Shown here one piece after another: positions 1-64,000 of a stretch of DNA of 64,000 nucleotides; position 1 is the first letter of the stretch; every line of letters starts with the position of its first letter. The translations under genes were made by a program, and so were the position numbers. The notes beneath the pieces are model-generated. The model ran no database searches and was not told the origin of the DNA. It saw only the letters and a list, made by a program, of their open reading frames with translations. This stretch comes from an uncultured virus (IMG/VR IMGVR_UViG_3300029258_003649) (taxonomy: Duplodnaviria > Heunggongvirae > Uroviricota > Caudoviricetes), in IMG/VR virus record IMGVR_UViG_3300029258_003649; one strand, given 5' to 3'.

Positions 1-2
1 TG

Positions 3-1013
3 GCCTGCCGTGTCAGCCATGACGTCTGTTCTGGCTGTGGCAACCATGCCAAGAGCCGCAAAGAATACTGTGGACCGGAGATGTGCAAATATGGCGGATG
101 CAGAGATAACCTCGCCAAGACTTTCGATGACGGACATACGCTCCATGTCGACAACCCAGATCCATGCTTCTTCGACATCTCGAAGGTCTTTCGCCCGGCA
201 GATCGCATCGCTTACACGCTTGGTAAATGTGCTGCAGCAGAAGACTACCAAGAAATGCTCAAAGCCGCCGCAGACACCTACGGATCTGAGCAAAGTGCTG
301 CAGCGCTTGCGGAGCGACTTGGGGTTACCCCGCCTCTCTGGATCCTCACAGACGGCCCCTGGAGTGACCCGCGTGTCGTTGGACAACTCAAGGTGGCAAA
401 CTACCTGATCCAGCAAGAGAACGCACTGGAGGTCGACGGGAGCCCAATTGCGCAAGATCGTGCGTGCCAGCCGGTTGTGCAACCGCTCCGGATCGACGCT
501 CCTGACGTCCGCAAGGGTCCGTACAAGCTGGCCCACGTCGTGACAGCACTGGCAGCAGAGAAGTGCATGCTTCCTGTTGATTCGTTCATCGCCATGCTGA
601 CCGGCGAACACAACACCAAAACAGCAGCCGCAGCGGACGCCGTTGCGGACCGCTTGCCAGGCGTGTACAATCGTCTGGCATCTGATCCGAGGCTCGAAGA
701 GGACCTCCGTCAGAACCCCTATTTGCCCGGTGGTCCAGCGCCAAAACGCGTCAGGCATTGGGTGCTGAAACACGCCGGCGAATGGTCGCTGGCTCGCGAC
801 CGCGTCATCGAGCGGCTCCAACTGTCCGTTTTGCGGCAGCCGAAGGCGCCTGACCCCCGTCGGTCGATGACCAAGATAGCTATGGTCGACAGTGCTGAGG
901 AGCTGGCCAAGCAGTACGCCTTGTACCAGCTTGGCTTCCTCCAAGCCCATGCGGCTGATCCAGACGCCGCATTCATGCAGGAGATGGCCGTCAGATCAAA
1001 CTTTGTGAGGTAA
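3..1013 (+). CDS. Prohead (capsid maturation) protease with Zn-finger insertion, 5'-truncated by the window
   Basis: The frame is open from the window edge: (M)ACRVSHDVCSGCGN..EYC then NPDPCFFDISKVFRPADRIA, resembling the S-x-V-x-x-P-A segment of phage head proteases. It lies upstream of the scaffold and capsid genes. Confidence 0.7.
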   Translation, partial: ACRVSHDVCSGCGNHAKSRKEYCGPEMCKYGGCRDNLAKTFDDGHTLHVDNPDPCFFDISKVFRPADRIAYTLGKCAAAEDYQEMLKAAADTYGSEQSAAALAERLGVTPPLWILTDGPWSDPRVVGQLKVANYLIQQENALEVDGSPIAQDRACQPVVQPLRIDAPDVRKGPYKLAHVVTALAAEKCMLPVDSFIAMLTGEHNTKTAAAADAVADRLPGVYNRLASDPRLEEDLRQNPYLPGGPAPKRVRHWVLKHAGEWSLARDRVIERLQLSVLRQPKAPDPRRSMTKIAMVDSAEELAKQYALYQLGFLQAHAADPDAAFMQEMAVRSNFVR

Positions 1014-1014
1014 G

Positions 1015-1410
1015 ATGAAAACCTGCAGAGAGTGTAGAAACACCAAACCAGCCACACAATTCCCGCCAAATCGGCGGGTGTGTCTGGCGTGTACGCGGGC
1101 GTATCACCGCCAAAAATACGTTGAACGCCCGTATCGACAGACTATGGCCTACCATTTGAAGCGCTATGGGCTGTCGGTCGAAGATTACGAAAAAATGGCG
1201 GCTGACCAGAATGGCGTCTGTGCTATCTGCGGGCAGCCAGAGCGTAAAAAGTCGGCACTTTCGGTCGATCACGACCACGAGACCGGCGAAGTCCGCGGAT
1301 TGCTGTGCGATGCCTGCAACCGTGGATTGGGCGCTTTCAGGGATGATCCGGAGCGGCTGGGCCGGGCCATCGCATACCTGGAGGCGGCCACGATTGGAGT
1401 ACCCAGCTAA
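1015..1410 (+). CDS. Endonuclease VII-type HNH (homing) endonuclease
   Basis: CAICG...LSVDHDHETGEVRGLLCDACNRGLG motif, with an N-terminal CxxC..CxxC. Confidence 0.9.
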   Translation: MKTCRECRNTKPATQFPPNRRVCLACTRAYHRQKYVERPYRQTMAYHLKRYGLSVEDYEKMAADQNGVCAICGQPERKKSALSVDHDHETGEVRGLLCDACNRGLGAFRDDPERLGRAIAYLEAATIGVPS

Positions 1411-1529
1411 AATTTCGTACGTTAAGCAGAAAGTCCGTATTGACTGCACTGCTTCAATTAGTCCAAAATACAACCTGACGGGTTTAACACTGCCGCGGCA
1501 GAGACCCTACCAAGTCATGGAGGACAAAG

Positions 1530-2780
1530 ATGCCTAGCCTATTCGACAACGTCACTGACCTCGTCAACGAGATCGGTGCGGAAAAGACGGCCGCCGACAA
1601 GTCCGCGATGGACGACCCAGGTGGCTATGAGGGTCCTACCTCGCACCCGTCCAAGAAGCCGGACGACAACGAACAGGATCCCGTGGAAGGTTTCCAATCC
1701 GCTGACAACGAGCGGAAAGTGAAAGAGGACATTCCCGACACGACGAACAAGAAGCCTGAGCTCACCGAAGGCTCGGCCCCCAAGGCCGAAGACGTGCAGC
1801 TCGGACAGGGCGTCGATGCCGCGAAGCCGACCGGCCAAGATCCTTCGACCGAGGAGGACTACAAGGGTACGCTTCAGGGCGACAAGCGGGAAGGCGACCA
1901 GGGTGGCACGAGCCATCCGGCCAAGGGCGACTACGGCGAGAAGTACTCCGCCGACAAGCTCGCCGAACTTGGTGACGACGATCTCTGCAAGTGCGCCAAG
2001 GACCTTGGCGATGACATCCTCGCGGATGTTGCCAACGGTCTCTGGGACGGCGACACTCCTGCTCCGGCTGGCGACGCCAATGCGGCTGCGCGTGCTGGTG
2101 AGAAGGTAGCGTCGGACGCCTCTGACGCTGGCGACGAGATGGAGAAGATTGCTTCGGGCGTTGTCCAGAACATCGTCAAGCAAGCCTATCACCAAGCCGA
2201 TCTCGTCGCGGCTCAGGTCTACCACGACCTCGAGCTCTTGAAGCAAGCGGAAGAAGACACCGCTGCGCTTGAAGATCCCACCGGCGGAGCCGAAGAAGGG
2301 GAGGACAACGGCTCGGACCCTACCGAAGCGCCGCCCGAAGGTGAAGAAGGTGGTGAAGAAGGCGCTGAGGAACTTCTGGCTGCCATGGGCGGCGGCGGCC
2401 CTGAAGAAGGTCTCGGTGGCGAGCTTCCCCCGGAAGCTGGCATGGAACCGGGCATGGAGCCTGGCATGGAGCCCGGTCTCGAAGGCGGGATGCCGCCGGA
2501 GATGGGCGGCCTTGAAGGCGGACCTCCGCCGGAAATGGGCGGCATGCCTGATGAAGCGGCTATCCAACAGTTGGCTATGGCCCTGATGGAAGCCGGCATC
2601 GATCCCGCTGCACTTGCTGCCGCTGGTCCCGAAGGGGCCAAGATCGCAGCCGCAGTCCACGACCACAAGAGCTCGGGCCGCTTCTACTTCGAAGAAGCGA
2701 AGCAAGGCTCGGACGAACGTAAGGTCAGGGACTACATGAAGGGCTTCGTCACCGAACTGTATCGACGCAGCCAAAAGTAG
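1530..2780 (+). CDS. Acidic low-complexity head scaffold or internal protein
   Basis: GGAGG RBS; rich in D/E/G/P with GMEP repeats and many K-x-A motifs; located between the protease and the capsid gene. Confidence 0.55.
   Translation: MPSLFDNVTDLVNEIGAEKTAADKSAMDDPGGYEGPTSHPSKKPDDNEQDPVEGFQSADNERKVKEDIPDTTNKKPELTEGSAPKAEDVQLGQGVDAAKPTGQDPSTEEDYKGTLQGDKREGDQGGTSHPAKGDYGEKYSADKLAELGDDDLCKCAKDLGDDILADVANGLWDGDTPAPAGDANAAARAGEKVASDASDAGDEMEKIASGVVQNIVKQAYHQADLVAAQVYHDLELLKQAEEDTAALEDPTGGAEEGEDNGSDPTEAPPEGEEGGEEGAEELLAAMGGGGPEEGLGGELPPEAGMEPGMEPGMEPGLEGGMPPEMGGLEGGPPPEMGGMPDEAAIQQLAMALMEAGIDPAALAAAGPEGAKIAAAVHDHKSSGRFYFEEAKQGSDERKVRDYMKGFVTELYRRSQK
2439..2474 (+). repeat. Three 12-bp tandem repeats encoding GMEP
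   Basis: ggcatggaaccg ggcatggagcct ggcatggagccc. Confidence 0.85.
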
Positions 2781-2842
2781 TTTCACCAAAAATCCTGTTG
2801 TCGCCGCGAGGCGATGCGGTTTTGTGAACCCGGAGGTTTAAC

Positions 2843-3250
2843 ATGAGCACCAACTCGAACGCACCAAAGGTCCTCGCGGCTCTGCGTGCGAGCAACGAGA
2901 TTAGCAAGCGGTTCCAAGAAAAGGTCGCTGCCGATCAAGCCAAGGAAGCACAAGTCAAGGAAGCGCTTCCGGAAGCTGTTGCCGCGTGCGTCGACAACGA
3001 GCGCATCTACGGTGATCAGAGTGAGAAGGTGGCGGCAGCCCTCGGCGACCCGGAAACGGGCCACGCCGCGTGTCTGACGTTCATCCGCGACCTGGCCAAG
3101 CACCGGACCGCCGAAGAGGTTTCCTCGATTGGCACCCCGGTCGGCCAAGAGAAGACTGCTAGCGCCCGTGGAGCGACAGGCAGCCGTGTGGCTGACTTCG
3201 ACGAGACGGATGCAGGTCGTGCGTTTCGCGACCGACTGCTCAGCCAGTAA
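2843..3250 (+). CDS. Small head-assembly protein (scaffold-like)
   Basis: GGAGG RBS; helical and rich in K-x-A (EKVAA, EKTAS); lies in the head operon. Confidence 0.55.
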   Translation: MSTNSNAPKVLAALRASNEISKRFQEKVAADQAKEAQVKEALPEAVAACVDNERIYGDQSEKVAAALGDPETGHAACLTFIRDLAKHRTAEEVSSIGTPVGQEKTASARGATGSRVADFDETDAGRAFRDRLLSQ

Positions 3251-3321
3251 CTGAGTAGTTCACCCTGTAACCAACGTCAGTCCGCAAGGCTGGCATACAA
3301 ATCTTGACACGGAGGTTAAGA

Positions 3322-3903
3322 ATGCCTGGTCAAGTGCCTCAAATGTTCGAACAGGCTTTGGACACGCTCAAGGGCTGGTTCCACTTGTCTGCACTCGACA
3401 AATCTGCCAAGCTGGCCGCTTCGCTGCTTGACAGTGCGACCGAGGTCCCCGCGGGCCGCGTGGCGCACATCAACGTGGACGGTGAGTTTGAGCTGGGTGG
3501 TGACGGCACGCAGATGCCGATCTTCCTGTGGAACGGGAAGGACCACCCCGACGTCTACAACAACGGGACCAGTCCCGTCACGGACGTCGATCACTGGTGG
3601 GCTGTCGCCCCGACTGGCGTAATGTCCGGTCTGGTCGCCACCGGTGGCTATGAACTCCAAACCACGGAGTTCGACGATCAACAGGTGTACGCACCGAATG
3701 ATCCGCTGACCGGGGATGCCGATGGCATCCTGACCAACGTCGGCGCTCTTCAGTACACCGACTGGATTTGCGGTATCGCCTCGTGGCACGTGCAGGGCGA
3801 CAATCAGTCGGCCGCCGCGACGAGCCCCGTCGGCGAAAACGCCCACGGCGTCACCGTGCTTTCGTTCTGGACCTACTTCCTGCCTGCTGCCCCGATCGTC
3901 TAG
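3322..3903 (+). CDS. Head decoration or minor capsid protein (putative)
   Basis: GGAGG at 3311 and ATG at 3322; beta-rich protein immediately upstream of the major capsid gene. Confidence 0.55.
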   Translation: MPGQVPQMFEQALDTLKGWFHLSALDKSAKLAASLLDSATEVPAGRVAHINVDGEFELGGDGTQMPIFLWNGKDHPDVYNNGTSPVTDVDHWWAVAPTGVMSGLVATGGYELQTTEFDDQQVYAPNDPLTGDADGILTNVGALQYTDWICGIASWHVQGDNQSAAATSPVGENAHGVTVLSFWTYFLPAAPIV

Positions 3904-3989
3904 GGTTAGGCTCGAAGGGAGTCCGTTTTCGTAACTGACAACCCAGCGCCGCGAGGATGCGGCGATTTACCATTGCAAGGAGGAAACTG

Positions 3990-4916
3990 ATGTCCAGTCC
4001 CTCTAGCGTCCAAGTCCTGAACGAAGAGCTGTTTGCTCAGCTCGAGACGCCGGGGATGGAAAAGAACGCGCTCGACGCGGTGAACGAATTCACCCGCGTA
4101 CGAGTCCGCGAAGATGGTTTCTACCGCAAGATCATCCCGCCTGTCCAGGTTGCGAACGACGATCTCGATCGTCAAGTCGACACGGACAAGCCCGTGGTCG
4201 TGGTGGACAAAGAACCCGGTTCGCCGGCCGCCATCTCCATCCCTTTCGCCACGTTGCCGATCAACGTGTACATCCGCGGTCCTCGCTACCGCGTGATGTT
4301 CGACCGGATCGTGACGCCGCGTTTCGTCAAGGACATTGACGAACTGAGAACATGGCAGATGGATATTCGGCAAGTCCTTTCGGACAACGCCATCAAGGAC
4401 ATGCTCGCGGAAGAGGACTCCAAGTTCCTCACCGCCGTGAACACCGCCCTCGTTGGTGCGAATGCCATCGTCCCGACCAGTGGAGTCATCCAGTGGGAAA
4501 CCATCTTCGGTGGGATCTCGCGTGACACCACTCAAGAAGCCCTGAAGATCATGCCGAAGACCCCGTCGCACCTCGAGGTCAACACGGTCCTGGTGAACAA
4601 CGTCACCATCCGTGAAATCCTCAAGTGGGGCTACGACGAGGCCGGCGGCGACCTCTCGGGCGACTTCTTGAAGAACGGCTGGTCGGAGATCGACCTGATG
4701 GGTGTCAAGTGGGTCGTCACGATCAAACGTGACCTCGTTCCCGACGATACGTTCTACATGTTCGGTGACCCTCGGTTCATCGGCAAGTCGTATCTTCTGG
4801 AAGACACCACGATGCACATCAAGCGGGAAGCCTTCATGATCGAGTTCTTCGCCTACGAAACCTGTGGCGGAAGCATCGGTCATACGGGCGGTCTCGCACG
4901 TGCCGACTTCGCGTAG
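3990..4916 (+). CDS. Major capsid protein (putative HK97 fold)
   Basis: AAGGAGG RBS; about 308 aa; RVREDGFYRKIIPP N-terminal segment and FFAYETCGGSIGH C-terminal segment; followed by a strong hairpin; expected position in the head module. Confidence 0.75.
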   Translation: MSSPSSVQVLNEELFAQLETPGMEKNALDAVNEFTRVRVREDGFYRKIIPPVQVANDDLDRQVDTDKPVVVVDKEPGSPAAISIPFATLPINVYIRGPRYRVMFDRIVTPRFVKDIDELRTWQMDIRQVLSDNAIKDMLAEEDSKFLTAVNTALVGANAIVPTSGVIQWETIFGGISRDTTQEALKIMPKTPSHLEVNTVLVNNVTIREILKWGYDEAGGDLSGDFLKNGWSEIDLMGVKWVVTIKRDLVPDDTFYMFGDPRFIGKSYLLEDTTMHIKREAFMIEFFAYETCGGSIGHTGGLARADFA

Positions 4917-4937
4917 TCGAATCCCTTTCCGTGGCTT

Positions 4938-4968
4938 GCCTCCCGGGGCTTTGTAAACCCCGGGAGGC
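4938..4968 (+). terminator. GC-rich hairpin after the capsid gene
   Basis: gcctcccgggg / ccccgggaggc form an 11-bp stem; there is no U-tract. Confidence 0.55.
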
Positions 4969-5014
4969 GGGACCTGTGGATCAACCTTGAACCCCAATCC
5001 GGAACGGAAAACAA

Positions 5015-5407
5015 ATGAGTACCAATCTTCCGACTCAGGACCAAGCCCTCCAGGCTCAGTCCTATATGCTTGACCGGATCCACGTTCCGGCTTTCTTCGA
5101 GAAGCTGGCAGCCCACGGTGTGGAGCCTCGGAACGACGCAGAAGCGAAGCAGCTGCTTCAACTCGGCGCCGTGCTTGCCGAAGCTGCGCAGCAAGGCCAA
5201 GTGAAGCAAGCTTCCGCCGAGAACCCGTTCTTGACGGACATGCTGCAACGCTTCGCCCCGCAATCGGCTCCGAATGTGGACGACTACGTCAAGCAGTCCG
5301 CAGACCAACTCGTCGGAGAGAGTGAACTCGCTCGAAACGCTGCGCTGATTTACGCGCACACCGTGTCGGGCGGCGAACTTGCCGACGAGCAACCGGCCGC
5401 AGAGTAG
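5015..5407 (+). CDS. Head-associated hypothetical protein
   Basis: In-operon ORF with FFEKLAA and VKQAS motifs. Confidence 0.6.
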   Translation: MSTNLPTQDQALQAQSYMLDRIHVPAFFEKLAAHGVEPRNDAEAKQLLQLGAVLAEAAQQGQVKQASAENPFLTDMLQRFAPQSAPNVDDYVKQSADQLVGESELARNAALIYAHTVSGGELADEQPAAE

Positions 5408-5476
5408 CAGCCGGGGCGACCACCGAGTCGCTTGACCTTTACCAACAAACCCTTTGCATATACAGGGATGTGACAA

Positions 5477-5839
5477 ATGGCCATCAATGAAGCCAATCCG
5501 GCGACCGCCTGTCTTTACAGTACGGTTCGCAACATCGCTGCGTCCGAGAAGTTCTACGGCTTCTTGCCTCCGCACGGAAAGCGGATGGCCTGTGGCGAAG
5601 AACTTGCGGTCTGGGGCGACATTCAACACTGGCTCACGCGGTTTACGCCGAATGAGCGAGAGCGTCGCTCCCTGGAGTACGCGTTGGACAACGACTACCT
5701 TGTCGTCGTCAACACGCCGGCAGTGCATCTGTTCGACGATACGCTCGACGAGACCAAGATCCTCACGCTGGACAATGGCAGCTTTGCTGCCGCTGATCCG
5801 TGCTGGGGCGCTTACAGCTCGGAAGCGATCTCGTGCTAG
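5477..5839 (+). CDS. Hypothetical virion protein
   Basis: Typical codon usage; last gene before the terminator. Confidence 0.6.
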   Translation: MAINEANPATACLYSTVRNIAASEKFYGFLPPHGKRMACGEELAVWGDIQHWLTRFTPNERERRSLEYALDNDYLVVVNTPAVHLFDDTLDETKILTLDNGSFAAADPCWGAYSSEAISC

Positions 5840-5870
5840 ACCCTGCTTGCAGTAGGCATAGCGCTTAAAG

Positions 5871-5903
5871 GGCGGCGGAGGACCCCTTCTCCGCCGCCTT
5901 TTT
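5871..5903 (+). terminator. Rho-independent terminator
   Basis: ggcggcggag / ctccgccgcc stem followed by TTTTT. Confidence 0.85.
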
Positions 5904-5911
5904 CATTAGGC

Positions 5912-5940
5912 TTGGCCACCGAGGGCCGCTCCTCTATACT
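5912..5940 (+). promoter_or_regulatory. Sigma70-like promoter for the fibre array
   Basis: TTGGCC-N17-TATACT directly after the terminator and before the AAGGAGG RBS of the gene at 5973. Confidence 0.55.
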
Positions 5941-5972
5941 GTAATTACCATGGTGTAAGCAAGGAGGCTCAG

Positions 5973-7691
5973 ATGCCTGGTGGTACACTCTACAAGGGCT
6001 ACTGGATCTTCGACGGGGTCCCGGAGGACTCCGCGGGTCAAGCCCTCAATCTCAACTTCATAAAGTCAGCCGACCACGTCGACGACACGACTGGTAATCC
6101 GCACGGCATCACCACCGTGATGATCGGGGCGGCTGAAGCTGTCCACGACCACAACTCTCTCTATTATCTACAGTCAGAAGTTGACACGCTCCTGCTCGGC
6201 AAGTCTGACGTCGGGCACATCCACGACGATCGTTACTACACTGAGACGGAAGTCGACGCGCTGCTCGCAGGCAAAGCCGACGATCCGCACAACCACAACG
6301 ATCTCTACTACACAGAAACAGAAGTAGACATTCTGCTTGCCGGCAAAGCGAATGTCACGCACACGCACACAGAAGCTGACATCACGGACCTCGGCGACTA
6401 CCTTACGGCACTCGTCGAAGACCTGGCGCCGACACTCGGCGGCAACCTCACGTTGGACGGCAACAGCATCATCGCCGCCGGGCCAACGACGATCACGTCG
6501 ACTGAGATCAGTTACCTCGACGGTGTTACGTCAAACATCCAGGATCAGATCAATAGCTTGTCCGTGGGCTTGACCTGGCGTGATCCTGTGATTGACCAGC
6601 TGTCGACGCCGCCCGGCGGGCCGCTAGTCGGTGACCGATACATCGTCGGTTCGTCGCCAACCGGTGCGTGGGCGGGCCGTGCAGACGACATTGCGGAATG
6701 GAACGGCTCTGGCTGGGACTTCTACACGCCGACCGACGGTTGGGCGGTGTGGAACCAGGTCCAGGACAAGCAACAGACGTACAACGGCGCGGCGTGGGTC
6801 GACATCGGCGGGACTACGGACCACGGCTCGCTGTCCGGGCTGCTCGATGACGATCATCCGCAGTACATGCAGGACGTCCTCGACGATGCGACTCCGCAGC
6901 TGGGCGGCGACCTCGATGTGAACGGCAATTCGTTCAGCATCAGTGGAAGCACTGGACTCAGCGGACAGGTCCCAACGTCCGACGGCGTCGGCGGGTTGTC
7001 CTGGTTGACTCCGTCCGGTTCGGGCGGCACGGTCCAGGGCACCGACGGCAATTCGTACAATATCCGGTCGGCGAACACCGGTGTCGGTGTGGGTGGCAAC
7101 GCCCGCGGCGAGTCGTCGGTTGACCTGCAAACGATCAGAACGGGAGCCACGGAAGTGGCGTCTGGTGCGGGCGCAGCTACGCTCGCCGGAGACAGCAATA
7201 CCGCAAGTGGGCAGAATTCTGCTACACTGGCAGGTAAGCAGGCTGTTGCTAAGCGGTACGGGCAGGTCGCGCAGGCTGCGGGCAGTTTCGCTGTCAACGG
7301 TGACGCGCAGGCCAGTACCTATGTGATGCGCGGCACCACCACCAACGCATCCCCCGTCATCCTCACACTCGACGGGACGTCGGCGAAGCCAGTTCTCGAC
7401 AACTACACGACGTGGATGTTCGAGATCCTGATCGTCGGCCGGAACGTCAGTTCGCTAGTTGAAGAGTCGGCGTCGTTCATGTTTCGCGGCGCAATCGACC
7501 AGAGGGGCACGCTCGCGTCGACCGCATTGGTCGCCGGGGTGGGCAAGGAAGTTCATAAAGATGTGTCCGCTTGGGACGCCGACGTGACCGCCGACACGGT
7601 CAACGGCGCGCTCGAGATTGAAGTAACTGGAGAAGTCGGTAAGAACATCCGATGGGTGGCCTTTGTGCGTACCATCGAGGTTACCGCATAA
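5973..7691 (+). CDS. Modular fibre/spike protein 1 (HxH repeats, DUF2793-like domain, shared C-terminal beta domain)
   Basis: HxHDxxYYTETEVD repeats, PQLGGDLD modules, TPP..GDRYIV..PTGAWAG..IAEWNG domain, GNARGESSVDLQT, and a WVAFVR terminus. Confidence 0.7.
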   Translation: MPGGTLYKGYWIFDGVPEDSAGQALNLNFIKSADHVDDTTGNPHGITTVMIGAAEAVHDHNSLYYLQSEVDTLLLGKSDVGHIHDDRYYTETEVDALLAGKADDPHNHNDLYYTETEVDILLAGKANVTHTHTEADITDLGDYLTALVEDLAPTLGGNLTLDGNSIIAAGPTTITSTEISYLDGVTSNIQDQINSLSVGLTWRDPVIDQLSTPPGGPLVGDRYIVGSSPTGAWAGRADDIAEWNGSGWDFYTPTDGWAVWNQVQDKQQTYNGAAWVDIGGTTDHGSLSGLLDDDHPQYMQDVLDDATPQLGGDLDVNGNSFSISGSTGLSGQVPTSDGVGGLSWLTPSGSGGTVQGTDGNSYNIRSANTGVGVGGNARGESSVDLQTIRTGATEVASGAGAATLAGDSNTASGQNSATLAGKQAVAKRYGQVAQAAGSFAVNGDAQASTYVMRGTTTNASPVILTLDGTSAKPVLDNYTTWMFEILIVGRNVSSLVEESASFMFRGAIDQRGTLASTALVAGVGKEVHKDVSAWDADVTADTVNGALEIEVTGEVGKNIRWVAFVRTIEVTA

Positions 7692-7720
7692 CATAGAGCC
7701 TTGATAAGGAGATCACTCTA

Positions 7721-10033
7721 ATGGCTGAGAAGACCTTCACCTACGATGCAGCGAATTTCCCGATTGGCGTTACGCCGCAGGAATTCGACTATCTTCGGAA
7801 CCTTACCGGGAATATCCAGACGCAGTTGGACGGCAAGGCTCCGGTTTCACACACCCACACCGAGTCCGACATTACGGACTTGGGCAACTACCTGGAAAAC
7901 CTCGTTGAGGATACCACGCCCCAGTTGGGCGGCGACCTCGACTTGAACGGCAGCGCCATCTCCATCAGTGGTGGAACTGGTACGGCCAACCAGCTCGTCA
8001 TCTCGAACGGTGACGGCACGATGTCGTACTCCTCGCTGGACATCAGCTGGGACACGTCGCCGACCTTGGGTGGCACGCTTGACCTGAACGGGCAGGATAT
8101 TACTGCCGCGGGTCCGACGACCATCTCCTCGACTGAGGTGAGCTATCTGGACGGCGTTACGTCGAACATCCAGACGCAGCTGAACGGCAAGGCCAATGCG
8201 AGCCATACGCACACGGAATCGGACATCACGGATCTGGGTTCGTACCTGGAGAACGTGGTCGAAGACACCACGCCGCAGCTCGGCGGAACGTTGGACTTCA
8301 ACTCCAACGCCCTCCAAGACAACGCTGCGTCGACTGGTACTGCCAACCAGTACCTCAACGCGACCGGTGCTGGCGGAAGTGTCGCATGGCAAGCCCTGGA
8401 CATCTCGCATGACACGTCTCCGCAACTCGGCGGCGACCTGGACATGAACGGCAACAACATCAATGCCGGTGGAACGCTGATTTCGCCGACAGAGATGTCG
8501 TACTTGAACAACGCGTCGAGTAACATCCAGGATCAGATCGACGGAATCGCTGGTGGTCTGTTCTGGCAGGAGCCGGTCATCGCCGAGCAGAACGATCCGC
8601 CCGCATCGCCAACGACTGGCGATCGTTACATCGTCGGCGACACGCCCACCGGGCAGTGGTCGACGGATAGCGCAGCCGAGAAGATCGCCGAGTGGAACGG
8701 CTCGAGCTGGGATTACGGTACACCTGACGAAGGTTGGGCGGTTTGGGACCAAACCGAGGATACCCAAAAGGTCTACAACGCCGCACACCCAGGTGGTGAT
8801 TGGGTCAAGATCGGTGCAACGGTCGACCACGGTAACCTGGGCGGTCTCGGCGACGACGACCACCCGCAGTACCTGAAGAACCTGTCCGAGGACACCACGC
8901 CGGAACTCGGCGGCACGCTCGACCTCGCGGACCAGGCTATCCAGGACAACGCGGATTCGACAGGTGCGGCCAACACCTACCTCAATGCGACGGCTGCCGG
9001 CGGAAGCGCCGAATGGATCGCGTTGGACATTTCGCACGACACGTCGCCGACCCTCGGCGGGAACCTCGACATGTCGACGTTCAACATCGAGGGCGTCACC
9101 GCGACAGAGATCGGTTACGTCTCGGGCGTCACGAGCTCGATCCAAACGCAGCTCAACGGTAAGGCTCCGACGAGCCACACCCACACCGAAGCCGACATCA
9201 CCGACCTCGGGTCGTACCTCGAGAACGTCGTGGAAGACACCACGCCGCAGCTCGGTGGCGACCTTGCCTTGAATGGCAACTCGATCAATGACGGCACCGG
9301 CACTGGTGCGGATCAGCAAGTTCTGGTCTCGGACGGTGTTGGCGGCATGAGCTGGGCAGATCAGTCCGGTGGCGACTCTGGTACGGTTCAGGGTACCGAC
9401 GGTACTCGGGACATCCAGGCGAGGCTCGACGGCTCGCCCGACGGTAATGCCCGCGGTGAGGACTCGGTCGACTTGCAGACCAGCCGCACGAACGCGGACG
9501 AGGTTGCCAGCGGTGTTGGCGCTTCGTTGCTCGGCGGTTCGGACAACAAGGCGACGGCCATCAACTCGTTCGCTGGCGGCGAAGCCGCGCTGGCAGACCT
9601 GTATGCTGGGCGAGCCCAGGCTGGTGGGGCGTTCTCGAGCCCCGGCGACGCACAGACCATCACCCTGGTCGCGCGTAACCAAACGACCGACGCCACGGTC
9701 ACCGAGCTGTTCCTTGACGGAACGGACGACCGGATCGTCCTGCCGAACGACACAACCTCGCTGTTCGAGGTCTACGTCGTGGGTCGCCGGACGGACGTCG
9801 ACGGCGAGTCGGCCGGCTACCGCTTCGCCGGCGTGATCGATCGCCAGACCAACGCCGCGTCGACAGCTCTGGTCGATGGCGTGAGCAAAGACCGTATCGA
9901 GGACACGGCGCAGTGGGATGCGGACGTGTCGGCCGATACGACCAATGGATCGTTGAAGATCGAGGTTACCGGTCAGGCGGCGAAGAACATCAACTGGGTG
10001 GCCTTCATCCGGCTGGTGTCGACGACTGGCTAA
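7721..10033 (+). CDS. Modular fibre/spike protein 2
   Basis: Seven D(T/S)xPxLGGxLD modules, SYLDGVTSNIQTQL and HTHTESDITDL modules, a DUF2793-like domain and the same C-terminal domain. Confidence 0.7.
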   Translation: MAEKTFTYDAANFPIGVTPQEFDYLRNLTGNIQTQLDGKAPVSHTHTESDITDLGNYLENLVEDTTPQLGGDLDLNGSAISISGGTGTANQLVISNGDGTMSYSSLDISWDTSPTLGGTLDLNGQDITAAGPTTISSTEVSYLDGVTSNIQTQLNGKANASHTHTESDITDLGSYLENVVEDTTPQLGGTLDFNSNALQDNAASTGTANQYLNATGAGGSVAWQALDISHDTSPQLGGDLDMNGNNINAGGTLISPTEMSYLNNASSNIQDQIDGIAGGLFWQEPVIAEQNDPPASPTTGDRYIVGDTPTGQWSTDSAAEKIAEWNGSSWDYGTPDEGWAVWDQTEDTQKVYNAAHPGGDWVKIGATVDHGNLGGLGDDDHPQYLKNLSEDTTPELGGTLDLADQAIQDNADSTGAANTYLNATAAGGSAEWIALDISHDTSPTLGGNLDMSTFNIEGVTATEIGYVSGVTSSIQTQLNGKAPTSHTHTEADITDLGSYLENVVEDTTPQLGGDLALNGNSINDGTGTGADQQVLVSDGVGGMSWADQSGGDSGTVQGTDGTRDIQARLDGSPDGNARGEDSVDLQTSRTNADEVASGVGASLLGGSDNKATAINSFAGGEAALADLYAGRAQAGGAFSSPGDAQTITLVARNQTTDATVTELFLDGTDDRIVLPNDTTSLFEVYVVGRRTDVDGESAGYRFAGVIDRQTNAASTALVDGVSKDRIEDTAQWDADVSADTTNGSLKIEVTGQAAKNINWVAFIRLVSTTG

Positions 10034-10065
10034 AATTATTCTCGTGAATAAAATTCGGTCCAAAC

Positions 10066-11844
10066 ATGGCTGAACGCGCATGGAATCTGGATGATGGATT
10101 TACACTGGTCACGGCGGAAGAGATTAGCTACCTGTCCGGTGTTACCTCCGCCATCCAGACTCAGATCAACGGAAAGCTTGCCAACGTGGTCGAGGACACC
10201 ACTCCCCAGTTGGGTGGTGACCTCGACCTCAACGGCAACACCTTCTCGATCAGTGGTGGCACTGGCCTAGACGGCCAGGCTGTCGTCTCTGACGGCGCTG
10301 GCGGTGTGGCCTGGGAGTACGCAGGCGGCACCGTTCAACCAACCGATGCGAGAACCTACAACATCCGCGCAGCTAACCAGGGCGCTACCGCGGGCAATGC
10401 CCGCGGCGAGAACTCGGTCGACTTGCAGACCGATCGCTCGGTGAATACCCAGGTGGCTTCGGGTGCCCACTCTGTCGTTCTCGGCGGTGAGGATAATACC
10501 GCGCAGAACAACCACGCCATTGCCGGTGGCCAAACCTGTGTGGCCTCCGGCGTCAACGCCGTGGCGATCGGTGTAAGTTGTACTTCGTCGGGCCTCGCCG
10601 CGACCGCGCTGGGCTCTGGTAACACCGCAGCCGGGCCGCAAAGCTTCATAGCCTGTCAGGGCAACTCGACGGCGTCTGGCAACGGCTACTGCGTTGTCTT
10701 CGGCCAGAATAACCATATCAGCGGCACCGGCGACTACGGCGGCATCCTGAGTGGCCAGTCGCACGATATCACCACTGGTGGCAACTGGAGTGTGATTGCC
10801 GGTGGCTACGGCCATCAGCTCACAGGCGGTAGTGCGTACAACGGCATCCTGAGCGGTAATGCCAACCAAATCACGCTGCCGCATGTCAACTCCGGTGCCG
10901 GAGCCAATGTGATCTGCGGCGGTCGTAGCAACCTCATCGACGACAACACGCTCGGGACGACGTACTCAATCATCGGCGGTGGGTATCTGCATACCATCGG
11001 CGGTGACTACAACGGCGTTCTCAGCGGCTACGACAACGAGATCGTCGAGAACGCCACGTACTGCTTCCTCGGTGGCGGTGATACCAACCTGATCAGAGGC
11101 ACAGCGAGCGGCTGCGTCATCGTCGGTGGCCACGACAACATCGTGGGCTCGGCCGGTACGGCGGCGATCACCGCTTCGACCGTCGTCGGTGGGCAGCTCA
11201 ACGAGATCGTCGGGCTACAGGACTACTGTTCGATCCTCGGTGGGTACAACAACGACATCACCAGCGGCGACTACGCTACCGTCCTGGGTGGCAACGGCAA
11301 CTCGATCATCGACGCGTCGCATTACGGGCTCGCATCCGGTTATCTGAATGTGGTCTCGTCGCCGCACTCGATCGTGCTGGGCTACTACTGCCGCAGCGAC
11401 CACGAGGGGCTCCATTACGGCAATGGAACTGCCAGCGGTGTTGCCCAGGCCAGCACACACATACTGATGAAGGACGTGACCACAGCAACGCTCACGGAAC
11501 TGGCATATCGCGGCCAGACTCCGGGCACGAACACGACGCTCGTCATCCCGGAAAGTACGACGTGGCTGGTGAAGGTCTACGTCGTTGCTCGTCGGACAGA
11601 CGTAGACGGCGAGGGTGCCGCGTGGGAGTTCAGCTACGCCGTGCGTCGTCCTGCCGGCGTCGGCTACCCGTCGCTTATTGGCTCGGTGAGCAAGACGGTC
11701 ATTGCCGATGACTCCGCCGGCACGTGGGACGCCGATGCGACCATCTGGTCGACCAACTACCGCTTGTACATCCGCGGCAAGGGCGAAGCAGGCAAGACAG
11801 TCAGATTCGTGGCTCGAGTAGAACTTACTCAGGTTAAGGGCTAA
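10066..11844 (+). CDS. Modular fibre/spike protein 3 with GG-x-x-N beta-solenoid repeats
   Basis: Shared N-terminal modules, then about 15-aa [S]xIxGGxxN repeats (adhesin-head-like), then the shared C-terminal domain. Confidence 0.7.
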   Translation: MAERAWNLDDGFTLVTAEEISYLSGVTSAIQTQINGKLANVVEDTTPQLGGDLDLNGNTFSISGGTGLDGQAVVSDGAGGVAWEYAGGTVQPTDARTYNIRAANQGATAGNARGENSVDLQTDRSVNTQVASGAHSVVLGGEDNTAQNNHAIAGGQTCVASGVNAVAIGVSCTSSGLAATALGSGNTAAGPQSFIACQGNSTASGNGYCVVFGQNNHISGTGDYGGILSGQSHDITTGGNWSVIAGGYGHQLTGGSAYNGILSGNANQITLPHVNSGAGANVICGGRSNLIDDNTLGTTYSIIGGGYLHTIGGDYNGVLSGYDNEIVENATYCFLGGGDTNLIRGTASGCVIVGGHDNIVGSAGTAAITASTVVGGQLNEIVGLQDYCSILGGYNNDITSGDYATVLGGNGNSIIDASHYGLASGYLNVVSSPHSIVLGYYCRSDHEGLHYGNGTASGVAQASTHILMKDVTTATLTELAYRGQTPGTNTTLVIPESTTWLVKVYVVARRTDVDGEGAAWEFSYAVRRPAGVGYPSLIGSVSKTVIADDSAGTWDADATIWSTNYRLYIRGKGEAGKTVRFVARVELTQVKG

Positions 11845-11846
11845 AC

Positions 11847-14800
11847 ATGTCCCTGCACTATAACAACAGAACGAATCAGATCGAAGCGATCGGCACAGCC
11901 GGTACGCTGGTGAACTTCACCGGGTTGGGAATCAACAACCTGGTCGAAGACACTACGCCCCAACTCGGCGGCGATCTCGATATGAACGGCAACAATATCG
12001 AGGGCGTCACGCCTACGGAGATGGGCTACCTGTCCGGCGTCACAAGCGCCATCCAGACACAGCTGAATGGTAAGGCTCCGACCTCGCACACGCACGTCGA
12101 AGCCGACATCACTGATCTCGGAAGCTACCTTGAGAACGTCGTAGAAGATACTACTCCGCAGCTCGGTGCTGACTTGGACGTGAACGGACACACGTTCAGC
12201 ATAGGAGCCAGCACCGGAGCAGCTAACCAAGTCCCAACGTCCAACGGCGCGGGTGGTCTTAGCTGGGCGGCTCCGCAGGTCGTCGCCGACACCACCCCGC
12301 AGTTGGGCGGTGACTTGGACATGAATAGCAACAACATCACCGCGGCAGGTCCGACAACGATCTCGCCGACGGAGGTGTCGTACCTGGACGGCGTCACGTC
12401 CAACATTCAGGATCAGCTCGATGCGTTGGCGGGCGGCGGTGGCGGCACGGTCCAAGGATCGGACGCGACCTACGACATCCAAGCAGCCAACGAAGGCACG
12501 GTCGCAGGTAACGCCCGTGGTGAAAACTCGGTCGACCTCCAGACTGACCGTGCCCTGGCAACACAGGTCGCCTCGGGCGTCGCCTCTGGTATTCTGTGGG
12601 GCCACGACAACCTGGCTTCCGGTGCCGATTCCATGGCCGGTGGCTATCTCAACACCTCATCGAATACCTACACTATCGCGATGGGCGACACCAACACTGC
12701 TTCCGGTGCCTCCTCTATAGCGATGGGGAATGACAACACGGCATCCAACGGCTTCTGCTACGCCATCGGCTCGACCAACAGTGTTACTGGATACAGCTCC
12801 CTGGGTTTCGGCTGGAGTAATACGGTAGCAGGCGGAGGCGCCGTGTGCCTCGGAGGAAGCAACTCGATCGCCGGCTTCGACAGCGACTGCATCGCGATCG
12901 GGACCTCCAACAATATCTCTGGCGGAACGGGTACGACCGGCAACCGGCACGTCGCCATCGGCTACGACAACGACATCTCGGCTAACGGCGGCACCTCCAC
13001 GATCGTCGGCGGCTTCAGCAACGACATCACAGGCGGCTCCAGCAACAGCGGCAACGCGATCTTCGGTGCGGTCCTCTGCACGATCGACGCCAACCAAGGG
13101 TCAAATATCCTGGGTGGGTCGACAAACACGATCACCACCAACGGCACCTACAATACGATCTGCGGTGGGCTCCAGAACGACATCACCAGCGGCGACCTGG
13201 GCTACAACGTCATCGGCGGCGGCTACGGCAACACCAACAGCGGCGGTTACTCGGTCTGCTGCGGCGGCGACATCAACACGGCTGGCTACCGATGGACATT
13301 CGTCGGCGGCGGGCGCAACAACAGCAGCGCCGGTGACTTCAACGGCATAGGCTGCGGTGACAGCAATATCACGTCGGGCAGCAGCTATTCGACCATCCTT
13401 GGTGGGCGGGCCAATACAATCACTGCCGGATCGTATTCTGCGGTCATTGGCGGGTGGCAGTGTGACGTGACGGCCAGCTACGCACTCGCATTTGGGCGAC
13501 AAGCCCGTGCCATCCATAGCGGGGCCATGGTCTTCGCAGACGGTTCCGCAGCCGCCGATTTCGACTCGATCGCCACCAACGAGTTTGCTATCCGGGCCAG
13601 CGGTCTCCGCCTCGTCGACGGAAACCAGACCAACGGCTACGTCCTGACATGCGACGCCAATGGCACAGGCACCTGGCAAGTCAACGCCGCCAACGATGCC
13701 GACGCCATCCACGACAACGTGGCGGGCGAGATCGCTTTGATATCGTCCAAGGCTACTCCGATCGGTGCCGACTTGGTGCTGATCGAGGACTCCGCGGACT
13801 CGAACAACAAGAAGCGGGCGACTGTATCGTCGCTTGCCTCAGCGGTCGGTGCAGGTACGAAACAAGCCAGCGACGGCACCTACGACATCCAGCCCACCAA
13901 CGAGGGTGCGGTTGCCGGTAATGCTCGCGGCGAGAACTCGGTCGACCTGCAGACAGAACGGAACGCGGCCAACCAGATAGCCTCGGCAACGTACTCGGTC
14001 ATCGTCGGCGGTGCTCGCAACCGTGTCGACGAGAGCTACAGCTCGATTCTGGGCGGCTACGCCAACTACATCGCTGCGTCGTCCCTCTCGGGCTACCATG
14101 TTATTCTCGGCGGCAGCACGAACACCATCTCCGCAACAACAGGCGAGTTCAACGCCATCGTCAGCGGGGAGACCAACCAGATTGGTGTGACGACAGCGGC
14201 CTCGGACTACTGCTTCATCGGCAGCGGTCAGCAGCATACGGTTGATGGCAACTACGGAGTCGTCTGCGGTGGTCTCAACTGCGACATGAACACGCCGTTC
14301 TACGGCTTCCACGGCAACGGCAGCCAGAACAACCTCACGTCGACGGGCGATTACAACACGATTCTGAACGGCTTCTCGCACGACCTGACCGGCTCGTCGG
14401 ACTATGGGCTGATTCTGCAAGGTAACAACAACCAAGTCTCGGCCTTCTACGCGACGGTCATCAACGGCGTCAACTGCACGGCGACCCAAAACGGTGCTCT
14501 CGTCGCGGGAAATACGAACGACTGTGCCTCTAGTTATGGTGTCTGCTTCGGCAGCGTGAATGACGTAGGCACTGGCGGGCAATGCAGCATCCTCGGCGGG
14601 TCTAGCAACGACATCTTCGCAGGCAACTCCAATACGATCTGCGGCGGGCAGAGCAACGTAATCACGACGGCCCAGTCTGATTACAACTTCATCGGCTGCG
14701 GCAGCAGCAACACGATCGGCGGCGTCGGTAGCGACCGAAATGCCATCTGCGCCGGTGCGACCAACGCTATCGGAACGACGCACGCCTCCTTCAACTGCTT

Positions 14801-15578
14801 CATCGGCAGCGGCTCTCAGAACCTCATCAACGCTGATTATGGCGTCATTGGTGGTGGGCTGGACAACGAGATCCAGACTGGCGGCGACTATACGTTCATC
14901 GGCTCCGGTACGGATCACATCGTCAACGCGTTGTACTGCGTCGTCGCTGGCGGGCACACCAATGTCATCAACACCGGCTCGAACTACGCCGTTATCCTGG
15001 GTGGCCTGCAAAACACGATCACCACCGCCGACCACAGTTACGTGCTTGGCAGCAACTGCACAATTTCGTCTGGTGCCGATTACTCACAGGTGAGCGGTTA
15101 TTACGGCGACGCTTACAACTACGGGCAGCGAGCGAGGGCTTCCGGGCGCTTTGCAGCCACTGGCGATGCACAGACCAGCGAATACACTATTCGGCGTGCG
15201 TTGAATCACATTAACAATTCCTGGTACGACCTGACGCCTAGCGGTGCCAATCTTACAGGTTCAAACGGGATGGTGTTGAAAGCCAACGCCACCTGGACAT
15301 TCGACGGGATCGTTGTCGGGTCCAACGACGCGCAGAGCAAGACAATCCACTGGCGTGTCACCGGTGCCATCAAGAACGTCGGCGGAACGATGACACTGAA
15401 GAACGCGGTTGTCGACGTCATCGACAACAGCGACGATACGCTGTATGAGTGCCAAGTAGTAGCAAATACTACCTATGACGCGCTCAGTATCCAGGTGCGT
15501 CGCTCTGTGGCTGGCGCAGCGCCAGCCGATTCCATGCGATGGGTAGCTCACGTACGCACAGTTGAGGTGATCTACTAA
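11847..15578 (+). CDS. Large modular fibre/adhesin protein 4 (1243 aa) with two beta-solenoid blocks
   Basis: Two GNARGENSVDLQT modules, each followed by GGxxN repeats; MRWVAHVRT terminus. Confidence 0.7.
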   Translation: MSLHYNNRTNQIEAIGTAGTLVNFTGLGINNLVEDTTPQLGGDLDMNGNNIEGVTPTEMGYLSGVTSAIQTQLNGKAPTSHTHVEADITDLGSYLENVVEDTTPQLGADLDVNGHTFSIGASTGAANQVPTSNGAGGLSWAAPQVVADTTPQLGGDLDMNSNNITAAGPTTISPTEVSYLDGVTSNIQDQLDALAGGGGGTVQGSDATYDIQAANEGTVAGNARGENSVDLQTDRALATQVASGVASGILWGHDNLASGADSMAGGYLNTSSNTYTIAMGDTNTASGASSIAMGNDNTASNGFCYAIGSTNSVTGYSSLGFGWSNTVAGGGAVCLGGSNSIAGFDSDCIAIGTSNNISGGTGTTGNRHVAIGYDNDISANGGTSTIVGGFSNDITGGSSNSGNAIFGAVLCTIDANQGSNILGGSTNTITTNGTYNTICGGLQNDITSGDLGYNVIGGGYGNTNSGGYSVCCGGDINTAGYRWTFVGGGRNNSSAGDFNGIGCGDSNITSGSSYSTILGGRANTITAGSYSAVIGGWQCDVTASYALAFGRQARAIHSGAMVFADGSAAADFDSIATNEFAIRASGLRLVDGNQTNGYVLTCDANGTGTWQVNAANDADAIHDNVAGEIALISSKATPIGADLVLIEDSADSNNKKRATVSSLASAVGAGTKQASDGTYDIQPTNEGAVAGNARGENSVDLQTERNAANQIASATYSVIVGGARNRVDESYSSILGGYANYIAASSLSGYHVILGGSTNTISATTGEFNAIVSGETNQIGVTTAASDYCFIGSGQQHTVDGNYGVVCGGLNCDMNTPFYGFHGNGSQNNLTSTGDYNTILNGFSHDLTGSSDYGLILQGNNNQVSAFYATVINGVNCTATQNGALVAGNTNDCASSYGVCFGSVNDVGTGGQCSILGGSSNDIFAGNSNTICGGQSNVITTAQSDYNFIGCGSSNTIGGVGSDRNAICAGATNAIGTTHASFNCFIGSGSQNLINADYGVIGGGLDNEIQTGGDYTFIGSGTDHIVNALYCVVAGGHTNVINTGSNYAVILGGLQNTITTADHSYVLGSNCTISSGADYSQVSGYYGDAYNYGQRARASGRFAATGDAQTSEYTIRRALNHINNSWYDLTPSGANLTGSNGMVLKANATWTFDGIVVGSNDAQSKTIHWRVTGAIKNVGGTMTLKNAVVDVIDNSDDTLYECQVVANTTYDALSIQVRRSVAGAAPADSMRWVAHVRTVEVIY

Positions 15579-16621
15579 TGACAGTTGAACTCAACCATAC
15601 AGCCAACACGATCGAGGCCATCGGCTCCGAGGGTTCGCTGATCAACTTCGGCGAAGGCATCGTCCAGGGCACCGACGGCAACACATACAATATACGTGCC
15701 GGTAACGAGGGTGCGACCACCGGCAACGCCCGTGGTGAAAACTCGGTCGACCTACAGACGTTCCGCGACGCTGCCGACGACGTAGCGGGCGCCATTTACT
15801 CGGTCATTGTCGGCGGAGACTCCAACCAGATCGACTCCGGCGGCGCACGCTCGTCCATCGTAGGCGGCCAGGACAACTGGATTACACAGCCGTGGGGCTT
15901 CATCGGCGGCGGACAGGAGAACCAGGCCGGAGCGACACATGCGGTCGTCTGCGGCGGCTACTCCAACCAAGTCTCGAACATCTACGGGTTCATCGGCGGC
16001 GGCTACAACGGCTTGGTGAGCGGCCAGTACGGCAGCGTGGTCGGCGGCCTCGACAACCAGTGCCAAGCCAACTATGGCGTGGTCATTGGCGGCGACGACT
16101 GCTGGGTACATGCCAATGCTCCGTACGGCGTCGCACACGGACTCGAAGCACAGGCCATGCGGTACACAGAGCGATGCTTCGCCAATGGCCAGTTCTTCGA
16201 CCGCGGGGACAACCAGTTCGGCGAGATGATGCTGTCGCGATCTGTGACGCACTCATCGACAGCCTGGTTTGATTTGTACCTCAACGGTACAGATACCACG
16301 CATCTGGCGGTACTGGATACGGCGGTCAACGGCAACACCATCTGGACGTTCGAGGCTATGCTCGTCGGAGCCACCAGCGGTCTGGGCAAGACGTTCAGCT
16401 ACAAGATCACTGGCTGCGTTGAATGCGACAACGGCACGATGTCGATCCTGGGCCAGTCCACAAGCGTTATTCACGAGAGCGACACCAATTTCAACGCACA
16501 GGCAGCCGTTGACGGGACCAACCGGGCGCTGCTCATCCAGGTTTCAGATAGCGGCGCTGCCAGTGATGTGGTACGCTGGGTCTGTCACCTGAAAACCGTA
16601 CAGCTACGCTGGAATACATAG
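15578..16621 (+). CDS. Modular fibre/spike protein 5
   Basis: N-terminus resembles the protein at 11847 (NxIEAIG); GNARGENSVDLQT, GGxxN repeats and an RWVCHL terminus. Confidence 0.7.
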   Translation: MTVELNHTANTIEAIGSEGSLINFGEGIVQGTDGNTYNIRAGNEGATTGNARGENSVDLQTFRDAADDVAGAIYSVIVGGDSNQIDSGGARSSIVGGQDNWITQPWGFIGGGQENQAGATHAVVCGGYSNQVSNIYGFIGGGYNGLVSGQYGSVVGGLDNQCQANYGVVIGGDDCWVHANAPYGVAHGLEAQAMRYTERCFANGQFFDRGDNQFGEMMLSRSVTHSSTAWFDLYLNGTDTTHLAVLDTAVNGNTIWTFEAMLVGATSGLGKTFSYKITGCVECDNGTMSILGQSTSVIHESDTNFNAQAAVDGTNRALLIQVSDSGAASDVVRWVCHLKTVQLRWNT

Positions 16622-16632
16622 GAGAATCAAGA

Positions 16633-16956
16633 ATGAGTATGCAACGTACTTTCGACGACGAGTGTGGGAGCACCCACGCCTCGGCGTACCACAAGATCAC
16701 GAACCTGCGAAATACGCGGGATGCCGAGTCCATGGTCATCTCCGTCTCGATCTTCAAGGACGCACAGGCCAAGACCGACGACAAGGCGCCGGTTGGCTCC
16801 TTCGCGTGCCGCGTGAAGGGTACCGACTACACCACGTACTTCGGTAACGCTGCCGTCGCGCTCGTCGACAAGAGCGAAGTGGTCAAGGCGTACGAGTACC
16901 TGAAGGCTGAGACGCCGGAATACGACGGTACTGCGGGTACGGTCACCGACGTCTAA
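16633..16956 (+). CDS. Small fibre-associated protein (chaperone-like)
   Basis: AGGAG RBS; 107 aa; follows the fibre genes. Confidence 0.5.
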   Translation: MSMQRTFDDECGSTHASAYHKITNLRNTRDAESMVISVSIFKDAQAKTDDKAPVGSFACRVKGTDYTTYFGNAAVALVDKSEVVKAYEYLKAETPEYDGTAGTVTDV

Positions 16957-16970
16957 GAACCGAGGGGCCG

Positions 16971-17873
16971 ATGGCTGAGAAATACTTCCAACTCGATAAG
17001 AACCTCCCTGGCGTCACTGCGCAGGAGCTGTCGTGGCTGGGCGGGCTGAATGACTACATCCAGCCGCAACTGGACGCTACCAATGCGCGAATGCTGACGA
17101 CCGGGATGGGGGCTCGCAAGAGCACCGCCGGCACCCTGACAAAGGGGACGCCGTGCTATTTCGTTGGCTGGGATGCCGTCAATATGGTCATGCTTGTCGA
17201 GGCATCTGACGCCAGCGATCCGGCTACGATGCCGGCACGCATGATCGTGGACGAGGAGATGACAGACTCGACCACTGGGCATGCGTCTGTCATTGGCGAG
17301 CTGGAAGACATCAACACATCGGGCTTCGTCGCGGGCGACGTGCTGTACGTGGCGGCAGGCGGCGGCCTTACCAAGACACCACCTGCTGCGCCCAGCAAAC
17401 AGCAGAAGGTTGCCTTCGTGCTGTTTGCCCATGCGGCTTCCGGCAGGATCGCATTTGCTCCGCTGTTGTCTGGGCACTCGCACTCGCTCGACGAGATCGA
17501 GAACCTTGACCTGATGGTCGTGACGACGGCAGGGCAGAATACGCCGTACTTCGAGGTCAACCAGGTGACGTGGACCTCAGTGGCTAACCTACCGTACGAC
17601 GGAGCCAACGCCGTACTCGATAAGATCACCGCAGTGGTCAGCCGCAACGGTACGTCCGGCACGGCTGAACTTCGGATCTACGACGTGACCAACAGCCAGG
17701 TGATCGCGACGATCACATGGACGGATGATACGATCCACTTGGAAGAGACCACAACCATCAACAACCTGCCATCCAGCAATGCCGTGTTCGAGATCCAGAT
17801 GCGTAAGAGCACAGGCGGCGGCGTGAAGACAGCCCGGTGCCACTCGGTACGGTTCCGGCAAAACTCGACGTAG
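16971..17873 (+). CDS. Fibre-related virion protein
   Basis: N-terminus MAEK..GVTAQELSWL..IQPQLD is like those at 7721 and 10066; C-terminal beta domain is shared with 17882. Confidence 0.6.
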   Translation: MAEKYFQLDKNLPGVTAQELSWLGGLNDYIQPQLDATNARMLTTGMGARKSTAGTLTKGTPCYFVGWDAVNMVMLVEASDASDPATMPARMIVDEEMTDSTTGHASVIGELEDINTSGFVAGDVLYVAAGGGLTKTPPAAPSKQQKVAFVLFAHAASGRIAFAPLLSGHSHSLDEIENLDLMVVTTAGQNTPYFEVNQVTWTSVANLPYDGANAVLDKITAVVSRNGTSGTAELRIYDVTNSQVIATITWTDDTIHLEETTTINNLPSSNAVFEIQMRKSTGGGVKTARCHSVRFRQNST

Positions 17874-17881
17874 GTGACTTA

Positions 17882-18385
17882 ATGGCCCACGAACATTGCT
17901 ACTCATATGACTGTGAGACGTGCAACATCGTCGAGGAATGGCGAGAGGACAAAGACGGTGCGCCTACGGAATGTGTCAACGATTCCGGCCACACAGTGGA
18001 TTGGACCACGCTGAAGATCGTGGGCTCCCGCGACGTGTTGCCCTATGTGACGCTCAACTTCTCCGACGGCACCAACCCATGGTACGAGACACAGAGTACC
18101 GACTGGGTCACTGTCGGGTCGTTCCGCTACGACATCGACGACGGTGAGCGGCACTACCTGTGGGTCGTTGTGGACAAGATTGGCACTGCCGGTACCGCCC
18201 GTGTGCGTGTCCGTAACATCGGCGAGAACAACAACCTATTTTTCAAAGGATGGTCCGAGGAAGGCTACCAAACCAAAAAGGACCCGCCGGCCAATCAGCC
18301 GACCCAGAATTCGATCATGGAGGTGCAGGTGCAGGTAACAGACGCGTCCGACATTCTGCGGATCTACTCCGCCATGATCTACTAG
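17882..18385 (+). CDS. Virion protein with an N-terminal YxCET..APTxC..GHT motif
   Basis: ATG at 17882; shares its N-terminal motif with 18396 and its C-terminal domain with 16971. Confidence 0.6.
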   Translation: MAHEHCYSYDCETCNIVEEWREDKDGAPTECVNDSGHTVDWTTLKIVGSRDVLPYVTLNFSDGTNPWYETQSTDWVTVGSFRYDIDDGERHYLWVVVDKIGTAGTARVRVRNIGENNNLFFKGWSEEGYQTKKDPPANQPTQNSIMEVQVQVTDASDILRIYSAMIY

Positions 18386-18395
18386 GAGCAGCCCA

Positions 18396-19208
18396 ATGGC
18401 CAAGAAATGGAATCGCTACAGCTACTACTGCGAGACAGAGCAGCTGCACATCGTGGAGGATCAGCTCCGCGACGTCGCGCCTACGCAGTGTCAACACGAT
18501 GCCGGGCACACAATCACAGCCGACAGCGTCTCCATCGTGGAGACCATCCACAAAGGCCAGGTCGAGGTTGAGAACACCGTCGACAAAGAGGATCACGATC
18601 CTGTCCGCGTTGTCGTAGCGCCAGGACGTACCGGCTACCGGATGTGTGACCGTGATATCAAAATCATCACCGCCAAGATGGGCGACGAGTCGTTCGAGGA
18701 CATGAAGGTCAATATGGCCGATAACGTCCGCATTGGGTGGGGCGAAGTAACCGTGGTGGGCGTCTACAAGGACGACGGAGCTGGCGGCTACGAGCTCTGT
18801 GCCGATCAGACCGACGCGGACAGCAACGCCTGCCTGACTATCCTGGACTTCCATCCGAACGATCAGGAAGCAACGCCGACAAAGACCGTCTACGAGATCC
18901 AGGGCGGCACACTCTGGGTCGACGACAGCCTGCCGAACGACGCCAACAAGTGGGAGCACCAAGTCTACGTTATCGTGGCACCAAATATCCCGAAGGCGAT
19001 GGGCGGCGGTGTGCGGTTCTTCGACGGGTATCTCTACCCGTATAAGGGCAACTGGATGCAAACCAACAACACGCTGGCTATTGAGTTGGACCCTGCACAG
19101 TCAATCGAGGTATCCCGTCTCCGCGTCTGGGCGTATTACCCAGCAGGTGCCGGGTCGCACACGCATATTCTGCGTCTGCGTACGTTCCGTCCGACGAGTA
19201 CGTTCTAA
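18396..19208 (+). CDS. Virion protein with an N-terminal YxCET..APTxC..GHT motif
   Basis: AGGAG RBS; YYCETE..APTQCQHDAGHTI. Confidence 0.6.
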   Translation: MAKKWNRYSYYCETEQLHIVEDQLRDVAPTQCQHDAGHTITADSVSIVETIHKGQVEVENTVDKEDHDPVRVVVAPGRTGYRMCDRDIKIITAKMGDESFEDMKVNMADNVRIGWGEVTVVGVYKDDGAGGYELCADQTDADSNACLTILDFHPNDQEATPTKTVYEIQGGTLWVDDSLPNDANKWEHQVYVIVAPNIPKAMGGGVRFFDGYLYPYKGNWMQTNNTLAIELDPAQSIEVSRLRVWAYYPAGAGSHTHILRLRTFRPTSTF

Positions 19209-19218
19209 AGGAAGAGTG

Positions 19219-19857
19219 ATGCCGATTATCTGGGTAAGAGTACCGAAGTGCGGAGCGACCTCGTTCCTCCATGTGCTTCGAGAGAACGGTATGCAGGCGC
19301 GGAACCTCAAGAAGGTCCAGTGTGCCGGCATCGACAATCTGAACCACCTCAAGAACGAGGTGGCGATCCTGACGGGACCGAACGGCAATTCGTACTACGA
19401 TTATGCATCCGTGCGGAACACGTGGTCGTTCGCCGTTGTCCGCAACCCGTGGGCGAGAGTGGTCTCCGCCTGGCGATTCTGCACGCTGCTCAAGAACAAG
19501 ACGCTGCGACGCGTGCTGCAGGAGCTGCCACACAAGAACCAGTTCGACGGGATCTACGCGGACGCGGACCCGAGTGAGTTGAAGTCGGCGTGGTACCACT
19601 TGACCCTGCCCCAGGTGCAGTTTGTCAAGGACCGCCAGGGGAACATGCGACCGAACCGGATCATAAAGCTGGAGGAAATCGCCGTTGGAATGGACCCGGT
19701 ATGGGACCATTTAGGCCTCCCAAAGCAGGAGATGCCTCGCCTTAATACCTCCGGCCATCCACGGTATACTGAATACTACGACGCGAAAACACGGAAGATG
19801 GTGGACCGCCTCTTCGAAGAGGACATCCAGACATTCGGCTACTCGTTTGGCCTGTAG
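19219..19857 (+). CDS. Sulfotransferase (Sulfotransfer_2-like)
   Basis: PAPS-binding VPKCGATS motif, VRNPWARVVSAW, HxxxPQ and a DIQTFGY C-terminus. Confidence 0.85.
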   Translation: MPIIWVRVPKCGATSFLHVLRENGMQARNLKKVQCAGIDNLNHLKNEVAILTGPNGNSYYDYASVRNTWSFAVVRNPWARVVSAWRFCTLLKNKTLRRVLQELPHKNQFDGIYADADPSELKSAWYHLTLPQVQFVKDRQGNMRPNRIIKLEEIAVGMDPVWDHLGLPKQEMPRLNTSGHPRYTEYYDAKTRKMVDRLFEEDIQTFGYSFGL

Positions 19858-19868
19858 GAGACCACAAA

Positions 19869-20267
19869 ATGGCAATGCCACGCATCACGTCCCGCGCAAC
19901 GTACACCACGCCGTCAGCGGTGGAGAAGGATTACACCGACCTAGAGCTCGATCGATTTACCGTGAAGGCCCTGCCCAACGGTGACAAGTTGGTCCGTGCT
20001 GAGCTGCGGCCGTACAACTGGGACACCAAGGAGTTCGCGAACAGTCGGGCCAACGACAACGTCATCATCAACATTCCCAGCCTTGCCGCTGAAATGGACC
20101 GCTGCTCGGCGATTCAGGCGGTGGTCAACTCGCTCGGCGATCTGCTCAACAAGCTGGTGATCGAGAAACAGCTGTTGGAAGAGATCGATGCGCTGGAAGA
20201 GGGTCAGGACCCGACGGGACTGCAGAACCAGCTCAACTCAGTACGCACCCAGCTGGGTGCCACCTAA
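19869..20267 (+). CDS. Hypothetical protein
   Basis: AGGAG RBS; coiled-coil C-terminus. Confidence 0.6.
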   Translation: MAMPRITSRATYTTPSAVEKDYTDLELDRFTVKALPNGDKLVRAELRPYNWDTKEFANSRANDNVIINIPSLAAEMDRCSAIQAVVNSLGDLLNKLVIEKQLLEEIDALEEGQDPTGLQNQLNSVRTQLGAT

Positions 20268-20278
20268 GGAGCCCCATC

Positions 20279-21352
20279 ATGGCGCGGTCAGACGCAATCA
20301 ATGTTCGCTCTCCGGTTATCTCTACAGCCTATGACGAGCTGCTCACTCGCAAGAAGCGAGCAATCGCCATGGATCAGGGAACGTGCGGGATGCTGCAGGT
20401 AACCCTGCTGCGCGAGGGCTATCCGATCAACCTCGAGGATCTGACGATCGCGACCGAGCCCGACACCAACCAGAACGTCGGCGAGCAAGACTGGGAGAAC
20501 TTCGGCTGGAACGACTGGGATACCTTCATGTTCATTGAAGGCCCGCTGATCGACCCGGAGTGCAGCCTGAGTCACAGCCACGAATCGTCCTGTGCCATCG
20601 AGTTGCCTGTCGTCAAGGTCCGCTGGCGGGAGGCCTCACTGATCGACAAGAACCTCTACCAGAACGAGGCCGTGATCTTCGATGCCGAGAAGGGCATCGT
20701 GCGTGTGGAGGTCCCGGAACAGATCTACACGAAGACCGGCATCTATCTGGTGAACTTCGGCATCTTCGAGCCGGGCGTGGACCCGGACACCGATACCGAT
20801 GCCTGTCCGGTGTGGCTGTACGAGGTCTACCTGTACGTCGGCCACAGCGCATGGCACAATCCGCAGCAGAACCCGCAGGTAGGCCCGCCGACCATCGACG
20901 ACGTGCGGCTGGGCCTCCGTGACGCCGACCCGCTCATGAACGAGCTGATCGACAACTTCGACTTCGACCTGACGGAGATCTGCTTCGCCGCCGTGAGGAC
21001 AGTCACCTTCTGGAACAACCAGCCTCCGCCGATCCTCGGGGCCACGTACTCCACCAAGAACTTCCCGTTCAGGGAGATCTGGCTGGCCGGCATCCACCAC
21101 TACCTGTTCGAGCTGGCCGAGGAGCATTACCGCCGGAACAAGCTGCAGTACAGCGCCGGTGGGGTATCGCTCGACGACAAGGCCAAGGCCCGCGACTACA
21201 ACCAGGCCTGGAAGGAACGGTTCCAGAAGTTCCGATCGCTCGTGATGCATCAGAAGGCCTCCATCAACATGTCCAAGTGCTTCAGCGCGTTTGGTGCGGG
21301 CTACGGATACGGCTACGGATATGGAAGGGCAGGTTATGGCTACCGCTGGTAA
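20279..21352 (+). CDS. Head-tail adaptor/neck protein with an N-terminal Ig-like part
   Basis: The C-terminal half ([35 protein letters not shown]) resembles myophage neck proteins; it precedes the tail genes. Confidence 0.6.
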
Positions 21353-21785
21353 GACCAAGACGAAACGCTGTAGCAAGTGCAAGGAGTCGAAGCCGCTGAC
21401 GGAGTTCAACAAGAGCCGTGGCAGCAGCGACGGGCTGCACAATTACTGCCGTAAGTGCTGCCGCGTGCATGAGCGCGAATGGCGAGCAAAACATGGCAAT
21501 ACGCCAGAATACCGGGCGCGGTGCAGCGCAAACGAACGCAAACGCCGGTACGGTATAGACAACTACGACGAGCTCTTGGAGAAACAGGCTGGCGTGTGTG
21601 CCATCTGCGGTAACACGGAGACGGCTACCCTGCGCGGTAAAGTGAAACGTCTTGCTGTGGATCACGACCATGCGACCGGAAAGATCCGCGGCCTTTTGTG
21701 TAACAACTGCAACAACATGCTCGGACGGTCCCAAGACAATCCAGACACCCTGCGTAAAGCCGCCAACTACCTGGAGCAGGCATAA
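21336..21785 (+). CDS. Endonuclease VII-type HNH (homing) endonuclease
   Basis: CSKCKE..YCRKC then [26 protein letters not shown]; overlaps the end of the neck gene. Confidence 0.9.
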
Positions 21786-22603
21786 TGCCCAGAACTCGTG
21801 ACAACTACGGCGAGCCGTTCGATCGCATCTACGTGGACTATGCCCTGCGCTCCGGCGTAGCGCGTGTCACGTGGGAGCTCCGCGACGATTTCCTCTGGCC
21901 AGAGCCGCATTCGTTCCAGCTCCAGGCGAACCCCAACTGGGACGAGCCGGACGACTGGGAGGATGTCGGTGCGCCTGTCGTCAACCAGTTCTACGCCATC
22001 GACGATGAGCAACGGGAGTGCGGCAAGGGCCTGCGGGCGGCCTACCGCGTGGTCCTGACGACCAGCGAGGAGACGTACACGTCCGAGGTGGCCCAGACGT
22101 ACGGCAACATGACCAAGCGCCAGTGGCTGCTGGCCCGGGCCATGATGCGCCGGTTCCGCCTGCAATCCAGGCAGCTCGAGAAGTTCCCCGGCTACCTCAT
22201 GAAACGCAGGATCCACAATGCTGTATGCACAGAGTGTGTCCACCCCATCACGGGCGGCATCATCAACTCGGACTGTCTTGCGTGCAAGGGCACCGGCAAG
22301 GTCGACGGATACTGGAAAGCTGTGGAGGATACGCTGTTCGAGTGCGCCCCCGAGAACGAGGACACCAAGCGTAGCCAGCGCGGCACCGTCAATGACAACG
22401 TCATCGTGGGGCGGTTCATTGGAATTCCCCCGGTAAAACGGAACGACGTCTGGATCGAAGCAGATAGTGACCGAAGGTACGTCGTCAACTCCGTCCGCGG
22501 GGTGGCGGAGTTGCGACGCGTCCCCCTGATTGTACAAGCCGAGCTTCGGCTGGTAGAATTTGGTGACGTGCTGTACGATGTGGATCCAGAGGAGGGGAAC
22601 TAA
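21785..22603 (+). CDS. Head-closure/neck protein with Zn finger
   Basis: CTEC..CLACKGTGKVDGYW motif; located in the neck region. Confidence 0.6.
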   Translation: MPRTRDNYGEPFDRIYVDYALRSGVARVTWELRDDFLWPEPHSFQLQANPNWDEPDDWEDVGAPVVNQFYAIDDEQRECGKGLRAAYRVVLTTSEETYTSEVAQTYGNMTKRQWLLARAMMRRFRLQSRQLEKFPGYLMKRRIHNAVCTECVHPITGGIINSDCLACKGTGKVDGYWKAVEDTLFECAPENEDTKRSQRGTVNDNVIVGRFIGIPPVKRNDVWIEADSDRRYVVNSVRGVAELRRVPLIVQAELRLVEFGDVLYDVDPEEGN

Positions 22604-22732
22604 TGCCAGTACAAGGCGCGCCTGAGAAACTGCAGCCGCAAGAGCCGGAAGAGGCCCCGCGCAACCCGTTCCTGCTGCCGATAAGCATCAGACGCTGGAA
22701 ACCGCCGCAATATCTCATCGACATCTTCGACG

Positions 22733-23389
22733 ATGAGCTATCCAAACAGGAACGAGCAAATGCCGGAAGATTGGACCTCAACTCCTGATACGTTGTGCGC
22801 GCTGGGGCCCACGCCCCAGATCATGACTAGCCTGTTCCTCACCTGGCTGCGTGAGCATTTCTCGGACTCGGACAACATCGAGCACGCCATCTTCCGTGAT
22901 CGGTTGTGGGACTCCGAGGCCTGCGCCACCCGCGTCATGATCGAGGACGCGACGGTCTGGACGCCGGAGATGACCCAGCGCCGCCCGGCCCTGCTGGTCA
23001 AGCGGAACTCCTGGGAGCATACGAAACGCTTCACGTTCGACAGCCAGTCGGGCACGACCGAGGACGGACGCCCTACATACACCAAGCTGTGGCGGGGCAG
23101 CCACACGATCTTCGCCGTCTCCCCGGAAGGAGGGGAGTGCGAGATCCTTGTGGCCGAGACCTATCGATTCCTGATGCACTTCGGACCGATATTCCGGCAG
23201 TACTTCAACCTGATGAAGTTCGAGTTGCTGCAGGTTGGCGAACTCTCGATGATCGAGGAGACCAGCAAGGCCTACGCCTGCCCGATCACCGTCGCGTACG
23301 GTTGGCAGGAGAACTGGGCCATCCGACCATGGGGTCCCAACATCACCGACCTGCGGCTGTCGCAAATCTTCGAGACATACTACGGGTAA
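22733..23389 (+). CDS. Tail terminator/completion protein (putative; alternative start 22760)
   Basis: RPALLVKR motif; immediately precedes the sheath gene. Confidence 0.5.
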   Translation: MSYPNRNEQMPEDWTSTPDTLCALGPTPQIMTSLFLTWLREHFSDSDNIEHAIFRDRLWDSEACATRVMIEDATVWTPEMTQRRPALLVKRNSWEHTKRFTFDSQSGTTEDGRPTYTKLWRGSHTIFAVSPEGGECEILVAETYRFLMHFGPIFRQYFNLMKFELLQVGELSMIEETSKAYACPITVAYGWQENWAIRPWGPNITDLRLSQIFETYYG

Positions 23390-23401
23390 AGGGAGAGATT
23401 G

Positions 23402-25399
23402 ATGTTCAGTTTGTCACGGGAGCTGGTCCACAGCGAGGCCAAGGCCGTCGGTGCCGACATGCTCGACCGCCAGCAGGCCCTCATCGTGGGCGGGAACGCC
23501 CAACTCTATCGCTATTCTGTGGAAGACGAGCGTGCCCTGATCGGCATCGGCAAGTACGACTGCGACAACGGTACGGAATACCCGTACCCGTACCGCCCCG
23601 AGAACAGCGTCATCGACCAGCGGAGCGTCCGGCTGTACGCCGACAACGTCTACCTGCAGATCCACCAGGCATACGGCGGATTCACGCCGGACCAGGAACA
23701 TTACGATCGCCTGGTCACCGAGGACGAGTGCCTCATGGAAGACTGCGTTGTCGGCGCCGTCATCGATGTCAAGCTGGACGATCTGCACTTCAGCGCCAAG
23801 GTGCTGGGGCATGCCAAAGACGGAGACTACTACGCCCTGGTTCTTAGCCGAAACCTGCCAGCGCCGATGCGGGCCGCGGATCCTGCGAAGATGCGGTTCC
23901 GCGCCTGTGTCGTACGGCACGACATCGAGATCCCGGTCGAAGCGTTCGACGGCCAGGTCGACAACTGGTGCGCCCGCGCCGACCACGTCGTCGTTGGCGG
24001 CGGCATCTATCTGGCCGACAGCGGTTGGATCGACGACGGTGAGCCGCACCCGCTCCCGATCGTGGAGGCCGACCTCTACATCCAGTACAAGGCCTGGCGT
24101 AGCGAGTTTGCAGACACCGTCTACGCCCTGGCGGATGGCGAGGATCTCGATCTGATCCCCGGACAGGAGTCGCCGGCCAACCCGCTGAAGTTCGGTGTGA
24201 AAATGGCGAAGCTGCACTCTAATATCACTGCTGTCAAATTCATCGCCGTGCCGGACCCGGACGATCCGGCATCCTGGGTTGAGACCCTCCGGCGTGCTGG
24301 AAAGTTCCGGTTCTACAGCGTCGTGCCGATGACCACCGATCCGGCAGTCCAGGAGGCCGTGATACAGCTCGTAGACGACCGTTCCCAGGCCGCCACGGGC
24401 CGGGAGTGTGTCACGTGGCTCCCGCTGCAGGCGCGCGCTACCGTGGCTGTGGCGGACGCCTCGAACAGCGTGGACGGGGCGCCGCTGAAGGCCGTGGTCC
24501 GGGAGCAGCCCGGTGGTGGGGCCTTCCTGGTGGACGTTCAGGAGGGAAATGCGCAATTCCTGTCGCTGGGGGTCCAACCGGGCGATATCCTGCGTTACAA
24601 CGTCGGCGAAAATGGGTATATTGAATATGTCATCCACGCAGTCCTGAACGAGGACGCGGTGGTTGTCCAGGATAGCCAGGGCATCCAACCGTCTGACTTC
24701 GCCCACCCGGTCGAAGTCTGGAGGACATTGGATTCAGACGCAATGGCCGCGCGGGTCGCCGCGAAGGCCAAAGAGTATGGCAGCAAACGCGTCCGTGCCG
24801 TGTGGCCGGACCGTGCCATTGGTGGCGGGGTAGCATTCGACGGAATGTACGTGTGCGCAGCGCTCGCCGGACTCCGGTCCGGCTGCGCGCCGCACCAAAG
24901 TTTGGCCGGCGTAGAGCTAGCCGGCATCGACGAATTGCCAAGGACCGACGAGCTGTTCACGGAGGAGCAGCTCGAGATGTTGACAGACTTTGGAGTGTGG
25001 GTGGTCAGCGCCGACGACGGTGTCGCCCGCTCTCTACGAGGCTTGACGACAGCAGCGTACGGTGATCCATCGCAACACGATGAGGCGGTGGTCACCAACC
25101 TGGATTGTATCTGTGGAGCGCTGCGAGATGAGTTGAGGTCGACCATCGGTAAAGCGCATGGCGCGGGCCAGATCCAGCATCATGTCATCGCCAAGGCGCA
25201 CGGTCAACTCAACGCTATGTGCGTGACGAGATCACCGCGGGTGGGCAGGCAGCTGATCGACAAGACGGTTCGCGTCGTCCGTCGACACGCTTTCCTGAGC
25301 AACCGACTTGTGTTGAGCCTACGTCTCGTGGTACCGGTACCACAGGAACGTGGGATCACCGCTGGTAATGTCGAGGTGTACCAGCAGATTATCGTATAA
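23402..25399 (+). CDS. Contractile tail sheath protein
   Basis: About 665 aa; NPLKFGV and YVCAALAGLRSG..PHQSL motifs with a sheath-like C-terminus; directly before the tube gene. Confidence 0.65.
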   Translation: MFSLSRELVHSEAKAVGADMLDRQQALIVGGNAQLYRYSVEDERALIGIGKYDCDNGTEYPYPYRPENSVIDQRSVRLYADNVYLQIHQAYGGFTPDQEHYDRLVTEDECLMEDCVVGAVIDVKLDDLHFSAKVLGHAKDGDYYALVLSRNLPAPMRAADPAKMRFRACVVRHDIEIPVEAFDGQVDNWCARADHVVVGGGIYLADSGWIDDGEPHPLPIVEADLYIQYKAWRSEFADTVYALADGEDLDLIPGQESPANPLKFGVKMAKLHSNITAVKFIAVPDPDDPASWVETLRRAGKFRFYSVVPMTTDPAVQEAVIQLVDDRSQAATGRECVTWLPLQARATVAVADASNSVDGAPLKAVVREQPGGGAFLVDVQEGNAQFLSLGVQPGDILRYNVGENGYIEYVIHAVLNEDAVVVQDSQGIQPSDFAHPVEVWRTLDSDAMAARVAAKAKEYGSKRVRAVWPDRAIGGGVAFDGMYVCAALAGLRSGCAPHQSLAGVELAGIDELPRTDELFTEEQLEMLTDFGVWVVSADDGVARSLRGLTTAAYGDPSQHDEAVVTNLDCICGALRDELRSTIGKAHGAGQIQHHVIAKAHGQLNAMCVTRSPRVGRQLIDKTVRVVRRHAFLSNRLVLSLRLVVPVPQERGITAGNVEVYQQIIV

Positions 25400-25442
25400 T
25401 CGCCAGGATTGGCGAACTTGACCAACATGGAGGTTAAAGCCA

Positions 25443-25919
25443 ATGGCTCAAGACATTTTCTCCCGTGAAGTCACCTTTGGTGGTGCGTTCTCTGCTGACG
25501 GGGCCTCGCTGGCATTCGACGAATTCGGCGCTGGCTTGCTCGCTCAAAGCGTGCAATGGCAATACCAGCAGAACGTCACACGATTGTACGAGGTCGCGTC
25601 GAGCGACGTGTATCTCGTTGCCGGTCGAACCCAAGGGCAGGCAACCGTGCAGCGGGTCATGGGACCTGCCGCGCTTGCTGAAGCATTCTACGAAACCTAC
25701 GGCGACGTGTGTAACGCCGACACCAACACCCTGACGTTTACCGCCCAGGCGAACTGCGCCTCCGGTGGCGACACCGGTGATACGGTGACGATCGTCATGA
25801 ACTCCGTGGTCATCGTCGGCTACGGTGGGGCGGTGACGGCGCAGGACATGGTTGTCAACGAATCGCTGACACTGTTGTTCCTCTGGCTGACCTACGGAGT
25901 AGCCGCACCAGCACCGTAG
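25443..25919 (+). CDS. Tail tube protein
   Basis: 158 aa; GGAGG RBS; QSVQWQYQQNVTRLYEV; follows the sheath gene. Confidence 0.7.
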   Translation: MAQDIFSREVTFGGAFSADGASLAFDEFGAGLLAQSVQWQYQQNVTRLYEVASSDVYLVAGRTQGQATVQRVMGPAALAEAFYETYGDVCNADTNTLTFTAQANCASGGDTGDTVTIVMNSVVIVGYGGAVTAQDMVVNESLTLLFLWLTYGVAAPAP

Positions 25920-25936
25920 TGATCAGCATTGGTATT

Positions 25937-25962
25937 GGGGGCCCGGCATCAGCCGGGCCCCC
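25937..25962 (+). terminator. GC hairpin after the tube gene
   Basis: gggggcccggc ATCA gccgggccccc. Confidence 0.55.
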
Positions 25963-25995
25963 TAGGGCGTACTCAGCCCATAACCGGATAAGACA

Positions 25996-28803
25996 ATGCC
26001 ATCACCATTCAAGAAGATCAGGACCGCAATGGACGGGCTCGCCCGCCTTGCGCGTAACCTGGACTGGAATTCTCGTCTGCAGCCAGGCTCCGCCGCCGGA
26101 CAAAACCCGGTGTCTGACCCTGCCGGTGCGATCACTGCGCACAACACCGACCTGGCTGCCTCCAGCACGGTACAGTACGGCTTCGTCATCGACGCGCTGC
26201 CCAGCGTCCGCTGCTACCGTGTCCAACCCGAGAACGGCGGGCCTGTCATCGACTGCTCGCTCGGTATGCGTGGCACCGTCTCTCCGATGGGCTCCTACGA
26301 CGCCGACACCCTCATCGCCGGTACGCACGTCCGGTACGTCCAACAGAAGAACGACCCGACCGGCCTGATCGTCGCCATCGAACCGATGTACATGTACGAT
26401 CCGCGGCTGTTCTACGGCGACGTGATCTCACAGGGTTCCAACACCGGGCTCAACGTAGAGACCGGCTTCCACGAAGTCTTCCTGCTTGGCGGGTTCCAGG
26501 GTCCCATGTCCCTGAACGGCGGCGTCACCGACTATGCCGGCCGCACCCCGTTTGACAGCCTGGAGATCGGTGAGTTCAACCGATCGATGGAGACCGGGCT
26601 GATGCTCCACATGGACCCGTACATGGCGTTCATGCGTGCCGACGAGTGGTCCGGGCTGTGGATGTTCTACTGGGACGGCCTCGTCCGTCTGTCAGGGCAG
26701 AACTTCCAGCGGTGGACAAGCGGATCCGAGCTCGAGTCGTACGACGACGAAGGCGAGCACATGTGGTACAAGGGCATCGCCACGTACCCGTGGGAACACA
26801 TGGGCCAGCTCCAGGGTCCCGACTCCAGCGTCCTGCAGGAGCGTTCCGCCGACGTCACACAGAACACGGCGCCCTACTACGCCAGGTTCGAGCCGGACAA
26901 CGACGATCTGCAGCCGTTCCACCGGTTCCGCGAGTACGCTGGCTACCTCGGCCAGGGCCAGAAGAAGATGATGTGTGCGCCGCTGCAGACCGGCACAGAC
27001 TACCAGATGCTCTACAGCGACCAGGACTACGAGCCGATCGGTCTGCACGAACAGAACATCGACATGGCGGGCCACTGGTCGGTGCGTACGGCCTCCGGCA
27101 TCACCATCGCCAAGCGCCCGATCCTCCCGGTGCCGAAGCGCATCAGGGATGTGACGCACTACGCTGGCGACCAGCCGTCGACGTACAAGGCCTCGTCGCA
27201 GTACGGCTCGGGCTCCGCCCACAAGATGCAGCCGCTGCCGACCGTCGCGTCCGGCGAGTTCGCCATGTCCGCGGCCGCCACCGTCATGGATCACCACGCA
27301 TACCTGTTCAACTGGAGCAGCGCGCACCCGTTCCATTACCACAGTGACGACTACTACTACCCAGAAGAGTCGGGATACGACCACATCTCGACGAACCAGG
27401 AGATTCCGACCTGGGGCGATCTCAACGTGGACACCTCATGGTATCTCGGCGACCCGTCGTATAACTCGTACACGCTGGATCACCGGTCGGACAACACCAA
27501 GAACATTTACCACAGCACAGCCTATCTCACGCTGTTAGAGGAAGGCGGCGTGCTGCTAGGCGACGGTTGGGGCTCTGAGATCCGGATGTCGAACGGCTGC
27601 ATCTTCATCGACGCGCCGGGCGATATTTTCATGTCCTCGGGCCGTAACCTTATTGGGTGGGGTGGTCGTGACATCTGCTGGCGCGCCTGGAACTGTGTGG
27701 ATGTCACGGCCAACGAGAAGGACGTGCGCATCAAGGCCGAGAAGAACTGCTGGATCTTGGCTGGCAACAGCGAGGCCACCGGCGAGAGTCAGGGCGGCGT
27801 CATCATCGAATGCCGCGCGGACGGTCCGCCGAAATACGACTTCTACAACAACACCGGCGAAGACGTTGAGGCCAACGGGATCATCTTCAAGGCGCTGGGT
27901 ACTGAGATCATCGGCTGGGCGGAGAGCATCTACCTGCGTACGCGAGGTCCGGCTGTCGACTCCAAGTCGGCTGGCGACTCGGGTACGGCCGAAGACCCGC
28001 TGCCGAAGGTCGGCGACATCACGCTCGACGCCTACGGCAAGGGTGATATCGTCACGCGCTCCAACTTCGTGAAGCACTTCGTCCACTGCGCTGTGGCCCA
28101 TATCTTCCCGGATACGGCTGGCAGCACGGTGCACTTCTTCACCGAGGACGGGGTCACGCTCGGCGGCGACGTGTACACCGACGGCGACCTGCTGTCGTAT
28201 GGGTCGCACCTGGCCAAGGGCGACTTCCTGACACCGGAAGGCCACCACTATTCGACGTCAGGCGGTCTGGTCGGTAAGCTGACCACGGCGAGCGCCGGGA
28301 ACATCTCGGACGCCATCGACCAAGGGCACCAGTACGAGATCGCGCTGATCGCCTGGGGCGTCAGCAGCTACGCCAAAGATATGACCCGTATGTGGTACGG
28401 GACCTCACGACCTGGTAAAAATGATGTGATCTCCAGCGTGTGGGTCCACTTGCGGACCGAGGAAGACTACAAGTCGGATGGGTTCTTCCTGTACGAATCC
28501 CGCTGGCAACAGATGGCCCGGCTCGGTGGCAGCTCGGGCACGCAGACCTGGACCGAGAACTACGTTGAGGCAAACCAAGCACACGGCGATATCACGAGCG
28601 ATGAAACCTACCCGTTCCCGGGTCGCGATCGGTTCCAAGAGACCGGAAGCGGCAGCCGGACATGGTTGCAGCACGATCTGAAGCTGTACAACATGAGCAC
28701 CGGGCAGGCAGCGGACCGAGGAAGCACGTACGAGTCGCCGGTTACGCTCAACAGCCTCAACGACGTGAAGCTCGACGGTAACTACCTAATCATCGGAAAG
28801 TAA
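25996..28803 (+). CDS. Baseplate spike/hub protein (gp5/VgrG-like, putative)
   Basis: OB-fold-like N-terminal region and a beta-helix-like segment (DGWGSEIRMSNGCIFIDAPGDI); located in the tail module. Confidence 0.5.
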   Translation: MPSPFKKIRTAMDGLARLARNLDWNSRLQPGSAAGQNPVSDPAGAITAHNTDLAASSTVQYGFVIDALPSVRCYRVQPENGGPVIDCSLGMRGTVSPMGSYDADTLIAGTHVRYVQQKNDPTGLIVAIEPMYMYDPRLFYGDVISQGSNTGLNVETGFHEVFLLGGFQGPMSLNGGVTDYAGRTPFDSLEIGEFNRSMETGLMLHMDPYMAFMRADEWSGLWMFYWDGLVRLSGQNFQRWTSGSELESYDDEGEHMWYKGIATYPWEHMGQLQGPDSSVLQERSADVTQNTAPYYARFEPDNDDLQPFHRFREYAGYLGQGQKKMMCAPLQTGTDYQMLYSDQDYEPIGLHEQNIDMAGHWSVRTASGITIAKRPILPVPKRIRDVTHYAGDQPSTYKASSQYGSGSAHKMQPLPTVASGEFAMSAAATVMDHHAYLFNWSSAHPFHYHSDDYYYPEESGYDHISTNQEIPTWGDLNVDTSWYLGDPSYNSYTLDHRSDNTKNIYHSTAYLTLLEEGGVLLGDGWGSEIRMSNGCIFIDAPGDIFMSSGRNLIGWGGRDICWRAWNCVDVTANEKDVRIKAEKNCWILAGNSEATGESQGGVIIECRADGPPKYDFYNNTGEDVEANGIIFKALGTEIIGWAESIYLRTRGPAVDSKSAGDSGTAEDPLPKVGDITLDAYGKGDIVTRSNFVKHFVHCAVAHIFPDTAGSTVHFFTEDGVTLGGDVYTDGDLLSYGSHLAKGDFLTPEGHHYSTSGGLVGKLTTASAGNISDAIDQGHQYEIALIAWGVSSYAKDMTRMWYGTSRPGKNDVISSVWVHLRTEEDYKSDGFFLYESRWQQMARLGGSSGTQTWTENYVEANQAHGDITSDETYPFPGRDRFQETGSGSRTWLQHDLKLYNMSTGQAADRGSTYESPVTLNSLNDVKLDGNYLIIGK

Positions 28804-28812
28804 AGGAAAATC

Positions 28813-30060
28813 ATGGCCAAAGACACCCCACGACGACGTTTCCCGCTCCCGCCCACTGCCGAGCAGCGTAAGGCCCAGGCTGCCGCTGCTGCTTCCGTCG
28901 GCGCGGAGATGCCTCCGCAACGCCCCGGCAAGATCCTCGGCAAACTGCCGGTGGATGCCGTGCGCGGAGCTGAAGACCTCACAGAGGACGAACGTGTCCT
29001 GCTGGCGCACGCCGGCCACCAAGCTGGCGATCCAGTCCCGGACCTGTCCACTACCGCAGTCGGCCGCAGGCTGGCAGCGCAGGCCGCGCAGATCGAGCAG
29101 GAGGCCTCCGACCTGGCCGGGTTGACGCCGGTAGATCCGCGCACGCCGCCTATCAAGATGCCCGAGCCAGTCCCGATCGAGGAGCTGCCCGAAGCGGAGC
29201 AGCAAGCGCTGGCTGCGCGGATGCTCGAGATGCAGGAGCTGCAGGTACAGCTGGCCGCCGCCAAGTCGCAGAAGAGCGCCGAAGCCGCGGCCAACGCCAT
29301 GCCAGCGTCCGTGGCCAGCGCGCCCGGCGGCTTTGCTGCAGTGCAGCACGCACGGCAGGCGGCAGCGCAGCAGCAGGGCAAGCTCACCATCACCGACGAC
29401 CTCGGCGATCGGAGCAAGCCGGGCTTCTCGCTGAAGCAAAAGCCCGCAAAACCCGAGGTTCCGTCGGATCCGGAGCCTGAAATTTATTCACGTGAAGAAA
29501 ATTCGGAGGCCGGCGGCGCGGTGCCCGAGGATTACGCCGTGATCTGCCCGCGCTGCTCGTTCGATCTGAACACGGACCTGAACGAGCCGACGGACGCCGA
29601 CAAAATCGCCTTCGTGGCCTGCATTCTCGGCGGTGAGCACAGGTTCACGAAGGAGTACTCGTTGTTCGGCGGGAAGATCAAGGTGGTGTTCCGGGCACTG
29701 AAGCCGCGCGAGGTCGACACAGCGATCCAACAGGCCGACATCGACCTGCAGGCCGACAAGATCGTGAACCTCGTCCAGTACAGCCGGGAAATCGAGCGGT
29801 ACAAGCTGGCTGCTGGCATTGCTGTCATCGCCCGGCAGGGCCACACGGAGCTTGAGTTCCCGGAGATCGGAGCGCTCGAGTATGATGAAGAGAACTTCGC
29901 CACTCCGGTGGCTGCAATGGACGACTACCTGCACAACGAGGTGTTCACCACGGACAGCCTCCGGAAGGTGATCTACAACGCCTGGGCCGAGTTCCTCGGC
30001 ACCCTGGCAACGCTTGAGGCGAAGGCGGAAGACCCGGATTTTTTCTCCGGGATCGCGTAG
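28813..30060 (+). CDS. Tail assembly chaperone (G-like) with a long Ala/Pro-rich N-terminus and CPRC motif
   Basis: Ends ..AEDPDFF over a slippery site, upstream of the tape measure gene. Confidence 0.6.
   Translation: MAKDTPRRRFPLPPTAEQRKAQAAAAASVGAEMPPQRPGKILGKLPVDAVRGAEDLTEDERVLLAHAGHQAGDPVPDLSTTAVGRRLAAQAAQIEQEASDLAGLTPVDPRTPPIKMPEPVPIEELPEAEQQALAARMLEMQELQVQLAAAKSQKSAEAAANAMPASVASAPGGFAAVQHARQAAAQQQGKLTITDDLGDRSKPGFSLKQKPAKPEVPSDPEPEIYSREENSEAGGAVPEDYAVICPRCSFDLNTDLNEPTDADKIAFVACILGGEHRFTKEYSLFGGKIKVVFRALKPREVDTAIQQADIDLQADKIVNLVQYSREIERYKLAAGIAVIARQGHTELEFPEIGALEYDEENFATPVAAMDDYLHNEVFTTDSLRKVIYNAWAEFLGTLATLEAKAEDPDFFSGIA
30039..30045 (+). promoter_or_regulatory. Programmed -1 ribosomal frameshift site T TTT TTC
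   Basis: X XXY YYZ heptamer; the -1 frame is open (FFLRDRVACLMIQ..) into ORF 30066-30455. Confidence 0.75.
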
Positions 30061-30065
30061 CCTGT

Positions 30066-30455
30066 TTGATGATTCAGGCGGCCTGTGAAGGCATGATCGA
30101 TTTCCGACAGGCCGATCTACGAGATCCCTGGTGGTGGCGGAAGCTTAGAGTAGTCATCGATTACGTTGGAAGACAGGTGTCAGCCAAGTTGGCGGAGCAC
30201 AAGTTCCAGTTCAACCTGGCCGTACTGAGTTACCTGACGCATAGGGATACGCTCGAGATGCACTGGGACTCAGCAGAGATGCTGCGGTCCCGGCTGTGTC
30301 GTAAGCTCGCGCCCTGGCTTAAAGTTGGACCCGAGGACGTAAAGGAGACGTTGAAGGAAATGCGTGACCGCTACATCGAAACCTGGGGCGATCCGAACGA
30401 TCCTACTTACCAGGCGGAGATGCAGCGCCTGATCCAGCACTGGAGGACTAAGTAA
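30066..30455 (+). CDS. Tail assembly chaperone T-like segment (frameshift extension)
   Basis: In the -1 frame relative to the upstream ORF, with no clear RBS; abuts the tape measure start. Confidence 0.65.
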   Translation: MMIQAACEGMIDFRQADLRDPWWWRKLRVVIDYVGRQVSAKLAEHKFQFNLAVLSYLTHRDTLEMHWDSAEMLRSRLCRKLAPWLKVGPEDVKETLKEMRDRYIETWGDPNDPTYQAEMQRLIQHWRTK

Positions 30456-32956
30456 TGTCCATGGGGTATCAAGCACCGGGGTTTCAGCCGCCGTACATGT
30501 CACCGTTCGGTTCGCCGAATCTGTTTCCCGGTATGAATCCGCTGATCGGTATGGGCGCGCAGTTCGGGGCGGGCATGCTAGCGCCTGGCATGCAGATGGG
30601 CCAGTTCATGCCCAACCAGAGCTTCATGAACACGCTGGAAGCTCAACAGTTCCAGCGGATGCAGATGGGGCTCTCCAGTACGATCGGTGCGAGCGGTGCC
30701 GCGGCAGACGTGCGGGGCTTGCTCGGCGGGCTCGGCATGAGCGGGATGCTGGCCGGGCACGGTACGCCTGGGTTCGCGCAGCAGAGCCAACAGATCGGCC
30801 AGATTGCTGGGCAGATCCTGCCGTTCGCAAGTATGGCGGCGCCTGGGCTGGCTGATGCCCTTGGCCCCGGCATGGGTCAGATGCAGTTCGCGCAGCAGCT
30901 GGGCGGCATGTTCCGCCCACAGATGGCTGCTCCGAACATGCCCGGTACCGGTGTCAGCATGATGGACACGCAGATGCGTGTGCAGAACCTGACCCAGAAC
31001 GTGTACCGCAGCCTGTTCCACGATGCGGCAGGCAACCAGGTCCGTCGACCGCAGGCGACACACGGTTTCGGGATCGGGCAGACTGGATCCATCATCGCCG
31101 AAGCGCAGCGTCAGGGTCTCGGCCCGGGGAACCTGCTGGAAGGCGACTTCAACCAGGACGCGCAGTCACTCAACCAGTTCGCACAGCAGATCACCTCGCC
31201 GATCAGCGCCATCCGTGACGTGTTTGGTCCGGGTCTGACGACCTCGCAGCAGTTCCAGGCGCTGAACCTGGTGACGCTGAGCGGTACGAGCCGCGAGGAG
31301 CTCGGCGATCTCGGTATGCAAGTGCGGCAGTTCAAGCAGCTGGCACGTGCTGGCTACGGTGACGACCCCGGCGCGTTCGGCAAAGCGATCGGGCTGCAGC
31401 AGATGGCGGGCCAGCGGTCGCTCGAACAGGGCGGCGACATCAGCTCTGGTGTCATCGCAGGGCAACACGCGCTGGCGATGGGTGCTGTCGCCGGGCAGCT
31501 CGGCGGGCAGGCGCTGATGGAGTCGCGTACTAGTAAGGCCCAGCTCATGCAGAAGGACGCGCTGCTGACAGCACAGGCTGCCAACAGCCCGGTTGCCGAC
31601 CAGATGGCTGCGCTCATGCGTATGGGCGAGGAAGGCATGCTCTCCGGCCAAGCCAAGGCGAAGTACGAAGAGCTGATGAAGGGCAACTATCGGTACATGG
31701 AGGAGGGCGACTTCCGCGAGATGCTCGTGAACAGCGGCGTCGACCCGAAAGTGGCGGCCATCATCCGCAACCAGCGTGAGGACAACCTCATGCGGTACGG
31801 CGACAAGGTGGCACAGTCCGCCCGGAACCAGCAGTGGGACGTGGATATTAAGCAGTCCCTGACACGGAACATCGCCAACACCCTGAGCGCCGTCGGCGGC
31901 AAGCGCGGGCTGTCTGGTCAACTGGCCATGCAGGCCGGTGCCGTCGTGTCGGATGCAATCCGAGAGAGTGCCGGCCAGTCGCGGGAGGAAGTGCAGGCAG
32001 AGGCCACCGCACGACTCAAGGAGTTGGGCTTCAGCGACAGTGATGCCCGGACGGCGTCCTCACTGGCGCTGAGCGAAGCCACTCGTACTGCCCAGCAGTT
32101 CGGCTTCTCCAGCTTCGGCGAGGCGGCGCTGCTGAACAACGAGCAGATCCTCGATCGAGTGCAGGAGCAGCAGGCCATCGCCAAGCGTAAGGCCGAAGCC
32201 GAAGCGCGTACGGCAGCGGTCGGACAAGACCAGCCGCTCGAACGCGTCGTCGACGCGATCAAGGGCGGTGACACGTCGGCCGCGACGATCATCGCCAAGC
32301 TGCTCGGCGGACTCGGCGTCGATCAGGAGAAGATCCAGGCGATCATCGGTGACATCGAGAAGAGCGAGGATAAGGAATCCAAGAAGGACACGAAGGAGAA
32401 GGTCAAGGACGAAAAGAAGAAGATCGACATGGAGCTGCGTGACGAACGCAAGAAGCTGGAAGGCCTCGAGGCTGCCATTGCCGAGGGTGAAGCTGAAGGT
32501 GTCGGCGAGCTGAAGTTCGCGCGGTCGCGCGCGGAGCGGTCGCGAAAGCGCATCGAAGAGCTGGAAGCAAAGTCTGAGGGTTTCCAGAGTGCAGAAGACA
32601 AGCGACAAGCCGACCTCCGTAAGGACGCCGAACGGATCTTCGGTAAGGAAGAAGTCGCAAAGATGGACAAGCAAGAGCGCGACGCGGCGATCGCTCGAAG
32701 CGAAGCGGCGAATCGTGAGGCTGCAGCCAAAGGCTTTTTCACCGGCGAGGGCGGTGACGACTCCACTATAAAACCTGTCTCGCAGCAGGACGATACCTCA
32801 CAGGACGGCGGGGCTGTCGGCGGCGGCGAGGCTGGTAAGGGCGTCACGCAGGTTGAAGTCGTCAACCAGGTCAACACGGTTGTCAACGACAACGAGGACG
32901 TTGACACAGGTTCTACTGAAGGTCAAAACTTGGATTCAGCAACGAACCCAGGGTAA
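30455..32956 (+). CDS. Tape measure protein (putative)
   Basis: 833 aa; helical, rich in Q/G/M/A; directly after the frameshifted chaperone pair. Confidence 0.65.
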   Translation: MSMGYQAPGFQPPYMSPFGSPNLFPGMNPLIGMGAQFGAGMLAPGMQMGQFMPNQSFMNTLEAQQFQRMQMGLSSTIGASGAAADVRGLLGGLGMSGMLAGHGTPGFAQQSQQIGQIAGQILPFASMAAPGLADALGPGMGQMQFAQQLGGMFRPQMAAPNMPGTGVSMMDTQMRVQNLTQNVYRSLFHDAAGNQVRRPQATHGFGIGQTGSIIAEAQRQGLGPGNLLEGDFNQDAQSLNQFAQQITSPISAIRDVFGPGLTTSQQFQALNLVTLSGTSREELGDLGMQVRQFKQLARAGYGDDPGAFGKAIGLQQMAGQRSLEQGGDISSGVIAGQHALAMGAVAGQLGGQALMESRTSKAQLMQKDALLTAQAANSPVADQMAALMRMGEEGMLSGQAKAKYEELMKGNYRYMEEGDFREMLVNSGVDPKVAAIIRNQREDNLMRYGDKVAQSARNQQWDVDIKQSLTRNIANTLSAVGGKRGLSGQLAMQAGAVVSDAIRESAGQSREEVQAEATARLKELGFSDSDARTASSLALSEATRTAQQFGFSSFGEAALLNNEQILDRVQEQQAIAKRKAEAEARTAAVGQDQPLERVVDAIKGGDTSAATIIAKLLGGLGVDQEKIQAIIGDIEKSEDKESKKDTKEKVKDEKKKIDMELRDERKKLEGLEAAIAEGEAEGVGELKFARSRAERSRKRIEELEAKSEGFQSAEDKRQADLRKDAERIFGKEEVAKMDKQERDAAIARSEAANREAAAKGFFTGEGGDDSTIKPVSQQDDTSQDGGAVGGGEAGKGVTQVEVVNQVNTVVNDNEDVDTGSTEGQNLDSATNPG

Positions 32957-32960
32957 TAAC

Positions 32961-33413
32961 ATGGCATACATATTTCCATCATACGTCGGCGTACCCGGCG
33001 TCGTGTCTGACCCGAAGGCCGCACCGATGCAGTTCTCGCTGGGCGGCTGGACGGGCTTCCCGGCTACGCACTGTGTGCTGACCGGAGTCGCAGGCAACAC
33101 AATGGGCAACTTCCAGTTCCTCCTGACGCTGCGGAACTTCACCTACGTCTACGTCTTCGGCGAGAAGATGGGTGACTTCGTCGTCAACGGGATGGCGCTG
33201 GCCGGAGACTGCCCAAACGCAGGACCGCACGGCATGAACAAGGCCATCGAGTACTACAACACGTACGCGATCTCGGTGACCGGCACGCCCGTCGTGGTCA
33301 ACATGGCCGGGTGGGCTGCATGGGCGTTCGTCATCGCGGCGAACTTCACCGCCAACAACCCGCGGTCCGGCATCGGGCAATTCACATTCAAACTGAAGAC
33401 CATCACGCAATGA
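32961..33413 (+). CDS. Tube-initiator-like baseplate protein (putative)
   Basis: ATG at 32961; YVYVFGEKMG tube-fold-like segment; follows the tape measure gene. Confidence 0.5.
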   Translation: MAYIFPSYVGVPGVVSDPKAAPMQFSLGGWTGFPATHCVLTGVAGNTMGNFQFLLTLRNFTYVYVFGEKMGDFVVNGMALAGDCPNAGPHGMNKAIEYYNTYAISVTGTPVVVNMAGWAAWAFVIAANFTANNPRSGIGQFTFKLKTITQ

Positions 33414-33901
33414 TAAACCACGTACGTACATTGCTGCTGAATGAACCGGCGGCCGCGCTCGACGGTCCGTACGAGGAGTACGTCCCCGAGGAGTCCCGTA
33501 CGCTCGCACTGCCACCTGTGTTGGCACGTGTCTACGGCATCCTGTTCCCGACCAGCGACAGAGCTGCCAAGAACTACCGGCTGGCACAGCTGATGGCGCT
33601 GTACCACTCGTGTCCGGACCTGGAATACTTCGTCTTGGACAAGGACAAGCGGATCAGCTACGAGCCGCGAGGGGAAGCGCTGCAGCTTCGTCGACTGGCG
33701 ACGCTCGGAGACCTCCAGGACCTGGTGTTCGCGATGAACCTGTCGCCCGACGAGATCGACGAGCTGTTTGGTTCGCCGCGTTTGTCGCCGTACGATACGT
33801 TCCACTACTTCTGGAAGGAGATGTGTTTCTTCCCGTACAAGGTCGCAGGCATCACACTGGCGCTGGCGTACCGCATGGATGAACTGAGGGAGAAAAGCTA
33901 A
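33410..33901 (+). CDS. Hypothetical tail/baseplate protein
   Basis: ATGA-coupled to the upstream gene. Confidence 0.55.
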   Translation: MINHVRTLLLNEPAAALDGPYEEYVPEESRTLALPPVLARVYGILFPTSDRAAKNYRLAQLMALYHSCPDLEYFVLDKDKRISYEPRGEALQLRRLATLGDLQDLVFAMNLSPDEIDELFGSPRLSPYDTFHYFWKEMCFFPYKVAGITLALAYRMDELREKS

Positions 33902-35556
33902 TGTCTTATGCCTCAATGCGGTTCCGCCTCTGGGCGGACATCGGCGGAACGATCGTGGAGCTGAACCAGTTTGCGTGTTCGTATGAGATGAACCGCATCC
34001 CCAGCTGCACCGCCGTCTTGCCTGTGGGGTACTATGTCTTGCCTCCCCACCCTCCGGCAACGACACACACCGTCGACAACCAGGAGATGCTGCAGATCCC
34101 GCTGAAGGTCTACATCCAGGTGACGTTCATCAGCGGCGACCAGACGGCGATCATCCCTGTGGGTACGTACCTGATCTTCTGCGGCTGGGTGACGGGCGTG
34201 GGCTACCGGAAGACGTACAGCAGCTACGCCATGACGATCGAGGGCACGCACTGGCTGTCTGCCCTCTCGTTCTCGTCGACCATGAGCGAGACGAGCAACC
34301 CATTGAACCCGACGCAGTTCATCTTCAACTCCAGAATCATCCTGGACCCGGGCGGCGGCGGGCTTGGCCATTTCAACGGCCGCACCGCAGCGCAGGCCGT
34401 GGTGACAGCCGCGAACCTCACCAATGACATGTGGGGAGACGCCTTGAAGCCGTGGTTCCTGGAGCTGGCAGCTCAGGATCGTATCAATCGGGTGCAGTTC
34501 CTGGCGCTGGGCGGCAACGTTGGCAACGACGGTAACGGTGGCGAGGCACAGGACGCACTCAACATCATCGACGGGCCACTTGAGTTCGACGACGCTGGGC
34601 TGGACGGGAACCAGGCGGCCCTCGCCATCGCCGACGACATCGCCGTGTCGACGCTGACCCCGTCGTCAGTGGGCAACACGCTGATGGCGATGGCCAATAC
34701 CACATTCTGGGACAAGATCATCGGGTCGCTGGCGCCGAACTACATGTTCGCGCTGATCCCGTACCCGACGAAGGCCAAGATCGTCCCGTTCATCCCGGGG
34801 CTGAATGAGTTCTGGGACCCGTACGGTCTCGGCTACACGATCCTGGCACGAGACATGGCCACGCAGGATATGAATGCCCACCTGCCGCGCGCCACCCGCT
34901 CGGTCGGCCTCTTCGGCGGACGTGGATTGCGGGCGGGCTCCGACGCCCGCGGCAAGCAGGGCGAGAACGTGAACCTCACGATTGGCGGACAGTACGTCGG
35001 CCGCGAGGACGGCATTGTCATCATGCGGCAGGCGCCGACCTGGGCCACGAACTACATCATCCCGTGCATCTTCTCAGCCGACTCGCAGGCGATCGGGGCC
35101 GGCAAGACTCGCGGCAACGCCTTCAACCACCCCGGCAACGGCGCGGCACCGTCGAGTCAGGATCCGAAGATCATCAAGGCGGACACGGAGACGCTGCTGA
35201 ACCGCCTCGCGCACAGCATGTACGTGACGGAGCTGCTCAAGAACCGCTACGGCGACATCTCCGGGCCGGTCCGGTTCGACATTGCGCCGGGTACGACGAT
35301 CAAGATGGAAGGCACCGCGGGAGCGTACAACGATCCGGGCGAGGCGCGGTACGGTTCCGTGGTTCGAACCAGCCACTTCTTCCAGGCGCAGCAGCAGAAG
35401 TGCTATTCTGCATTCCGCCTGGCGCATATCCGCACACAGACCGAGTTCGACAGCCCGAACTTCAGCGTGCCGCGGCATCCGCTGTACGTCAACAAGTTCA
35501 TCGGCGATTACAATCTGGAACTGGGCGCTGAATGTCCAGAAATTGGAGAAGAATAA
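33901..35556 (+). CDS. Baseplate hub protein (gp27/GpD-like, putative)
   Basis: IFCGWVTGVG and GPVRFDIAPGTTIK..YGSVVRTSH segments typical of hub proteins. Confidence 0.5.
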   Translation: MSYASMRFRLWADIGGTIVELNQFACSYEMNRIPSCTAVLPVGYYVLPPHPPATTHTVDNQEMLQIPLKVYIQVTFISGDQTAIIPVGTYLIFCGWVTGVGYRKTYSSYAMTIEGTHWLSALSFSSTMSETSNPLNPTQFIFNSRIILDPGGGGLGHFNGRTAAQAVVTAANLTNDMWGDALKPWFLELAAQDRINRVQFLALGGNVGNDGNGGEAQDALNIIDGPLEFDDAGLDGNQAALAIADDIAVSTLTPSSVGNTLMAMANTTFWDKIIGSLAPNYMFALIPYPTKAKIVPFIPGLNEFWDPYGLGYTILARDMATQDMNAHLPRATRSVGLFGGRGLRAGSDARGKQGENVNLTIGGQYVGREDGIVIMRQAPTWATNYIIPCIFSADSQAIGAGKTRGNAFNHPGNGAAPSSQDPKIIKADTETLLNRLAHSMYVTELLKNRYGDISGPVRFDIAPGTTIKMEGTAGAYNDPGEARYGSVVRTSHFFQAQQQKCYSAFRLAHIRTQTEFDSPNFSVPRHPLYVNKFIGDYNLELGAECPEIGEE

Positions 35557-36296
35557 TGCCAAAGAACCTGCTCGAACCAGAATACCAGGACGCCTACAAC
35601 AACTGGATGGCCGACCCGAGCAAAACCAACACCGGCGCCATGCTTAAGGCCGTAAACCCGGTGCTCGACTCGGCGATGCGTGCCTACGGCGGTCCGTCGG
35701 CCTCCAGTGTCACGCTGAAATCCCAGGCCAAGAAGATGGCCATCGAGGCAATGGGCACATACGACCCCAGCAAGGCCCCGCTGACATCGCACCTGATGAC
35801 GCGGCTGCAGCGTCTCCGCCGGACCGCCGCGCAGCAGCGGCAGATCGTACGGATGCCGGAGCAGGTGGCGCTCGACCAGATGCAGACGGAGGCCGCGTAC
35901 AAGGAGCTCGAGGATGACCTCGGTCGTCCGCCGTCGGACAAGGAGCTGGCGAACTTCACCGGCCTGTCGGTCAAGCGGCTTGAGTACATCCGCAGCGGCA
36001 CCCGGCCGATGGCGGCCAGCACGATCACCCAGATGACTGAGGAGGGTGGCGGCGGGTACGATCCGAGCGTCAAGCCGATGGTGGAGGACGACAGTGCGTG
36101 GCTGGAGCTGGTCTACGACGACATCGACGAGACCAACCAGTACATCATGGAGCGTGTGCTGGGGATGCATGGCCACAAGCCGCACAAGCCCAGCCAGGTC
36201 GCCAGGATGCTCAAGATCAGCCCGGCGGCAGTCAGCCACCGGATGGCGCAGATCCAGGCCAAACTCGACAAACGTGACGAGTTAGACATGATCTAG
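35556..36296 (+). CDS. RNA polymerase sigma-70 family factor (FliA/SigB-like)
   Basis: YDPSK..LTSH, IVRMPE, LEDDLGRPPSDKELA (region 3) and a C-terminal HTH, QVARMLKISPAAVS (region 4). Confidence 0.85.
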   Translation: MPKNLLEPEYQDAYNNWMADPSKTNTGAMLKAVNPVLDSAMRAYGGPSASSVTLKSQAKKMAIEAMGTYDPSKAPLTSHLMTRLQRLRRTAAQQRQIVRMPEQVALDQMQTEAAYKELEDDLGRPPSDKELANFTGLSVKRLEYIRSGTRPMAASTITQMTEEGGGGYDPSVKPMVEDDSAWLELVYDDIDETNQYIMERVLGMHGHKPHKPSQVARMLKISPAAVSHRMAQIQAKLDKRDELDMI

Positions 36297-36336
36297 GCGC
36301 TTAACTCGACAAATATTACGACTTACAGGTGATCTC

Positions 36337-36756
36337 ATGGCAACGCCCGACACCAACTTCACGCAGCTGATGGACGACATGCAGAGCTTTGCGGACAAGA
36401 CGCACAAGTATCTGACCCAGGACGGTACGCAGCGTCTGTGGATGATCCCCACCAACGCAAGCTCGCACGATCCGACCGACATCCAGTCGCTGGAGGACGG
36501 GTTCGACCGCAGCACACTGAATGCAAACTACGCTGCTGAGTACAATGGCAGCGGCGAGGACCATGTCCGGGTGGTCATGGGCACCAACATGCAGATCTGT
36601 TACATGGGTATGATGGAGCGGGCCTTCCGCGAGCGCCACCGCACCGCCTGCCGCCCGTTCTCCCACCTGGCCGGGCGCAAGAAGGCCCACGGCATTGCCG
36701 ATGGCGTCCACAAGGGCTCTGTCTGGAAGCACGTGGATGACACGTTCAAGTCGTAG
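36337..36756 (+). CDS. Hypothetical protein
   Basis: In-operon ORF with typical codon usage. Confidence 0.6.
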   Translation: MATPDTNFTQLMDDMQSFADKTHKYLTQDGTQRLWMIPTNASSHDPTDIQSLEDGFDRSTLNANYAAEYNGSGEDHVRVVMGTNMQICYMGMMERAFRERHRTACRPFSHLAGRKKAHGIADGVHKGSVWKHVDDTFKS

Positions 36757-36765
36757 GAGTGCAGG

Positions 36766-37185
36766 ATGTATGACATTGAGCTCTGGCACGTCGAGCCCGA
36801 CGGCATGGTGACCGCGGCCGGACTGACCGGCGTGCCGATCTCCGGCATCAGGAAGCTGGTACAGCGCTGGCTGATCGCTTTCCTGCAGGACCCGGACTCC
36901 AAGCTGTACAAGCATCGTCGGATCCCGTACGGCACCTACTTTATGCCGCAGCTCCGAAAGGGTATGATGCGGTCAGAGATGGACGTGGTGGGCGGCTTCG
37001 CGCTGTCCAGGGCTATGGTACGCGGCGCGTTGGAGAGCGAGCAGCGGCCGACCGATCCGCCGGACGAGCTCTACAAGGACTCGACGCTCAACAAGATCGA
37101 GCTGATGCCAGGACAAATGCATCTGCACATCACCATCGAGAGTCACGTGGACCAGATGGATATCGTCTTACCGATTGCAGTATAA
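36766..37185 (+). CDS. Baseplate wedge protein (gp25-like)
   Basis: ISGIRKLVQRWLIAFL..PxS..YGT motif; precedes the J-like gene. Confidence 0.6.
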   Translation: MYDIELWHVEPDGMVTAAGLTGVPISGIRKLVQRWLIAFLQDPDSKLYKHRRIPYGTYFMPQLRKGMMRSEMDVVGGFALSRAMVRGALESEQRPTDPPDELYKDSTLNKIELMPGQMHLHITIESHVDQMDIVLPIAV

Positions 37186-37195
37186 AGGAAGCACA

Positions 37196-38725
37196 ATGGA
37201 ACTCCCGCATCTGAACGATCTCCCGCCGGAGACCGTCGACAAAGCGCGTGAATTCGCCCAACAGTTCCTCCAGGAGCGCTATCCGGACATGGAGCTGGAC
37301 CGGGGCATGCTCGGAGAGCTGGTGACCGGTATGCATGCCGTTATGCATGCTGCGAATCTGGAGATGATCGAGCGGTTCCGCCGATCGCTGAGCCTGGCGC
37401 TGGTCGAAGAGGACCCCTCCCGCACCTACCGGGAGGTCACCGACGGATGGTTGAACAGCTTCGGCATCCAGCGGGACCCGGCCGGCTTCGCTTCTGGCCG
37501 CGTGCTGGTAGTCTTCGACCGCCCAGACCGGCAGATCTTCTCCAAAGACAACCGCTGGATCAGCGGCGGCAACCACTTCGAAGTGGACGTGCACACAGAG
37601 GTCGAACCGGTGCCTGTCGACAACAACCGCTGGATCTACGACATCAACGTCCACGCAATGCACCCAGGCCCGGGCAGCAAGCTGCGCGCCAACACCAAGC
37701 TGGCCCCGCTGCATCCGCCGACCGGCTTCGTCGAGGCGTGGGCGATCGAGGACTTCGAGGGCGGTGAGTCGGCAGCGAGCACTGCTGACCTGGCCCAGCA
37801 GCTGAAAACCCGTGCGGCCCCGCCTGGGTTCGCTAACCGCCAGACAATTACATCGCTAATCCGCGGCATCAACCACGACTGCAGCACGGTAGAGGATGTG
37901 TCCGTGGTCGGCGCCAACGACAAGGAGATGACCAGGGACGGCGGGCACGGCGGGAAGATTGACATCTACGTCAGGTCGGCCAAATACCCTGTGGTGCGGC
38001 ACCTGCTGAAGACAGCGAAGGAGATCGGGCCGGACAACCTCTACGCCATCAACATCGACGCGTCGGACGCCCCGGGCTACTACCGCATCCAGAACTTGCG
38101 GCAGCTCAGCCAAGGCCTGCAGGAGCCCCACATCCCAATCCGCAAAGACATACGCCTCATCGACGAGCACGCAGGCGGGCGGAACGGCACGACCGTTCTG
38201 GCTACCAGGGACGCCGTCTACACGTGCTACCAGCGTGGGCAGATCAAGTTCAAGGACCCCAACCCGCCGGAGGATCTGCAGTACACCTGCCAGGCGCTGA
38301 TGATGCCGTGGCTTGACCAGATCCAGAGACACATCGACCACCCGGATATCCGGCCGCCGGCTGCCGACGTGCTGATCCGCGCGCCGATACCGTGCTTCGT
38401 CACCGTCTACATCAGCCTGTACAAGACGCACGACGTCGTCACGGATCACTTGGAGATCGCTCTCAAGTCTGAGGTCGCCAACCTCGTGAATTCGCAGGGC
38501 ATTAGTGGTAAGCTATTTGTGAACGACATCGTGGCCAAGCTCGGCCCAATGCTGCCACCCAACGTGAAGCTCGAGGACGTCTCCGTGGATGGAGTTGTGA
38601 AGCACTTGGACGGAGACGACGACACCCTCGTTGACGTGTCTGACATCCTGACGGCCACGCGAAACGACAAGACGATCGCCATGTTTTGCGAGCCAGAGTC
38701 AGTCCGAATCGACTACTACCGTTAG
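37196..38725 (+). CDS. Baseplate J-like wedge protein
   Basis: FASGRV, FEGGES, VSVVGANDKEMTRD and GGKIDIYV motifs. Confidence 0.7.
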   Translation: MELPHLNDLPPETVDKAREFAQQFLQERYPDMELDRGMLGELVTGMHAVMHAANLEMIERFRRSLSLALVEEDPSRTYREVTDGWLNSFGIQRDPAGFASGRVLVVFDRPDRQIFSKDNRWISGGNHFEVDVHTEVEPVPVDNNRWIYDINVHAMHPGPGSKLRANTKLAPLHPPTGFVEAWAIEDFEGGESAASTADLAQQLKTRAAPPGFANRQTITSLIRGINHDCSTVEDVSVVGANDKEMTRDGGHGGKIDIYVRSAKYPVVRHLLKTAKEIGPDNLYAINIDASDAPGYYRIQNLRQLSQGLQEPHIPIRKDIRLIDEHAGGRNGTTVLATRDAVYTCYQRGQIKFKDPNPPEDLQYTCQALMMPWLDQIQRHIDHPDIRPPAADVLIRAPIPCFVTVYISLYKTHDVVTDHLEIALKSEVANLVNSQGISGKLFVNDIVAKLGPMLPPNVKLEDVSVDGVVKHLDGDDDTLVDVSDILTATRNDKTIAMFCEPESVRIDYYR

Positions 38726-38888
38726 CGCGAGATAGTTAAAGACTTTTATGAATAACTGCCCACTTACATAAGCGGCCCCTCGGACGTTACCCCCATACCC
38801 CTGTACGTACAAATGCCGTACACGCAACTCAAAGCAGGCCAACGACTTAGAATTTTGTGTAACGCAAAGGGGGTGTAGTGTATATCCT

Positions 38889-39872
38889 ATGAGCACTTAC
38901 ATAAGCCCGAGCGGTGCCCCACACAACCCCCGTATTTTTCACGACCCAAGCACAATTCTTGGTGTCCTAGGCTCTTTGTGGACAAAGACTTACGGCGACG
39001 GCTTAGTCGTTGAGAATATGGCGCAGACAGTTTTGCAAAATTTTACGCAAGAGTACCTGAATCTCTGCGAGACGGCAGCTTGTGTGTCACGATTCGACAT
39101 TCCGCTGTACCACACTGAGAACTGGGCGCTGCTCGAACTACACCGCAGCGGGGTGCGCAACGATAGTCTAGGGTGCGCAACGCTAAAACTTCCTGGGCCG
39201 GTCGACGTGCGGTTGCTGATGAACAGGATCATAGAACCTAGCGTAGTACTTTGTCCGGGCACTGACTTTTATGTGGAGAAAGGGTACATCACCTTCCGCA
39301 AGAACCCTTTCGACAACCCGCTGATCCCCCAAGATGGGGACGGCACCCTCGCGCTGTGGGGCTTCCGCGCAGAATACGACTACGAATATCTCTACAACCA
39401 CTTCGGTTACCTGCTGGGATTGCGTATGTCGACCAGCCAAGAGTACAAAGATACTATCAATGCCATCATGGATGCGCTGTCCGAAGGGCTCACACTGACC
39501 AAGCTCAATGCCATCCTGGCCATCATGACGGGCACCCCATTGGTAAAGGAGCCCAAGGAGATCGTTCAGAGCCTCTCAGAGGACCGTAGAGGGCCGTTCG
39601 TGGTCACGGACCACAATGTCTACCGTTTGCCGCCGAGGGCCGCGTACGGGCTCCACAGAGGCTCTGAGCTGCTGTGCGGCCAACAGCTGGTCCCCGAGTA
39701 CCGCGTCTACGAGCCTGGCCGCGGCGACGACATTAGCGAGTTTACCCAACTTACCTTGCCCAGTACTAGCAACGCTATCGTGATAATGACGCGGCACGCC
39801 GACATCGATCTGGACCTGCTCCGGCAGATCCTGCCGCCGGAGCTGTCGGTACACGCCGTCAAGGGGCCGTAA
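38889..39872 (+). CDS. Baseplate wedge protein (P2 I-like, putative)
   Basis: LYNHFGYLLG..EYKDTINAI motif; follows the J-like gene. Confidence 0.55.
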   Translation: MSTYISPSGAPHNPRIFHDPSTILGVLGSLWTKTYGDGLVVENMAQTVLQNFTQEYLNLCETAACVSRFDIPLYHTENWALLELHRSGVRNDSLGCATLKLPGPVDVRLLMNRIIEPSVVLCPGTDFYVEKGYITFRKNPFDNPLIPQDGDGTLALWGFRAEYDYEYLYNHFGYLLGLRMSTSQEYKDTINAIMDALSEGLTLTKLNAILAIMTGTPLVKEPKEIVQSLSEDRRGPFVVTDHNVYRLPPRAAYGLHRGSELLCGQQLVPEYRVYEPGRGDDISEFTQLTLPSTSNAIVIMTRHADIDLDLLRQILPPELSVHAVKGP

Positions 39873-41647
39873 TGAGCGCACCACAATCATGCTCGATGCC
39901 GACGTTCGATTTCGGCATGCACATCAGCACTTCCGAATTCAGCATGGTCGCGATGGACTGTGCTGTTTGGCGGTGGTGCCCGTGCGATGGCGATACGGAC
40001 TGGATGCACTGCTCGATGCAGGCGTCGGTGTGTGAGGCTGCGGAGAACAACGGGCCGGAGTGCGGCGGCGACGGGACCTGGGAGTTTGTCTGCGGCGACG
40101 AGTCGATCGGTCCGCCGTGCATCACCGGGAGGTTCTACGGCGAGGGCGTCGTGATCTGCCGGTGCCCGACGGACCCGGAGCAGAGCAGCACCAGCTTGTA
40201 CGAACCAGAGATCTCCGTCGGCGAATGGTCCTGCTCCGGCGCGCCGCCCGGGCCGTTCCCGTGGTTCGTCGACTGGGGTCCGTACTCGCCCGGCGGATAT
40301 GTCCCGGATATCCTATTCGCCGACGACCCGCCCGGACCGGGGGCTAAAGGCGCGTGGACATGGTGTCCATGTAGCGGCGAAGTCCAGATGTCCAACTCGA
40401 TCGGTGACTGCCCGTTCCCGGGCAACTGCGATAGCGATTCCGCGGGGCCTGGCGAATGGCTCTTCCGCGGAGGTTCGTCGGATCTCGGTCCGCCGCCGAT
40501 CGTCGGCCGGTTCTACGGCGAGACAGTGTTCATCGGCTTCTGCTGCCAGGACGAGACGAGCACGGAGATGTCCTCGTATGTACCGGAGACGTCGGACAGC
40601 TGCTCCATGCCGGAGTTCCCGTTCTTCTGGTGGGACATGGATCTCGAGCTGATCCCGGAGGGCTGGAACGACGACGGCGCCGGCTGCGGGCTCGACGGGA
40701 TCTGCGGCGGGTGGATCTGGTGTCCCTGCAACGAGGCGGCTGATCCGTGCGCCATCACGTACCCCAGCAACCCAACATGCCCATTCCCAGGGACGTCGAC
40801 ACAGATCGATCCGGGTGAGTGGCTGCCGTACGAAGGGGGTGAAGACCCCGGACCGCCGCCGATCAAGGGACGGTTCTACGGCGAGCTCGTGTATTACTGC
40901 GCCTGCGAGGTGCAGGAGAGCGTGTCGGTGTCGTCGTCGTCCTCGTTCGCCGCCGACTGTGCCTGCGAGCTGTCCGGACTGGAAGTCACGGGCAACATGT
41001 CGCCGAACGTGACTGGGATCTACAACGTGGGCGGCTGGTACAACGGCCAGCTGTACTACACCAGCTGCGACGTGCCGGGCTACTACATCGTCTTCGATGA
41101 CGATCCGTTCTCGCCGTCGTGGTGGCTGCAAGACACGCCGCCCGGGACGCCGTATGACACGTACGCCTGGCAGATGTACGTGGTCGCAATCGGCGATCCG
41201 CCAACCGGTTCGTACTCAAACTACGGCGCCGGGAGCGGTGACGCCACGGTAGATTGCTGCAGCAACTGCCTCACGGACTGCAGCAACTGCCAGTCGACGG
41301 CGACGCTGAGCATCTCGGGGCTGAGCGGCAGCATTTGTAGTGGGATGAACGGGAACATCTCGCTGGCCAAGACCGGGTCGGGCACGGACTGCTACTACTT
41401 CGCTACCAACTTCCCGTCCACGTGCATCCAGGCATCGTACTGGTTGACCTGTGACTGCGGCGCCTGGGTCGTGTCCATCCAGGGGTCGTCGTGTGGGCCC
41501 GGCTTCGACAAGGAGCCGGGCTGGACGAGCGAGCCGCGCGAGCCGTCAGGGGCATCGCGGTGCCCGCCGACCGGCGCCTACACGATGCACATTTCCATTG
41601 ATGACTGTCCGAGCCAGATACCAACCGTCAGTGTGAGTTTCCCGTAA
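39872..41647 (+). CDS. Cys-rich repeat protein (putative fibre or receptor-binding protein)
   Basis: Three WxWCPC..GxW..GPPxIxGRFYGE..C repeats; very high Cys content; translationally coupled to both neighbours. Confidence 0.6.
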   Translation: MSAPQSCSMPTFDFGMHISTSEFSMVAMDCAVWRWCPCDGDTDWMHCSMQASVCEAAENNGPECGGDGTWEFVCGDESIGPPCITGRFYGEGVVICRCPTDPEQSSTSLYEPEISVGEWSCSGAPPGPFPWFVDWGPYSPGGYVPDILFADDPPGPGAKGAWTWCPCSGEVQMSNSIGDCPFPGNCDSDSAGPGEWLFRGGSSDLGPPPIVGRFYGETVFIGFCCQDETSTEMSSYVPETSDSCSMPEFPFFWWDMDLELIPEGWNDDGAGCGLDGICGGWIWCPCNEAADPCAITYPSNPTCPFPGTSTQIDPGEWLPYEGGEDPGPPPIKGRFYGELVYYCACEVQESVSVSSSSSFAADCACELSGLEVTGNMSPNVTGIYNVGGWYNGQLYYTSCDVPGYYIVFDDDPFSPSWWLQDTPPGTPYDTYAWQMYVVAIGDPPTGSYSNYGAGSGDATVDCCSNCLTDCSNCQSTATLSISGLSGSICSGMNGNISLAKTGSGTDCYYFATNFPSTCIQASYWLTCDCGAWVVSIQGSSCGPGFDKEPGWTSEPREPSGASRCPPTGAYTMHISIDDCPSQIPTVSVSFP

Positions 41648-42723
41648 TGTCCACGATTGTCTACACGCTATTGTCGCACCGCGGAGACATGCTGCAGGCG
41701 CAGCTGAAGATGATCCGCGAGAACATGAACGATGTGTCACGCATCGTTGCCGTGCAGGGTCCGTTCGGGACGAACCCTTGGATCTCTGCAGGGACCAAGA
41801 TGATGACCCCGGTGAAGGCAGAGGAGCTCGGCATCGAGTTGCTGACCGGTGCCCAGGTCGTCGGCGGCTTCCAGATCTCCCACCGGGTACCGCTGCTCAT
41901 CAACCAGTGCATCGAACACGCGCTGGCGCAGCCCGAGCGGTTCATGGCGGTGTTTCACGGGGACCTGGTGCCCTATTTGAAGACAGATGCACGCGTACTG
42001 CTGTCCGACTTTGAAGTTGCGGCGCGCGGCGCGGCAATGCCAGAGGGCCAGCGGATATGGCCTACCTGGTTCGCCTTGGATACTGAGGCGCCGCGCGCCC
42101 AGAAGACACGGCTGCATCGGTTCTACCTGGTCGGCGGAGCCGCGTCCAAGCTATGGCGGGCGCACCAGGCGACGCAGTTCACGCACGAGCTGCCCGACAG
42201 CCTGCAGACGCTGCCGCAGCTGGCCACGTACCGGTACGAATGGTGTGAGCCCACGCTACTACACTTGAACCAGATGACTGTAGTCGACGACGATGCCAAC
42301 GCACATAAGCTGGACGGGTTAGAGGAGGCGTCCGGCGTGTCGCTACCACGTGGCGACGTGTGCGTTGAAATCGTCAACACCGGCGACCTGCCGTTCTTCC
42401 GGCCGAAGCGGATCGGACCGATGGCCCGGACGCCTGTGAAGAGCGCCAAGTTGTCCTCCAACTACGTGACCAAGTTCGTACTCGCCATGCAGAACTGGGT
42501 CACCGCCGGCACGCCGGAGCGGAACGACGAGGAGCGGATCTACATCTACAACGAGTGCTGCCTCAAGTGTCCCAATCTAGTGGACAACACGTGCACATCG
42601 TGCGGCTCGAGCGTTCGCGGCGACGAGCCGGGAGTCACCAGTCGTTTGACGCAGGTCAGCGACAAGCCTATCCTCAACAAGATACGGATGGCAACCGAAC
42701 ACTGTCCTATCTGGCAGTGGTAG
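41647..42723 (+). CDS. Degenerate glycosyltransferase-like protein with a C-terminal Cys cluster
   Basis: AVFHGDLVP (DxD-like) segment; C-terminus CLKCP..CTSCG..KIRMATEHCPIWQW. Confidence 0.45.
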   Translation: MSTIVYTLLSHRGDMLQAQLKMIRENMNDVSRIVAVQGPFGTNPWISAGTKMMTPVKAEELGIELLTGAQVVGGFQISHRVPLLINQCIEHALAQPERFMAVFHGDLVPYLKTDARVLLSDFEVAARGAAMPEGQRIWPTWFALDTEAPRAQKTRLHRFYLVGGAASKLWRAHQATQFTHELPDSLQTLPQLATYRYEWCEPTLLHLNQMTVVDDDANAHKLDGLEEASGVSLPRGDVCVEIVNTGDLPFFRPKRIGPMARTPVKSAKLSSNYVTKFVLAMQNWVTAGTPERNDEERIYIYNECCLKCPNLVDNTCTSCGSSVRGDEPGVTSRLTQVSDKPILNKIRMATEHCPIWQW

Positions 42724-42743
42724 ATTTTATTCACAGGAATAAA

Positions 42744-44714
42744 ATGTCCGAGAAGATCGTCCTCACACACGGCTGCGCCCCAGGCGACATCGTCTGCATG
42801 ACGGCGCTGCCACGGGACATCCAGGCGGCATACCCCGGGAAGTACGAGATCCACGTGGCGACGCACGCCAAGACGCTGTGGAAGAACAACCCGCACGTCG
42901 CCGGGGTCTACAGCAAGCCGCAGCGTGGCCTGCGCCAGATCAAGATCGACTACGGCTGGGCCATCCGGCAGATCACTGCTAACAAGCTGCACTTCATCAC
43001 GGCATTTCATCGTGACTTCTTCAGACGCGAGAAGCTCCAAGTGCCCGTGCTCTATCCGAAGGGTGACCTGTACATCGACACGTGGAAGGAATCCAACCCG
43101 CCGATCCAGGGCCGGTACTGGGTTGTTATCGCGGGCGGAAAATCCGACTTCACGTGCAAGATCTGGTCGTCCCGCCGCTGGCAGATGGTCGTCGACCAGC
43201 TCGGCGAGCGGGGCATCACGGTTGTCCAGTGCGGTGCGACCCACAAAGGCCCGCCCCAGAACTGGCAGCCTGAACTGAGTAACGTAGTTAATCTAGTCGA
43301 CCAAACCAACCTGAGGGAGATGTTATGGCTAATCAAACACGCGGACGGCGTGATCTGCCACGTGACGTTTGCGGCGCACGTGGCCGCGGTGTTCGACAAA
43401 CCATGCGTGGTGATCGCCGGGGGGCGGGAGCACTGGTGGTGGGAAGCCTATGTGAACGTCGCCGGAGTAAGACACTTCGGACCATATGCCCAGGATGTGG
43501 TGACACCTCACCGATTCCTACATACCCAGGATCTGCTAGACTGTTGTAAGGGGCGGGGATGCTGGAAGAACAAGGTGACCAGGGCTGAGCCGGACAAGGG
43601 CCGGTCGTACTGCAAACTCCCGGTCGCCGACGGGTTCGGCCAGACGATCCCCAAGTGCCTTGAAATGATCACAGTTGACCATGTCGTAGAGGCTGTCATG
43701 ACCTATTACGAAGACGGAACCCTGCCGCCCATCTCGCAGAACCCGCAGGAGAAGATCGTGCTGCCGACCGGCGACCCGCCACCGCAGCCCGTGGTTCCGA
43801 AGACCACGCTCGATCTGTTCGCCCCGATCGACGAGCTGATGGCGCAGGTGCAGCAGCCGACACCGCCGCCAGACGACATGCTGCACAACTTCGCAGTGAT
43901 GAAAGGCGACAACCCGGAGAAGCCGATCGTTGCCGACCCCTGGGACCACGAGTTCCTCGGGGGCCATGCGACGCTGTGCGTCCTCATGTACGGCGACTAC
44001 CACGATATGCACAAGGCATGCCTCGACAGCATCATCCGCACGACTGCGCCCGCGCGCGTGCAGATCCGAGTTGGGGGTAACGCCCTCTGCCCGGGCACAC
44101 GGCACTACCTGGAGGCGCTGCATGCCAGCGGCGAGATCCACAAGCTCTACATCAATCCGACCAACGACAAGAAGTACCCGGTGATGCGCCGGATGTTCCA
44201 CGATCGGGAGGACCCGATCACCGACAAGTGGGTCCTCTGGTTCGACGATGACACGATCTGCAACCGGGACCCGAAGTGGTTCCACAAGCTGGGCCACAAG
44301 ATCATCGCCGAGTACCCTCGGGGCGCGCGGATGTTTGGCGACCTGCTGTACTCGACGTTCAACCCCACCCAGATGGCCTGGATTGTCTCCCGCCCGTGGT
44401 ACAAGGGCCGGAACTTCCAGATGAAGAACCGTCGGGAGGCGCCAAACGGCAACAAAGTCTTTTTCGCAAGCGGGGCCTTCTGGGCGTTGTCAACTGAGGT
44501 TATGTACGCCGCGGGCATCCCCGACGAGCAGTTCGGCCACAACGGCGGGGACTACATGATCGGGGAGCAGGTGTGGCAGGCCGGGTACCATACGGCCGAC
44601 TGGAACAAGGGAAAACGGTTCGTCCACTCGTCTTCCGTCGGGCGGCGGGGGCTGGATGAGGTCCATACGGGGATGCCGGGCTGGGTGCCAGGCGGGGTAT
44701 CCAAAAGACGCTGA
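42744..44714 (+). CDS. Two-domain glycosyltransferase (GT9 heptosyltransferase-like plus GT-A/GT2-like)
   Basis: APGDIVCMT, WKNNPHV and HVAAVFDKPCVVIAGGRE (GT9); then VLWFDDD (GT-A DxD). Confidence 0.8.
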   Translation: MSEKIVLTHGCAPGDIVCMTALPRDIQAAYPGKYEIHVATHAKTLWKNNPHVAGVYSKPQRGLRQIKIDYGWAIRQITANKLHFITAFHRDFFRREKLQVPVLYPKGDLYIDTWKESNPPIQGRYWVVIAGGKSDFTCKIWSSRRWQMVVDQLGERGITVVQCGATHKGPPQNWQPELSNVVNLVDQTNLREMLWLIKHADGVICHVTFAAHVAAVFDKPCVVIAGGREHWWWEAYVNVAGVRHFGPYAQDVVTPHRFLHTQDLLDCCKGRGCWKNKVTRAEPDKGRSYCKLPVADGFGQTIPKCLEMITVDHVVEAVMTYYEDGTLPPISQNPQEKIVLPTGDPPPQPVVPKTTLDLFAPIDELMAQVQQPTPPPDDMLHNFAVMKGDNPEKPIVADPWDHEFLGGHATLCVLMYGDYHDMHKACLDSIIRTTAPARVQIRVGGNALCPGTRHYLEALHASGEIHKLYINPTNDKKYPVMRRMFHDREDPITDKWVLWFDDDTICNRDPKWFHKLGHKIIAEYPRGARMFGDLLYSTFNPTQMAWIVSRPWYKGRNFQMKNRREAPNGNKVFFASGAFWALSTEVMYAAGIPDEQFGHNGGDYMIGEQVWQAGYHTADWNKGKRFVHSSSVGRRGLDEVHTGMPGWVPGGVSKRR

Positions 44715-44765
44715 TAGTGCGTATAATACCGAGATCGTGCACGAAGCCCAGCAAGGAGGCTAGGA

Positions 44766-45188
44766 ATGTCCAGCTCACTCGGTCCCGAGGTATCAATAAC
44801 TCTTACCCCGTACTTTGAGGCGGACTACGTGATCAACGGGAATGTTGGTTTCCGTCTCAGAATTGAGGCCTCGGCCGGCGAGGGGATCGATGACGAGATC
44901 TTTCGCTACTTTCGGAAGCCTATCAACCAGGTCACGGGGGTGTCCGACAGCGTCCTATCCGGCGTTTGCTCGTGGCCCGACCTCCTCGAGCTTCCTATCA
45001 CCGAGCCAGAGCCGGACACTAGTCCTCCGGGCTTTCGCTTGAGCTACATGGATGTCGTGGTCGACAGCGAGTCGATGGCCACCGACATCTGGGAGCTCAT
45101 TCAGACACAGGTCCAGGAGCTCGTCCAAACGGTGAAGGACGGAGAGAACCTGGAGGCACAACCGCCGGTCACGATCATATCGAGCTAG
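44766..45188 (+). CDS. Hypothetical protein
   Basis: AAGGAGG RBS; TATAAT at 44722-44727. Confidence 0.65.
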   Translation: MSSSLGPEVSITLTPYFEADYVINGNVGFRLRIEASAGEGIDDEIFRYFRKPINQVTGVSDSVLSGVCSWPDLLELPITEPEPDTSPPGFRLSYMDVVVDSESMATDIWELIQTQVQELVQTVKDGENLEAQPPVTIISS

Positions 45189-45190
45189 TC

Positions 45191-45532
45191 ATGGGCGCAC
45201 CGCTTCTGCTGTCACCGCAGATGATCGACAAGGCTATTGCCTCTGAGGCGTACCACGAGTTCGTGTTCTTCAAAGATCCGCCTCACGAGAAGCCGTATGT
45301 CATACCGCAGTCGAAGGCGGTCGGCTGTGGCCGCCCTCGTTGTAGCAAACTGGCCAAGAAGCAGGCCCAGAAAGCCGCGACCAGCCCGGTCGTCGACTAC
45401 AACGAGATCAAGCGGTGCATCATGAGCCTTACCTTCGATCAGCAGCAGCGACTCAAGGAGTTGTTTAGCTGCACCTCTCTAAAGCTCCACTACCGCGATC
45501 GCCGCAACGCCATGCAGCGACGGGTTATCTGA
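45191..45532 (+). CDS. Hypothetical basic protein
   Basis: Coupled ORF with a GCGRPRC motif. Confidence 0.6.
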   Translation: MGAPLLLSPQMIDKAIASEAYHEFVFFKDPPHEKPYVIPQSKAVGCGRPRCSKLAKKQAQKAATSPVVDYNEIKRCIMSLTFDQQQRLKELFSCTSLKLHYRDRRNAMQRRVI

Positions 45533-45533
45533 G

Positions 45534-45570
45534 CTGAATAACCGACATATTCAGGGCATTATTACATAGA
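45534..45570 (+). promoter_or_regulatory. Putative phage promoter/operator, copy 1
   Basis: Palindrome CTGAATA-N7-TATTCAG overlapping CGACATA-N4-GGGCATTAT-N4-TAGA. Confidence 0.5.
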
Positions 45571-45663
45571 GCCCCTTTACCGGTGCCTAGAGGCGGTTTG
45601 GAGCTGCCGTTCTCGCCATCGTCGGTGTTTCAAGCTCTCATCCCCCCCCCAAGGAGGACGGAG

Positions 45664-45978
45664 ATGCATGGGGAAAGGATACTCAGCTGCGATGGCGCAA
45701 TACGCAAGTGCTGGCGTAAGGTCGACCATCACAAGCTGATGATCTATGAGTTCATGGAAGAGCTCGGACAGTGTTGTATGTGCGCAACGCTGAATGAACT
45801 GTCGCTGTGGCCGGGGCACCCAGACCTCGGTGACAAGCGTGTCCAAGAACGGGTCAAGCGCCTGTTCCTGCATCACTTCAACACGGGGCGGCAACCTCGC
45901 TGCCCCTATCCCGCTACGAAGGAGGGCGAGATATGTCTGAAGCTGTCGAGACGGCGACCCAAACGGATGACGCCGTAG
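45664..45978 (+). CDS. Hypothetical protein
   Basis: AAGGAGG RBS at 45651; ATG at 45664. Confidence 0.55.
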   Translation: MHGERILSCDGAIRKCWRKVDHHKLMIYEFMEELGQCCMCATLNELSLWPGHPDLGDKRVQERVKRLFLHHFNTGRQPRCPYPATKEGEICLKLSRRRPKRMTP

Positions 45979-46160
45979 AGGCTCCCCCTGAGGAGCTTCA
46001 GGAATGTGTCGGCTGCGGTACCAAGCTACCGGCCGAGAAGATGCACCAATCGATGGGATTTGTGCACGTCTGCAGCGCTGGCTGTGAAGCAGCGTGGCTG
46101 CAAGACGACCCCCTGGGAAGCAGGAACTTCCTGCACGGTACCATTCCCGAGGACTACTAG
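45933..46160 (+). CDS. Small Zn-binding protein (CxxC..CSxxC)
   Basis: AAGGAGG RBS; CVGCG..VCSAGC. Confidence 0.55.
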   Translation: MSEAVETATQTDDAVEAPPEELQECVGCGTKLPAEKMHQSMGFVHVCSAGCEAAWLQDDPLGSRNFLHGTIPEDY

Positions 46161-46231
46161 TCGGTTTCAACTCACCCCGGAGCACCTGGTGCGGGGCAGC
46201 GCCAGGTGCTCCCCTTTCGAAAGGATGTACG

Positions 46232-46858
46232 ATGCGTTTTATGGTTACTACAATCGCGATGCTGTTGCTGAGTTCGCTGTGCTGCGGGGCCGAGCTGACG
46301 GAGAAGGAGCAGGATTTTCTCAAATCGATCCATTGGCCCGGGCAGGTCAATGATGTCGGGACGATCATCCCGACGATCGATCAGAAGCCACAGAAGTGGA
46401 TGCGCATGCCCACCATGAGTTCGAAGCGTGGCTTGCGTGTTTTTGCGCAGTCGGCGGAGGGAAAGGCGGTTCTGCGCGATCTGGCGCAGATCTACACGCC
46501 GGACGCGTGTCCGAGCGAGATTTCCCAGGCCGACTGGGCTGATATGCGCCGGATGCTGCTTCTGTTGGCGGCAGACGGCGGTCAGGACGAGGAGCTCCCG
46601 GAGTTGGTGGCGATTGTGCTGCTGAATCCGGACGGTCCAGCATACCTGGCTGACAACGTGATGCACCCTGCCGTGCGGGTTCTGGGTCCGCGCATGATGC
46701 AGGCAACGGAAACCAGGCTGGTCGAAGGTAAGGAAGTGGACAAGCAACGCATCTTCAGCGTGCTTCAGCACAACCACTGCCCTGTCGACGACATCGAGAT
46801 CAAACTTTACGTCGGAAAGATCACTCGGATCTGTAAAAAGTTTGGCATCTCGCTCTGA
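46232..46858 (+). CDS. Secreted or periplasmic hypothetical protein
   Basis: Signal peptide-like N-terminus MRFMVTTIAMLLLSSLCCGA. Confidence 0.6.
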   Translation: MRFMVTTIAMLLLSSLCCGAELTEKEQDFLKSIHWPGQVNDVGTIIPTIDQKPQKWMRMPTMSSKRGLRVFAQSAEGKAVLRDLAQIYTPDACPSEISQADWADMRRMLLLLAADGGQDEELPELVAIVLLNPDGPAYLADNVMHPAVRVLGPRMMQATETRLVEGKEVDKQRIFSVLQHNHCPVDDIEIKLYVGKITRICKKFGISL

Positions 46859-46875
46859 TACAACCGACGAATGGC

Positions 46876-46924
46876 CCCCTGCTGCCCTCCGCGAATGCGG
46901 AGGGCCAGGGGTGCCACCATTTTT
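46876..46924 (+). terminator. Terminator hairpin
   Basis: ccctccgc GAAT gcggaggg within cccctg/cagggg, followed by TTTTT. Confidence 0.65.
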
Positions 46925-46968
46925 AGCTACCAAAACTCGTCGAAAACGGGCGCTGGGCCTGTCAAAAA

Positions 46969-46998
46969 CGACATAATACCCGGGCATTATATAGTAGA
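46969..46998 (+). promoter_or_regulatory. Putative phage promoter, copy 2
   Basis: CGACATA-N6-GGGCATTAT-N4-TAGA, matching 45543-45570. Confidence 0.5.
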
Positions 46999-47061
46999 AC
47001 AGGTTAGACAACGCTCATGGCTTCGCCGAGAGTGGAAGCATTAAAGCTTCGCGTCTACCAG

Positions 47062-47095
47062 CCGCGGCGACTGGCAACGTCCGCCGCGGTTTTTT
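47062..47095 (+). terminator. Rho-independent terminator
   Basis: ccgcggcg / cgccgcgg stem followed by TTTTTT. Confidence 0.75.
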
Positions 47096-47124
47096 AGGTA
47101 CACAATCCGGCCCATCCGGTTGTG

Positions 47125-47235
47125 TGAGTTGCCCCAGGACGAATGAAGTCGGACGGACCGGAGACGGTCTTACTCTCCGTTAGTCGGCCCCTGATGCCGG
47201 CATGGCTTAGACCAGATTGGAGCTGGGGCAACTCA
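47125..47235 (+). ncRNA. Structured RNA element A (unknown family)
   Basis: 13-bp closing stem tgagttgccccag/ctggggcaactca and an inner gaccg-GAGA-cggtc GNRA hairpin; intergenic. Confidence 0.45.
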
Positions 47236-47299
47236 ATATTTCAGGGAGCTGCGAAAGCAGCTTGGTTTTCCAACTTATCCTTACCGTGGAGGCACAGCC

Positions 47300-48271
47300 A
47301 TGAGGTTTGGGAAGTGGATCATTCCAGCAATTATCGGTGTTGCTGGAGCGATTATCGTGACGCTTGACGTCTACTGCACCGATGCAGCGTTTCGTGGGCT
47401 CGGCCTTGCCTTTCTGGCCACCGTGGGTGCCGTAGGCGCTTTCATCTGGCAGCATCTGCTGGAGCGCCATCGGGAGAAACAACAAAAGTTGCGCGTCTTG
47501 GCCACCAAGAGTCGAGTGCACAACAGAGTTTCGACCACACTCACCGCCGCGTTGCGTGATTACGCAACCGACAAAGGCACGAAAGACATCCAGGACATGG
47601 CGGAGATCGAGATCGAACTCATGTCCAAGATCGCCGATCCCAACAACCCTCCACCTGTCACCTTGTTGCGGCAGTTGGAGTACATGCTGGCCTACGTGGA
47701 GGATTTCATCACCCACGGACTGGCCGGTGTGCTGGCGTCTGAGACGCCAGAAAAGCGACCTCTTCTCTATTCGGAACTCCTTTCCGAAACCCGCGAACAG
47801 CGATCGCGGATCGGTAAGTTGGAGACGGGCAAAGATGAGCTCGAGAGACAGCTATTCGAAGCGGCGGCGGAGCTCAAGAAGCTCCCGACCCTCACTGAAG
47901 GGCTCGCCACTGCGTCAGCTGCGCTCGCCGAGACCAGGAAGTCCCTCCAAAGTACCGAGACTAAGATTGCGAAAGTCGCGGACCGGGCAGCCAAAAGCCC
48001 GGAACCCCCTGCGGCATCCCCGCCGCAAGAACCTGAGAAGCCCCCCACATCTTCTCATAACGATCCTCTACGTTGCAAATGGTGCGGTCGGCACTCGAAG
48101 GCTAAGAAAAACTCATGCGGTGAGTTGAAGCCACTCGGGCGCGACCTAATACTATCTCCAACGGAGAGCATCCCGAATCCGGATCTCTGCGCCAGGTGCA
48201 CAAAGCTTGCGCTGGCAGGAAATACGGACACCCCCACGCCGGAGCCAAAGGAAACTCCGGTACCCACCTAA
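47300..48271 (+). CDS. Membrane-anchored coiled-coil protein with a C-terminal Cys cluster
   Basis: GGAGG RBS; two N-terminal hydrophobic helices, a coiled coil and CKWC..C..CARC. Confidence 0.7.
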   Translation: MRFGKWIIPAIIGVAGAIIVTLDVYCTDAAFRGLGLAFLATVGAVGAFIWQHLLERHREKQQKLRVLATKSRVHNRVSTTLTAALRDYATDKGTKDIQDMAEIEIELMSKIADPNNPPPVTLLRQLEYMLAYVEDFITHGLAGVLASETPEKRPLLYSELLSETREQRSRIGKLETGKDELERQLFEAAAELKKLPTLTEGLATASAALAETRKSLQSTETKIAKVADRAAKSPEPPAASPPQEPEKPPTSSHNDPLRCKWCGRHSKAKKNSCGELKPLGRDLILSPTESIPNPDLCARCTKLALAGNTDTPTPEPKETPVPT

Positions 48272-48390
48272 CGGCCTGATCGTACATAGACCTGCGGACT
48301 TTATAGTCGGGGACTATGGACAGGACGTCACCAAAACCTGTTCCACTTGTTCCCGCTATAAAGTTCGTAAGTTTATGTAAGATCTGGCCG
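48272..48390 (+). other. Long imperfect RNA hairpin (about 45-50 bp)
   Basis: Nested pairs cggcc/ggccg, tacatagac/gtttatgta, tgcggactttatag/ctataaagttcgta and cggggac/gttcccg, with G-U pairs. Confidence 0.75.
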
Positions 48391-48485
48391 GGCATTGGCC
48401 CGACCTTTCTTTAGCTATCCGGATTTGGTAGCATAATACCAGCAGTCCGGAGGTCGGATTGCACCGGAAACGCTGGAGAAATAGG

Positions 48486-48776
48486 ATGATCGTCGTCAAC
48501 GAACGAGAATCGGGACCCGTCCGCGGGGTGGGTATGGACAAGCTCAAGGTCGTCATCGATGGCCAGGACCGGGGCGAGGTGGAGCATCAACGCTGCAAGG
48601 AGCTGGCACGGGAGGAAGCATCCCGGCGTGGCTTCTCGGGCGGCGGGATGACGGACAACCCAATCGTAGGGCCGGTCGGTACGGATGGCGAAATGCTTGA
48701 CGGTGCCGACGCCCTGGACCCAAACGCGCAAGTCGTTGGCTTCCGCGCAGAGTTCCTTTTCGCACAGAGAGCATGA
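48486..48776 (+). CDS. Hypothetical protein
   Basis: GGAG RBS; ATGA-coupled to the next gene. Confidence 0.6.
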   Translation: MIVVNERESGPVRGVGMDKLKVVIDGQDRGEVEHQRCKELAREEASRRGFSGGGMTDNPIVGPVGTDGEMLDGADALDPNAQVVGFRAEFLFAQRA

Positions 48777-49432
48777 TCGAGTTACGAGTCGGCCAGGTCA
48801 TGGGGCAGAACCGGCTGTTTCATCAGAAGCGGCTGCTTGTGTCCACGATCCTGAATGCCGTGCGATTGTTTGAAGAAGACATGCCGCCCTACCTGGGACT
48901 CGACCCGTCGTGGACGATCCCATTTGAGCAGGCATGCGTAGTCTGGACAGCGGGACACATCATCCCGAGGGGCATCATCAACCAGGACATGATGATCTCC
49001 CTGTTGCAACAGCGCGGCGACGCGCTGCTGGCGATCGGTCGAGAGTACGGTAAGATGCTAGACACTGATCCGAACATCCCGTATCTGGCCCCGCGCTTTC
49101 TATCGCTGGCCGATCGGCGTTGGTTCAGTATCAGTGGACTGGATACGCACTTCACGTTGCAACACGGTGACGTGACCGAGCAGATGCCACCGACGTTTGA
49201 GGGCATATCATATGACCTCGGCCAACCGACGCTGATGGAATGGCGCCGGATAGTTATGGAGAACCAGGAACATGGCCCTCTCGCAGCAGATGAAGCAGAT
49301 CCTTCTCGACCCGGAGACATCAGCGACGGTCCTGTTGATCGCCGCGAGCGACCTGCTCGGCCCGGAGTGGCTGAACTGGGACCCGATGACGATCCGGATG
49401 GAGATGCAGGAGGAGTTGGGATCCCCGCTTAA
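48773..49432 (+). CDS. Hypothetical protein
   Basis: Coupled start; the C-terminal tail overlaps the next gene. Confidence 0.55.
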   Translation: MIELRVGQVMGQNRLFHQKRLLVSTILNAVRLFEEDMPPYLGLDPSWTIPFEQACVVWTAGHIIPRGIINQDMMISLLQQRGDALLAIGREYGKMLDTDPNIPYLAPRFLSLADRRWFSISGLDTHFTLQHGDVTEQMPPTFEGISYDLGQPTLMEWRRIVMENQEHGPLAADEADPSRPGDISDGPVDRRERPARPGVAELGPDDDPDGDAGGVGIPA

Positions 49433-49985
49433 GGAGCCTTCTTTCAACAAGCTCCTGGCAGCGAGGGAACTCGTAACGACCGATGGGTTTTACACTAACC
49501 TTCCGGACTTCATCCGACTCTGCAACGCCCTCTACAACGGTAGCGTCAGTCCGCATGCGTTTGACCCCGCAGACGCAGGGGAAATTGCGTGGGCTATTAC
49601 TGAATCTCTCCTTATCTGGCCACCCGATCCGAATGAAGAAGAACCATTCACTGATCAGATACTTGAGTACATCGGTAAGACGCTAGATGAAGAGGGCATT
49701 ATGACTCCTCCCGACGTCTTGCGGCTCGGCATCTTGAACGAGCAGACGTGGGAGAAGGTGCAGGCGACCTACTCAGACGATCCGTCGATGTTCAACGCGA
49801 TCTACGACAAAGAGCGTGAGAAGACCGACGAGATCAACGCCGTGGTGAAAGCCCGGCTGCGGCGCCTGCTGGAGACGCTGGACGCCCTGCCGTTGCGAGA
49901 CGGCGACGCCACCGACTCCGTTAAGCGTATGCTTGGGGCAATTCAATCCAAAGAAGAAGAGGGCAGCAAACTCAAACCGATTTGA
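49272..49985 (+). CDS. Hypothetical phage protein
   Basis: Globular helical sequence (EWLNWDPMTIRME, EIAWAITE) with good codon usage. Confidence 0.65.
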   Translation: MALSQQMKQILLDPETSATVLLIAASDLLGPEWLNWDPMTIRMEMQEELGSPLKEPSFNKLLAARELVTTDGFYTNLPDFIRLCNALYNGSVSPHAFDPADAGEIAWAITESLLIWPPDPNEEEPFTDQILEYIGKTLDEEGIMTPPDVLRLGILNEQTWEKVQATYSDDPSMFNAIYDKEREKTDEINAVVKARLRRLLETLDALPLRDGDATDSVKRMLGAIQSKEEEGSKLKPI

Positions 49986-50011
49986 GTCTTGGCTGTCCGT
50001 CGGAGGACAGC

Positions 50012-51334
50012 ATGCCCAGAATGCCCGAAACGTCTGATAGTGACTACACGGCTATCACACCAGACCTACGTGAACGGCGGCAAAGGCGCGGGCGCCGAAC
50101 CGCCGAGACCATCGACCAGGAGCGGCTGCGGTCCATTGGTAACGACCGCAGCTGGATTCGCAACGAGGCCTGGCGCGCACCGACTCCAGTAGTCTTCAAC
50201 GCCAACTACTCGTTCGTTCGCGTGCTGTCGCACGTAACGCACACCGCTACATCTATGTCGGACTACGGTGGACGATACGTTTCGGCGAGGAGTAGCGACG
50301 GCAACTACGAGTGGGATGCCACCGTAGGAGACGTCATCCTGGCGTGCTATCATCATCGACGCATGGCCGAGGAGATGCGACTGTATGTTGCGCTGCCGGA
50401 TTCGTTGACATACCACGTCAATACCGGCAAGATCATGCGCGAGACTGGTTGGCATCGCCTGATGCGTCCGATCGCGCGCAGCTGGCTCGCCATGCTACCC
50501 ATCCACCGAATCGTCCGTGCCTGCATTGAAGGGACAACCGAGATTGATGCCGCGGTCGCGCTATCGTCCGACATGTCACGTGACGACACGGCAGCGCTAC
50601 GCAACGCACGTGCACATTTGCAGGAAATCCTCGCAGAAGCACTGCGTGCACCGGAGGACAGCTTCGAACGACTGATTCAGATGCAGTTCGAGGACCTTCG
50701 GCACCGGCTGATGTACATGACGGGTCAGAACCGGGAGTTCATCATGTCGGCGCTCCAGAGTCACTACAATCGCGATTTTCCGTCGCGCTCACGCGCCATG
50801 GATGACATCCGCGATATGCTGCGCAACTGCGAGATCGACGGGGTTGCCGGCAACCTGACGCGTCGTGTACGCCACGACGCCAACGACTGCCGCGCGCTGG
50901 TACTGATGCTCGAGGGCTGCCTCGGGGTCGTCCAGGCGGAGCACCGTCGCCAGGCGTGGGTTGAGGACATCATCACGCGACTCGACGGGTGGCCCCACAC
51001 CACCGGAGGCGTGAACAACCTAGTGGCCGATATGGATCTGTACGACGTGCTCGACGCAGCCAACGGCCTAATACAAAGCGAGGAATTCGTAGCTATCTCG
51101 CGAGACGGCACGCTACAACGCCAAGAAAACCCGGATGTGGATGAAGCACTTGGCGCTGTCAGACGTGTACTCGCCGATCGCTACGGTCTCGACCGCAGCA
51201 GGAGTCAGATCCGTGCTGCATTGCAAGACGTCTTCGACGAACGCGGAGGAGACGCAGAGGAACCGCAAGGTCCTGTTACAAGTGAAAGACGTCCAAGAGG
51301 AGTACGTTTAGACAGGAGAGATGATGGCGACTAA
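50012..51334 (+). CDS. Hypothetical helical protein with a C-terminal RRPRGVRL tag
   Basis: GGAGG at 50002 and ATG at 50012; overlaps the AAA gene start. Confidence 0.65.
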   Translation: MPRMPETSDSDYTAITPDLRERRQRRGRRTAETIDQERLRSIGNDRSWIRNEAWRAPTPVVFNANYSFVRVLSHVTHTATSMSDYGGRYVSARSSDGNYEWDATVGDVILACYHHRRMAEEMRLYVALPDSLTYHVNTGKIMRETGWHRLMRPIARSWLAMLPIHRIVRACIEGTTEIDAAVALSSDMSRDDTAALRNARAHLQEILAEALRAPEDSFERLIQMQFEDLRHRLMYMTGQNREFIMSALQSHYNRDFPSRSRAMDDIRDMLRNCEIDGVAGNLTRRVRHDANDCRALVLMLEGCLGVVQAEHRRQAWVEDIITRLDGWPHTTGGVNNLVADMDLYDVLDAANGLIQSEEFVAISRDGTLQRQENPDVDEALGAVRRVLADRYGLDRSRSQIRAALQDVFDERGGDAEEPQGPVTSERRPRGVRLDRRDDGD

Positions 51335-53027
51335 ATTCGCTCAGTCCTTCATGTCGAAGATCGACTCTGGATCGTCTGTCATTTGGGTGTACTTGTCTGG
51401 CGACGAGGGCCGCGCAGAGCGAGCCCTGAAAGAGATCGCTGCCGAGTATACCAGGCAGACGCCTGTTGATCTGCGATGGTACAGCTGGAACTGTGTGACG
51501 GGAGCCAGCTGGAATACGAAGTGTATCGACCCGTTACAAGCATTGCAGGAGGCTGCTTCCCAGAAGCTGCCAGGGGACGGCCTGATTCTCATGAAGGATC
51601 TTGGCTCGTATCTCAACGGCCAGGGGCAGAAGAACCTGCAACTACGAAGAGCGCTCATGGAGATTTGCATCGACAACGCGCTCAGCAACGACAAGAGAAC
51701 GCGACCTATCGTCACACTGGCCAACACGCCAGTCCCTCACGCCGATATTGCGGAGTACTGCGACGTCATCGACTTCGAGCTCCCGCGATACGACGAGATG
51801 AAGAAAGACGTGTTCGACTTCATCGTTGGCTCCGCCGCACGGAGCAATAAAGGTAAGAAGAAGACAACTGTGGATGCAGAGCTGGAAGAAAAGATCATCC
51901 GCTCGATGCTCGGAACGACCTCCGAAGAAGCACAGCGCATCTTTGCGTACGCGTGTGCTGTGAGTGGGGGCGTCAACGAGCAGTGTCTGGACATCATCGC
52001 CGCCGAAAAGGCGAAGGTGATCCGGAAGGTGGAGGGTCTGCGCTTCATTCCGCACGAGAAGATCCCGAACGCCGATCAGATCGGTGGCTTCAAGACCTTC
52101 TTGTCGTGGCTGCGTAAGCGCGCTCGTGCCTACACCCAGCACGCCCAAACTGTCGGGCTGGAGCTCCCACGGGGCTCGGTCCTGATCGGGCCTGCGGGTA
52201 CGGGCAAGACACTGGTGGCGAAAGCCGCGGCCAAGATGCTTGGGCTGGACCTGGTGCTGATGGACATCGGCAGCATGTTCGACAAGTATGTCGGCGGATC
52301 GGAAGCGAAGATCCGTTCTGCCCTCCAAATGGTCGCAGCCATGCCGAACGCCCTGCTCATGATCGACGAGATCGACAAGGCTTTCGGCGGCGCCCACGAG
52401 AACCAGGCTGCGGACAGCGGCGTGGCGTCTCGGGTGTTGAGCTACTTCCTCAACTGGCTGAGCGAGCGGGACATGGCGTCCGATTCTGACGCCCGTACGT
52501 TCGTCATGGTCACGATGAACCGAACGGCTGGGGTTCCCGATGAACTCCTGCGTGCCGGACGATTCGATCGGGTGTGGTCCACGGACCTGCCGGACCAAGA
52601 CGAGCGGCTCGAGATCCTCAGCATCCACCTGGACCGGCGCAACTGCGACTCGGCCCACTACGGAAAGTCACTGCGTACAGTGGTGACCGGCACCGACCAA
52701 TACACCGGCGCAGAGCTGGAAGAGATCGTGATCAGCGCTCGCAATGACGCCTACGACGACCGTATGTCGAAGTGGGAGGACGCGGGCAAGAAGGGCGACC
52801 CGCCCGACGCTGAAGCGATCCGTCCGACTGCCGAAGAGCTTCTTGCCGCTGCGAGAGAAATCACGCCGGTAGCGAAGATCAACGCAGATGCTGTCGCCGC
52901 TATCAGAAAATTCTGCCAGGAGAACACCTACCCGGTCAACGGGGAACGCGTTCACAATACTGGCCGCAAGTCGCGGAAGGTCTCCACCGAGAGAGCCGCC
53001 ACGGCTGCAGACCCCTCCTCCAACTAG
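51321..53027 (+). CDS. AAA+ ATPase, Ycf46-like (degenerate first domain plus intact second domain)
   Basis: Walker A GPAGTGKT, Walker B MIDEIDK, KYVGGSE pore loop and LLRAGRFD arginine finger; N-terminal DEGRA..LMKDL half. Confidence 0.85.
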   Translation: MMATKFAQSFMSKIDSGSSVIWVYLSGDEGRAERALKEIAAEYTRQTPVDLRWYSWNCVTGASWNTKCIDPLQALQEAASQKLPGDGLILMKDLGSYLNGQGQKNLQLRRALMEICIDNALSNDKRTRPIVTLANTPVPHADIAEYCDVIDFELPRYDEMKKDVFDFIVGSAARSNKGKKKTTVDAELEEKIIRSMLGTTSEEAQRIFAYACAVSGGVNEQCLDIIAAEKAKVIRKVEGLRFIPHEKIPNADQIGGFKTFLSWLRKRARAYTQHAQTVGLELPRGSVLIGPAGTGKTLVAKAAAKMLGLDLVLMDIGSMFDKYVGGSEAKIRSALQMVAAMPNALLMIDEIDKAFGGAHENQAADSGVASRVLSYFLNWLSERDMASDSDARTFVMVTMNRTAGVPDELLRAGRFDRVWSTDLPDQDERLEILSIHLDRRNCDSAHYGKSLRTVVTGTDQYTGAELEEIVISARNDAYDDRMSKWEDAGKKGDPPDAEAIRPTAEELLAAAREITPVAKINADAVAAIRKFCQENTYPVNGERVHNTGRKSRKVSTERAATAADPSSN

Positions 53028-53037
53028 GAGATTTGCA

Positions 53038-53460
53038 TTGAGCCACATGACTCGACGCAAAAGCGCTATCAAGGACGCCGCGGCCTTGAAAAAAGCGTGC
53101 GACAAGATTCCCGGCGCACAATATATGGGCGTCGCCAAGGGCAAAGGCGGTGGCATGCGCAACAAGCACGGCCACCAAGTCCAACTGCCCGGTTGGCGAT
53201 ACCCTGTAACGATCGATCAGACCACTGGGGAATGTTCGTTCGACAACTACAACGGCTCTTGGGGTAAAGAGAAAGAACTCGACAACCTCAAGCAGCAGTA
53301 CGGGGTCGAAGCTGCCAAAGCCAAGGCGGAAGCCGAAGGCGCTACCGAGATGGAAGAACTGAAACTGGACGACGGCTCGATCAAGCTGGTCATCCCCATC
53401 GGGGGCGGTGACTACGCGGTCGAAGGCGACGGCGGCGGAGGTGATGGCTGGGACGTCTAG
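53038..53460 (+). CDS. DUF1257/Ycf35-like protein
   Basis: AGGAG RBS and TTG start; MSH..IKD..ALKKAC, LPGWRYPV, FDNYNGSWG..LKQQY, DDGSIKL. Confidence 0.75.
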   Translation: MSHMTRRKSAIKDAAALKKACDKIPGAQYMGVAKGKGGGMRNKHGHQVQLPGWRYPVTIDQTTGECSFDNYNGSWGKEKELDNLKQQYGVEAAKAKAEAEGATEMEELKLDDGSIKLVIPIGGGDYAVEGDGGGGDGWDV

Positions 53461-53500
53461 TCCTGCCAATTTTATTCACGAGAACAAGATTGGAGAACAA

Positions 53501-53710
53501 ATGCCTATCACCGGACCCCGCATCGAGATTACGGTCTCTCCCAAGGGAGAAGCAACGACCGCAGTTTTCGGCGTCCAAGGCGGCAGCTGCCGCGCCCTGA
53601 CCGAAGGTTACGAGAACCTGTTCGGTGAGGTTGAAGAAACCCTCGACACCGCAGAGGCTTACGAAGATCCCGAGGAAATCGAGATCAAGGGTGAGCAAAA
53701 GGGCGGTTAA
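53501..53710 (+). CDS. DUF2997-like small protein
   Basis: IEITVSPKGE..VFGVQGGSC..LT..E..FG..TAEAY; follows the DUF1257-like gene. Confidence 0.75.
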   Translation: MPITGPRIEITVSPKGEATTAVFGVQGGSCRALTEGYENLFGEVEETLDTAEAYEDPEEIEIKGEQKGG

Positions 53711-53717
53711 CTGAAAT

Positions 53718-53932
53718 AAGTCCCAGGACGAGGATGAACGGGCAGCAGCTCCGGAGGCGACGGCCTCCAACAGGAGTTGGGCGTGCCCTCTGCCTTACAC
53801 CCACGTGACGCGCACGTAGTTGTGTCGGTGTGAGTGTCTGGACGGGAGCCGGGGTGTTGGATACATGCCAAAGTGTGAGCCCATCATAGCCGCACACGGC
53901 CCAGCTTAAAGGGGAAGCCGGCCCTGGGACTT
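53718..53932 (+). ncRNA. Structured RNA element B (multi-branch, related to element A)
   Basis: Closing stem aagtcccagg/cctgggactt; inner ggaggc-GACG-gcctcc and ttacacc/ggtgtga stems. Confidence 0.5.
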
Positions 53933-53953
53933 TTACTATTCAAGGAGGACGAC

Positions 53954-54343
53954 ATGCCAAATGTCGAAATCGTCATTGAGGGAGACGGCACAGTTCGTCA
54001 TCTGGTTGATGCCAACTCTGAGCGCATCGGCCAGGCTATTGCTGGCGAGAAGATTGATACTCGCCGCGCCTCGCACGTGGAGACGTGGTCGAGTCTCACT
54101 GACGACGCTAAGAAGCTGCTTCTGGAGACGCGACTGGTTCGTTTGAAGAATGGCGTGCCCCACGCACGCGTCTTCGGGTCGACCCGGATCGTGGACATCC
54201 AGAACTACTTCTGGGCGGATCTTACGCCATGCAACGGCCCCATCCAGGGACCGTTTGTAAACTACGAGCAGGCCATTGGTTCTGAAATCAAATGGCTTCA
54301 ATCACAAAACCTGCCCATGCCGAAGGAAGACAATGCCGACTGA
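53954..54343 (+). CDS. Hypothetical protein of the AAA cluster
   Basis: AAGGAGG RBS; IVIEGDGTVRHL, RRASHVE, WADLTP.NGP.QGPF..AI..EIKWL. Confidence 0.7.
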   Translation: MPNVEIVIEGDGTVRHLVDANSERIGQAIAGEKIDTRRASHVETWSSLTDDAKKLLLETRLVRLKNGVPHARVFGSTRIVDIQNYFWADLTPCNGPIQGPFVNYEQAIGSEIKWLQSQNLPMPKEDNAD

Positions 54344-55448
54344 CGGCGAAGCCTACGAAGGCGGACAGCTTTTACAACACATCTCGCGACACGTTTTTAT
54401 CGTGATGCTACACGTCTCGTGGCCGCGGTTGAGCTTCAAGATCGACAACGCCAAAGTGTCGGTCCCTGCCAACGGCGGTAGCCAAGACAAGGAGAAGGAG
54501 GTTCAGGAGAAGTACCGGACAGACCCGAAGTTCAAGTTCTGTCCTGAGGACTGGAGCAAACGCCTCGGCAACCTCGAGTACCGCGCCCGAACACGCCTCT
54601 CAAACGCATCCATCAAGTTTGCCACGCGCGGAATGGCTGTGCTACCAGTCACCCGTGCCGCTGACGTGTTCTCTGGATTCCGTACGCTCCGCGAGGAGCT
54701 GATGGGCTATCAGGAGGACTTCGTCAGCGACTACGAGCAGATCTTGGCGGATCTAAAAGATGACCTCGCAGTTGAGGTCTACGACCAAGCCTCCGGCAAG
54801 ATGCCGAGTAAGCAGGAAATCGCAACGAAATTCGGGCTTACTTGGGCGATCGTGCCTGCTGGTGGCGGCAGCAACATCAACGGTGAGCAGATCGATTTGC
54901 TGCGCAGCATCCTCCGAAGGGCGCTGCCAAACGCAAACGACATACTCGCCGTCGATATCGAGGAGGCGTCGCTCATGCTCGACCAGATCGAGTCGCAGCT
55001 GACCTCGTCGGCGATCACCGACGAAGAGGCGGCTGAGCTGATCGGCGAGGCGCGTGAGCAGATGAACAAGTTCACCGAGCAGATGCTCGAGGACATGGCT
55101 CGCGAACCGCGCCAACTGCTGGTCGACGCGACTGATAACCTGATGGAGGCTCTCACAGATCCCAAACGCATAGTACAGAACGGCACCATCGCACAGGTCG
55201 AGCGCGCCTTCGAAATGGTCGAAGGCTTCTCATTCCTGGCCGGCGATGAGCTGCTCGCTGAAATCAAGCGAGTGCGTTCGCGGCTGAACGAGCACGAAGT
55301 CAAACAGCTGAACTCGGATGCCGAGATCGGGGCCAAGCTGGCCGCCGGTTTGCAAGGCGTGCGAGACGAGGCTGCCAATGCGCGGTCCGCTGCGACCGCC
55401 GTACGGCAGTTCCGCGGAATCCGTTTCCGGGAAACCGCTGACACGTAA
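54333..55448 (+). CDS. Helical protein (DUF3150-like, putative) with a C-terminal RQFRGIRF tag
   Basis: LHVSW N-terminal motif and FVSDYEQ helical bundle; found in the AAA cluster. Confidence 0.55.
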   Translation: MPTDGEAYEGGQLLQHISRHVFIVMLHVSWPRLSFKIDNAKVSVPANGGSQDKEKEVQEKYRTDPKFKFCPEDWSKRLGNLEYRARTRLSNASIKFATRGMAVLPVTRAADVFSGFRTLREELMGYQEDFVSDYEQILADLKDDLAVEVYDQASGKMPSKQEIATKFGLTWAIVPAGGGSNINGEQIDLLRSILRRALPNANDILAVDIEEASLMLDQIESQLTSSAITDEEAAELIGEAREQMNKFTEQMLEDMAREPRQLLVDATDNLMEALTDPKRIVQNGTIAQVERAFEMVEGFSFLAGDELLAEIKRVRSRLNEHEVKQLNSDAEIGAKLAAGLQGVRDEAANARSAATAVRQFRGIRFRETADT

Positions 55449-55528
55449 CAAACAGGTGTGCCGCGGGTGGTTTTACTATTGCTTGCCCATTTCCCCACCC
55501 GCGGCCTCCTTTTCCTATAGGAGATACT

Positions 55529-56005
55529 ATGTCCACAGCAAAGAACCTGATTCAGATGCGCACGCAGTTGGCGCACATCTCGCTGCCGGTAAGCCAGAAG
55601 GCAAAAACAGCAGCACTGCGGCTTGGAGCTGCACTCTGGGACGTTGTGCCCACACTGCCGGTCGACATATCGTACGGCGGGACTGGCCAGGTAACGCTCG
55701 AGATCGAGCTTACTGGCGGAACCGTAGGCACGGTGGAGATCGATGCCGAGGGGTACTTCTACGTGGACACCGGAACGCCCGACGAAGGTCTGGCACTCGA
55801 CATCCTGATGTTCCTCGACAGGGAGACAGGCGATGGCGAAAGCCACGAAGAAGAAGGCACCAGTCAAACGGACGGGCAAGAAGAAGCGCCCGGCCCCAAA
55901 GAAGGTGCAGATCAAAAAGAAGGCCAAGGTCAAGATGACCCGGCTCAAGAAGAAGGTAGCCAAGAAGAAGGTCAAGAAGAAAGCAAAGATGCCGACACGC
56001 AGTAG
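55529..56005 (+). CDS. Hypothetical protein with an acidic run-on tail
   Basis: AGGAG RBS; overlaps the next gene by 173 nt. Confidence 0.55.
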   Translation: MSTAKNLIQMRTQLAHISLPVSQKAKTAALRLGAALWDVVPTLPVDISYGGTGQVTLEIELTGGTVGTVEIDAEGYFYVDTGTPDEGLALDILMFLDRETGDGESHEEEGTSQTDGQEEAPGPKEGADQKEGQGQDDPAQEEGSQEEGQEESKDADTQ

Positions 56006-56369
56006 TGCGGTGAAGTACACCTTCAAGAACGGGGTCAAGCACGGCTCCGACGGAAGTACGGCGTACCCATCCAAATGCAAAGAGTCCACATCGTCGAACG
56101 GGCTGACCAAGTACCTGACGATCCTGTGGACCGATGACACACTCTCCTGCGACTGTCGCGGGTGGGCGATCCTCAAGAAGGATTCTGCTGGTAATCCCAA
56201 GCCCCGCACGTGCAAACACTGCAAGGCATCGGAGGCCAGCGACTACGACGACATGACCGCTGTCGATCAGTTCCAGCCGGGCACGGCCAACGCGCCGCGC
56301 AGCACGCAGCTGGATCTCAGTGACGAGCGTCAATGGCGGGGCATTCGTTTCCGCAATACCGAAGACTAG
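55833..56369 (+). CDS. Lys-rich (histone H1-like) N-terminus plus SWIM-type Zn finger, with a C-terminal RQWRGIRF tag
   Basis: GGAG RBS; KKK repeats; LSCDCRGW..TCKH. Confidence 0.7.
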   Translation: MAKATKKKAPVKRTGKKKRPAPKKVQIKKKAKVKMTRLKKKVAKKKVKKKAKMPTRSSAVKYTFKNGVKHGSDGSTAYPSKCKESTSSNGLTKYLTILWTDDTLSCDCRGWAILKKDSAGNPKPRTCKHCKASEASDYDDMTAVDQFQPGTANAPRSTQLDLSDERQWRGIRFRNTED

Positions 56370-56457
56370 CACCAACCCAGTCGATTGAATTTGGACCTGC
56401 TGTCGAAGCCACGTTGGCCAGACGGCGGTCCTTCCGTCAATCGACAGGAGGTGCTTC

Positions 56458-57153
56458 GTGCTTCAGCCCGGTAACTCTAAACTGGGTAACATTCATACAT
56501 TCAGTCTCCCACCGTGCATCACTTGCCCTGGTGAGACAGAAGTGTGTGCTGCAAACTGCTACGGAAAGAAAGGTCACTTCCGCCGCTCCAACGTGAAGAG
56601 CAGCCACGCTGCGAACCACAAGGCGGTGAAGAAGGACAATTTCGTAAGCAAGATGGTGGATGAAATCCAGCGGAAGAACGTCAAGACGCTGCGGATCCAC
56701 GTCACGGGCGACTTCTTTGACGCCCCATACATCCGCAAGTGGATTGCCGTTGCCGAACAGTGCCCGGACGTGACGTTCTACGCGTACACCCGGTCCTGGC
56801 GCATCAAGCGATTGATGCCCGCACTGACCGATTTCAACGCGCTGCCCAACACCAAGTTGTGGTGGTCGGTTGATGAGGACACCCACGAGATCGACGGCAA
56901 GCCGCCGACCCTCAAGGGCGTTCGGTCCGCCTACATGCAGACCTCTGACGACGAAGTTGTCCCTGCCTACTGCGACATGGTGCTGCGTACCAAGCGCGCC
57001 ACGCTCGTACGGTTCACCAGCGGCCGCCTCGTGTGCCCTGGCGAGAACGGGATGACGTACAAAAGAAAAATGACGTGCGAGCGCTGCCGCATTTGTCAGA
57101 CTGACAAGAAGGTGCCCCGCAAGGCTCGCACCCGGAAAAAGGTGAATGCCTAG
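56458..57153 (+). CDS. GP88-like (radical-SAM-related) phage protein
   Basis: GNSKLG..FSLP..TCPG...C...CY, RIHVTGDF and FYAYTRSW; AGGAGG RBS with GTG start. Confidence 0.75.
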   Translation: MLQPGNSKLGNIHTFSLPPCITCPGETEVCAANCYGKKGHFRRSNVKSSHAANHKAVKKDNFVSKMVDEIQRKNVKTLRIHVTGDFFDAPYIRKWIAVAEQCPDVTFYAYTRSWRIKRLMPALTDFNALPNTKLWWSVDEDTHEIDGKPPTLKGVRSAYMQTSDDEVVPAYCDMVLRTKRATLVRFTSGRLVCPGENGMTYKRKMTCERCRICQTDKKVPRKARTRKKVNA

Positions 57154-57937
57154 AAGACCACGCGACCTCCGAAAGGAGCCGCATTGGGAAGAGCATATCG
57201 GTGATTACTTCGGTAACGTCGAAGGATGGGTCGCAGAAAATACCCTCCAACGCTGGGCACAGACCAGCGGCTCCTTCCCGATCCGGCCCTATCTCGGAAG
57301 CATAATCGCTATCTCACCGGAAAAGAAAGAGTACATCAACGGCGCCGCCTTTTGGCGCCACGACATCATCGCCGATGCGTGGCGCGGCCCTTTCAATATG
57401 GGCGGCGCGTTGATGCTACTCACAGCAGATCCGGGAACACTGTCCGGCCGAGTAAAAGATAACAACATAATCGGCCGGTGGTACGGCAATCGTGTGACGA
57501 CCGCCTGGCGGTACACGAAATTGCAACCCCGCAACGGCGAGCACTCCAACGACTGGCTCGACGCCGTGCGTAACAACCACAAGGACATCAGTTGGGATGT
57601 CAAAATGTTCATGAACGTACAGCTTACGGGCTTGACGCCGTACGCCAAGACGCCGAATGACTTCCGCAGGATCATCAACGCGATGTTCCAGCCGCTCATC
57701 ACGGATTACACGTGGATGGACGACGGTCATCTATGGGCGCTGCGGGATGCGTGTGAACAGATGCCGAAAGGCACATGGAAAAAGATGCGTGAATGGCTAC
57801 TACGCCAGAAGCTATCTGACGAGGCGCGACTGGCGCTCGGTGGTCGGCCCGGCCGGCTCGCCGAAAATCAAACGCCAGCGGAGAATCGTAAGTTTCGCAA
57901 GGTCAACATCGAACGAACGGAAGGAACTTCGGAATGA
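57146..57937 (+). CDS. Hypothetical protein with a C-terminal RKFRKVNI tag
   Basis: Coupled to both neighbouring genes. Confidence 0.65.
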   Translation: MPRRPRDLRKEPHWEEHIGDYFGNVEGWVAENTLQRWAQTSGSFPIRPYLGSIIAISPEKKEYINGAAFWRHDIIADAWRGPFNMGGALMLLTADPGTLSGRVKDNNIIGRWYGNRVTTAWRYTKLQPRNGEHSNDWLDAVRNNHKDISWDVKMFMNVQLTGLTPYAKTPNDFRRIINAMFQPLITDYTWMDDGHLWALRDACEQMPKGTWKKMREWLLRQKLSDEARLALGGRPGRLAENQTPAENRKFRKVNIERTEGTSE

Positions 57938-58155
57938 CGCAGATCGTATTCAGCGTCATCTGCATGGTCTCGATTGCGCTGTGGCTGCTGCTGGTCGTAA
58001 GCGTTGCGATCGCAGCGGAGACGCTCAAGAAGGTCTCGGATGACTTCAGCAGAATTCGGACCGCGGAACGGATGAAGGTGTGTCTCACGAGGCTATGTAT
58101 GCCCGTGACGTTTGCTATTCTTTTGGTCTGGGCATTGTTATGTCCATACCTATAA
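57934..58155 (+). CDS. Small two-TM membrane protein
   Basis: Two hydrophobic segments; ATGA coupling. Confidence 0.6.
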   Translation: MTQIVFSVICMVSIALWLLLVVSVAIAAETLKKVSDDFSRIRTAERMKVCLTRLCMPVTFAILLVWALLCPYL

Positions 58156-58191
58156 ACCGGCGGATCATCCGCCCAAACAAGGAGCTGTGCT

Positions 58192-59076
58192 ATGCTCGAT
58201 GATGCGATTGCTCACTATGCTGAGCACGTGAAACCGGAGGCCAGTAGGGCTGGTTGGATTCAGCACTGCAAGCAGGCCGTTGATTCGGTGCGCAACCACG
58301 CGGCGATCGACTCGAAGTTGTTCGTCAACTACGTGGTCGAAGTGCCGAGCGGGCGTCAGATCATGGACATCGTGAAGCCGGAAGACGGCGAGAAGCCGAC
58401 CGACATGATGATCTATGATACGGACTCCAAGAGCTTCACCCGCTGCCGCGCCCGCAAGATGCGCAGCCGGTTCATGCTCAAGGTCCACGCCAAGGACATG
58501 ATTTCCAGTCCCCGCGGCGTTGCCGTGGCGCTGGTCGAACGCGGTAGCAACGCGTTGTTCGTCGGCGGTAGTTTCTGCAACTACCTCGACACCTGGAACC
58601 GCCACGTCGGTCTCTGGCTGGCGATCCAGAACATGCAGCCTGTCCCGTGGCAGCTGGCACATCAGATGAAGGCGCTCCCGCTCGACACCGAGCTGGCCCA
58701 CCTGCTGATGAGCAAGCACAGCACGGAGAAGCTGAAGGAGAAGGTCCCGCCTCCGTGGGACTTCGTCATCCAGGAGGGACGCACGTGTGCCCACACGGAG
58801 TTCCACTGGTTCGAAGCGGATAAGAAACCGTTTACGAGGATCATTCAGGGACGGCGAAAGGTGTGCTGTCCCATCTGCGAGAAACCGCTTAGCCGCCCCG
58901 TATTTCCGCCGACCACCAGGACTGCGATCATCACGACGATCCAACTGGCGACTCGGTGCTGGGACAGACGGTTCGGTGACAAGGAGTCCACGACGAATGT
59001 CAGCAACAACCTTTCCGAGAACGGGTCGCCATCAAAAATGGTTGCCGGAACCCCTATTACAGAGCAGCGGGGGTGA
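58192..59076 (+). CDS. Hypothetical protein with a C-terminal C-x-H..CPxC Zn ribbon
   Basis: AAGGAG RBS; TCAH..CCPICE. Confidence 0.65.
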   Translation: MLDDAIAHYAEHVKPEASRAGWIQHCKQAVDSVRNHAAIDSKLFVNYVVEVPSGRQIMDIVKPEDGEKPTDMMIYDTDSKSFTRCRARKMRSRFMLKVHAKDMISSPRGVAVALVERGSNALFVGGSFCNYLDTWNRHVGLWLAIQNMQPVPWQLAHQMKALPLDTELAHLLMSKHSTEKLKEKVPPPWDFVIQEGRTCAHTEFHWFEADKKPFTRIIQGRRKVCCPICEKPLSRPVFPPTTRTAIITTIQLATRCWDRRFGDKESTTNVSNNLSENGSPSKMVAGTPITEQRG

Positions 59077-59254
59077 CGAGTACGACGACGAAGACGAAGA
59101 CTTCGACGACGACTACGACGACTACGACGATGACGACGACTACGACGACGATGATGAAGACGAAGACGACGATTTCGACGACGACTTCGACGACGACTAT
59201 GAAGACGAAGAAGACGACGAATGGAACGACTTCGACGACGATGAGGAGGACTGA
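58997..59254 (+). CDS. Small, extremely acidic protein
   Basis: AAGGAG at 58981 and ATG at 58997; about 58-residue D/E tract with spaced Y/F/W; coupled to 59254. Confidence 0.65.
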   Translation: MSATTFPRTGRHQKWLPEPLLQSSGGDEYDDEDEDFDDDYDDYDDDDDYDDDDEDEDDDFDDDFDDDYEDEEDDEWNDFDDDEED

Positions 59255-59535
59255 TGGCCTCCCTCACCCCGCTCGAGTTGTGCGTCGCAGTATTCGTGAT
59301 CGTGTCAGGCGTCGCGAGCTGGTTTCTATTGGGTCTCTACGATCGGTGCACTAGTTCACACCATCCCAGAGGCTCCCCGGACGAGGATTATGCTGCGCGG
59401 CGAGCCGCGCTTGCTCGTCGGGAGAAATTGCTCGCCCGAAAGACGCCGACTTCACAGCAAAAGGCTCAACCCCTGAAGCAGCCGCAACCTCATCAAAAAG
59501 CTCGATGTCGCCCCGCGGCAACGTCGGAACGATAG
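59254..59535 (+). CDS. Small membrane protein
   Basis: One TM helix; coupled start; 3' end overlaps the convergent gene. Confidence 0.5.
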   Translation: MASLTPLELCVAVFVIVSGVASWFLLGLYDRCTSSHHPRGSPDEDYAARRAALARREKLLARKTPTSQQKAQPLKQPQPHQKARCRPAATSER

Positions 59536-60568
59536 AGGCCAGCTTCTCGGTGTCGACCCACGCGCCTGCGGGCGCAACCTCGTCTGTGAAATCATCGCCA
59601 AGCGCGTCAGCGAGATCGTTGACAGGCAGACGCTGCAAGTCCGCCTTTTTGTAATAATTGCCGGAGAGCGGCGACCCCACCAGGTCGTCCGACAGTTCGG
59701 CAGCAAGTTTCTCGGTGACGGCGAACAGCTCCTCGGGTCGCTGGATGACATTGTCATACCGGCGGTTGAGGCCAGTCTCACGATCGAATTGGTCCACGAC
59801 CGCTGCGATCTTTGTGAGAACGCTGTAGTGCCGGATACTATCCGAGGATTCCTCACACAGCCGGGCGAGCTTTTCCAACTCCTGTTGCAGCTCGCTCGGC
59901 TGGTGTGTATTCCCTGCGGCTTTGATGCGGGTGCGGATGATCTCCGCAGCCTGCTTACCCGAACACACACCGAGGCCCGCCATTTTCTCCAGCATGTCGA
60001 TGTGCTCCGGCAGGTCCGCGCCGAATGCAGCACGTTTCTGGAGTATCTTCGTCGCGAACTTGTTCCGATCCGCATACGGAAGCTGGTCGCGATACTCGGC
60101 GAGCCAATCTGCCGCGGCCTTGACCTCACCGATGTTGCGCATCGGGTAGTGCCGTTCACGCTGTCCCTGACCGTCATCGAAAACGACCGCGAAATCCGAA
60201 TCCGGAAGTTCAGTCGAATCGTAGCGTCGGGCCGCGGCAACCTTTTCTTTCATCTCGGTCACCTGATCGGCCACGCCATGGAACTGGGCGGCATGCATCA
60301 GACGGCTCTCGACCAGATCGGCCTGCCCGACACTCATCTCGGCCCGCTTCTCGTGGAAGAAGATCGAGGACATGACCGTGGCTGCGCCGGTATGGCAGGG
60401 ATAGCGCCGACGAGAGAGGTCGGCGTACTGATGGGGGGCGACGTCGTCATCTCCGCAGATGTCACGTTGGCTCGCGGACTTGACAAAGGCTGGCAACGGA
60501 TAGATGGAGTTGATACGATGAATCTCCTGTCCGTTGAGGTCTTCTGTTTGATCCATTACGCTGGACAT
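59351..60568 (-). CDS. K-x-A-rich protein, probable head/virion-internal protein; the only minus-strand gene
   Basis: Globular sequence with two (F/Y)A..RxYP repeats and about 13 K-x-A motifs; codon bias supports the minus strand. Confidence 0.7.
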   Translation of the reverse strand: MSSVMDQTEDLNGQEIHRINSIYPLPAFVKSASQRDICGDDDVAPHQYADLSRRRYPCHTGAATVMSSIFFHEKRAEMSVGQADLVESRLMHAAQFHGVADQVTEMKEKVAAARRYDSTELPDSDFAVVFDDGQGQRERHYPMRNIGEVKAAADWLAEYRDQLPYADRNKFATKILQKRAAFGADLPEHIDMLEKMAGLGVCSGKQAAEIIRTRIKAAGNTHQPSELQQELEKLARLCEESSDSIRHYSVLTKIAAVVDQFDRETGLNRRYDNVIQRPEELFAVTEKLAAELSDDLVGSPLSGNYYKKADLQRLPVNDLADALGDDFTDEVAPAGAWVDTEKLASIVPTLPRGDIELFDEVAAASGVEPFAVKSASFGRAISPDEQARLAAQHNPRPGSLWDGVN

Positions 60569-60594
60569 GGTTTGTTCCCTGTTTCGAGGTCTAC

Positions 60595-63396
60595 ATGTTA
60601 AGACGCCGGTCGATCAACGCGCATATCGGATGGCACCAGGTGCTGCCATTGCTAGGAATCAAGGCCGCCTCCACGTCCATCCCGCTGATGGTGCCCTGCC
60701 CGATGTGCAGGAAACCCCGCCTGACTATCTACAATGATAGCAAGTTCGGCGGGAATTGGCACTACTGCCCTGACTGCCATTCCTCTGGAGATATGATAGA
60801 ACTGGCAGCAAAAACGTGGAAGATCAGTTTGGAGGACACAATCCGGCGATTGGTCGCCTCCGGGCTCCCATTCCCGGCGGACGCCGTCACTCAGGAGGCA
60901 ATCCGGCGCTACGAGCAGGGCTACGTGGCCGAACAAACGCACATTCGCCGGCTGCGCGAGGACAGCCGCCGGCTGATGGCCGACGGGGACGTCCAGCTCG
61001 AGCGCGTCCTCCAGCAGATGGGCCTCCCGCAGGACCACCAGCGGGCCTACTGGCGGAAGCGCATGGGGCGCTTCATCGGCGGGGCCGACAAGCTCCGCTG
61101 CATCCAGGGGTTCTACCCGCACGCCGGTCCGCGCAAAGAGAACTCTGTGGGCCGCAACGAGCACGCGAACATGTTCCGCGGCAAGGGCTGGAACGATATG
61201 CTCGTGGTGCCCTTCCACGATCTGCCCGAGCGCTGTGCCGGTGTGCTGTTCATCGGCCGCCACGCCGAGCGAGACAAAGACTACACGTTCCGGCTGGTCG
61301 ACTCCAAGCTGGCGCCGCACGGGGCTGCCGCAGCTGTGGCGGAGATCGGCGTGTGCATGGCGGACGTGCTGAACGGCCCGACGTCCCATGCGCAGCTCTT
61401 CAAAAATCAGGTGTTCGTGATCCCCGATCCGGCCACGGCGCTCAAGCTGCAGGCCCGGCACATGAAGGACGCGGACCTCCCGCTGCCGATCGTGGGCACG
61501 TACAACGCGCTGGTCCGCCGGCAGACCCGTAAATGGGAGCTGCGCACGTACGACTTCTGGCGTACCCGACCGGACAAACGATTCATCTTCTGGGACAAGG
61601 TGCTGTCGGCCAACCTGTTCAACATGGCGGCGCGTGCCGATGGGCTTGTGAGCATCGTCCCTGCTGCGCAATACACGTGGCGGCGGCCGCCGCACATGTG
61701 GCTGCGAGACATGCAGCGCCGGGCGCGACCCTGGGCAGAGGCGCTAGAGGCGCATCTACGCGTAATCCCGGAGGACGCGGCTGCGACGCTGCTGCAAAAC
61801 ATCGACATCCCTCCCGACATGTTGATGCAATTCACGGATGGCTGCTGCGACGAGGTGCAGGAGCTGCTGGAGCGCCACCGAAAGGCGGCCACGCAGTTCC
61901 ACAACACGACAGTCAGGGGCCAGGGCATTGAAGAGATGAGCAATGGCTGGCACGTCGCCAAAACCGGCGAGTGTGTCTGTGACGCCATTCTCAGGGTGGA
62001 GAAGGTCATCTGCATCGAAGACGACGAGGACGCCGACCCCTACTATCAGGGGAGGATCATCTATGGTAATGAGCAGGTGGAATTCGTTGAGCCCATGAGC
62101 AAGATCGAGAGCGACCCAGGGACATGGCTCAAGAAGAAGGTGCTGTCCAAGCTCGGCAAGATGGTCGTCATCAAGCGAGCATGGGCACCGCACATTTTCG
62201 ATATTGCTCGTGGGCTACACACCCCCGAGGTCATCCGTGAAGACGGAAAGTTCGGCTGGAAGCCACGCGACAGCTGCTTCAGCCTCCCTAAGTTCGCCGT
62301 GCACGTCGGAGGTGAGGTGTGCGACGAGCCCGCTCATGTTGTCGACGCATGGGCACCAGGCCAGGATCTGGATGCGCCTACAGCGGTGATTCCCGATCTC
62401 TCTCCGCTGCTGGAGGACAGCCCAGCAAACGCTCTGGTGTGGGCAACCGCCGCCTGTATCGGAGCGAATATCTTGGCGCCTGCAGTAGGGCAGCACGTGA
62501 CCGGTATAGGGCTCATCGGTCATGGTGCTGTGCTCTGCGGGAAAGAGACTGCAAGAACGTGCGGATGTTGTGAGTACAGTAGTGCGTCTGCGACGCCGGC
62601 GGGCATAGACAAATCTTTGGGAGTGATAACTGATGTCACAGCCCGGCATCGCTGGCCGTTAATGGTGAACATGCAAAACCAAGCTCGTCGTGTCCAGGAC
62701 GTCATGGCACACGGCGGCTACGAAGCAAACACCATCCTGTGCACCGATAAATGGCACGCCGACGTCTGGTCACTCGTTGGTTCGTGGCGGTTTATAAACG
62801 GACCCAAGGCCGTAGAGCCGGGGGCGCATGTGAGGCAGTTATTGCCGCGCGTGCTGCCTCTGTGGCTCAGGCGTATCAGCCAGCGCAAGTTCAAACTGGA
62901 ATCACATGCGGACGAATACCTGATCCGCGTGATCGACGACATGGCGTCCATGATGCAAGAGCATGGGCCAGTCAAGGTGATCTACGAGGCTGGCAGCCGT
63001 GTAGATAACGTGGCGGAGCTACCCAAGAAGCCCGCGCAGAAGCTGGTAGCCCTGCTGCATGAGCAAATTTGTGACGGATACATTCGATTCGCACGCCCGG
63101 GCGACACGACCAAAGGGCGAGGCGCGACGATCGTGCGGTGTGCGCCGAAAGACCGTGCGCCAGGCATTTTCATCCCTAGAGTTGCTATCACTGGCATCTG
63201 TGAGAAGCGTGGTGTGATGCCCCCCGATCCGGCCAGGGTAAGCGACGCATTCAAAGCTGCCAATGCACTGGATGGCGAATGCGAGTATGATAATGAAAGG
63301 GGCTGGTTTATATCAGAGTCATGGTGGAACAAGCAGATCGACCGCTGCAACTCTAATCCTCAACACCGGTTAAAGGTAATAGGAGGTGACGAATGA
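60595..63396 (+). CDS. Large replication protein with an N-terminal primase-type (CHC2-like) Zn finger
   Basis: CPMC..LTIY..WHYCPDC..GDMIEL..EDTIRRL; no intact TOPRIM or Walker motif recognised. Confidence 0.55.
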   Translation: MLRRRSINAHIGWHQVLPLLGIKAASTSIPLMVPCPMCRKPRLTIYNDSKFGGNWHYCPDCHSSGDMIELAAKTWKISLEDTIRRLVASGLPFPADAVTQEAIRRYEQGYVAEQTHIRRLREDSRRLMADGDVQLERVLQQMGLPQDHQRAYWRKRMGRFIGGADKLRCIQGFYPHAGPRKENSVGRNEHANMFRGKGWNDMLVVPFHDLPERCAGVLFIGRHAERDKDYTFRLVDSKLAPHGAAAAVAEIGVCMADVLNGPTSHAQLFKNQVFVIPDPATALKLQARHMKDADLPLPIVGTYNALVRRQTRKWELRTYDFWRTRPDKRFIFWDKVLSANLFNMAARADGLVSIVPAAQYTWRRPPHMWLRDMQRRARPWAEALEAHLRVIPEDAAATLLQNIDIPPDMLMQFTDGCCDEVQELLERHRKAATQFHNTTVRGQGIEEMSNGWHVAKTGECVCDAILRVEKVICIEDDEDADPYYQGRIIYGNEQVEFVEPMSKIESDPGTWLKKKVLSKLGKMVVIKRAWAPHIFDIARGLHTPEVIREDGKFGWKPRDSCFSLPKFAVHVGGEVCDEPAHVVDAWAPGQDLDAPTAVIPDLSPLLEDSPANALVWATAACIGANILAPAVGQHVTGIGLIGHGAVLCGKETARTCGCCEYSSASATPAGIDKSLGVITDVTARHRWPLMVNMQNQARRVQDVMAHGGYEANTILCTDKWHADVWSLVGSWRFINGPKAVEPGAHVRQLLPRVLPLWLRRISQRKFKLESHADEYLIRVIDDMASMMQEHGPVKVIYEAGSRVDNVAELPKKPAQKLVALLHEQICDGYIRFARPGDTTKGRGATIVRCAPKDRAPGIFIPRVAITGICEKRGVMPPDPARVSDAFKAANALDGECEYDNERGWFISESWWNKQIDRCNSNPQHRLKVIGGDE

Positions 63397-63668
63397 AGGC
63401 CACCAAGATGCTGAGGACGTGCAAGCTCGTGCTCCAGGAACTGGAGGATCTCGAGGAGATGTTGCCCTTCATCCCGGGCGACCAGCGTGCGGATCAGTTC
63501 ATCCACGAGAGCCGCGGAGCCGTGACGGAGCTGCAGCTCATCGCAAAGTTCGAGACGGTGGACAACGTCACCTCCGAACAGGCCTTGCACATTCGGACGA
63601 TCCAGGGCAGAATCAATAAGCTTAGGAACATGGTTCCTGAGGACATACGAAAAGAGTTCGGAGACTAG
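63393..63668 (+). CDS. Hypothetical protein
   Basis: AGGAGG RBS; ATGA-coupled. Confidence 0.65.
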   Translation: MKATKMLRTCKLVLQELEDLEEMLPFIPGDQRADQFIHESRGAVTELQLIAKFETVDNVTSEQALHIRTIQGRINKLRNMVPEDIRKEFGD

Positions 63669-64000
63669 TGGTAGACGGAAATCTGCGGCGGGAATGGCTT
63701 TTAGGTCCAGTGCCCGCTTGCCGGCCGGTTCGACTCCGGTGACCACACGAACCACTGGGCAGGTCAGTATCTGGCTGGGGCTGTAGGTCTCGGCTAAGCG
63801 GGCGCAACTCCCGCCAGACGGTTCAACAGTCGCTTGAGATACCCTCGGTAAACCGAGCGGCCGGGCCTATATGGTCGAGGGTACAGCGCTAGCCAGCTTC
63901 GACTGGGACTGTTGGTAGGACAGACGTAGGCGATAAACCGGTAGGCAGCCGCCGCGCTAAACGCGGGAGGGCACCGGGAACCGAATAAAACCTACGAGCG
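63668..64000 (+). ncRNA. Large structured ncRNA with tRNA-like domains, probably continuing past the window
   Basis: T-arm gccgg-TTCGACT-ccggt, a second T-like arm gcggg-CGCAACT-cccgc, and nested helices caacagtc/gactgttg, taccc/gggta, cgtagg/cctacg; no credible ORF. Confidence 0.6.

What the first reader, a model, noticed from the sequence alone, without database searches (positions are those of the whole stretch)
50012..57937. Shared C-terminal peptide tag on five unrelated proteins around the AAA ATPase
Seen in sequence: five non-homologous proteins end with the same motif, 5-12 residues before the stop and after a disordered linker. They are RRPRGVRL (51287-51310), RKSRKVST (52965-52988, the ATPase itself), RQFRGIRF (55404-55427), RQWRGIRF (56328-56351) and RKFRKVNI (57887-57910); the GP88-like protein ends with a weaker RTRKKVNA. 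The consensus is R-x-x-R-[GK]-[IV]-x-[FLIT]-[RDE]. The two closest copies differ at synonymous codon positions, so selection acts on the peptide. I did not see the motif at the ends of the structural proteins. Established: AAA+ machines and their adaptors recognise short terminal tags. Inference: this is a phage-encoded tag-and-sort system, either a substrate/degron signal for the Ycf46-like ATPase module or a docking motif for a common hub protein.
Basis: partly seen in the sequence, partly recalled or inferred. Interest (0 to 1): 0.88.

Follow-up and report, generated by a model that had tools for sequence, protein, structure and literature searches.

The report
Shared address tag, phage AAA+ module
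Five unrelated proteins of this large uncultured phage, including its Ycf46-type ATPase, carry the same short arginine-rich peptide, which relatives keep, which also works at a protein's start, and which other phages rewrite in their own version, so it is most likely a docking label for that unstudied ATPase machine, though the binding partner is not yet identified.

Summary
All five peptides are at the stated coordinates: 5 of 63 window proteins match, against 0.15 in shuffled tails. Out of sample, 15 of 271 and 7 of 121 proteins match in two relatives. Codon identity among copies equals codon usage, so selection is on the peptide. The tag is kept in 40 of 41 ATPase and 25 of 26 DUF3150 homologues. 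The GP88 copy is not supported (0 of 4 orthologues). Best reading (0.6): a docking motif read inside the Ycf46/DUF1257/DUF2997 module. The ATPase is the only part present in every tagged operon examined. The scan found such tails before on other DNA; nine paper searches found no description.

The parts
50012..51334 (+). Orphan protein (440 aa) directly upstream of the ATPase; tagged
   Evidence: No Pfam or PHROG hit; orthologues in G005, L009, L010 (E 4e-18 to 3e-11) end ENRLARFIRLR, ENRQTRNIRLG, DNRQKRHIKLG
51281..51313 (+). Tag copy SERRPRGVRLD
   Evidence: 19.7 bits on a profile trained on G005+G006
51321..53027 (+). Ycf46-type AAA+ ATPase, 568 aa: degenerate D1 (about residues 1-235), intact D2, no N-domain, disordered tail
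   Evidence: PF00004 E 4e-24; phrog_8638 E 4e-95; AF2 pLDDT 88.5; best folds p97/Cdc48, TMq about 0.58; D2 Walker A GPAGTGKT, pore loop YVG, Walker B IDE, RAGRFD
52965..52994 (+). Tag copy on the ATPase tail, RKSRKVSTER
   Evidence: R.{0,2}[RK].[VI] in 40 of 41 homologues; R548 0.80, R551 0.90, V553 0.71, flanking positions mostly 0.1-0.3
53038..53460 (+). DUF1257 (Ycf35-like) protein; likely start TTG 53038 giving M-S-H; untagged; candidate reader
   Evidence: PF06868 E 6.7e-4, 20.3 bits, just under the cut-off 22.2; MSH start shared with relatives; AF2 pLDDT 85; best Z 5.7 to TBP/KA1-like folds, inconclusive
53501..53710 (+). DUF2997 protein, 69 aa, conserved Cys30, acidic tail EEIEIK; untagged; candidate reader
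   Evidence: PF11211 E 1e-9; G16, G24, G27, C30 nearly invariant in 43 homologues
53954..54343 (+). 129-aa accessory module protein; untagged; present in only part of the modules
   Evidence: No family; found in 22 of the 67 ATPase loci that hold DUF1257 or DUF2997; Atlas neighbours are unnamed phage and Planctomycetota proteins
54333..55448 (+). DUF3150 protein, 371 aa; tagged
   Evidence: PF11348 E 2e-7; R358, F360, R361 invariant in 26 of 26, R366 0.92
55398..55430 (+). Tag copy AVRQFRGIRFR
55833..56369 (+). Lys-rich protein with a CxC...CxH (SWIM-like; motif name recalled) zinc site; tagged; the family switches tag version with its genome
   Evidence: Orthologues end RELRAIMLD (L013) and HGRVITL (G009); 60 of 90 family representatives end in R-x(0-2)-h-x-h, shuffled mean 23, max 37
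56322..56354 (+). Tag copy DERQWRGIRFR
56458..57153 (+). GP88-family protein; its RTRKKVNA end is probably not a tag
   Evidence: PF17338 E 1e-39; 0 of 4 orthologues carry the motif
57146..57937 (+). Orphan protein, 263 aa; tagged
   Evidence: Orthologues end RAFRRVQTNR (L009) and RALRRIKTDR (L007); 2 homologues in the large protein search, one being itself
57881..57913 (+). Tag copy ENRKFRKVNIE
   Evidence: 20.1 bits

Best explanation
The peptide is a short linear docking motif (Arg-led, then hydrophobic-x-hydrophobic, probably binding as a beta strand) read by a site inside the phage's own Ycf46 / DUF1257 / DUF2997 module. SHOWN: the motif is selected as peptide, sits on unrelated proteins across the genome, is position-independent (C-terminal, N-terminal, internal), and changes version per lineage on the ATPase, DUF3150 and cargo together. 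INFERRED: the ATPase is a hexameric D1-D2 protein translocase whose six tails carry the motif; tagged proteins plug into the same site as clients or adaptors and are remodelled, or deliver bound targets for remodelling; the ATPase's own tails compete for or gate that site. Within this reading I put the site on the ATPase itself (degenerate D1 ring) at about 0.35 and on a DUF1257-DUF2997 complex at about 0.25.
For: Enrichment out of sample. Peptide-level selection. Version matrix: G010-type tails 52 of 776 in G010 and 0 in six other records; window-type 0 of 776 in G010; G007/G008-type 5 of 65 and 4 of 58 there, 0 in G001, G005, G006 (these patterns were written after seeing each genome's module tails). 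ATPase and DUF3150 tails of one locus are more alike than across loci (15.4 against 12.4, p=6e-4, 15 clusters). One cargo family adopts the local version. One Desmonostoc MAG holds two modules with different ATPase tails, RFRNLN and QRMEF, which one host reader explains poorly. All 66 ATPases with small module genes nearby have a tail of 20 aa or more; 22 of 58 without them have 15 aa or fewer. Tagged operons without DUF1257/DUF2997 exist (L231, L248, L407, L409), and two such genomes lack both families, which leaves the ATPase as the only constant part. Conserved N-terminal copy.
Against: No binding data. Net charge of the DUF2997 tail does not complement the tag across 19 clusters (rho +0.17, p=0.5). 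No column of DUF1257, DUF2997 or the ATPase co-varies in charge with the tag (family-wise p 0.90, 0.93, 0.18, 0.59). Tail-less ATPases are mostly one clade, and the tail/module link is p=3e-4 at 55% clusters but p=0.06 at 45%; with the tag pattern instead of tail length p=0.07 and 1.0. In 5 of the 15 clusters the best 6-mer was not the tag. A loose generic pattern is only 1.12-1.16 times shuffled around tailed ATPases, against 0.80-0.84 in controls. Versions could equally track different hosts. The ATPase lacks the N-domain that binds such motifs in p97.
Confidence: 0.6

Rival explanations
1. The motif binds a host hub (a protein, the ribosome or nucleic acid); versions differ because hosts differ, and the ATPase and DUF3150 are just two more users.
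For: No co-variation signal in module proteins. In G010 the ATPase, DUF1257 and DUF2997 lie far apart, and most of the 52 tagged genes sit elsewhere. The window version is very basic.
Against: Two ATPase tail versions in one genome. Syntenic relatives (window clade against L013/L016) use basic and acidic versions. The tail goes with the module in bacteria as well as phages.
Confidence: 0.15
2. It is a degron for a host protease (ClpXP, Lon), like the MuA tail RRKKAI, making early proteins short-lived.
For: Arg/Lys-rich ends resemble MuA RRKKAI (PMC8138137 Table 1, passage). Cargo is mostly small and unannotated: 2 of 52 G010 proteins have any Pfam hit at E<0.001.
Against: 5-12 residues follow the motif here. 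N-terminal and internal copies exist. Acidic versions (IDL, LDL, MEF) do not resemble it. Conserved interior positions with free flanks fit a binding groove.
Confidence: 0.12
3. It is a virion-loading or assembly-site address, like the T4 capsid targeting sequence.
For: T4 internal proteins are diverse and share only a targeting sequence (PMC3012670, passage). In G005 two tagged genes carry pieces of the phage's own capsid and probable scaffold N-termini.
Against: The same kind of tail ends chromosomal Ycf46 of cyanobacteria and of Firmicutes/Actinobacteria elements. Corndog gp96, whose tail is KVRVLDL, was detected in infected cells and not in particle preparations (PMC4351075, passages; only 3 spectra). 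No strict hit on window structural genes.
Confidence: 0.08
4. Chance resemblance among Arg-rich tails of a 60% GC genome, or a DNA repeat.
For: The pattern was fitted post hoc, and off-frame matches up to 20 bits occur in six-frame scans.
Against: Out-of-sample enrichment of about 18- to 25-fold over composition-matched shuffles; no excess codon identity; no DNA repeat at the tags among the families shown.
Confidence: 0.02

Closest known systems
p97/Cdc48 with cofactor linear motifs (VIM, VBM, SHP) and its C-terminal PUB/PUL-binding tail (PMC5389986, passages)
   Same: D1-D2 AAA+ architecture; Arg-rich short motifs on unrelated proteins competing for one site; a motif on the ATPase's own unstructured tail.
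   Different: No N-domain; D1 has no Walker A; the motif does not match the helical VIM/VBM consensus; cargo and ATPase carry the same motif; the motif has lineage-private versions; no ubiquitin system in the locus.
Ycf46 (Synpcc7942_0417, slr0374, plastid ycf46) with Ycf35/DUF1257
   Same: Same ATPase type and gene neighbourhood; cyanobacterial ATPases end QRMEF next to DUF1257. ycf35 and ycf46 show a similar marine/freshwater retention pattern in red algal plastids (PMC5940233, passages). The operon is induced under severe stress, depends on (p)ppGpp, and Ycf46 is reported to interact with KaiC (PMC13683863, passages).
   Different: None of the passages read mentions a tail motif, clients or a mechanism; the phage module adds DUF3150, a 129-aa protein and genome-wide tagged proteins.
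ClpX signals: MuA C-terminal RRKKAI degron and SspB XB tail (PMC8138137, passages)
   Same: Short basic/hydrophobic terminal peptides that bring proteins to an AAA+ unfoldase; the XB tail is an adaptor docking peptide.
   Different: Those are read by host ClpX and are invariant per host; this motif need not be terminal, sits on the ATPase itself and is rewritten between phages.
T4 capsid targeting sequence of internal proteins (PMC3012670, passages)
   Same: One short peptide on many diverse small phage proteins.
   Different: The CTS is N-terminal and cleaved (recalled) and serves encapsidation; this motif is mostly C-terminal and also occurs in cellular operons.

Membership tests
Ycf46-type AAA+ module | About 500-570 aa ATPase with degenerate N-terminal AAA and intact C-terminal AAA | tested here: met
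   homologues are named 'SpoVK/Ycf46/Vps4 family' by JGI
Ycf46-type AAA+ module | Adjacent DUF2997 gene | tested here: met
   PF11211 38.5 bits, cut-off 24.1
Ycf46-type AAA+ module | Adjacent DUF1257 (Ycf35) gene | tested here: inconclusive
   PF06868 20.3 bits, cut-off 22.2, E 6.7e-4; grouped with cyanobacterial MSHF proteins by my iterated profile
p97/Cdc48/VAT | N-terminal cofactor-binding N-domain | tested here: not met
   The model begins with the D1 helix at residue 4
p97/Cdc48/VAT | Two nucleotide-binding AAA domains; TIGR01243 score | tested here: not met
   D1 has SGDEGR and LMKDL in place of Walker A and B; 92 bits against cut-off 803
p97/Cdc48/VAT | Tandem D1-D2 fold with aromatic pore loop and Arg finger in D2 | tested here: met
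   Foldseek E 7e-21, TMq 0.58, 16% identity; YVG and RAGRFD
p97 cofactor motifs VIM/VBM/SHP | Consensus Rx2h3AAx2Rh, EhRRRRLxhh or h-x-F/W-GxGx2L | tested here: not met
   Consensus from PMC5389986 compared by eye with the tags
ClpX C-terminal degron (MuA type) | Motif at the extreme C-terminus (requirement recalled; sequence RRKKAI) | tested here: not met
   5-12 trailing residues; N-terminal and internal copies
ClpX C-terminal degron (MuA type) | Confers ClpXP-dependent degradation when transplanted | not testable with these tools
   needs a reporter assay
T4 capsid targeting sequence | Tagged proteins are packaged in the virion | not testable with these tools
   uncultured phage; Corndog gp96 seen only in infected cells
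Docking motif of the Ycf46 module (proposed) | Physical binding of the tag to a module protein | not tested

The most novel reading that the evidence does not exclude
Large phages and mobile elements encode a ubiquitin-free, p97-like segregase with a private address code: a library of small, fast-evolving adaptors (about 10 in this phage, about 15 in a complete relative, 52 in a 548-kb phage), each made of a target-binding or decoy part plus the tag, brings host or phage targets to the Ycf46 ring. The decoy parts include pieces of the phage's own capsid and scaffold proteins, which could trap capsid-sensing defences. The code is rewritten between lineages, which would insulate co-infecting elements, and a Cys/His site shared by DUF1257 and DUF2997 could bind metal or process the tag.
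Probability: 0.25. Interest if true: 0.92.

Novelty: new variant of a known kind. Interest (0 to 1): 0.75.

Why it matters
It gives a concrete, testable handle on an orphan machine that runs from phages, including cultured ones (mycobacteriophage Corndog, Rhizobium phage L338C), to cyanobacteria and plastids (ycf46/ycf35). A peptide of about ten residues predicts which unannotated phage proteins belong to one pathway: up to 7% of the genes of a huge phage. If the versions are mutually exclusive, they would also be a natural set of orthogonal tag-and-reader pairs for targeted protein remodelling in bacteria.

Tried and rejected
My idea that the DUF2997 tail is the charge complement of the tag looked good by eye (EEIEIK against IRFR; His-rich tails against IDL) but failed across 19 clusters (rho +0.17, p=0.5); a weak anticorrelation with ATPase body charge (rho -0.46, p=0.049, one of four tests) did not repeat. 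Column-wise charge co-variation was negative for DUF1257, DUF2997 and the ATPase (labels partly hand-set; five loci dropped because no full ATPase was picked up). The DUF1257 fold search gave no Foldseek match at E<0.001 and best Z 5.7. DUF1257 and DUF2997 profiles are unrelated (probability 1%). DUF3150 has no solved relative; the Atlas returns only DUF3150 and unnamed clusters. The metagenome scan with the ATPase alignment returned mostly other AAA proteins, used only as controls. Promoter and terminator counts equal the shuffles. The GP88 copy was rejected. In one search four rows were other AAA proteins (L040, L100, L102, L142) and L374 was scored without module although one search found it; they were left in the counts. 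Papers: nine searches listed no paper on the tag or on the four-gene module; the jumbo-phage survey PMC7824862 has 0 occurrences of DUF1257, DUF2997, DUF3150, CDC48, Ycf46 or SWIM in its main text; PMC8297831 does not mention Ycf46. Supplements were not read, and the library lacks most subscription journals.
Full report
Setting. The window is part of a large tailed phage: major head protein at 3990-4916, sheath at 23402-25399, baseplate wedge at 37196-38725. No assembly of its own is held. Records G001 (162 kb) and G002 (134 kb) carry the same module genes at 100% protein identity and extend beyond the window. G005 (226 kb, complete) and G006 are relatives with about 72% ATPase identity. The host is unknown; structural neighbours of the 129-aa protein are from Planctomycetota, which is only a lead.

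Observation. A strict pattern hits 5 of 63 window tails against 0.15 in shuffles. Because it was fitted to them, I tested it elsewhere: 15 of 271 in G005 and 7 of 121 in G006, with shuffles at 0.62 and 0.39. Ten of the G005 hits have no C-terminally tagged orthologue in G001. A profile trained on G005 alone finds 9 sites of 11 bits or more among 44,402 positions of G001, 7 of them in tails, which make up 9% of positions; in G009, which uses another version, it finds 1 site and none in a tail. The bodies of the tagged proteins are unrelated. Copies share codons no more than codon usage predicts, so this is a peptide signal with many origins and not a DNA repeat.

Orthologues. The motif is kept in 40 of 41 aligned ATPases and 25 of 26 DUF3150 proteins while flanking residues vary. 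It is kept in the orthologues of 50012, 55833 and 57146, but in 0 of 4 GP88 orthologues, so I drop the GP88 copy. The same phage has further tagged genes outside the window: G001 59430, 71522 and 13093 near the C-terminus, and 12390 internally, 114 residues before the stop. One orthologous pair carries the tag at the very start: MSNRNPRGIRLDR in G002 (position 129794) and MAEDRAPRGIRLRD in G005. A free C-terminus is therefore not needed.

Versions. Other phages with the module use the same design with different letters: R-x-I-D-L in L013/L016, GR-x-I-D-I in G009, KRKV-x-I in L027/L056, R-x-L-D-L in the Corndog-like clade, RFEILDL in huge phage G010. In G010, 52 of 776 genes, in 42 families once the tag is removed, end that way; none does in six other records, and none of the 776 matches the window pattern. 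ATPase and DUF3150 tails from one locus resemble each other more than tails from other clusters (p=6e-4, 15 clusters; in 5 clusters the best match was not the tag). The zinc-finger cargo at 55833 ends RQWRGIRFR here, RELRAIMLD in L013 and HGRVITL in G009, each time the local version. Among 90 representatives of that family, 60 end in the generic design against 23 in shuffles. A change of host would give the same picture, but one Desmonostoc MAG holds two modules with different ATPase tails.

The machine. The AlphaFold model shows a degenerate D1, an intact D2 and a disordered tail that holds the tag. The best structural matches are p97/Cdc48, Rix7 and Drg1, but there is no N-domain, which is where p97 binds VIM, VBM and SHP motifs (PMC5389986, passages). 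No peptidase gene was recognised in the module. By analogy with that clade (established knowledge) I infer a hexameric protein translocase; this is not shown.

Who reads the tag. For the small proteins: all 66 ATPases with DUF1257, DUF2997 or the Corndog-type small protein within the flanks have a tail, while 22 of 58 without them have none. The tail-less ones are mostly one clade, so this is close to a single event. For the ATPase: four bacterial operons have tag-like ends on the ATPase and its neighbours (KTRKVLV, RRIKIQ, RGRRILL, RRRIITD) without DUF1257 or DUF2997, and the two of those genomes searched lack both families, though their completeness is not given.

What the cargo looks like. 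Nearly all cargo is small and unannotated. In G005 one tagged 113-aa protein contains 44 residues that are 64% identical to the start of the phage's own major capsid protein (E 7e-13), and a tagged membrane protein contains 24 residues like the start of the protein two genes before the capsid gene, probably the scaffold (E 5e-5). I found no such chimera among the tagged genes of G001, G002 or G006. This part-plus-tag build is the basis of the adaptor or decoy reading, and it rests on two genes.

Known and new. The principle, a short motif docking unrelated proteins on an AAA+ machine, is known from p97 cofactors and the SspB tail (PMC5389986 and PMC8138137, passages). The system fails membership of those families on tested features. 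Ycf46 is known as a stress-induced, KaiC-interacting ATPase without a mechanism (PMC13683863, passages). Corndog gp96 is expressed in infected cells (PMC4351075, passages). Nine paper searches found no description of the tag; supplements and subscription journals were not seen. The labels SWIM, clamp-binding and XB-like are recalled and come from no call.

Verdict. A real, selected and widespread address motif tied to an uncharacterised AAA+ module. Docking inside the module 0.6, host hub 0.15, host-protease degron 0.12, virion address 0.08, chance 0.02. Interest 0.75.

Noticed in passing
window 53038-53046 and 53588-53590 (DUF1257 M-S-H start; DUF2997 Cys30): DUF1257 starting MSH goes with DUF2997 Cys (25 of 49 loci; 17 had no motif called); the three loci whose DUF1257 starts MPC (L014, L024, L036) have His, Ala, His at that column. 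This suggests a Cys/His site at a DUF1257-DUF2997 interface; it may be one evolutionary event.
   Followed up: partly
Corndog-like loci, e.g. L170 12495-12836, L233 9799-10143: About 40 loci replace DUF1257/DUF2997 by one 105-120 aa protein (phrog_11784) with MPCD, DAC and a C-terminal HSHDGGxTWxH; it does not score on my DUF1257 or DUF2997 profiles.
   Followed up: partly
G005 116848-117189 and 162840-163436 (L177, L180): Tagged chimeras: a piece of the capsid N-terminus plus tag; a transmembrane helix plus a piece of the probable scaffold N-terminus plus tag.
   Followed up: partly
window 56307-56321: QLDLS just before the tag in the zinc-finger protein, QLDFS or QLDLS in close orthologues; resembles a sliding-clamp-binding motif (recalled). 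Absent from distant members.
   Followed up: partly
window 60595-63396: The 933-aa protein with an N-terminal zinc ribbon ends HRLKVIGGDE, like a ClpX XB-type tail (recalled).
   Followed up: no
window 59042-59254: A 70-aa almost pure Asp/Glu ORF, also present in L008, L009 and L030 but not called in L013, L016, L020; possible nucleic-acid mimic or sink for basic peptides.
   Followed up: partly
window 55833-55990: The zinc-finger protein has a 54-residue histone-like Lys-rich N-terminal extension that is missing in G005 and L007 orthologues.
   Followed up: no
L010 10028-12565: The ATPase gene is interrupted after the pore loop by an insertion holding a 182-aa Cys-rich ORF; several database homologues stop at the same place. 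Possibly an intron.
   Followed up: no
G010 377636-378450: Two tandem DUF1257 copies in the phage with the most tags, about 39 kb from the ATPase and 83 kb from DUF2997.
   Followed up: no
window 48272-48390: Inverted repeat with 35-nt arms, 83% complementary, between genes upstream of the module.
   Followed up: no
L369 4924-8330: A tail-less ATPase follows a 628-aa protein ending RSVRFLEL, a tag-like end without an ATPase tail or small module genes.
   Followed up: partly

Follow-up and report, generated by a model that had tools for sequence, protein, structure and literature searches.

We resolve a 63-nt stretch of conserved RNA (positions 63826-63888) within a non-coding spacer of a large uncultured phage, and the covariation of its pairs across lineages indicates that it is a real conserved fold, a pseudoknotted three-way junction. 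This compact, covarying fold is absent from Rfam 15 and was previously undescribed, and in three of the five lineages that carry it, it sits just ahead of a tRNA or tRNA-like gene. Positions refer to the window, which is the whole 64,000-nt stretch of DNA that was analysed. The first-pass annotation of this DNA had read positions 63668-64000 as the start of a giant ornate RNA; that observation is mostly a false alarm, and a G+C-rich spacer is easily misread in this way. If the motif controls the maturation or survival of phage tRNAs, it would bear on phage tRNA supply during infection, and it would provide a small, tractable RNA for structural and biochemical work.

Genomic context of the spacer

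The region 63668-64000 comprises the first 333 nt, or the 5' two-thirds, of a 499-nt spacer placed in the tRNA island of the phage, between the gene for a 91-aa protein and an HNH homing-endonuclease gene, at which the spacer ends 166 nt beyond the window. The phage occurs in sediment and seawater. The sequence beyond the window end was read from a viral record (G001, 161,817 bp, CheckV completeness 75%; locus L002), which is 100% identical to the window over 63400-64000. On the gene strand, the order is the 933-aa gene, the 91-aa gene, the spacer, the HNH gene (PHROG 3106), a tRNA-Met gene and a further spacer of ~457 nt. The island then continues with a second HNH gene on the opposite strand, a second tRNA-Met, a spacer of ~236 nt, a 304-aa gene, tRNA-Glu and tRNA-Gln. 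The two endonucleases match phrog_3106 (E 4e-30) and phrog_2255 (E 4e-23), and ARAGORN calls four tRNAs only over the whole viral record, namely the two tRNA-Met, tRNA-Glu and tRNA-Gln. The 91-aa protein has no Pfam or PHROG family match, and its homologues (37-49% identity) come after the 933-aa gene in relatives. No paralogy is observed among the three long spacers of the island.

The spacer is non-coding. Its ORFs on both strands have no Pfam or PHROGs family match, translated comparison with relatives gives no similarity (tblastx, best E 0.14), and the spread of G+C over the three codon positions is 0.04-0.16, versus 0.22-0.54 in the flanking genes. Read-through of the 91-aa stop codon was also considered and rejected: three in-frame TAGs follow downstream, but under table 11 there are unbroken long ORFs elsewhere. 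Because the spacer is bounded at 499 nt, any large RNA within it would measure at most about 500 nt. Its sequence is identical, with zero variants, in every spanning contig from four DNA runs, so that no population-level covariation is usable.

Table 1. Features of the spacer and its upstream neighbours, in window coordinates
Feature	Position	Strand	Description
933-aa gene		gene strand	upstream of the 91-aa gene
91-aa gene	63393..63668	+	from the ORF list; last base of the TAG stop is the first base of domain 1
Domain 1	63668..63746	+	lineage-specific; sole tRNA feature is the T-arm hairpin 63724-63740
Domain 1 stem	63668-72 / 63742-46		gtggt / accac
Domain 1 T-arm	63725-39		CCGG/TTCGACT/CCGG
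Domain 2	63749..63824	+	lineage-specific; T-arm-shaped hairpin; unsupported as a tRNA-like unit
Domain 2 stem	63749-53 / 63820-24		gaacc / ggttc
Domain 2 hairpin	63798-63814		GCGGG/CGCAACT/CCCGC
Domain 3 stem	63824-31 / 63907-14		caacagtc / gactgttg
Pseudoknotted three-way-junction RNA motif	63826..63888	+	63 nt inside domain 3; models R1 and R3
Motif pseudoknot	63829-33 / 63857-61		5 bp between the 5' flank and the hairpin 1 loop
Motif closing helix	63840-47 / 63876-83		8 bp
Motif junction	63848-52		GUAAA
Motif hairpin 1	63853-55 / 63862-64		loop 63856-61
Motif hairpin 2	63865-68 / 63872-75
Tail of domain 3 and domain 4	63889..64000	+	lineage-specific; no R2 match; tRNA similarity z <=2.0
Domain 4 stem	63925-30 / 63991-96		cgtagg / cctacg

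Folding of the listed domains

All of the stems on which the ornate-RNA reading was built are present in the sequence (Table 1), and they are no more than the chance level for a sequence of 60% G+C. When each domain was compared with 200 dinucleotide shuffles, the fold of domain 1 was matched by 85/200 shuffles (z -0.21), that of domain 2 by 25/200 (z -1.13), that of domain 3 by 7/200 (z -2.01) and that of domain 4 by 24/200 (z -1.24), while 4/100 shuffles fold as well as the whole 499-nt spacer (z -1.92). In a sliding fold scan of 97 windows over 5 kb, the eight spacer windows range from -2.57 to +0.78, and ten non-spacer windows, several of them coding, match or go below the best spacer window. 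The shuffle control proposed for the domains thus returns values (z -0.2 to -2.0) that are background, with comparative support for a piece of domain 3 only. The fold of domain 3 as it had been drawn, with the caacagtc/gactgttg outer stem and a ctcgg-TAAA-ccgag hairpin, is not the one backed by the comparative data. The whole spacer and domain 3 nonetheless fold somewhat better than shuffles, and some further structure may be present.

Domains 1 and 2 as candidate tRNA-like elements

ARAGORN in default mode reports 0 tRNA and 0 tmRNA on the window, and the Rfam tRNA model has no match at E<=10 in 63300-64000. We also used a tRNA model (R2) built from 17 tRNAs of this phage group, which scores the four real tRNAs at 72-80 bits. 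In the spacer, R2 finds the T-arm hairpin of domain 1 alone (63724-63740, 11.2 bits, E 0.064), and over all of the viral record it gives no match within domains 1 or 2 at E<=1. The model is sensitive enough to detect two aberrant tRNA-likes elsewhere in the same record, at 21.5 and 18.1 bits. Local alignment to the 17 tRNAs gives best z values of 1.9 for domain 1 and 2.7 for domain 2, which are unremarkable for 17 comparisons. Hence neither of the two supposed tRNA-like domains is recovered by ARAGORN, the Rfam tRNA model or R2, apart from the one T-arm hairpin, and the spacer resolves neither to ordinary tRNAs, none being called in it, nor to a coding gene.

Relaxed searches were set aside as noise. 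When relaxed to an 80% threshold, ARAGORN reports domains 1 and 2 as tRNAs, but it also makes 226 calls genome-wide (~1.4 per kb). Its intron, mitochondrial and tmRNA modes likewise return calls at the genome-wide noise level, the intron calls having poor T-loops. No tmRNA, including the two-piece form, is found by default ARAGORN or Rfam, and the 80% threshold yields seven such calls in 5 kb.

The T-arm hairpin of domain 1 has a 5-bp stem, a 7-nt consensus loop and an abutting acceptor-like 3' strand, and this strand pairs with 63668-74 through five Watson-Crick pairs and one G-U pair, with one mismatch. Hairpins reading GGTTCGANTCC in the viral record all lie on the gene strand (7/7), three of them in called tRNAs and four outside. 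This T-arm hairpin is probably not due to chance. Since a tRNA-Met directly follows the 91-aa gene in two relatives (loci L006 and L032), domain 1 may be a relic of that tRNA-Met.

Three further tRNA-like elements were observed in the viral record. The two aberrant ones detected by R2, both missed by ARAGORN, are L017 8798-8902 (-), with a CAU anticodon-type loop and a ~38-nt variable-region insertion (21.5 bits, E 0.0022), and L020 5898-5944 (-), a mini-helix of T-arm and acceptor stem (18.1 bits, E 0.02). The third lies in the next spacer of the island (L002 8243-8313, -) and combines a perfect 7-bp acceptor stem with a D-arm-like hairpin and a consensus T-arm, leaving no space for an anticodon arm; the tRNA-Sec model gives it 23.5 bits (cut-off 47), and R2 gives 11.8 bits, from the T-arm alone.

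A conserved pseudoknotted motif within domain 3

The comparative signal comes from the core of domain 3. In a first alignment of three copies (A3), RNAalifold resolves an 8-bp helix around two short hairpins, with four pairs changed on both sides. A model built from those three sequences (R1) found two lineages outside its training set, scoring 61 bits in L007 (E about 1e-15) and 46.9 bits in L065; its matches in four other lineages score 47-83 bits, and the window copy scores 81.1 bits. The copies in L065, L075 and L079 are identical to each other. We then aligned five distinct sequences, one per lineage (A6), and built a model from all five (R3), with which the window copy scores 71.6 bits.

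With the nested helices counted on an alignment fitted to the model, and from five lineages only, 97.3% of the 75 pair cells of A6 are paired and 7/15 pairs are changed on both sides. When the pseudoknot is included, 98/100 pair cells are paired, versus a shuffle mean of 87.9%, and 8/20 pairs are changed on both sides; neither value is reached in any of 500 shuffles. The pseudoknot is exempt from the fitting, as it is absent from the model, yet 25/25 of its cells are paired. Its central pair is G-C in three lineages, A-U in one and U-A in one. For the pair set as a whole, sliding the 3' partners by 1-3 columns leaves at most 44% paired. Ten of the pair cells are G-U, making the fold specific to the gene strand. 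The search for covariation that had been proposed for the region therefore gave a positive answer for 63826-63888, where changes on both sides of pairs are found.

The pairwise identity of the motif (56-77%) compares with 57-80% for the tRNA-Glu and tRNA-Gln genes of these phages (seven pairwise comparisons). In the window copy, all helices are paired, including 8/8 pairs of the closing helix, 5/5 of the pseudoknot and 3/3 of hairpin 1; the junction carries UAA, and some of the pairs differ on both sides from those of the other lineages. The motif does not stand out in single-sequence folding.

Distribution and tRNA neighbourhood of the motif

R3 finds exactly one strong match in each of six of the seven viral records, the exception being a 25%-complete fragment. 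In the 161.8-kb record of this phage, the window motif is the only strong model match, and among 15 other loci no further copy was found apart from L032. Six pattern scans of viral contigs bring the total to five lineages. One of these scans returned 15 stretches, 9 of which fall in four lineages, including the new L065 lineage; 12 of the 15 were given to the model, three duplicate contigs being left out. Of the six unrelated stretches, all of which were rejected, five have no model match at E<=1 and one (L072) has a partial match of 12.4 bits with unpaired flanks. Twelve other matches of an earlier viral scan were judged by eye to be coding-like. Specific pattern scans of a prokaryote genome collection gave no hit for the motif and none for the module described below, and no motif copy examined has a match in Rfam.

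A gap of 6 nt separates the end of the closing helix from a tRNA-Glu on the same strand in L006 and L007, and one of about 5 nt separates it from a cloverleaf-like fold in L065. In L032, the motif lies ~200 nt before a tRNA-Gln with no tRNA directly after it, and in this phage R2 finds no tRNA-like sequence after the motif. Thus, the motif stands directly upstream of a tRNA or tRNA-like fold in L006, L007 and L065, and does not do so in this phage or in L032. The L065 fold (443-537, +) spans 95 nt (z -1.79) and is uncalled by ARAGORN and R2. Its acceptor stem is 8 bp long, an extra arm is present, the anticodon-type loop reads UUUGCAA and the loop of the T-arm is unusual.

Mosaic structure of the spacer

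Relatives of the flanking proteins were found at seven viral and ten metagenome loci. Loci identical to this phage have an identical spacer, and relatives at 31-49% protein identity are without it. In these relatives, the 91-aa gene is directly followed by tRNA-Met (L006, L032) or by an HNH gene (L007, L029). A metagenome scan with the 91-aa alignment yielded ten loci, none of them of intermediate divergence with a spacer, and among deposited phages only the tRNA-Met genes match. In sensitive searches with pieces of the spacer, domains 1 and 2 and domain 4 have no homologue in any relative. Only two pieces do have homologues: the motif region, where spacer positions ~161-225 (in domain 3) match non-coding DNA of L032 and L006, and a module downstream of the window.

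By synteny alignment, the tail of domain 3 and domain 4 occupy the position of the tRNA-Glu of L006 and L007. The order of motif, ~110 nt and module in this phage mirrors that of motif, tRNA-Glu and module in L006, so that domain 4 sits where the tRNA-Glu would be. A short stretch after the motif resembles the 5' end of the L006 tRNA-Glu, a weak likeness seen by eye.

The module itself (L002 9056-9146, -) is ~90 nt long and starts about 10 nt past the window end. Its first 35 nt (spacer 346-380) are 88.6% identical to L006 13784-13816, between tRNA-Glu and tRNA-Gln, and 75 nt of it recur identically in a short contig of the X12 run with different, L032-like flanks. It was considered as a repeated promoter, but it is single-copy in the viral record of this phage.

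Interpretation of the spacer

The reading that we favour, and hold to be rather probable, is that the spacer is a mosaic and not one RNA machine, and that it holds the conserved motif as a structured tRNA-leader module. Domains 1, 2 and 4 would probably be remnants of tRNA genes and of rearrangements caused by the two invading HNH endonuclease genes, a suggested origin for which the tRNA-similarity z values are unremarkable. The motif would be transcribed as the 5' leader of a tRNA precursor and released by an RNase P cut at the 5' end of the tRNA; released or still attached, it could act in cis on how the precursor folds, is processed or is protected from nucleases, or it could persist as a stable small RNA by-product. 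In this phage, the tRNA due after the motif would have been lost or replaced, with the fold left fully intact. A leader role cannot be general, given that this phage and L032 both lack a tRNA directly after the motif. The best explanation would make the motif a functional RNA element, and the fact that its fold is intact without an adjacent tRNA, and has both-side pair changes of its own, speaks for an independent function and against decay alone. Going further, the motif might represent a new functional class of phage RNA that controls the fate of tRNA precursors and also acts alone, and would hence be kept after tRNA loss; we consider this unlikely. The roles that it could then have, among which we do not rank, are those of a nuclease-blocking cap, of an RNase P-free self-processing element at the tRNA 5' end, or of a ligand- or protein-binding aptamer.

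The mirrored order of motif, ~110 nt and L006-like module also agrees with a different account, in which the whole spacer, motif included, would be a decaying duplicated tRNA cassette (leader, tRNA-Glu and trailer module) with no present function here. A working tRNA-Glu elsewhere in the island, the lack of a tRNA after the motif, and the two HNH genes and duplicated tRNA-Met of a rearranged island are all in keeping with this. However, the motif here is the only strong match in a record that is 75% complete, and all of its helices are intact with lineage-specific changes on both sides, which is unexpected for a relic as old as the divergence of the flanks; we regard such decay as rather doubtful. 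It is decidedly unlikely that the whole spacer of ~430-500 nt forms one lineage-specific large structured RNA, into which the motif and the downstream module were recruited as sub-domains. In its favour are 499 nt without coding signal in a tightly packed genome, the whole-spacer z of -1.92 (4/100 shuffles as good), the two conserved modules inside the spacer and its identity in all spanning contigs of the DNA runs, although this between-sample identity is uninformative because there are zero variants. In relatives, by contrast, the two modules lie apart from each other, each flanked by tRNA genes, domains 1, 2 and 4 are without homologue, the sliding-window z values contain no outliers, and no large-RNA family of Rfam matches. 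Finally, we find it improbable that domains 1 and 2 are unusual working tRNA-likes, such as decoys or RNase P processing signals. The consensus T-arm of domain 1, followed by a strand that pairs with the 5' end of the domain, would suit such a role, as would the GGTTCGANTCC hairpins, all seven on the gene strand and four outside called tRNAs; yet no full-length match comes from ARAGORN, the Rfam tRNA model or R2, even though R2 picks up two other aberrant tRNA-likes in this genome, and the two domains fold no better than shuffles and have no homologues.

Comparison with known RNA families and systems

At the gathering score, Rfam models match nothing in the window or the full spacer (L002), and further runs, on the loci of eight relatives and in E-value mode on three stretches, add no family for the spacer. 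The models of GOLLD and ROOL, which passages of 10.1101/2024.12.08.627333 and PMC5737381 present as large ornate RNAs, have no match at the gathering score, nor at E<=10 or E<=5. The spacer resembles GOLLD and ROOL in being non-coding, in a phage, beside tRNA genes and several hundred bases long; it differs from them in that no model matches, its length is at most 499 nt, it is not conserved as a unit in relatives and its thermodynamics are at background level. The proposed likeness to these giant RNAs is accordingly not borne out. The alternative that had been offered, a new class of RNA, holds on a much smaller scale, for the 63-nt piece of domain 3, which is conserved, covarying, pseudoknotted and without Rfam match.

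The best match in E-value mode is to the Tymo_tRNA-like family (RF00233) at 63756-63828. It scores 21.7 bits where the gathering cut-off is 40, with an E-value of 0.036 when 701 nt are searched and of 0.26 when 5.1 kb are. The likeness to tRNAs and to this family consists of the domain 1 T-arm with its consensus loop and, in domain 2, of a hairpin of the same shape abutting the closing stem. Unlike these RNAs, domains 1 and 2 have no cloverleaf, and no D-arm or anticodon arm was recognised in them.

Operons for tRNAs are known to release small stable RNAs and spacer RNAs, such as the stable RNAs of the T4 tRNA cluster and bacterial transcribed-spacer sponges. Like them, the motif would be a non-tRNA RNA transcribed together with tRNAs, and RNase P would set one of its ends; unlike them, it has a defined pseudoknotted fold conserved across phage lineages, and no homology links it to them. 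Among eukaryotic viruses, those of plants carry structured pseudoknot modules beside tRNA-shaped RNAs, and flaviviruses carry ring-forming exonuclease-resistant RNAs. Viral RNAs of this kind are treated in part of PMC7603331. The motif shares with them a junction fold, a 5' flank that pairs back in and an adjoining tRNA-shaped RNA, a likeness that is topological only. The order of helices differs. Our literature search found no pseudoknotted tRNA-leader element or exonuclease-resistant RNA of phages, which is weak evidence of absence. To our knowledge, the tRNA islands of phages have not been described as carrying structured tRNA leaders of this kind.

The arrangement of the island has a parallel in T4 SegB, described in part of PMC2330249 as a free-standing homing endonuclease inside a phage tRNA cluster. 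Here too, two endonuclease genes lie among tRNA genes, and the island differs from those of relatives by insertions and a duplicated tRNA-Met. In contrast to SegB, which is of the GIY-YIG type, the endonucleases here belong to the HNH family and are known from their genes alone.

Additional observations

About 130-180 nt past the window (L002 8985-9032, -), a two-tier hairpin (z -4.84) buries both the ribosome-binding site and the ATG of the first HNH gene, with 0/200 shuffles as stable; in contrast to the spacer windows, it is a true thermodynamic outlier. A similar hairpin is seen by eye over the start of the HNH gene in L029. This hairpin probably serves the translational control of the endonuclease. 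Another such outlier (L002 8090-8300, -; z -4.37, 0/200 shuffles as stable) covers the 3' portion of the second spacer, adjacent to where the opposite-strand HNH gene ends, and has no homologue in relatives.

The window differs from the viral record G001 at 10438-13877, within which 11044-12576 aligns at 92.6% and the flanking ~600 and ~1300 nt are unaligned; this looks like a variable region between strains.

In one relative, an intergenic gap between ORFs at L007 13276-13359 (+), equivalent to G003:C1:73004-73087, contains an 84-nt copy of a segment of 23S rRNA (Rfam LSU positions 2129-2212). A multi-locus search gives this copy 58.1 bits (E 1.3e-14) and a 451-nt search 52.0 bits, and it was not found in G001, G002 or G004. 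The copied segment is, we presume, the L1-stalk region of 23S rRNA, and the copy could act as a decoy for ribosomal protein L1.
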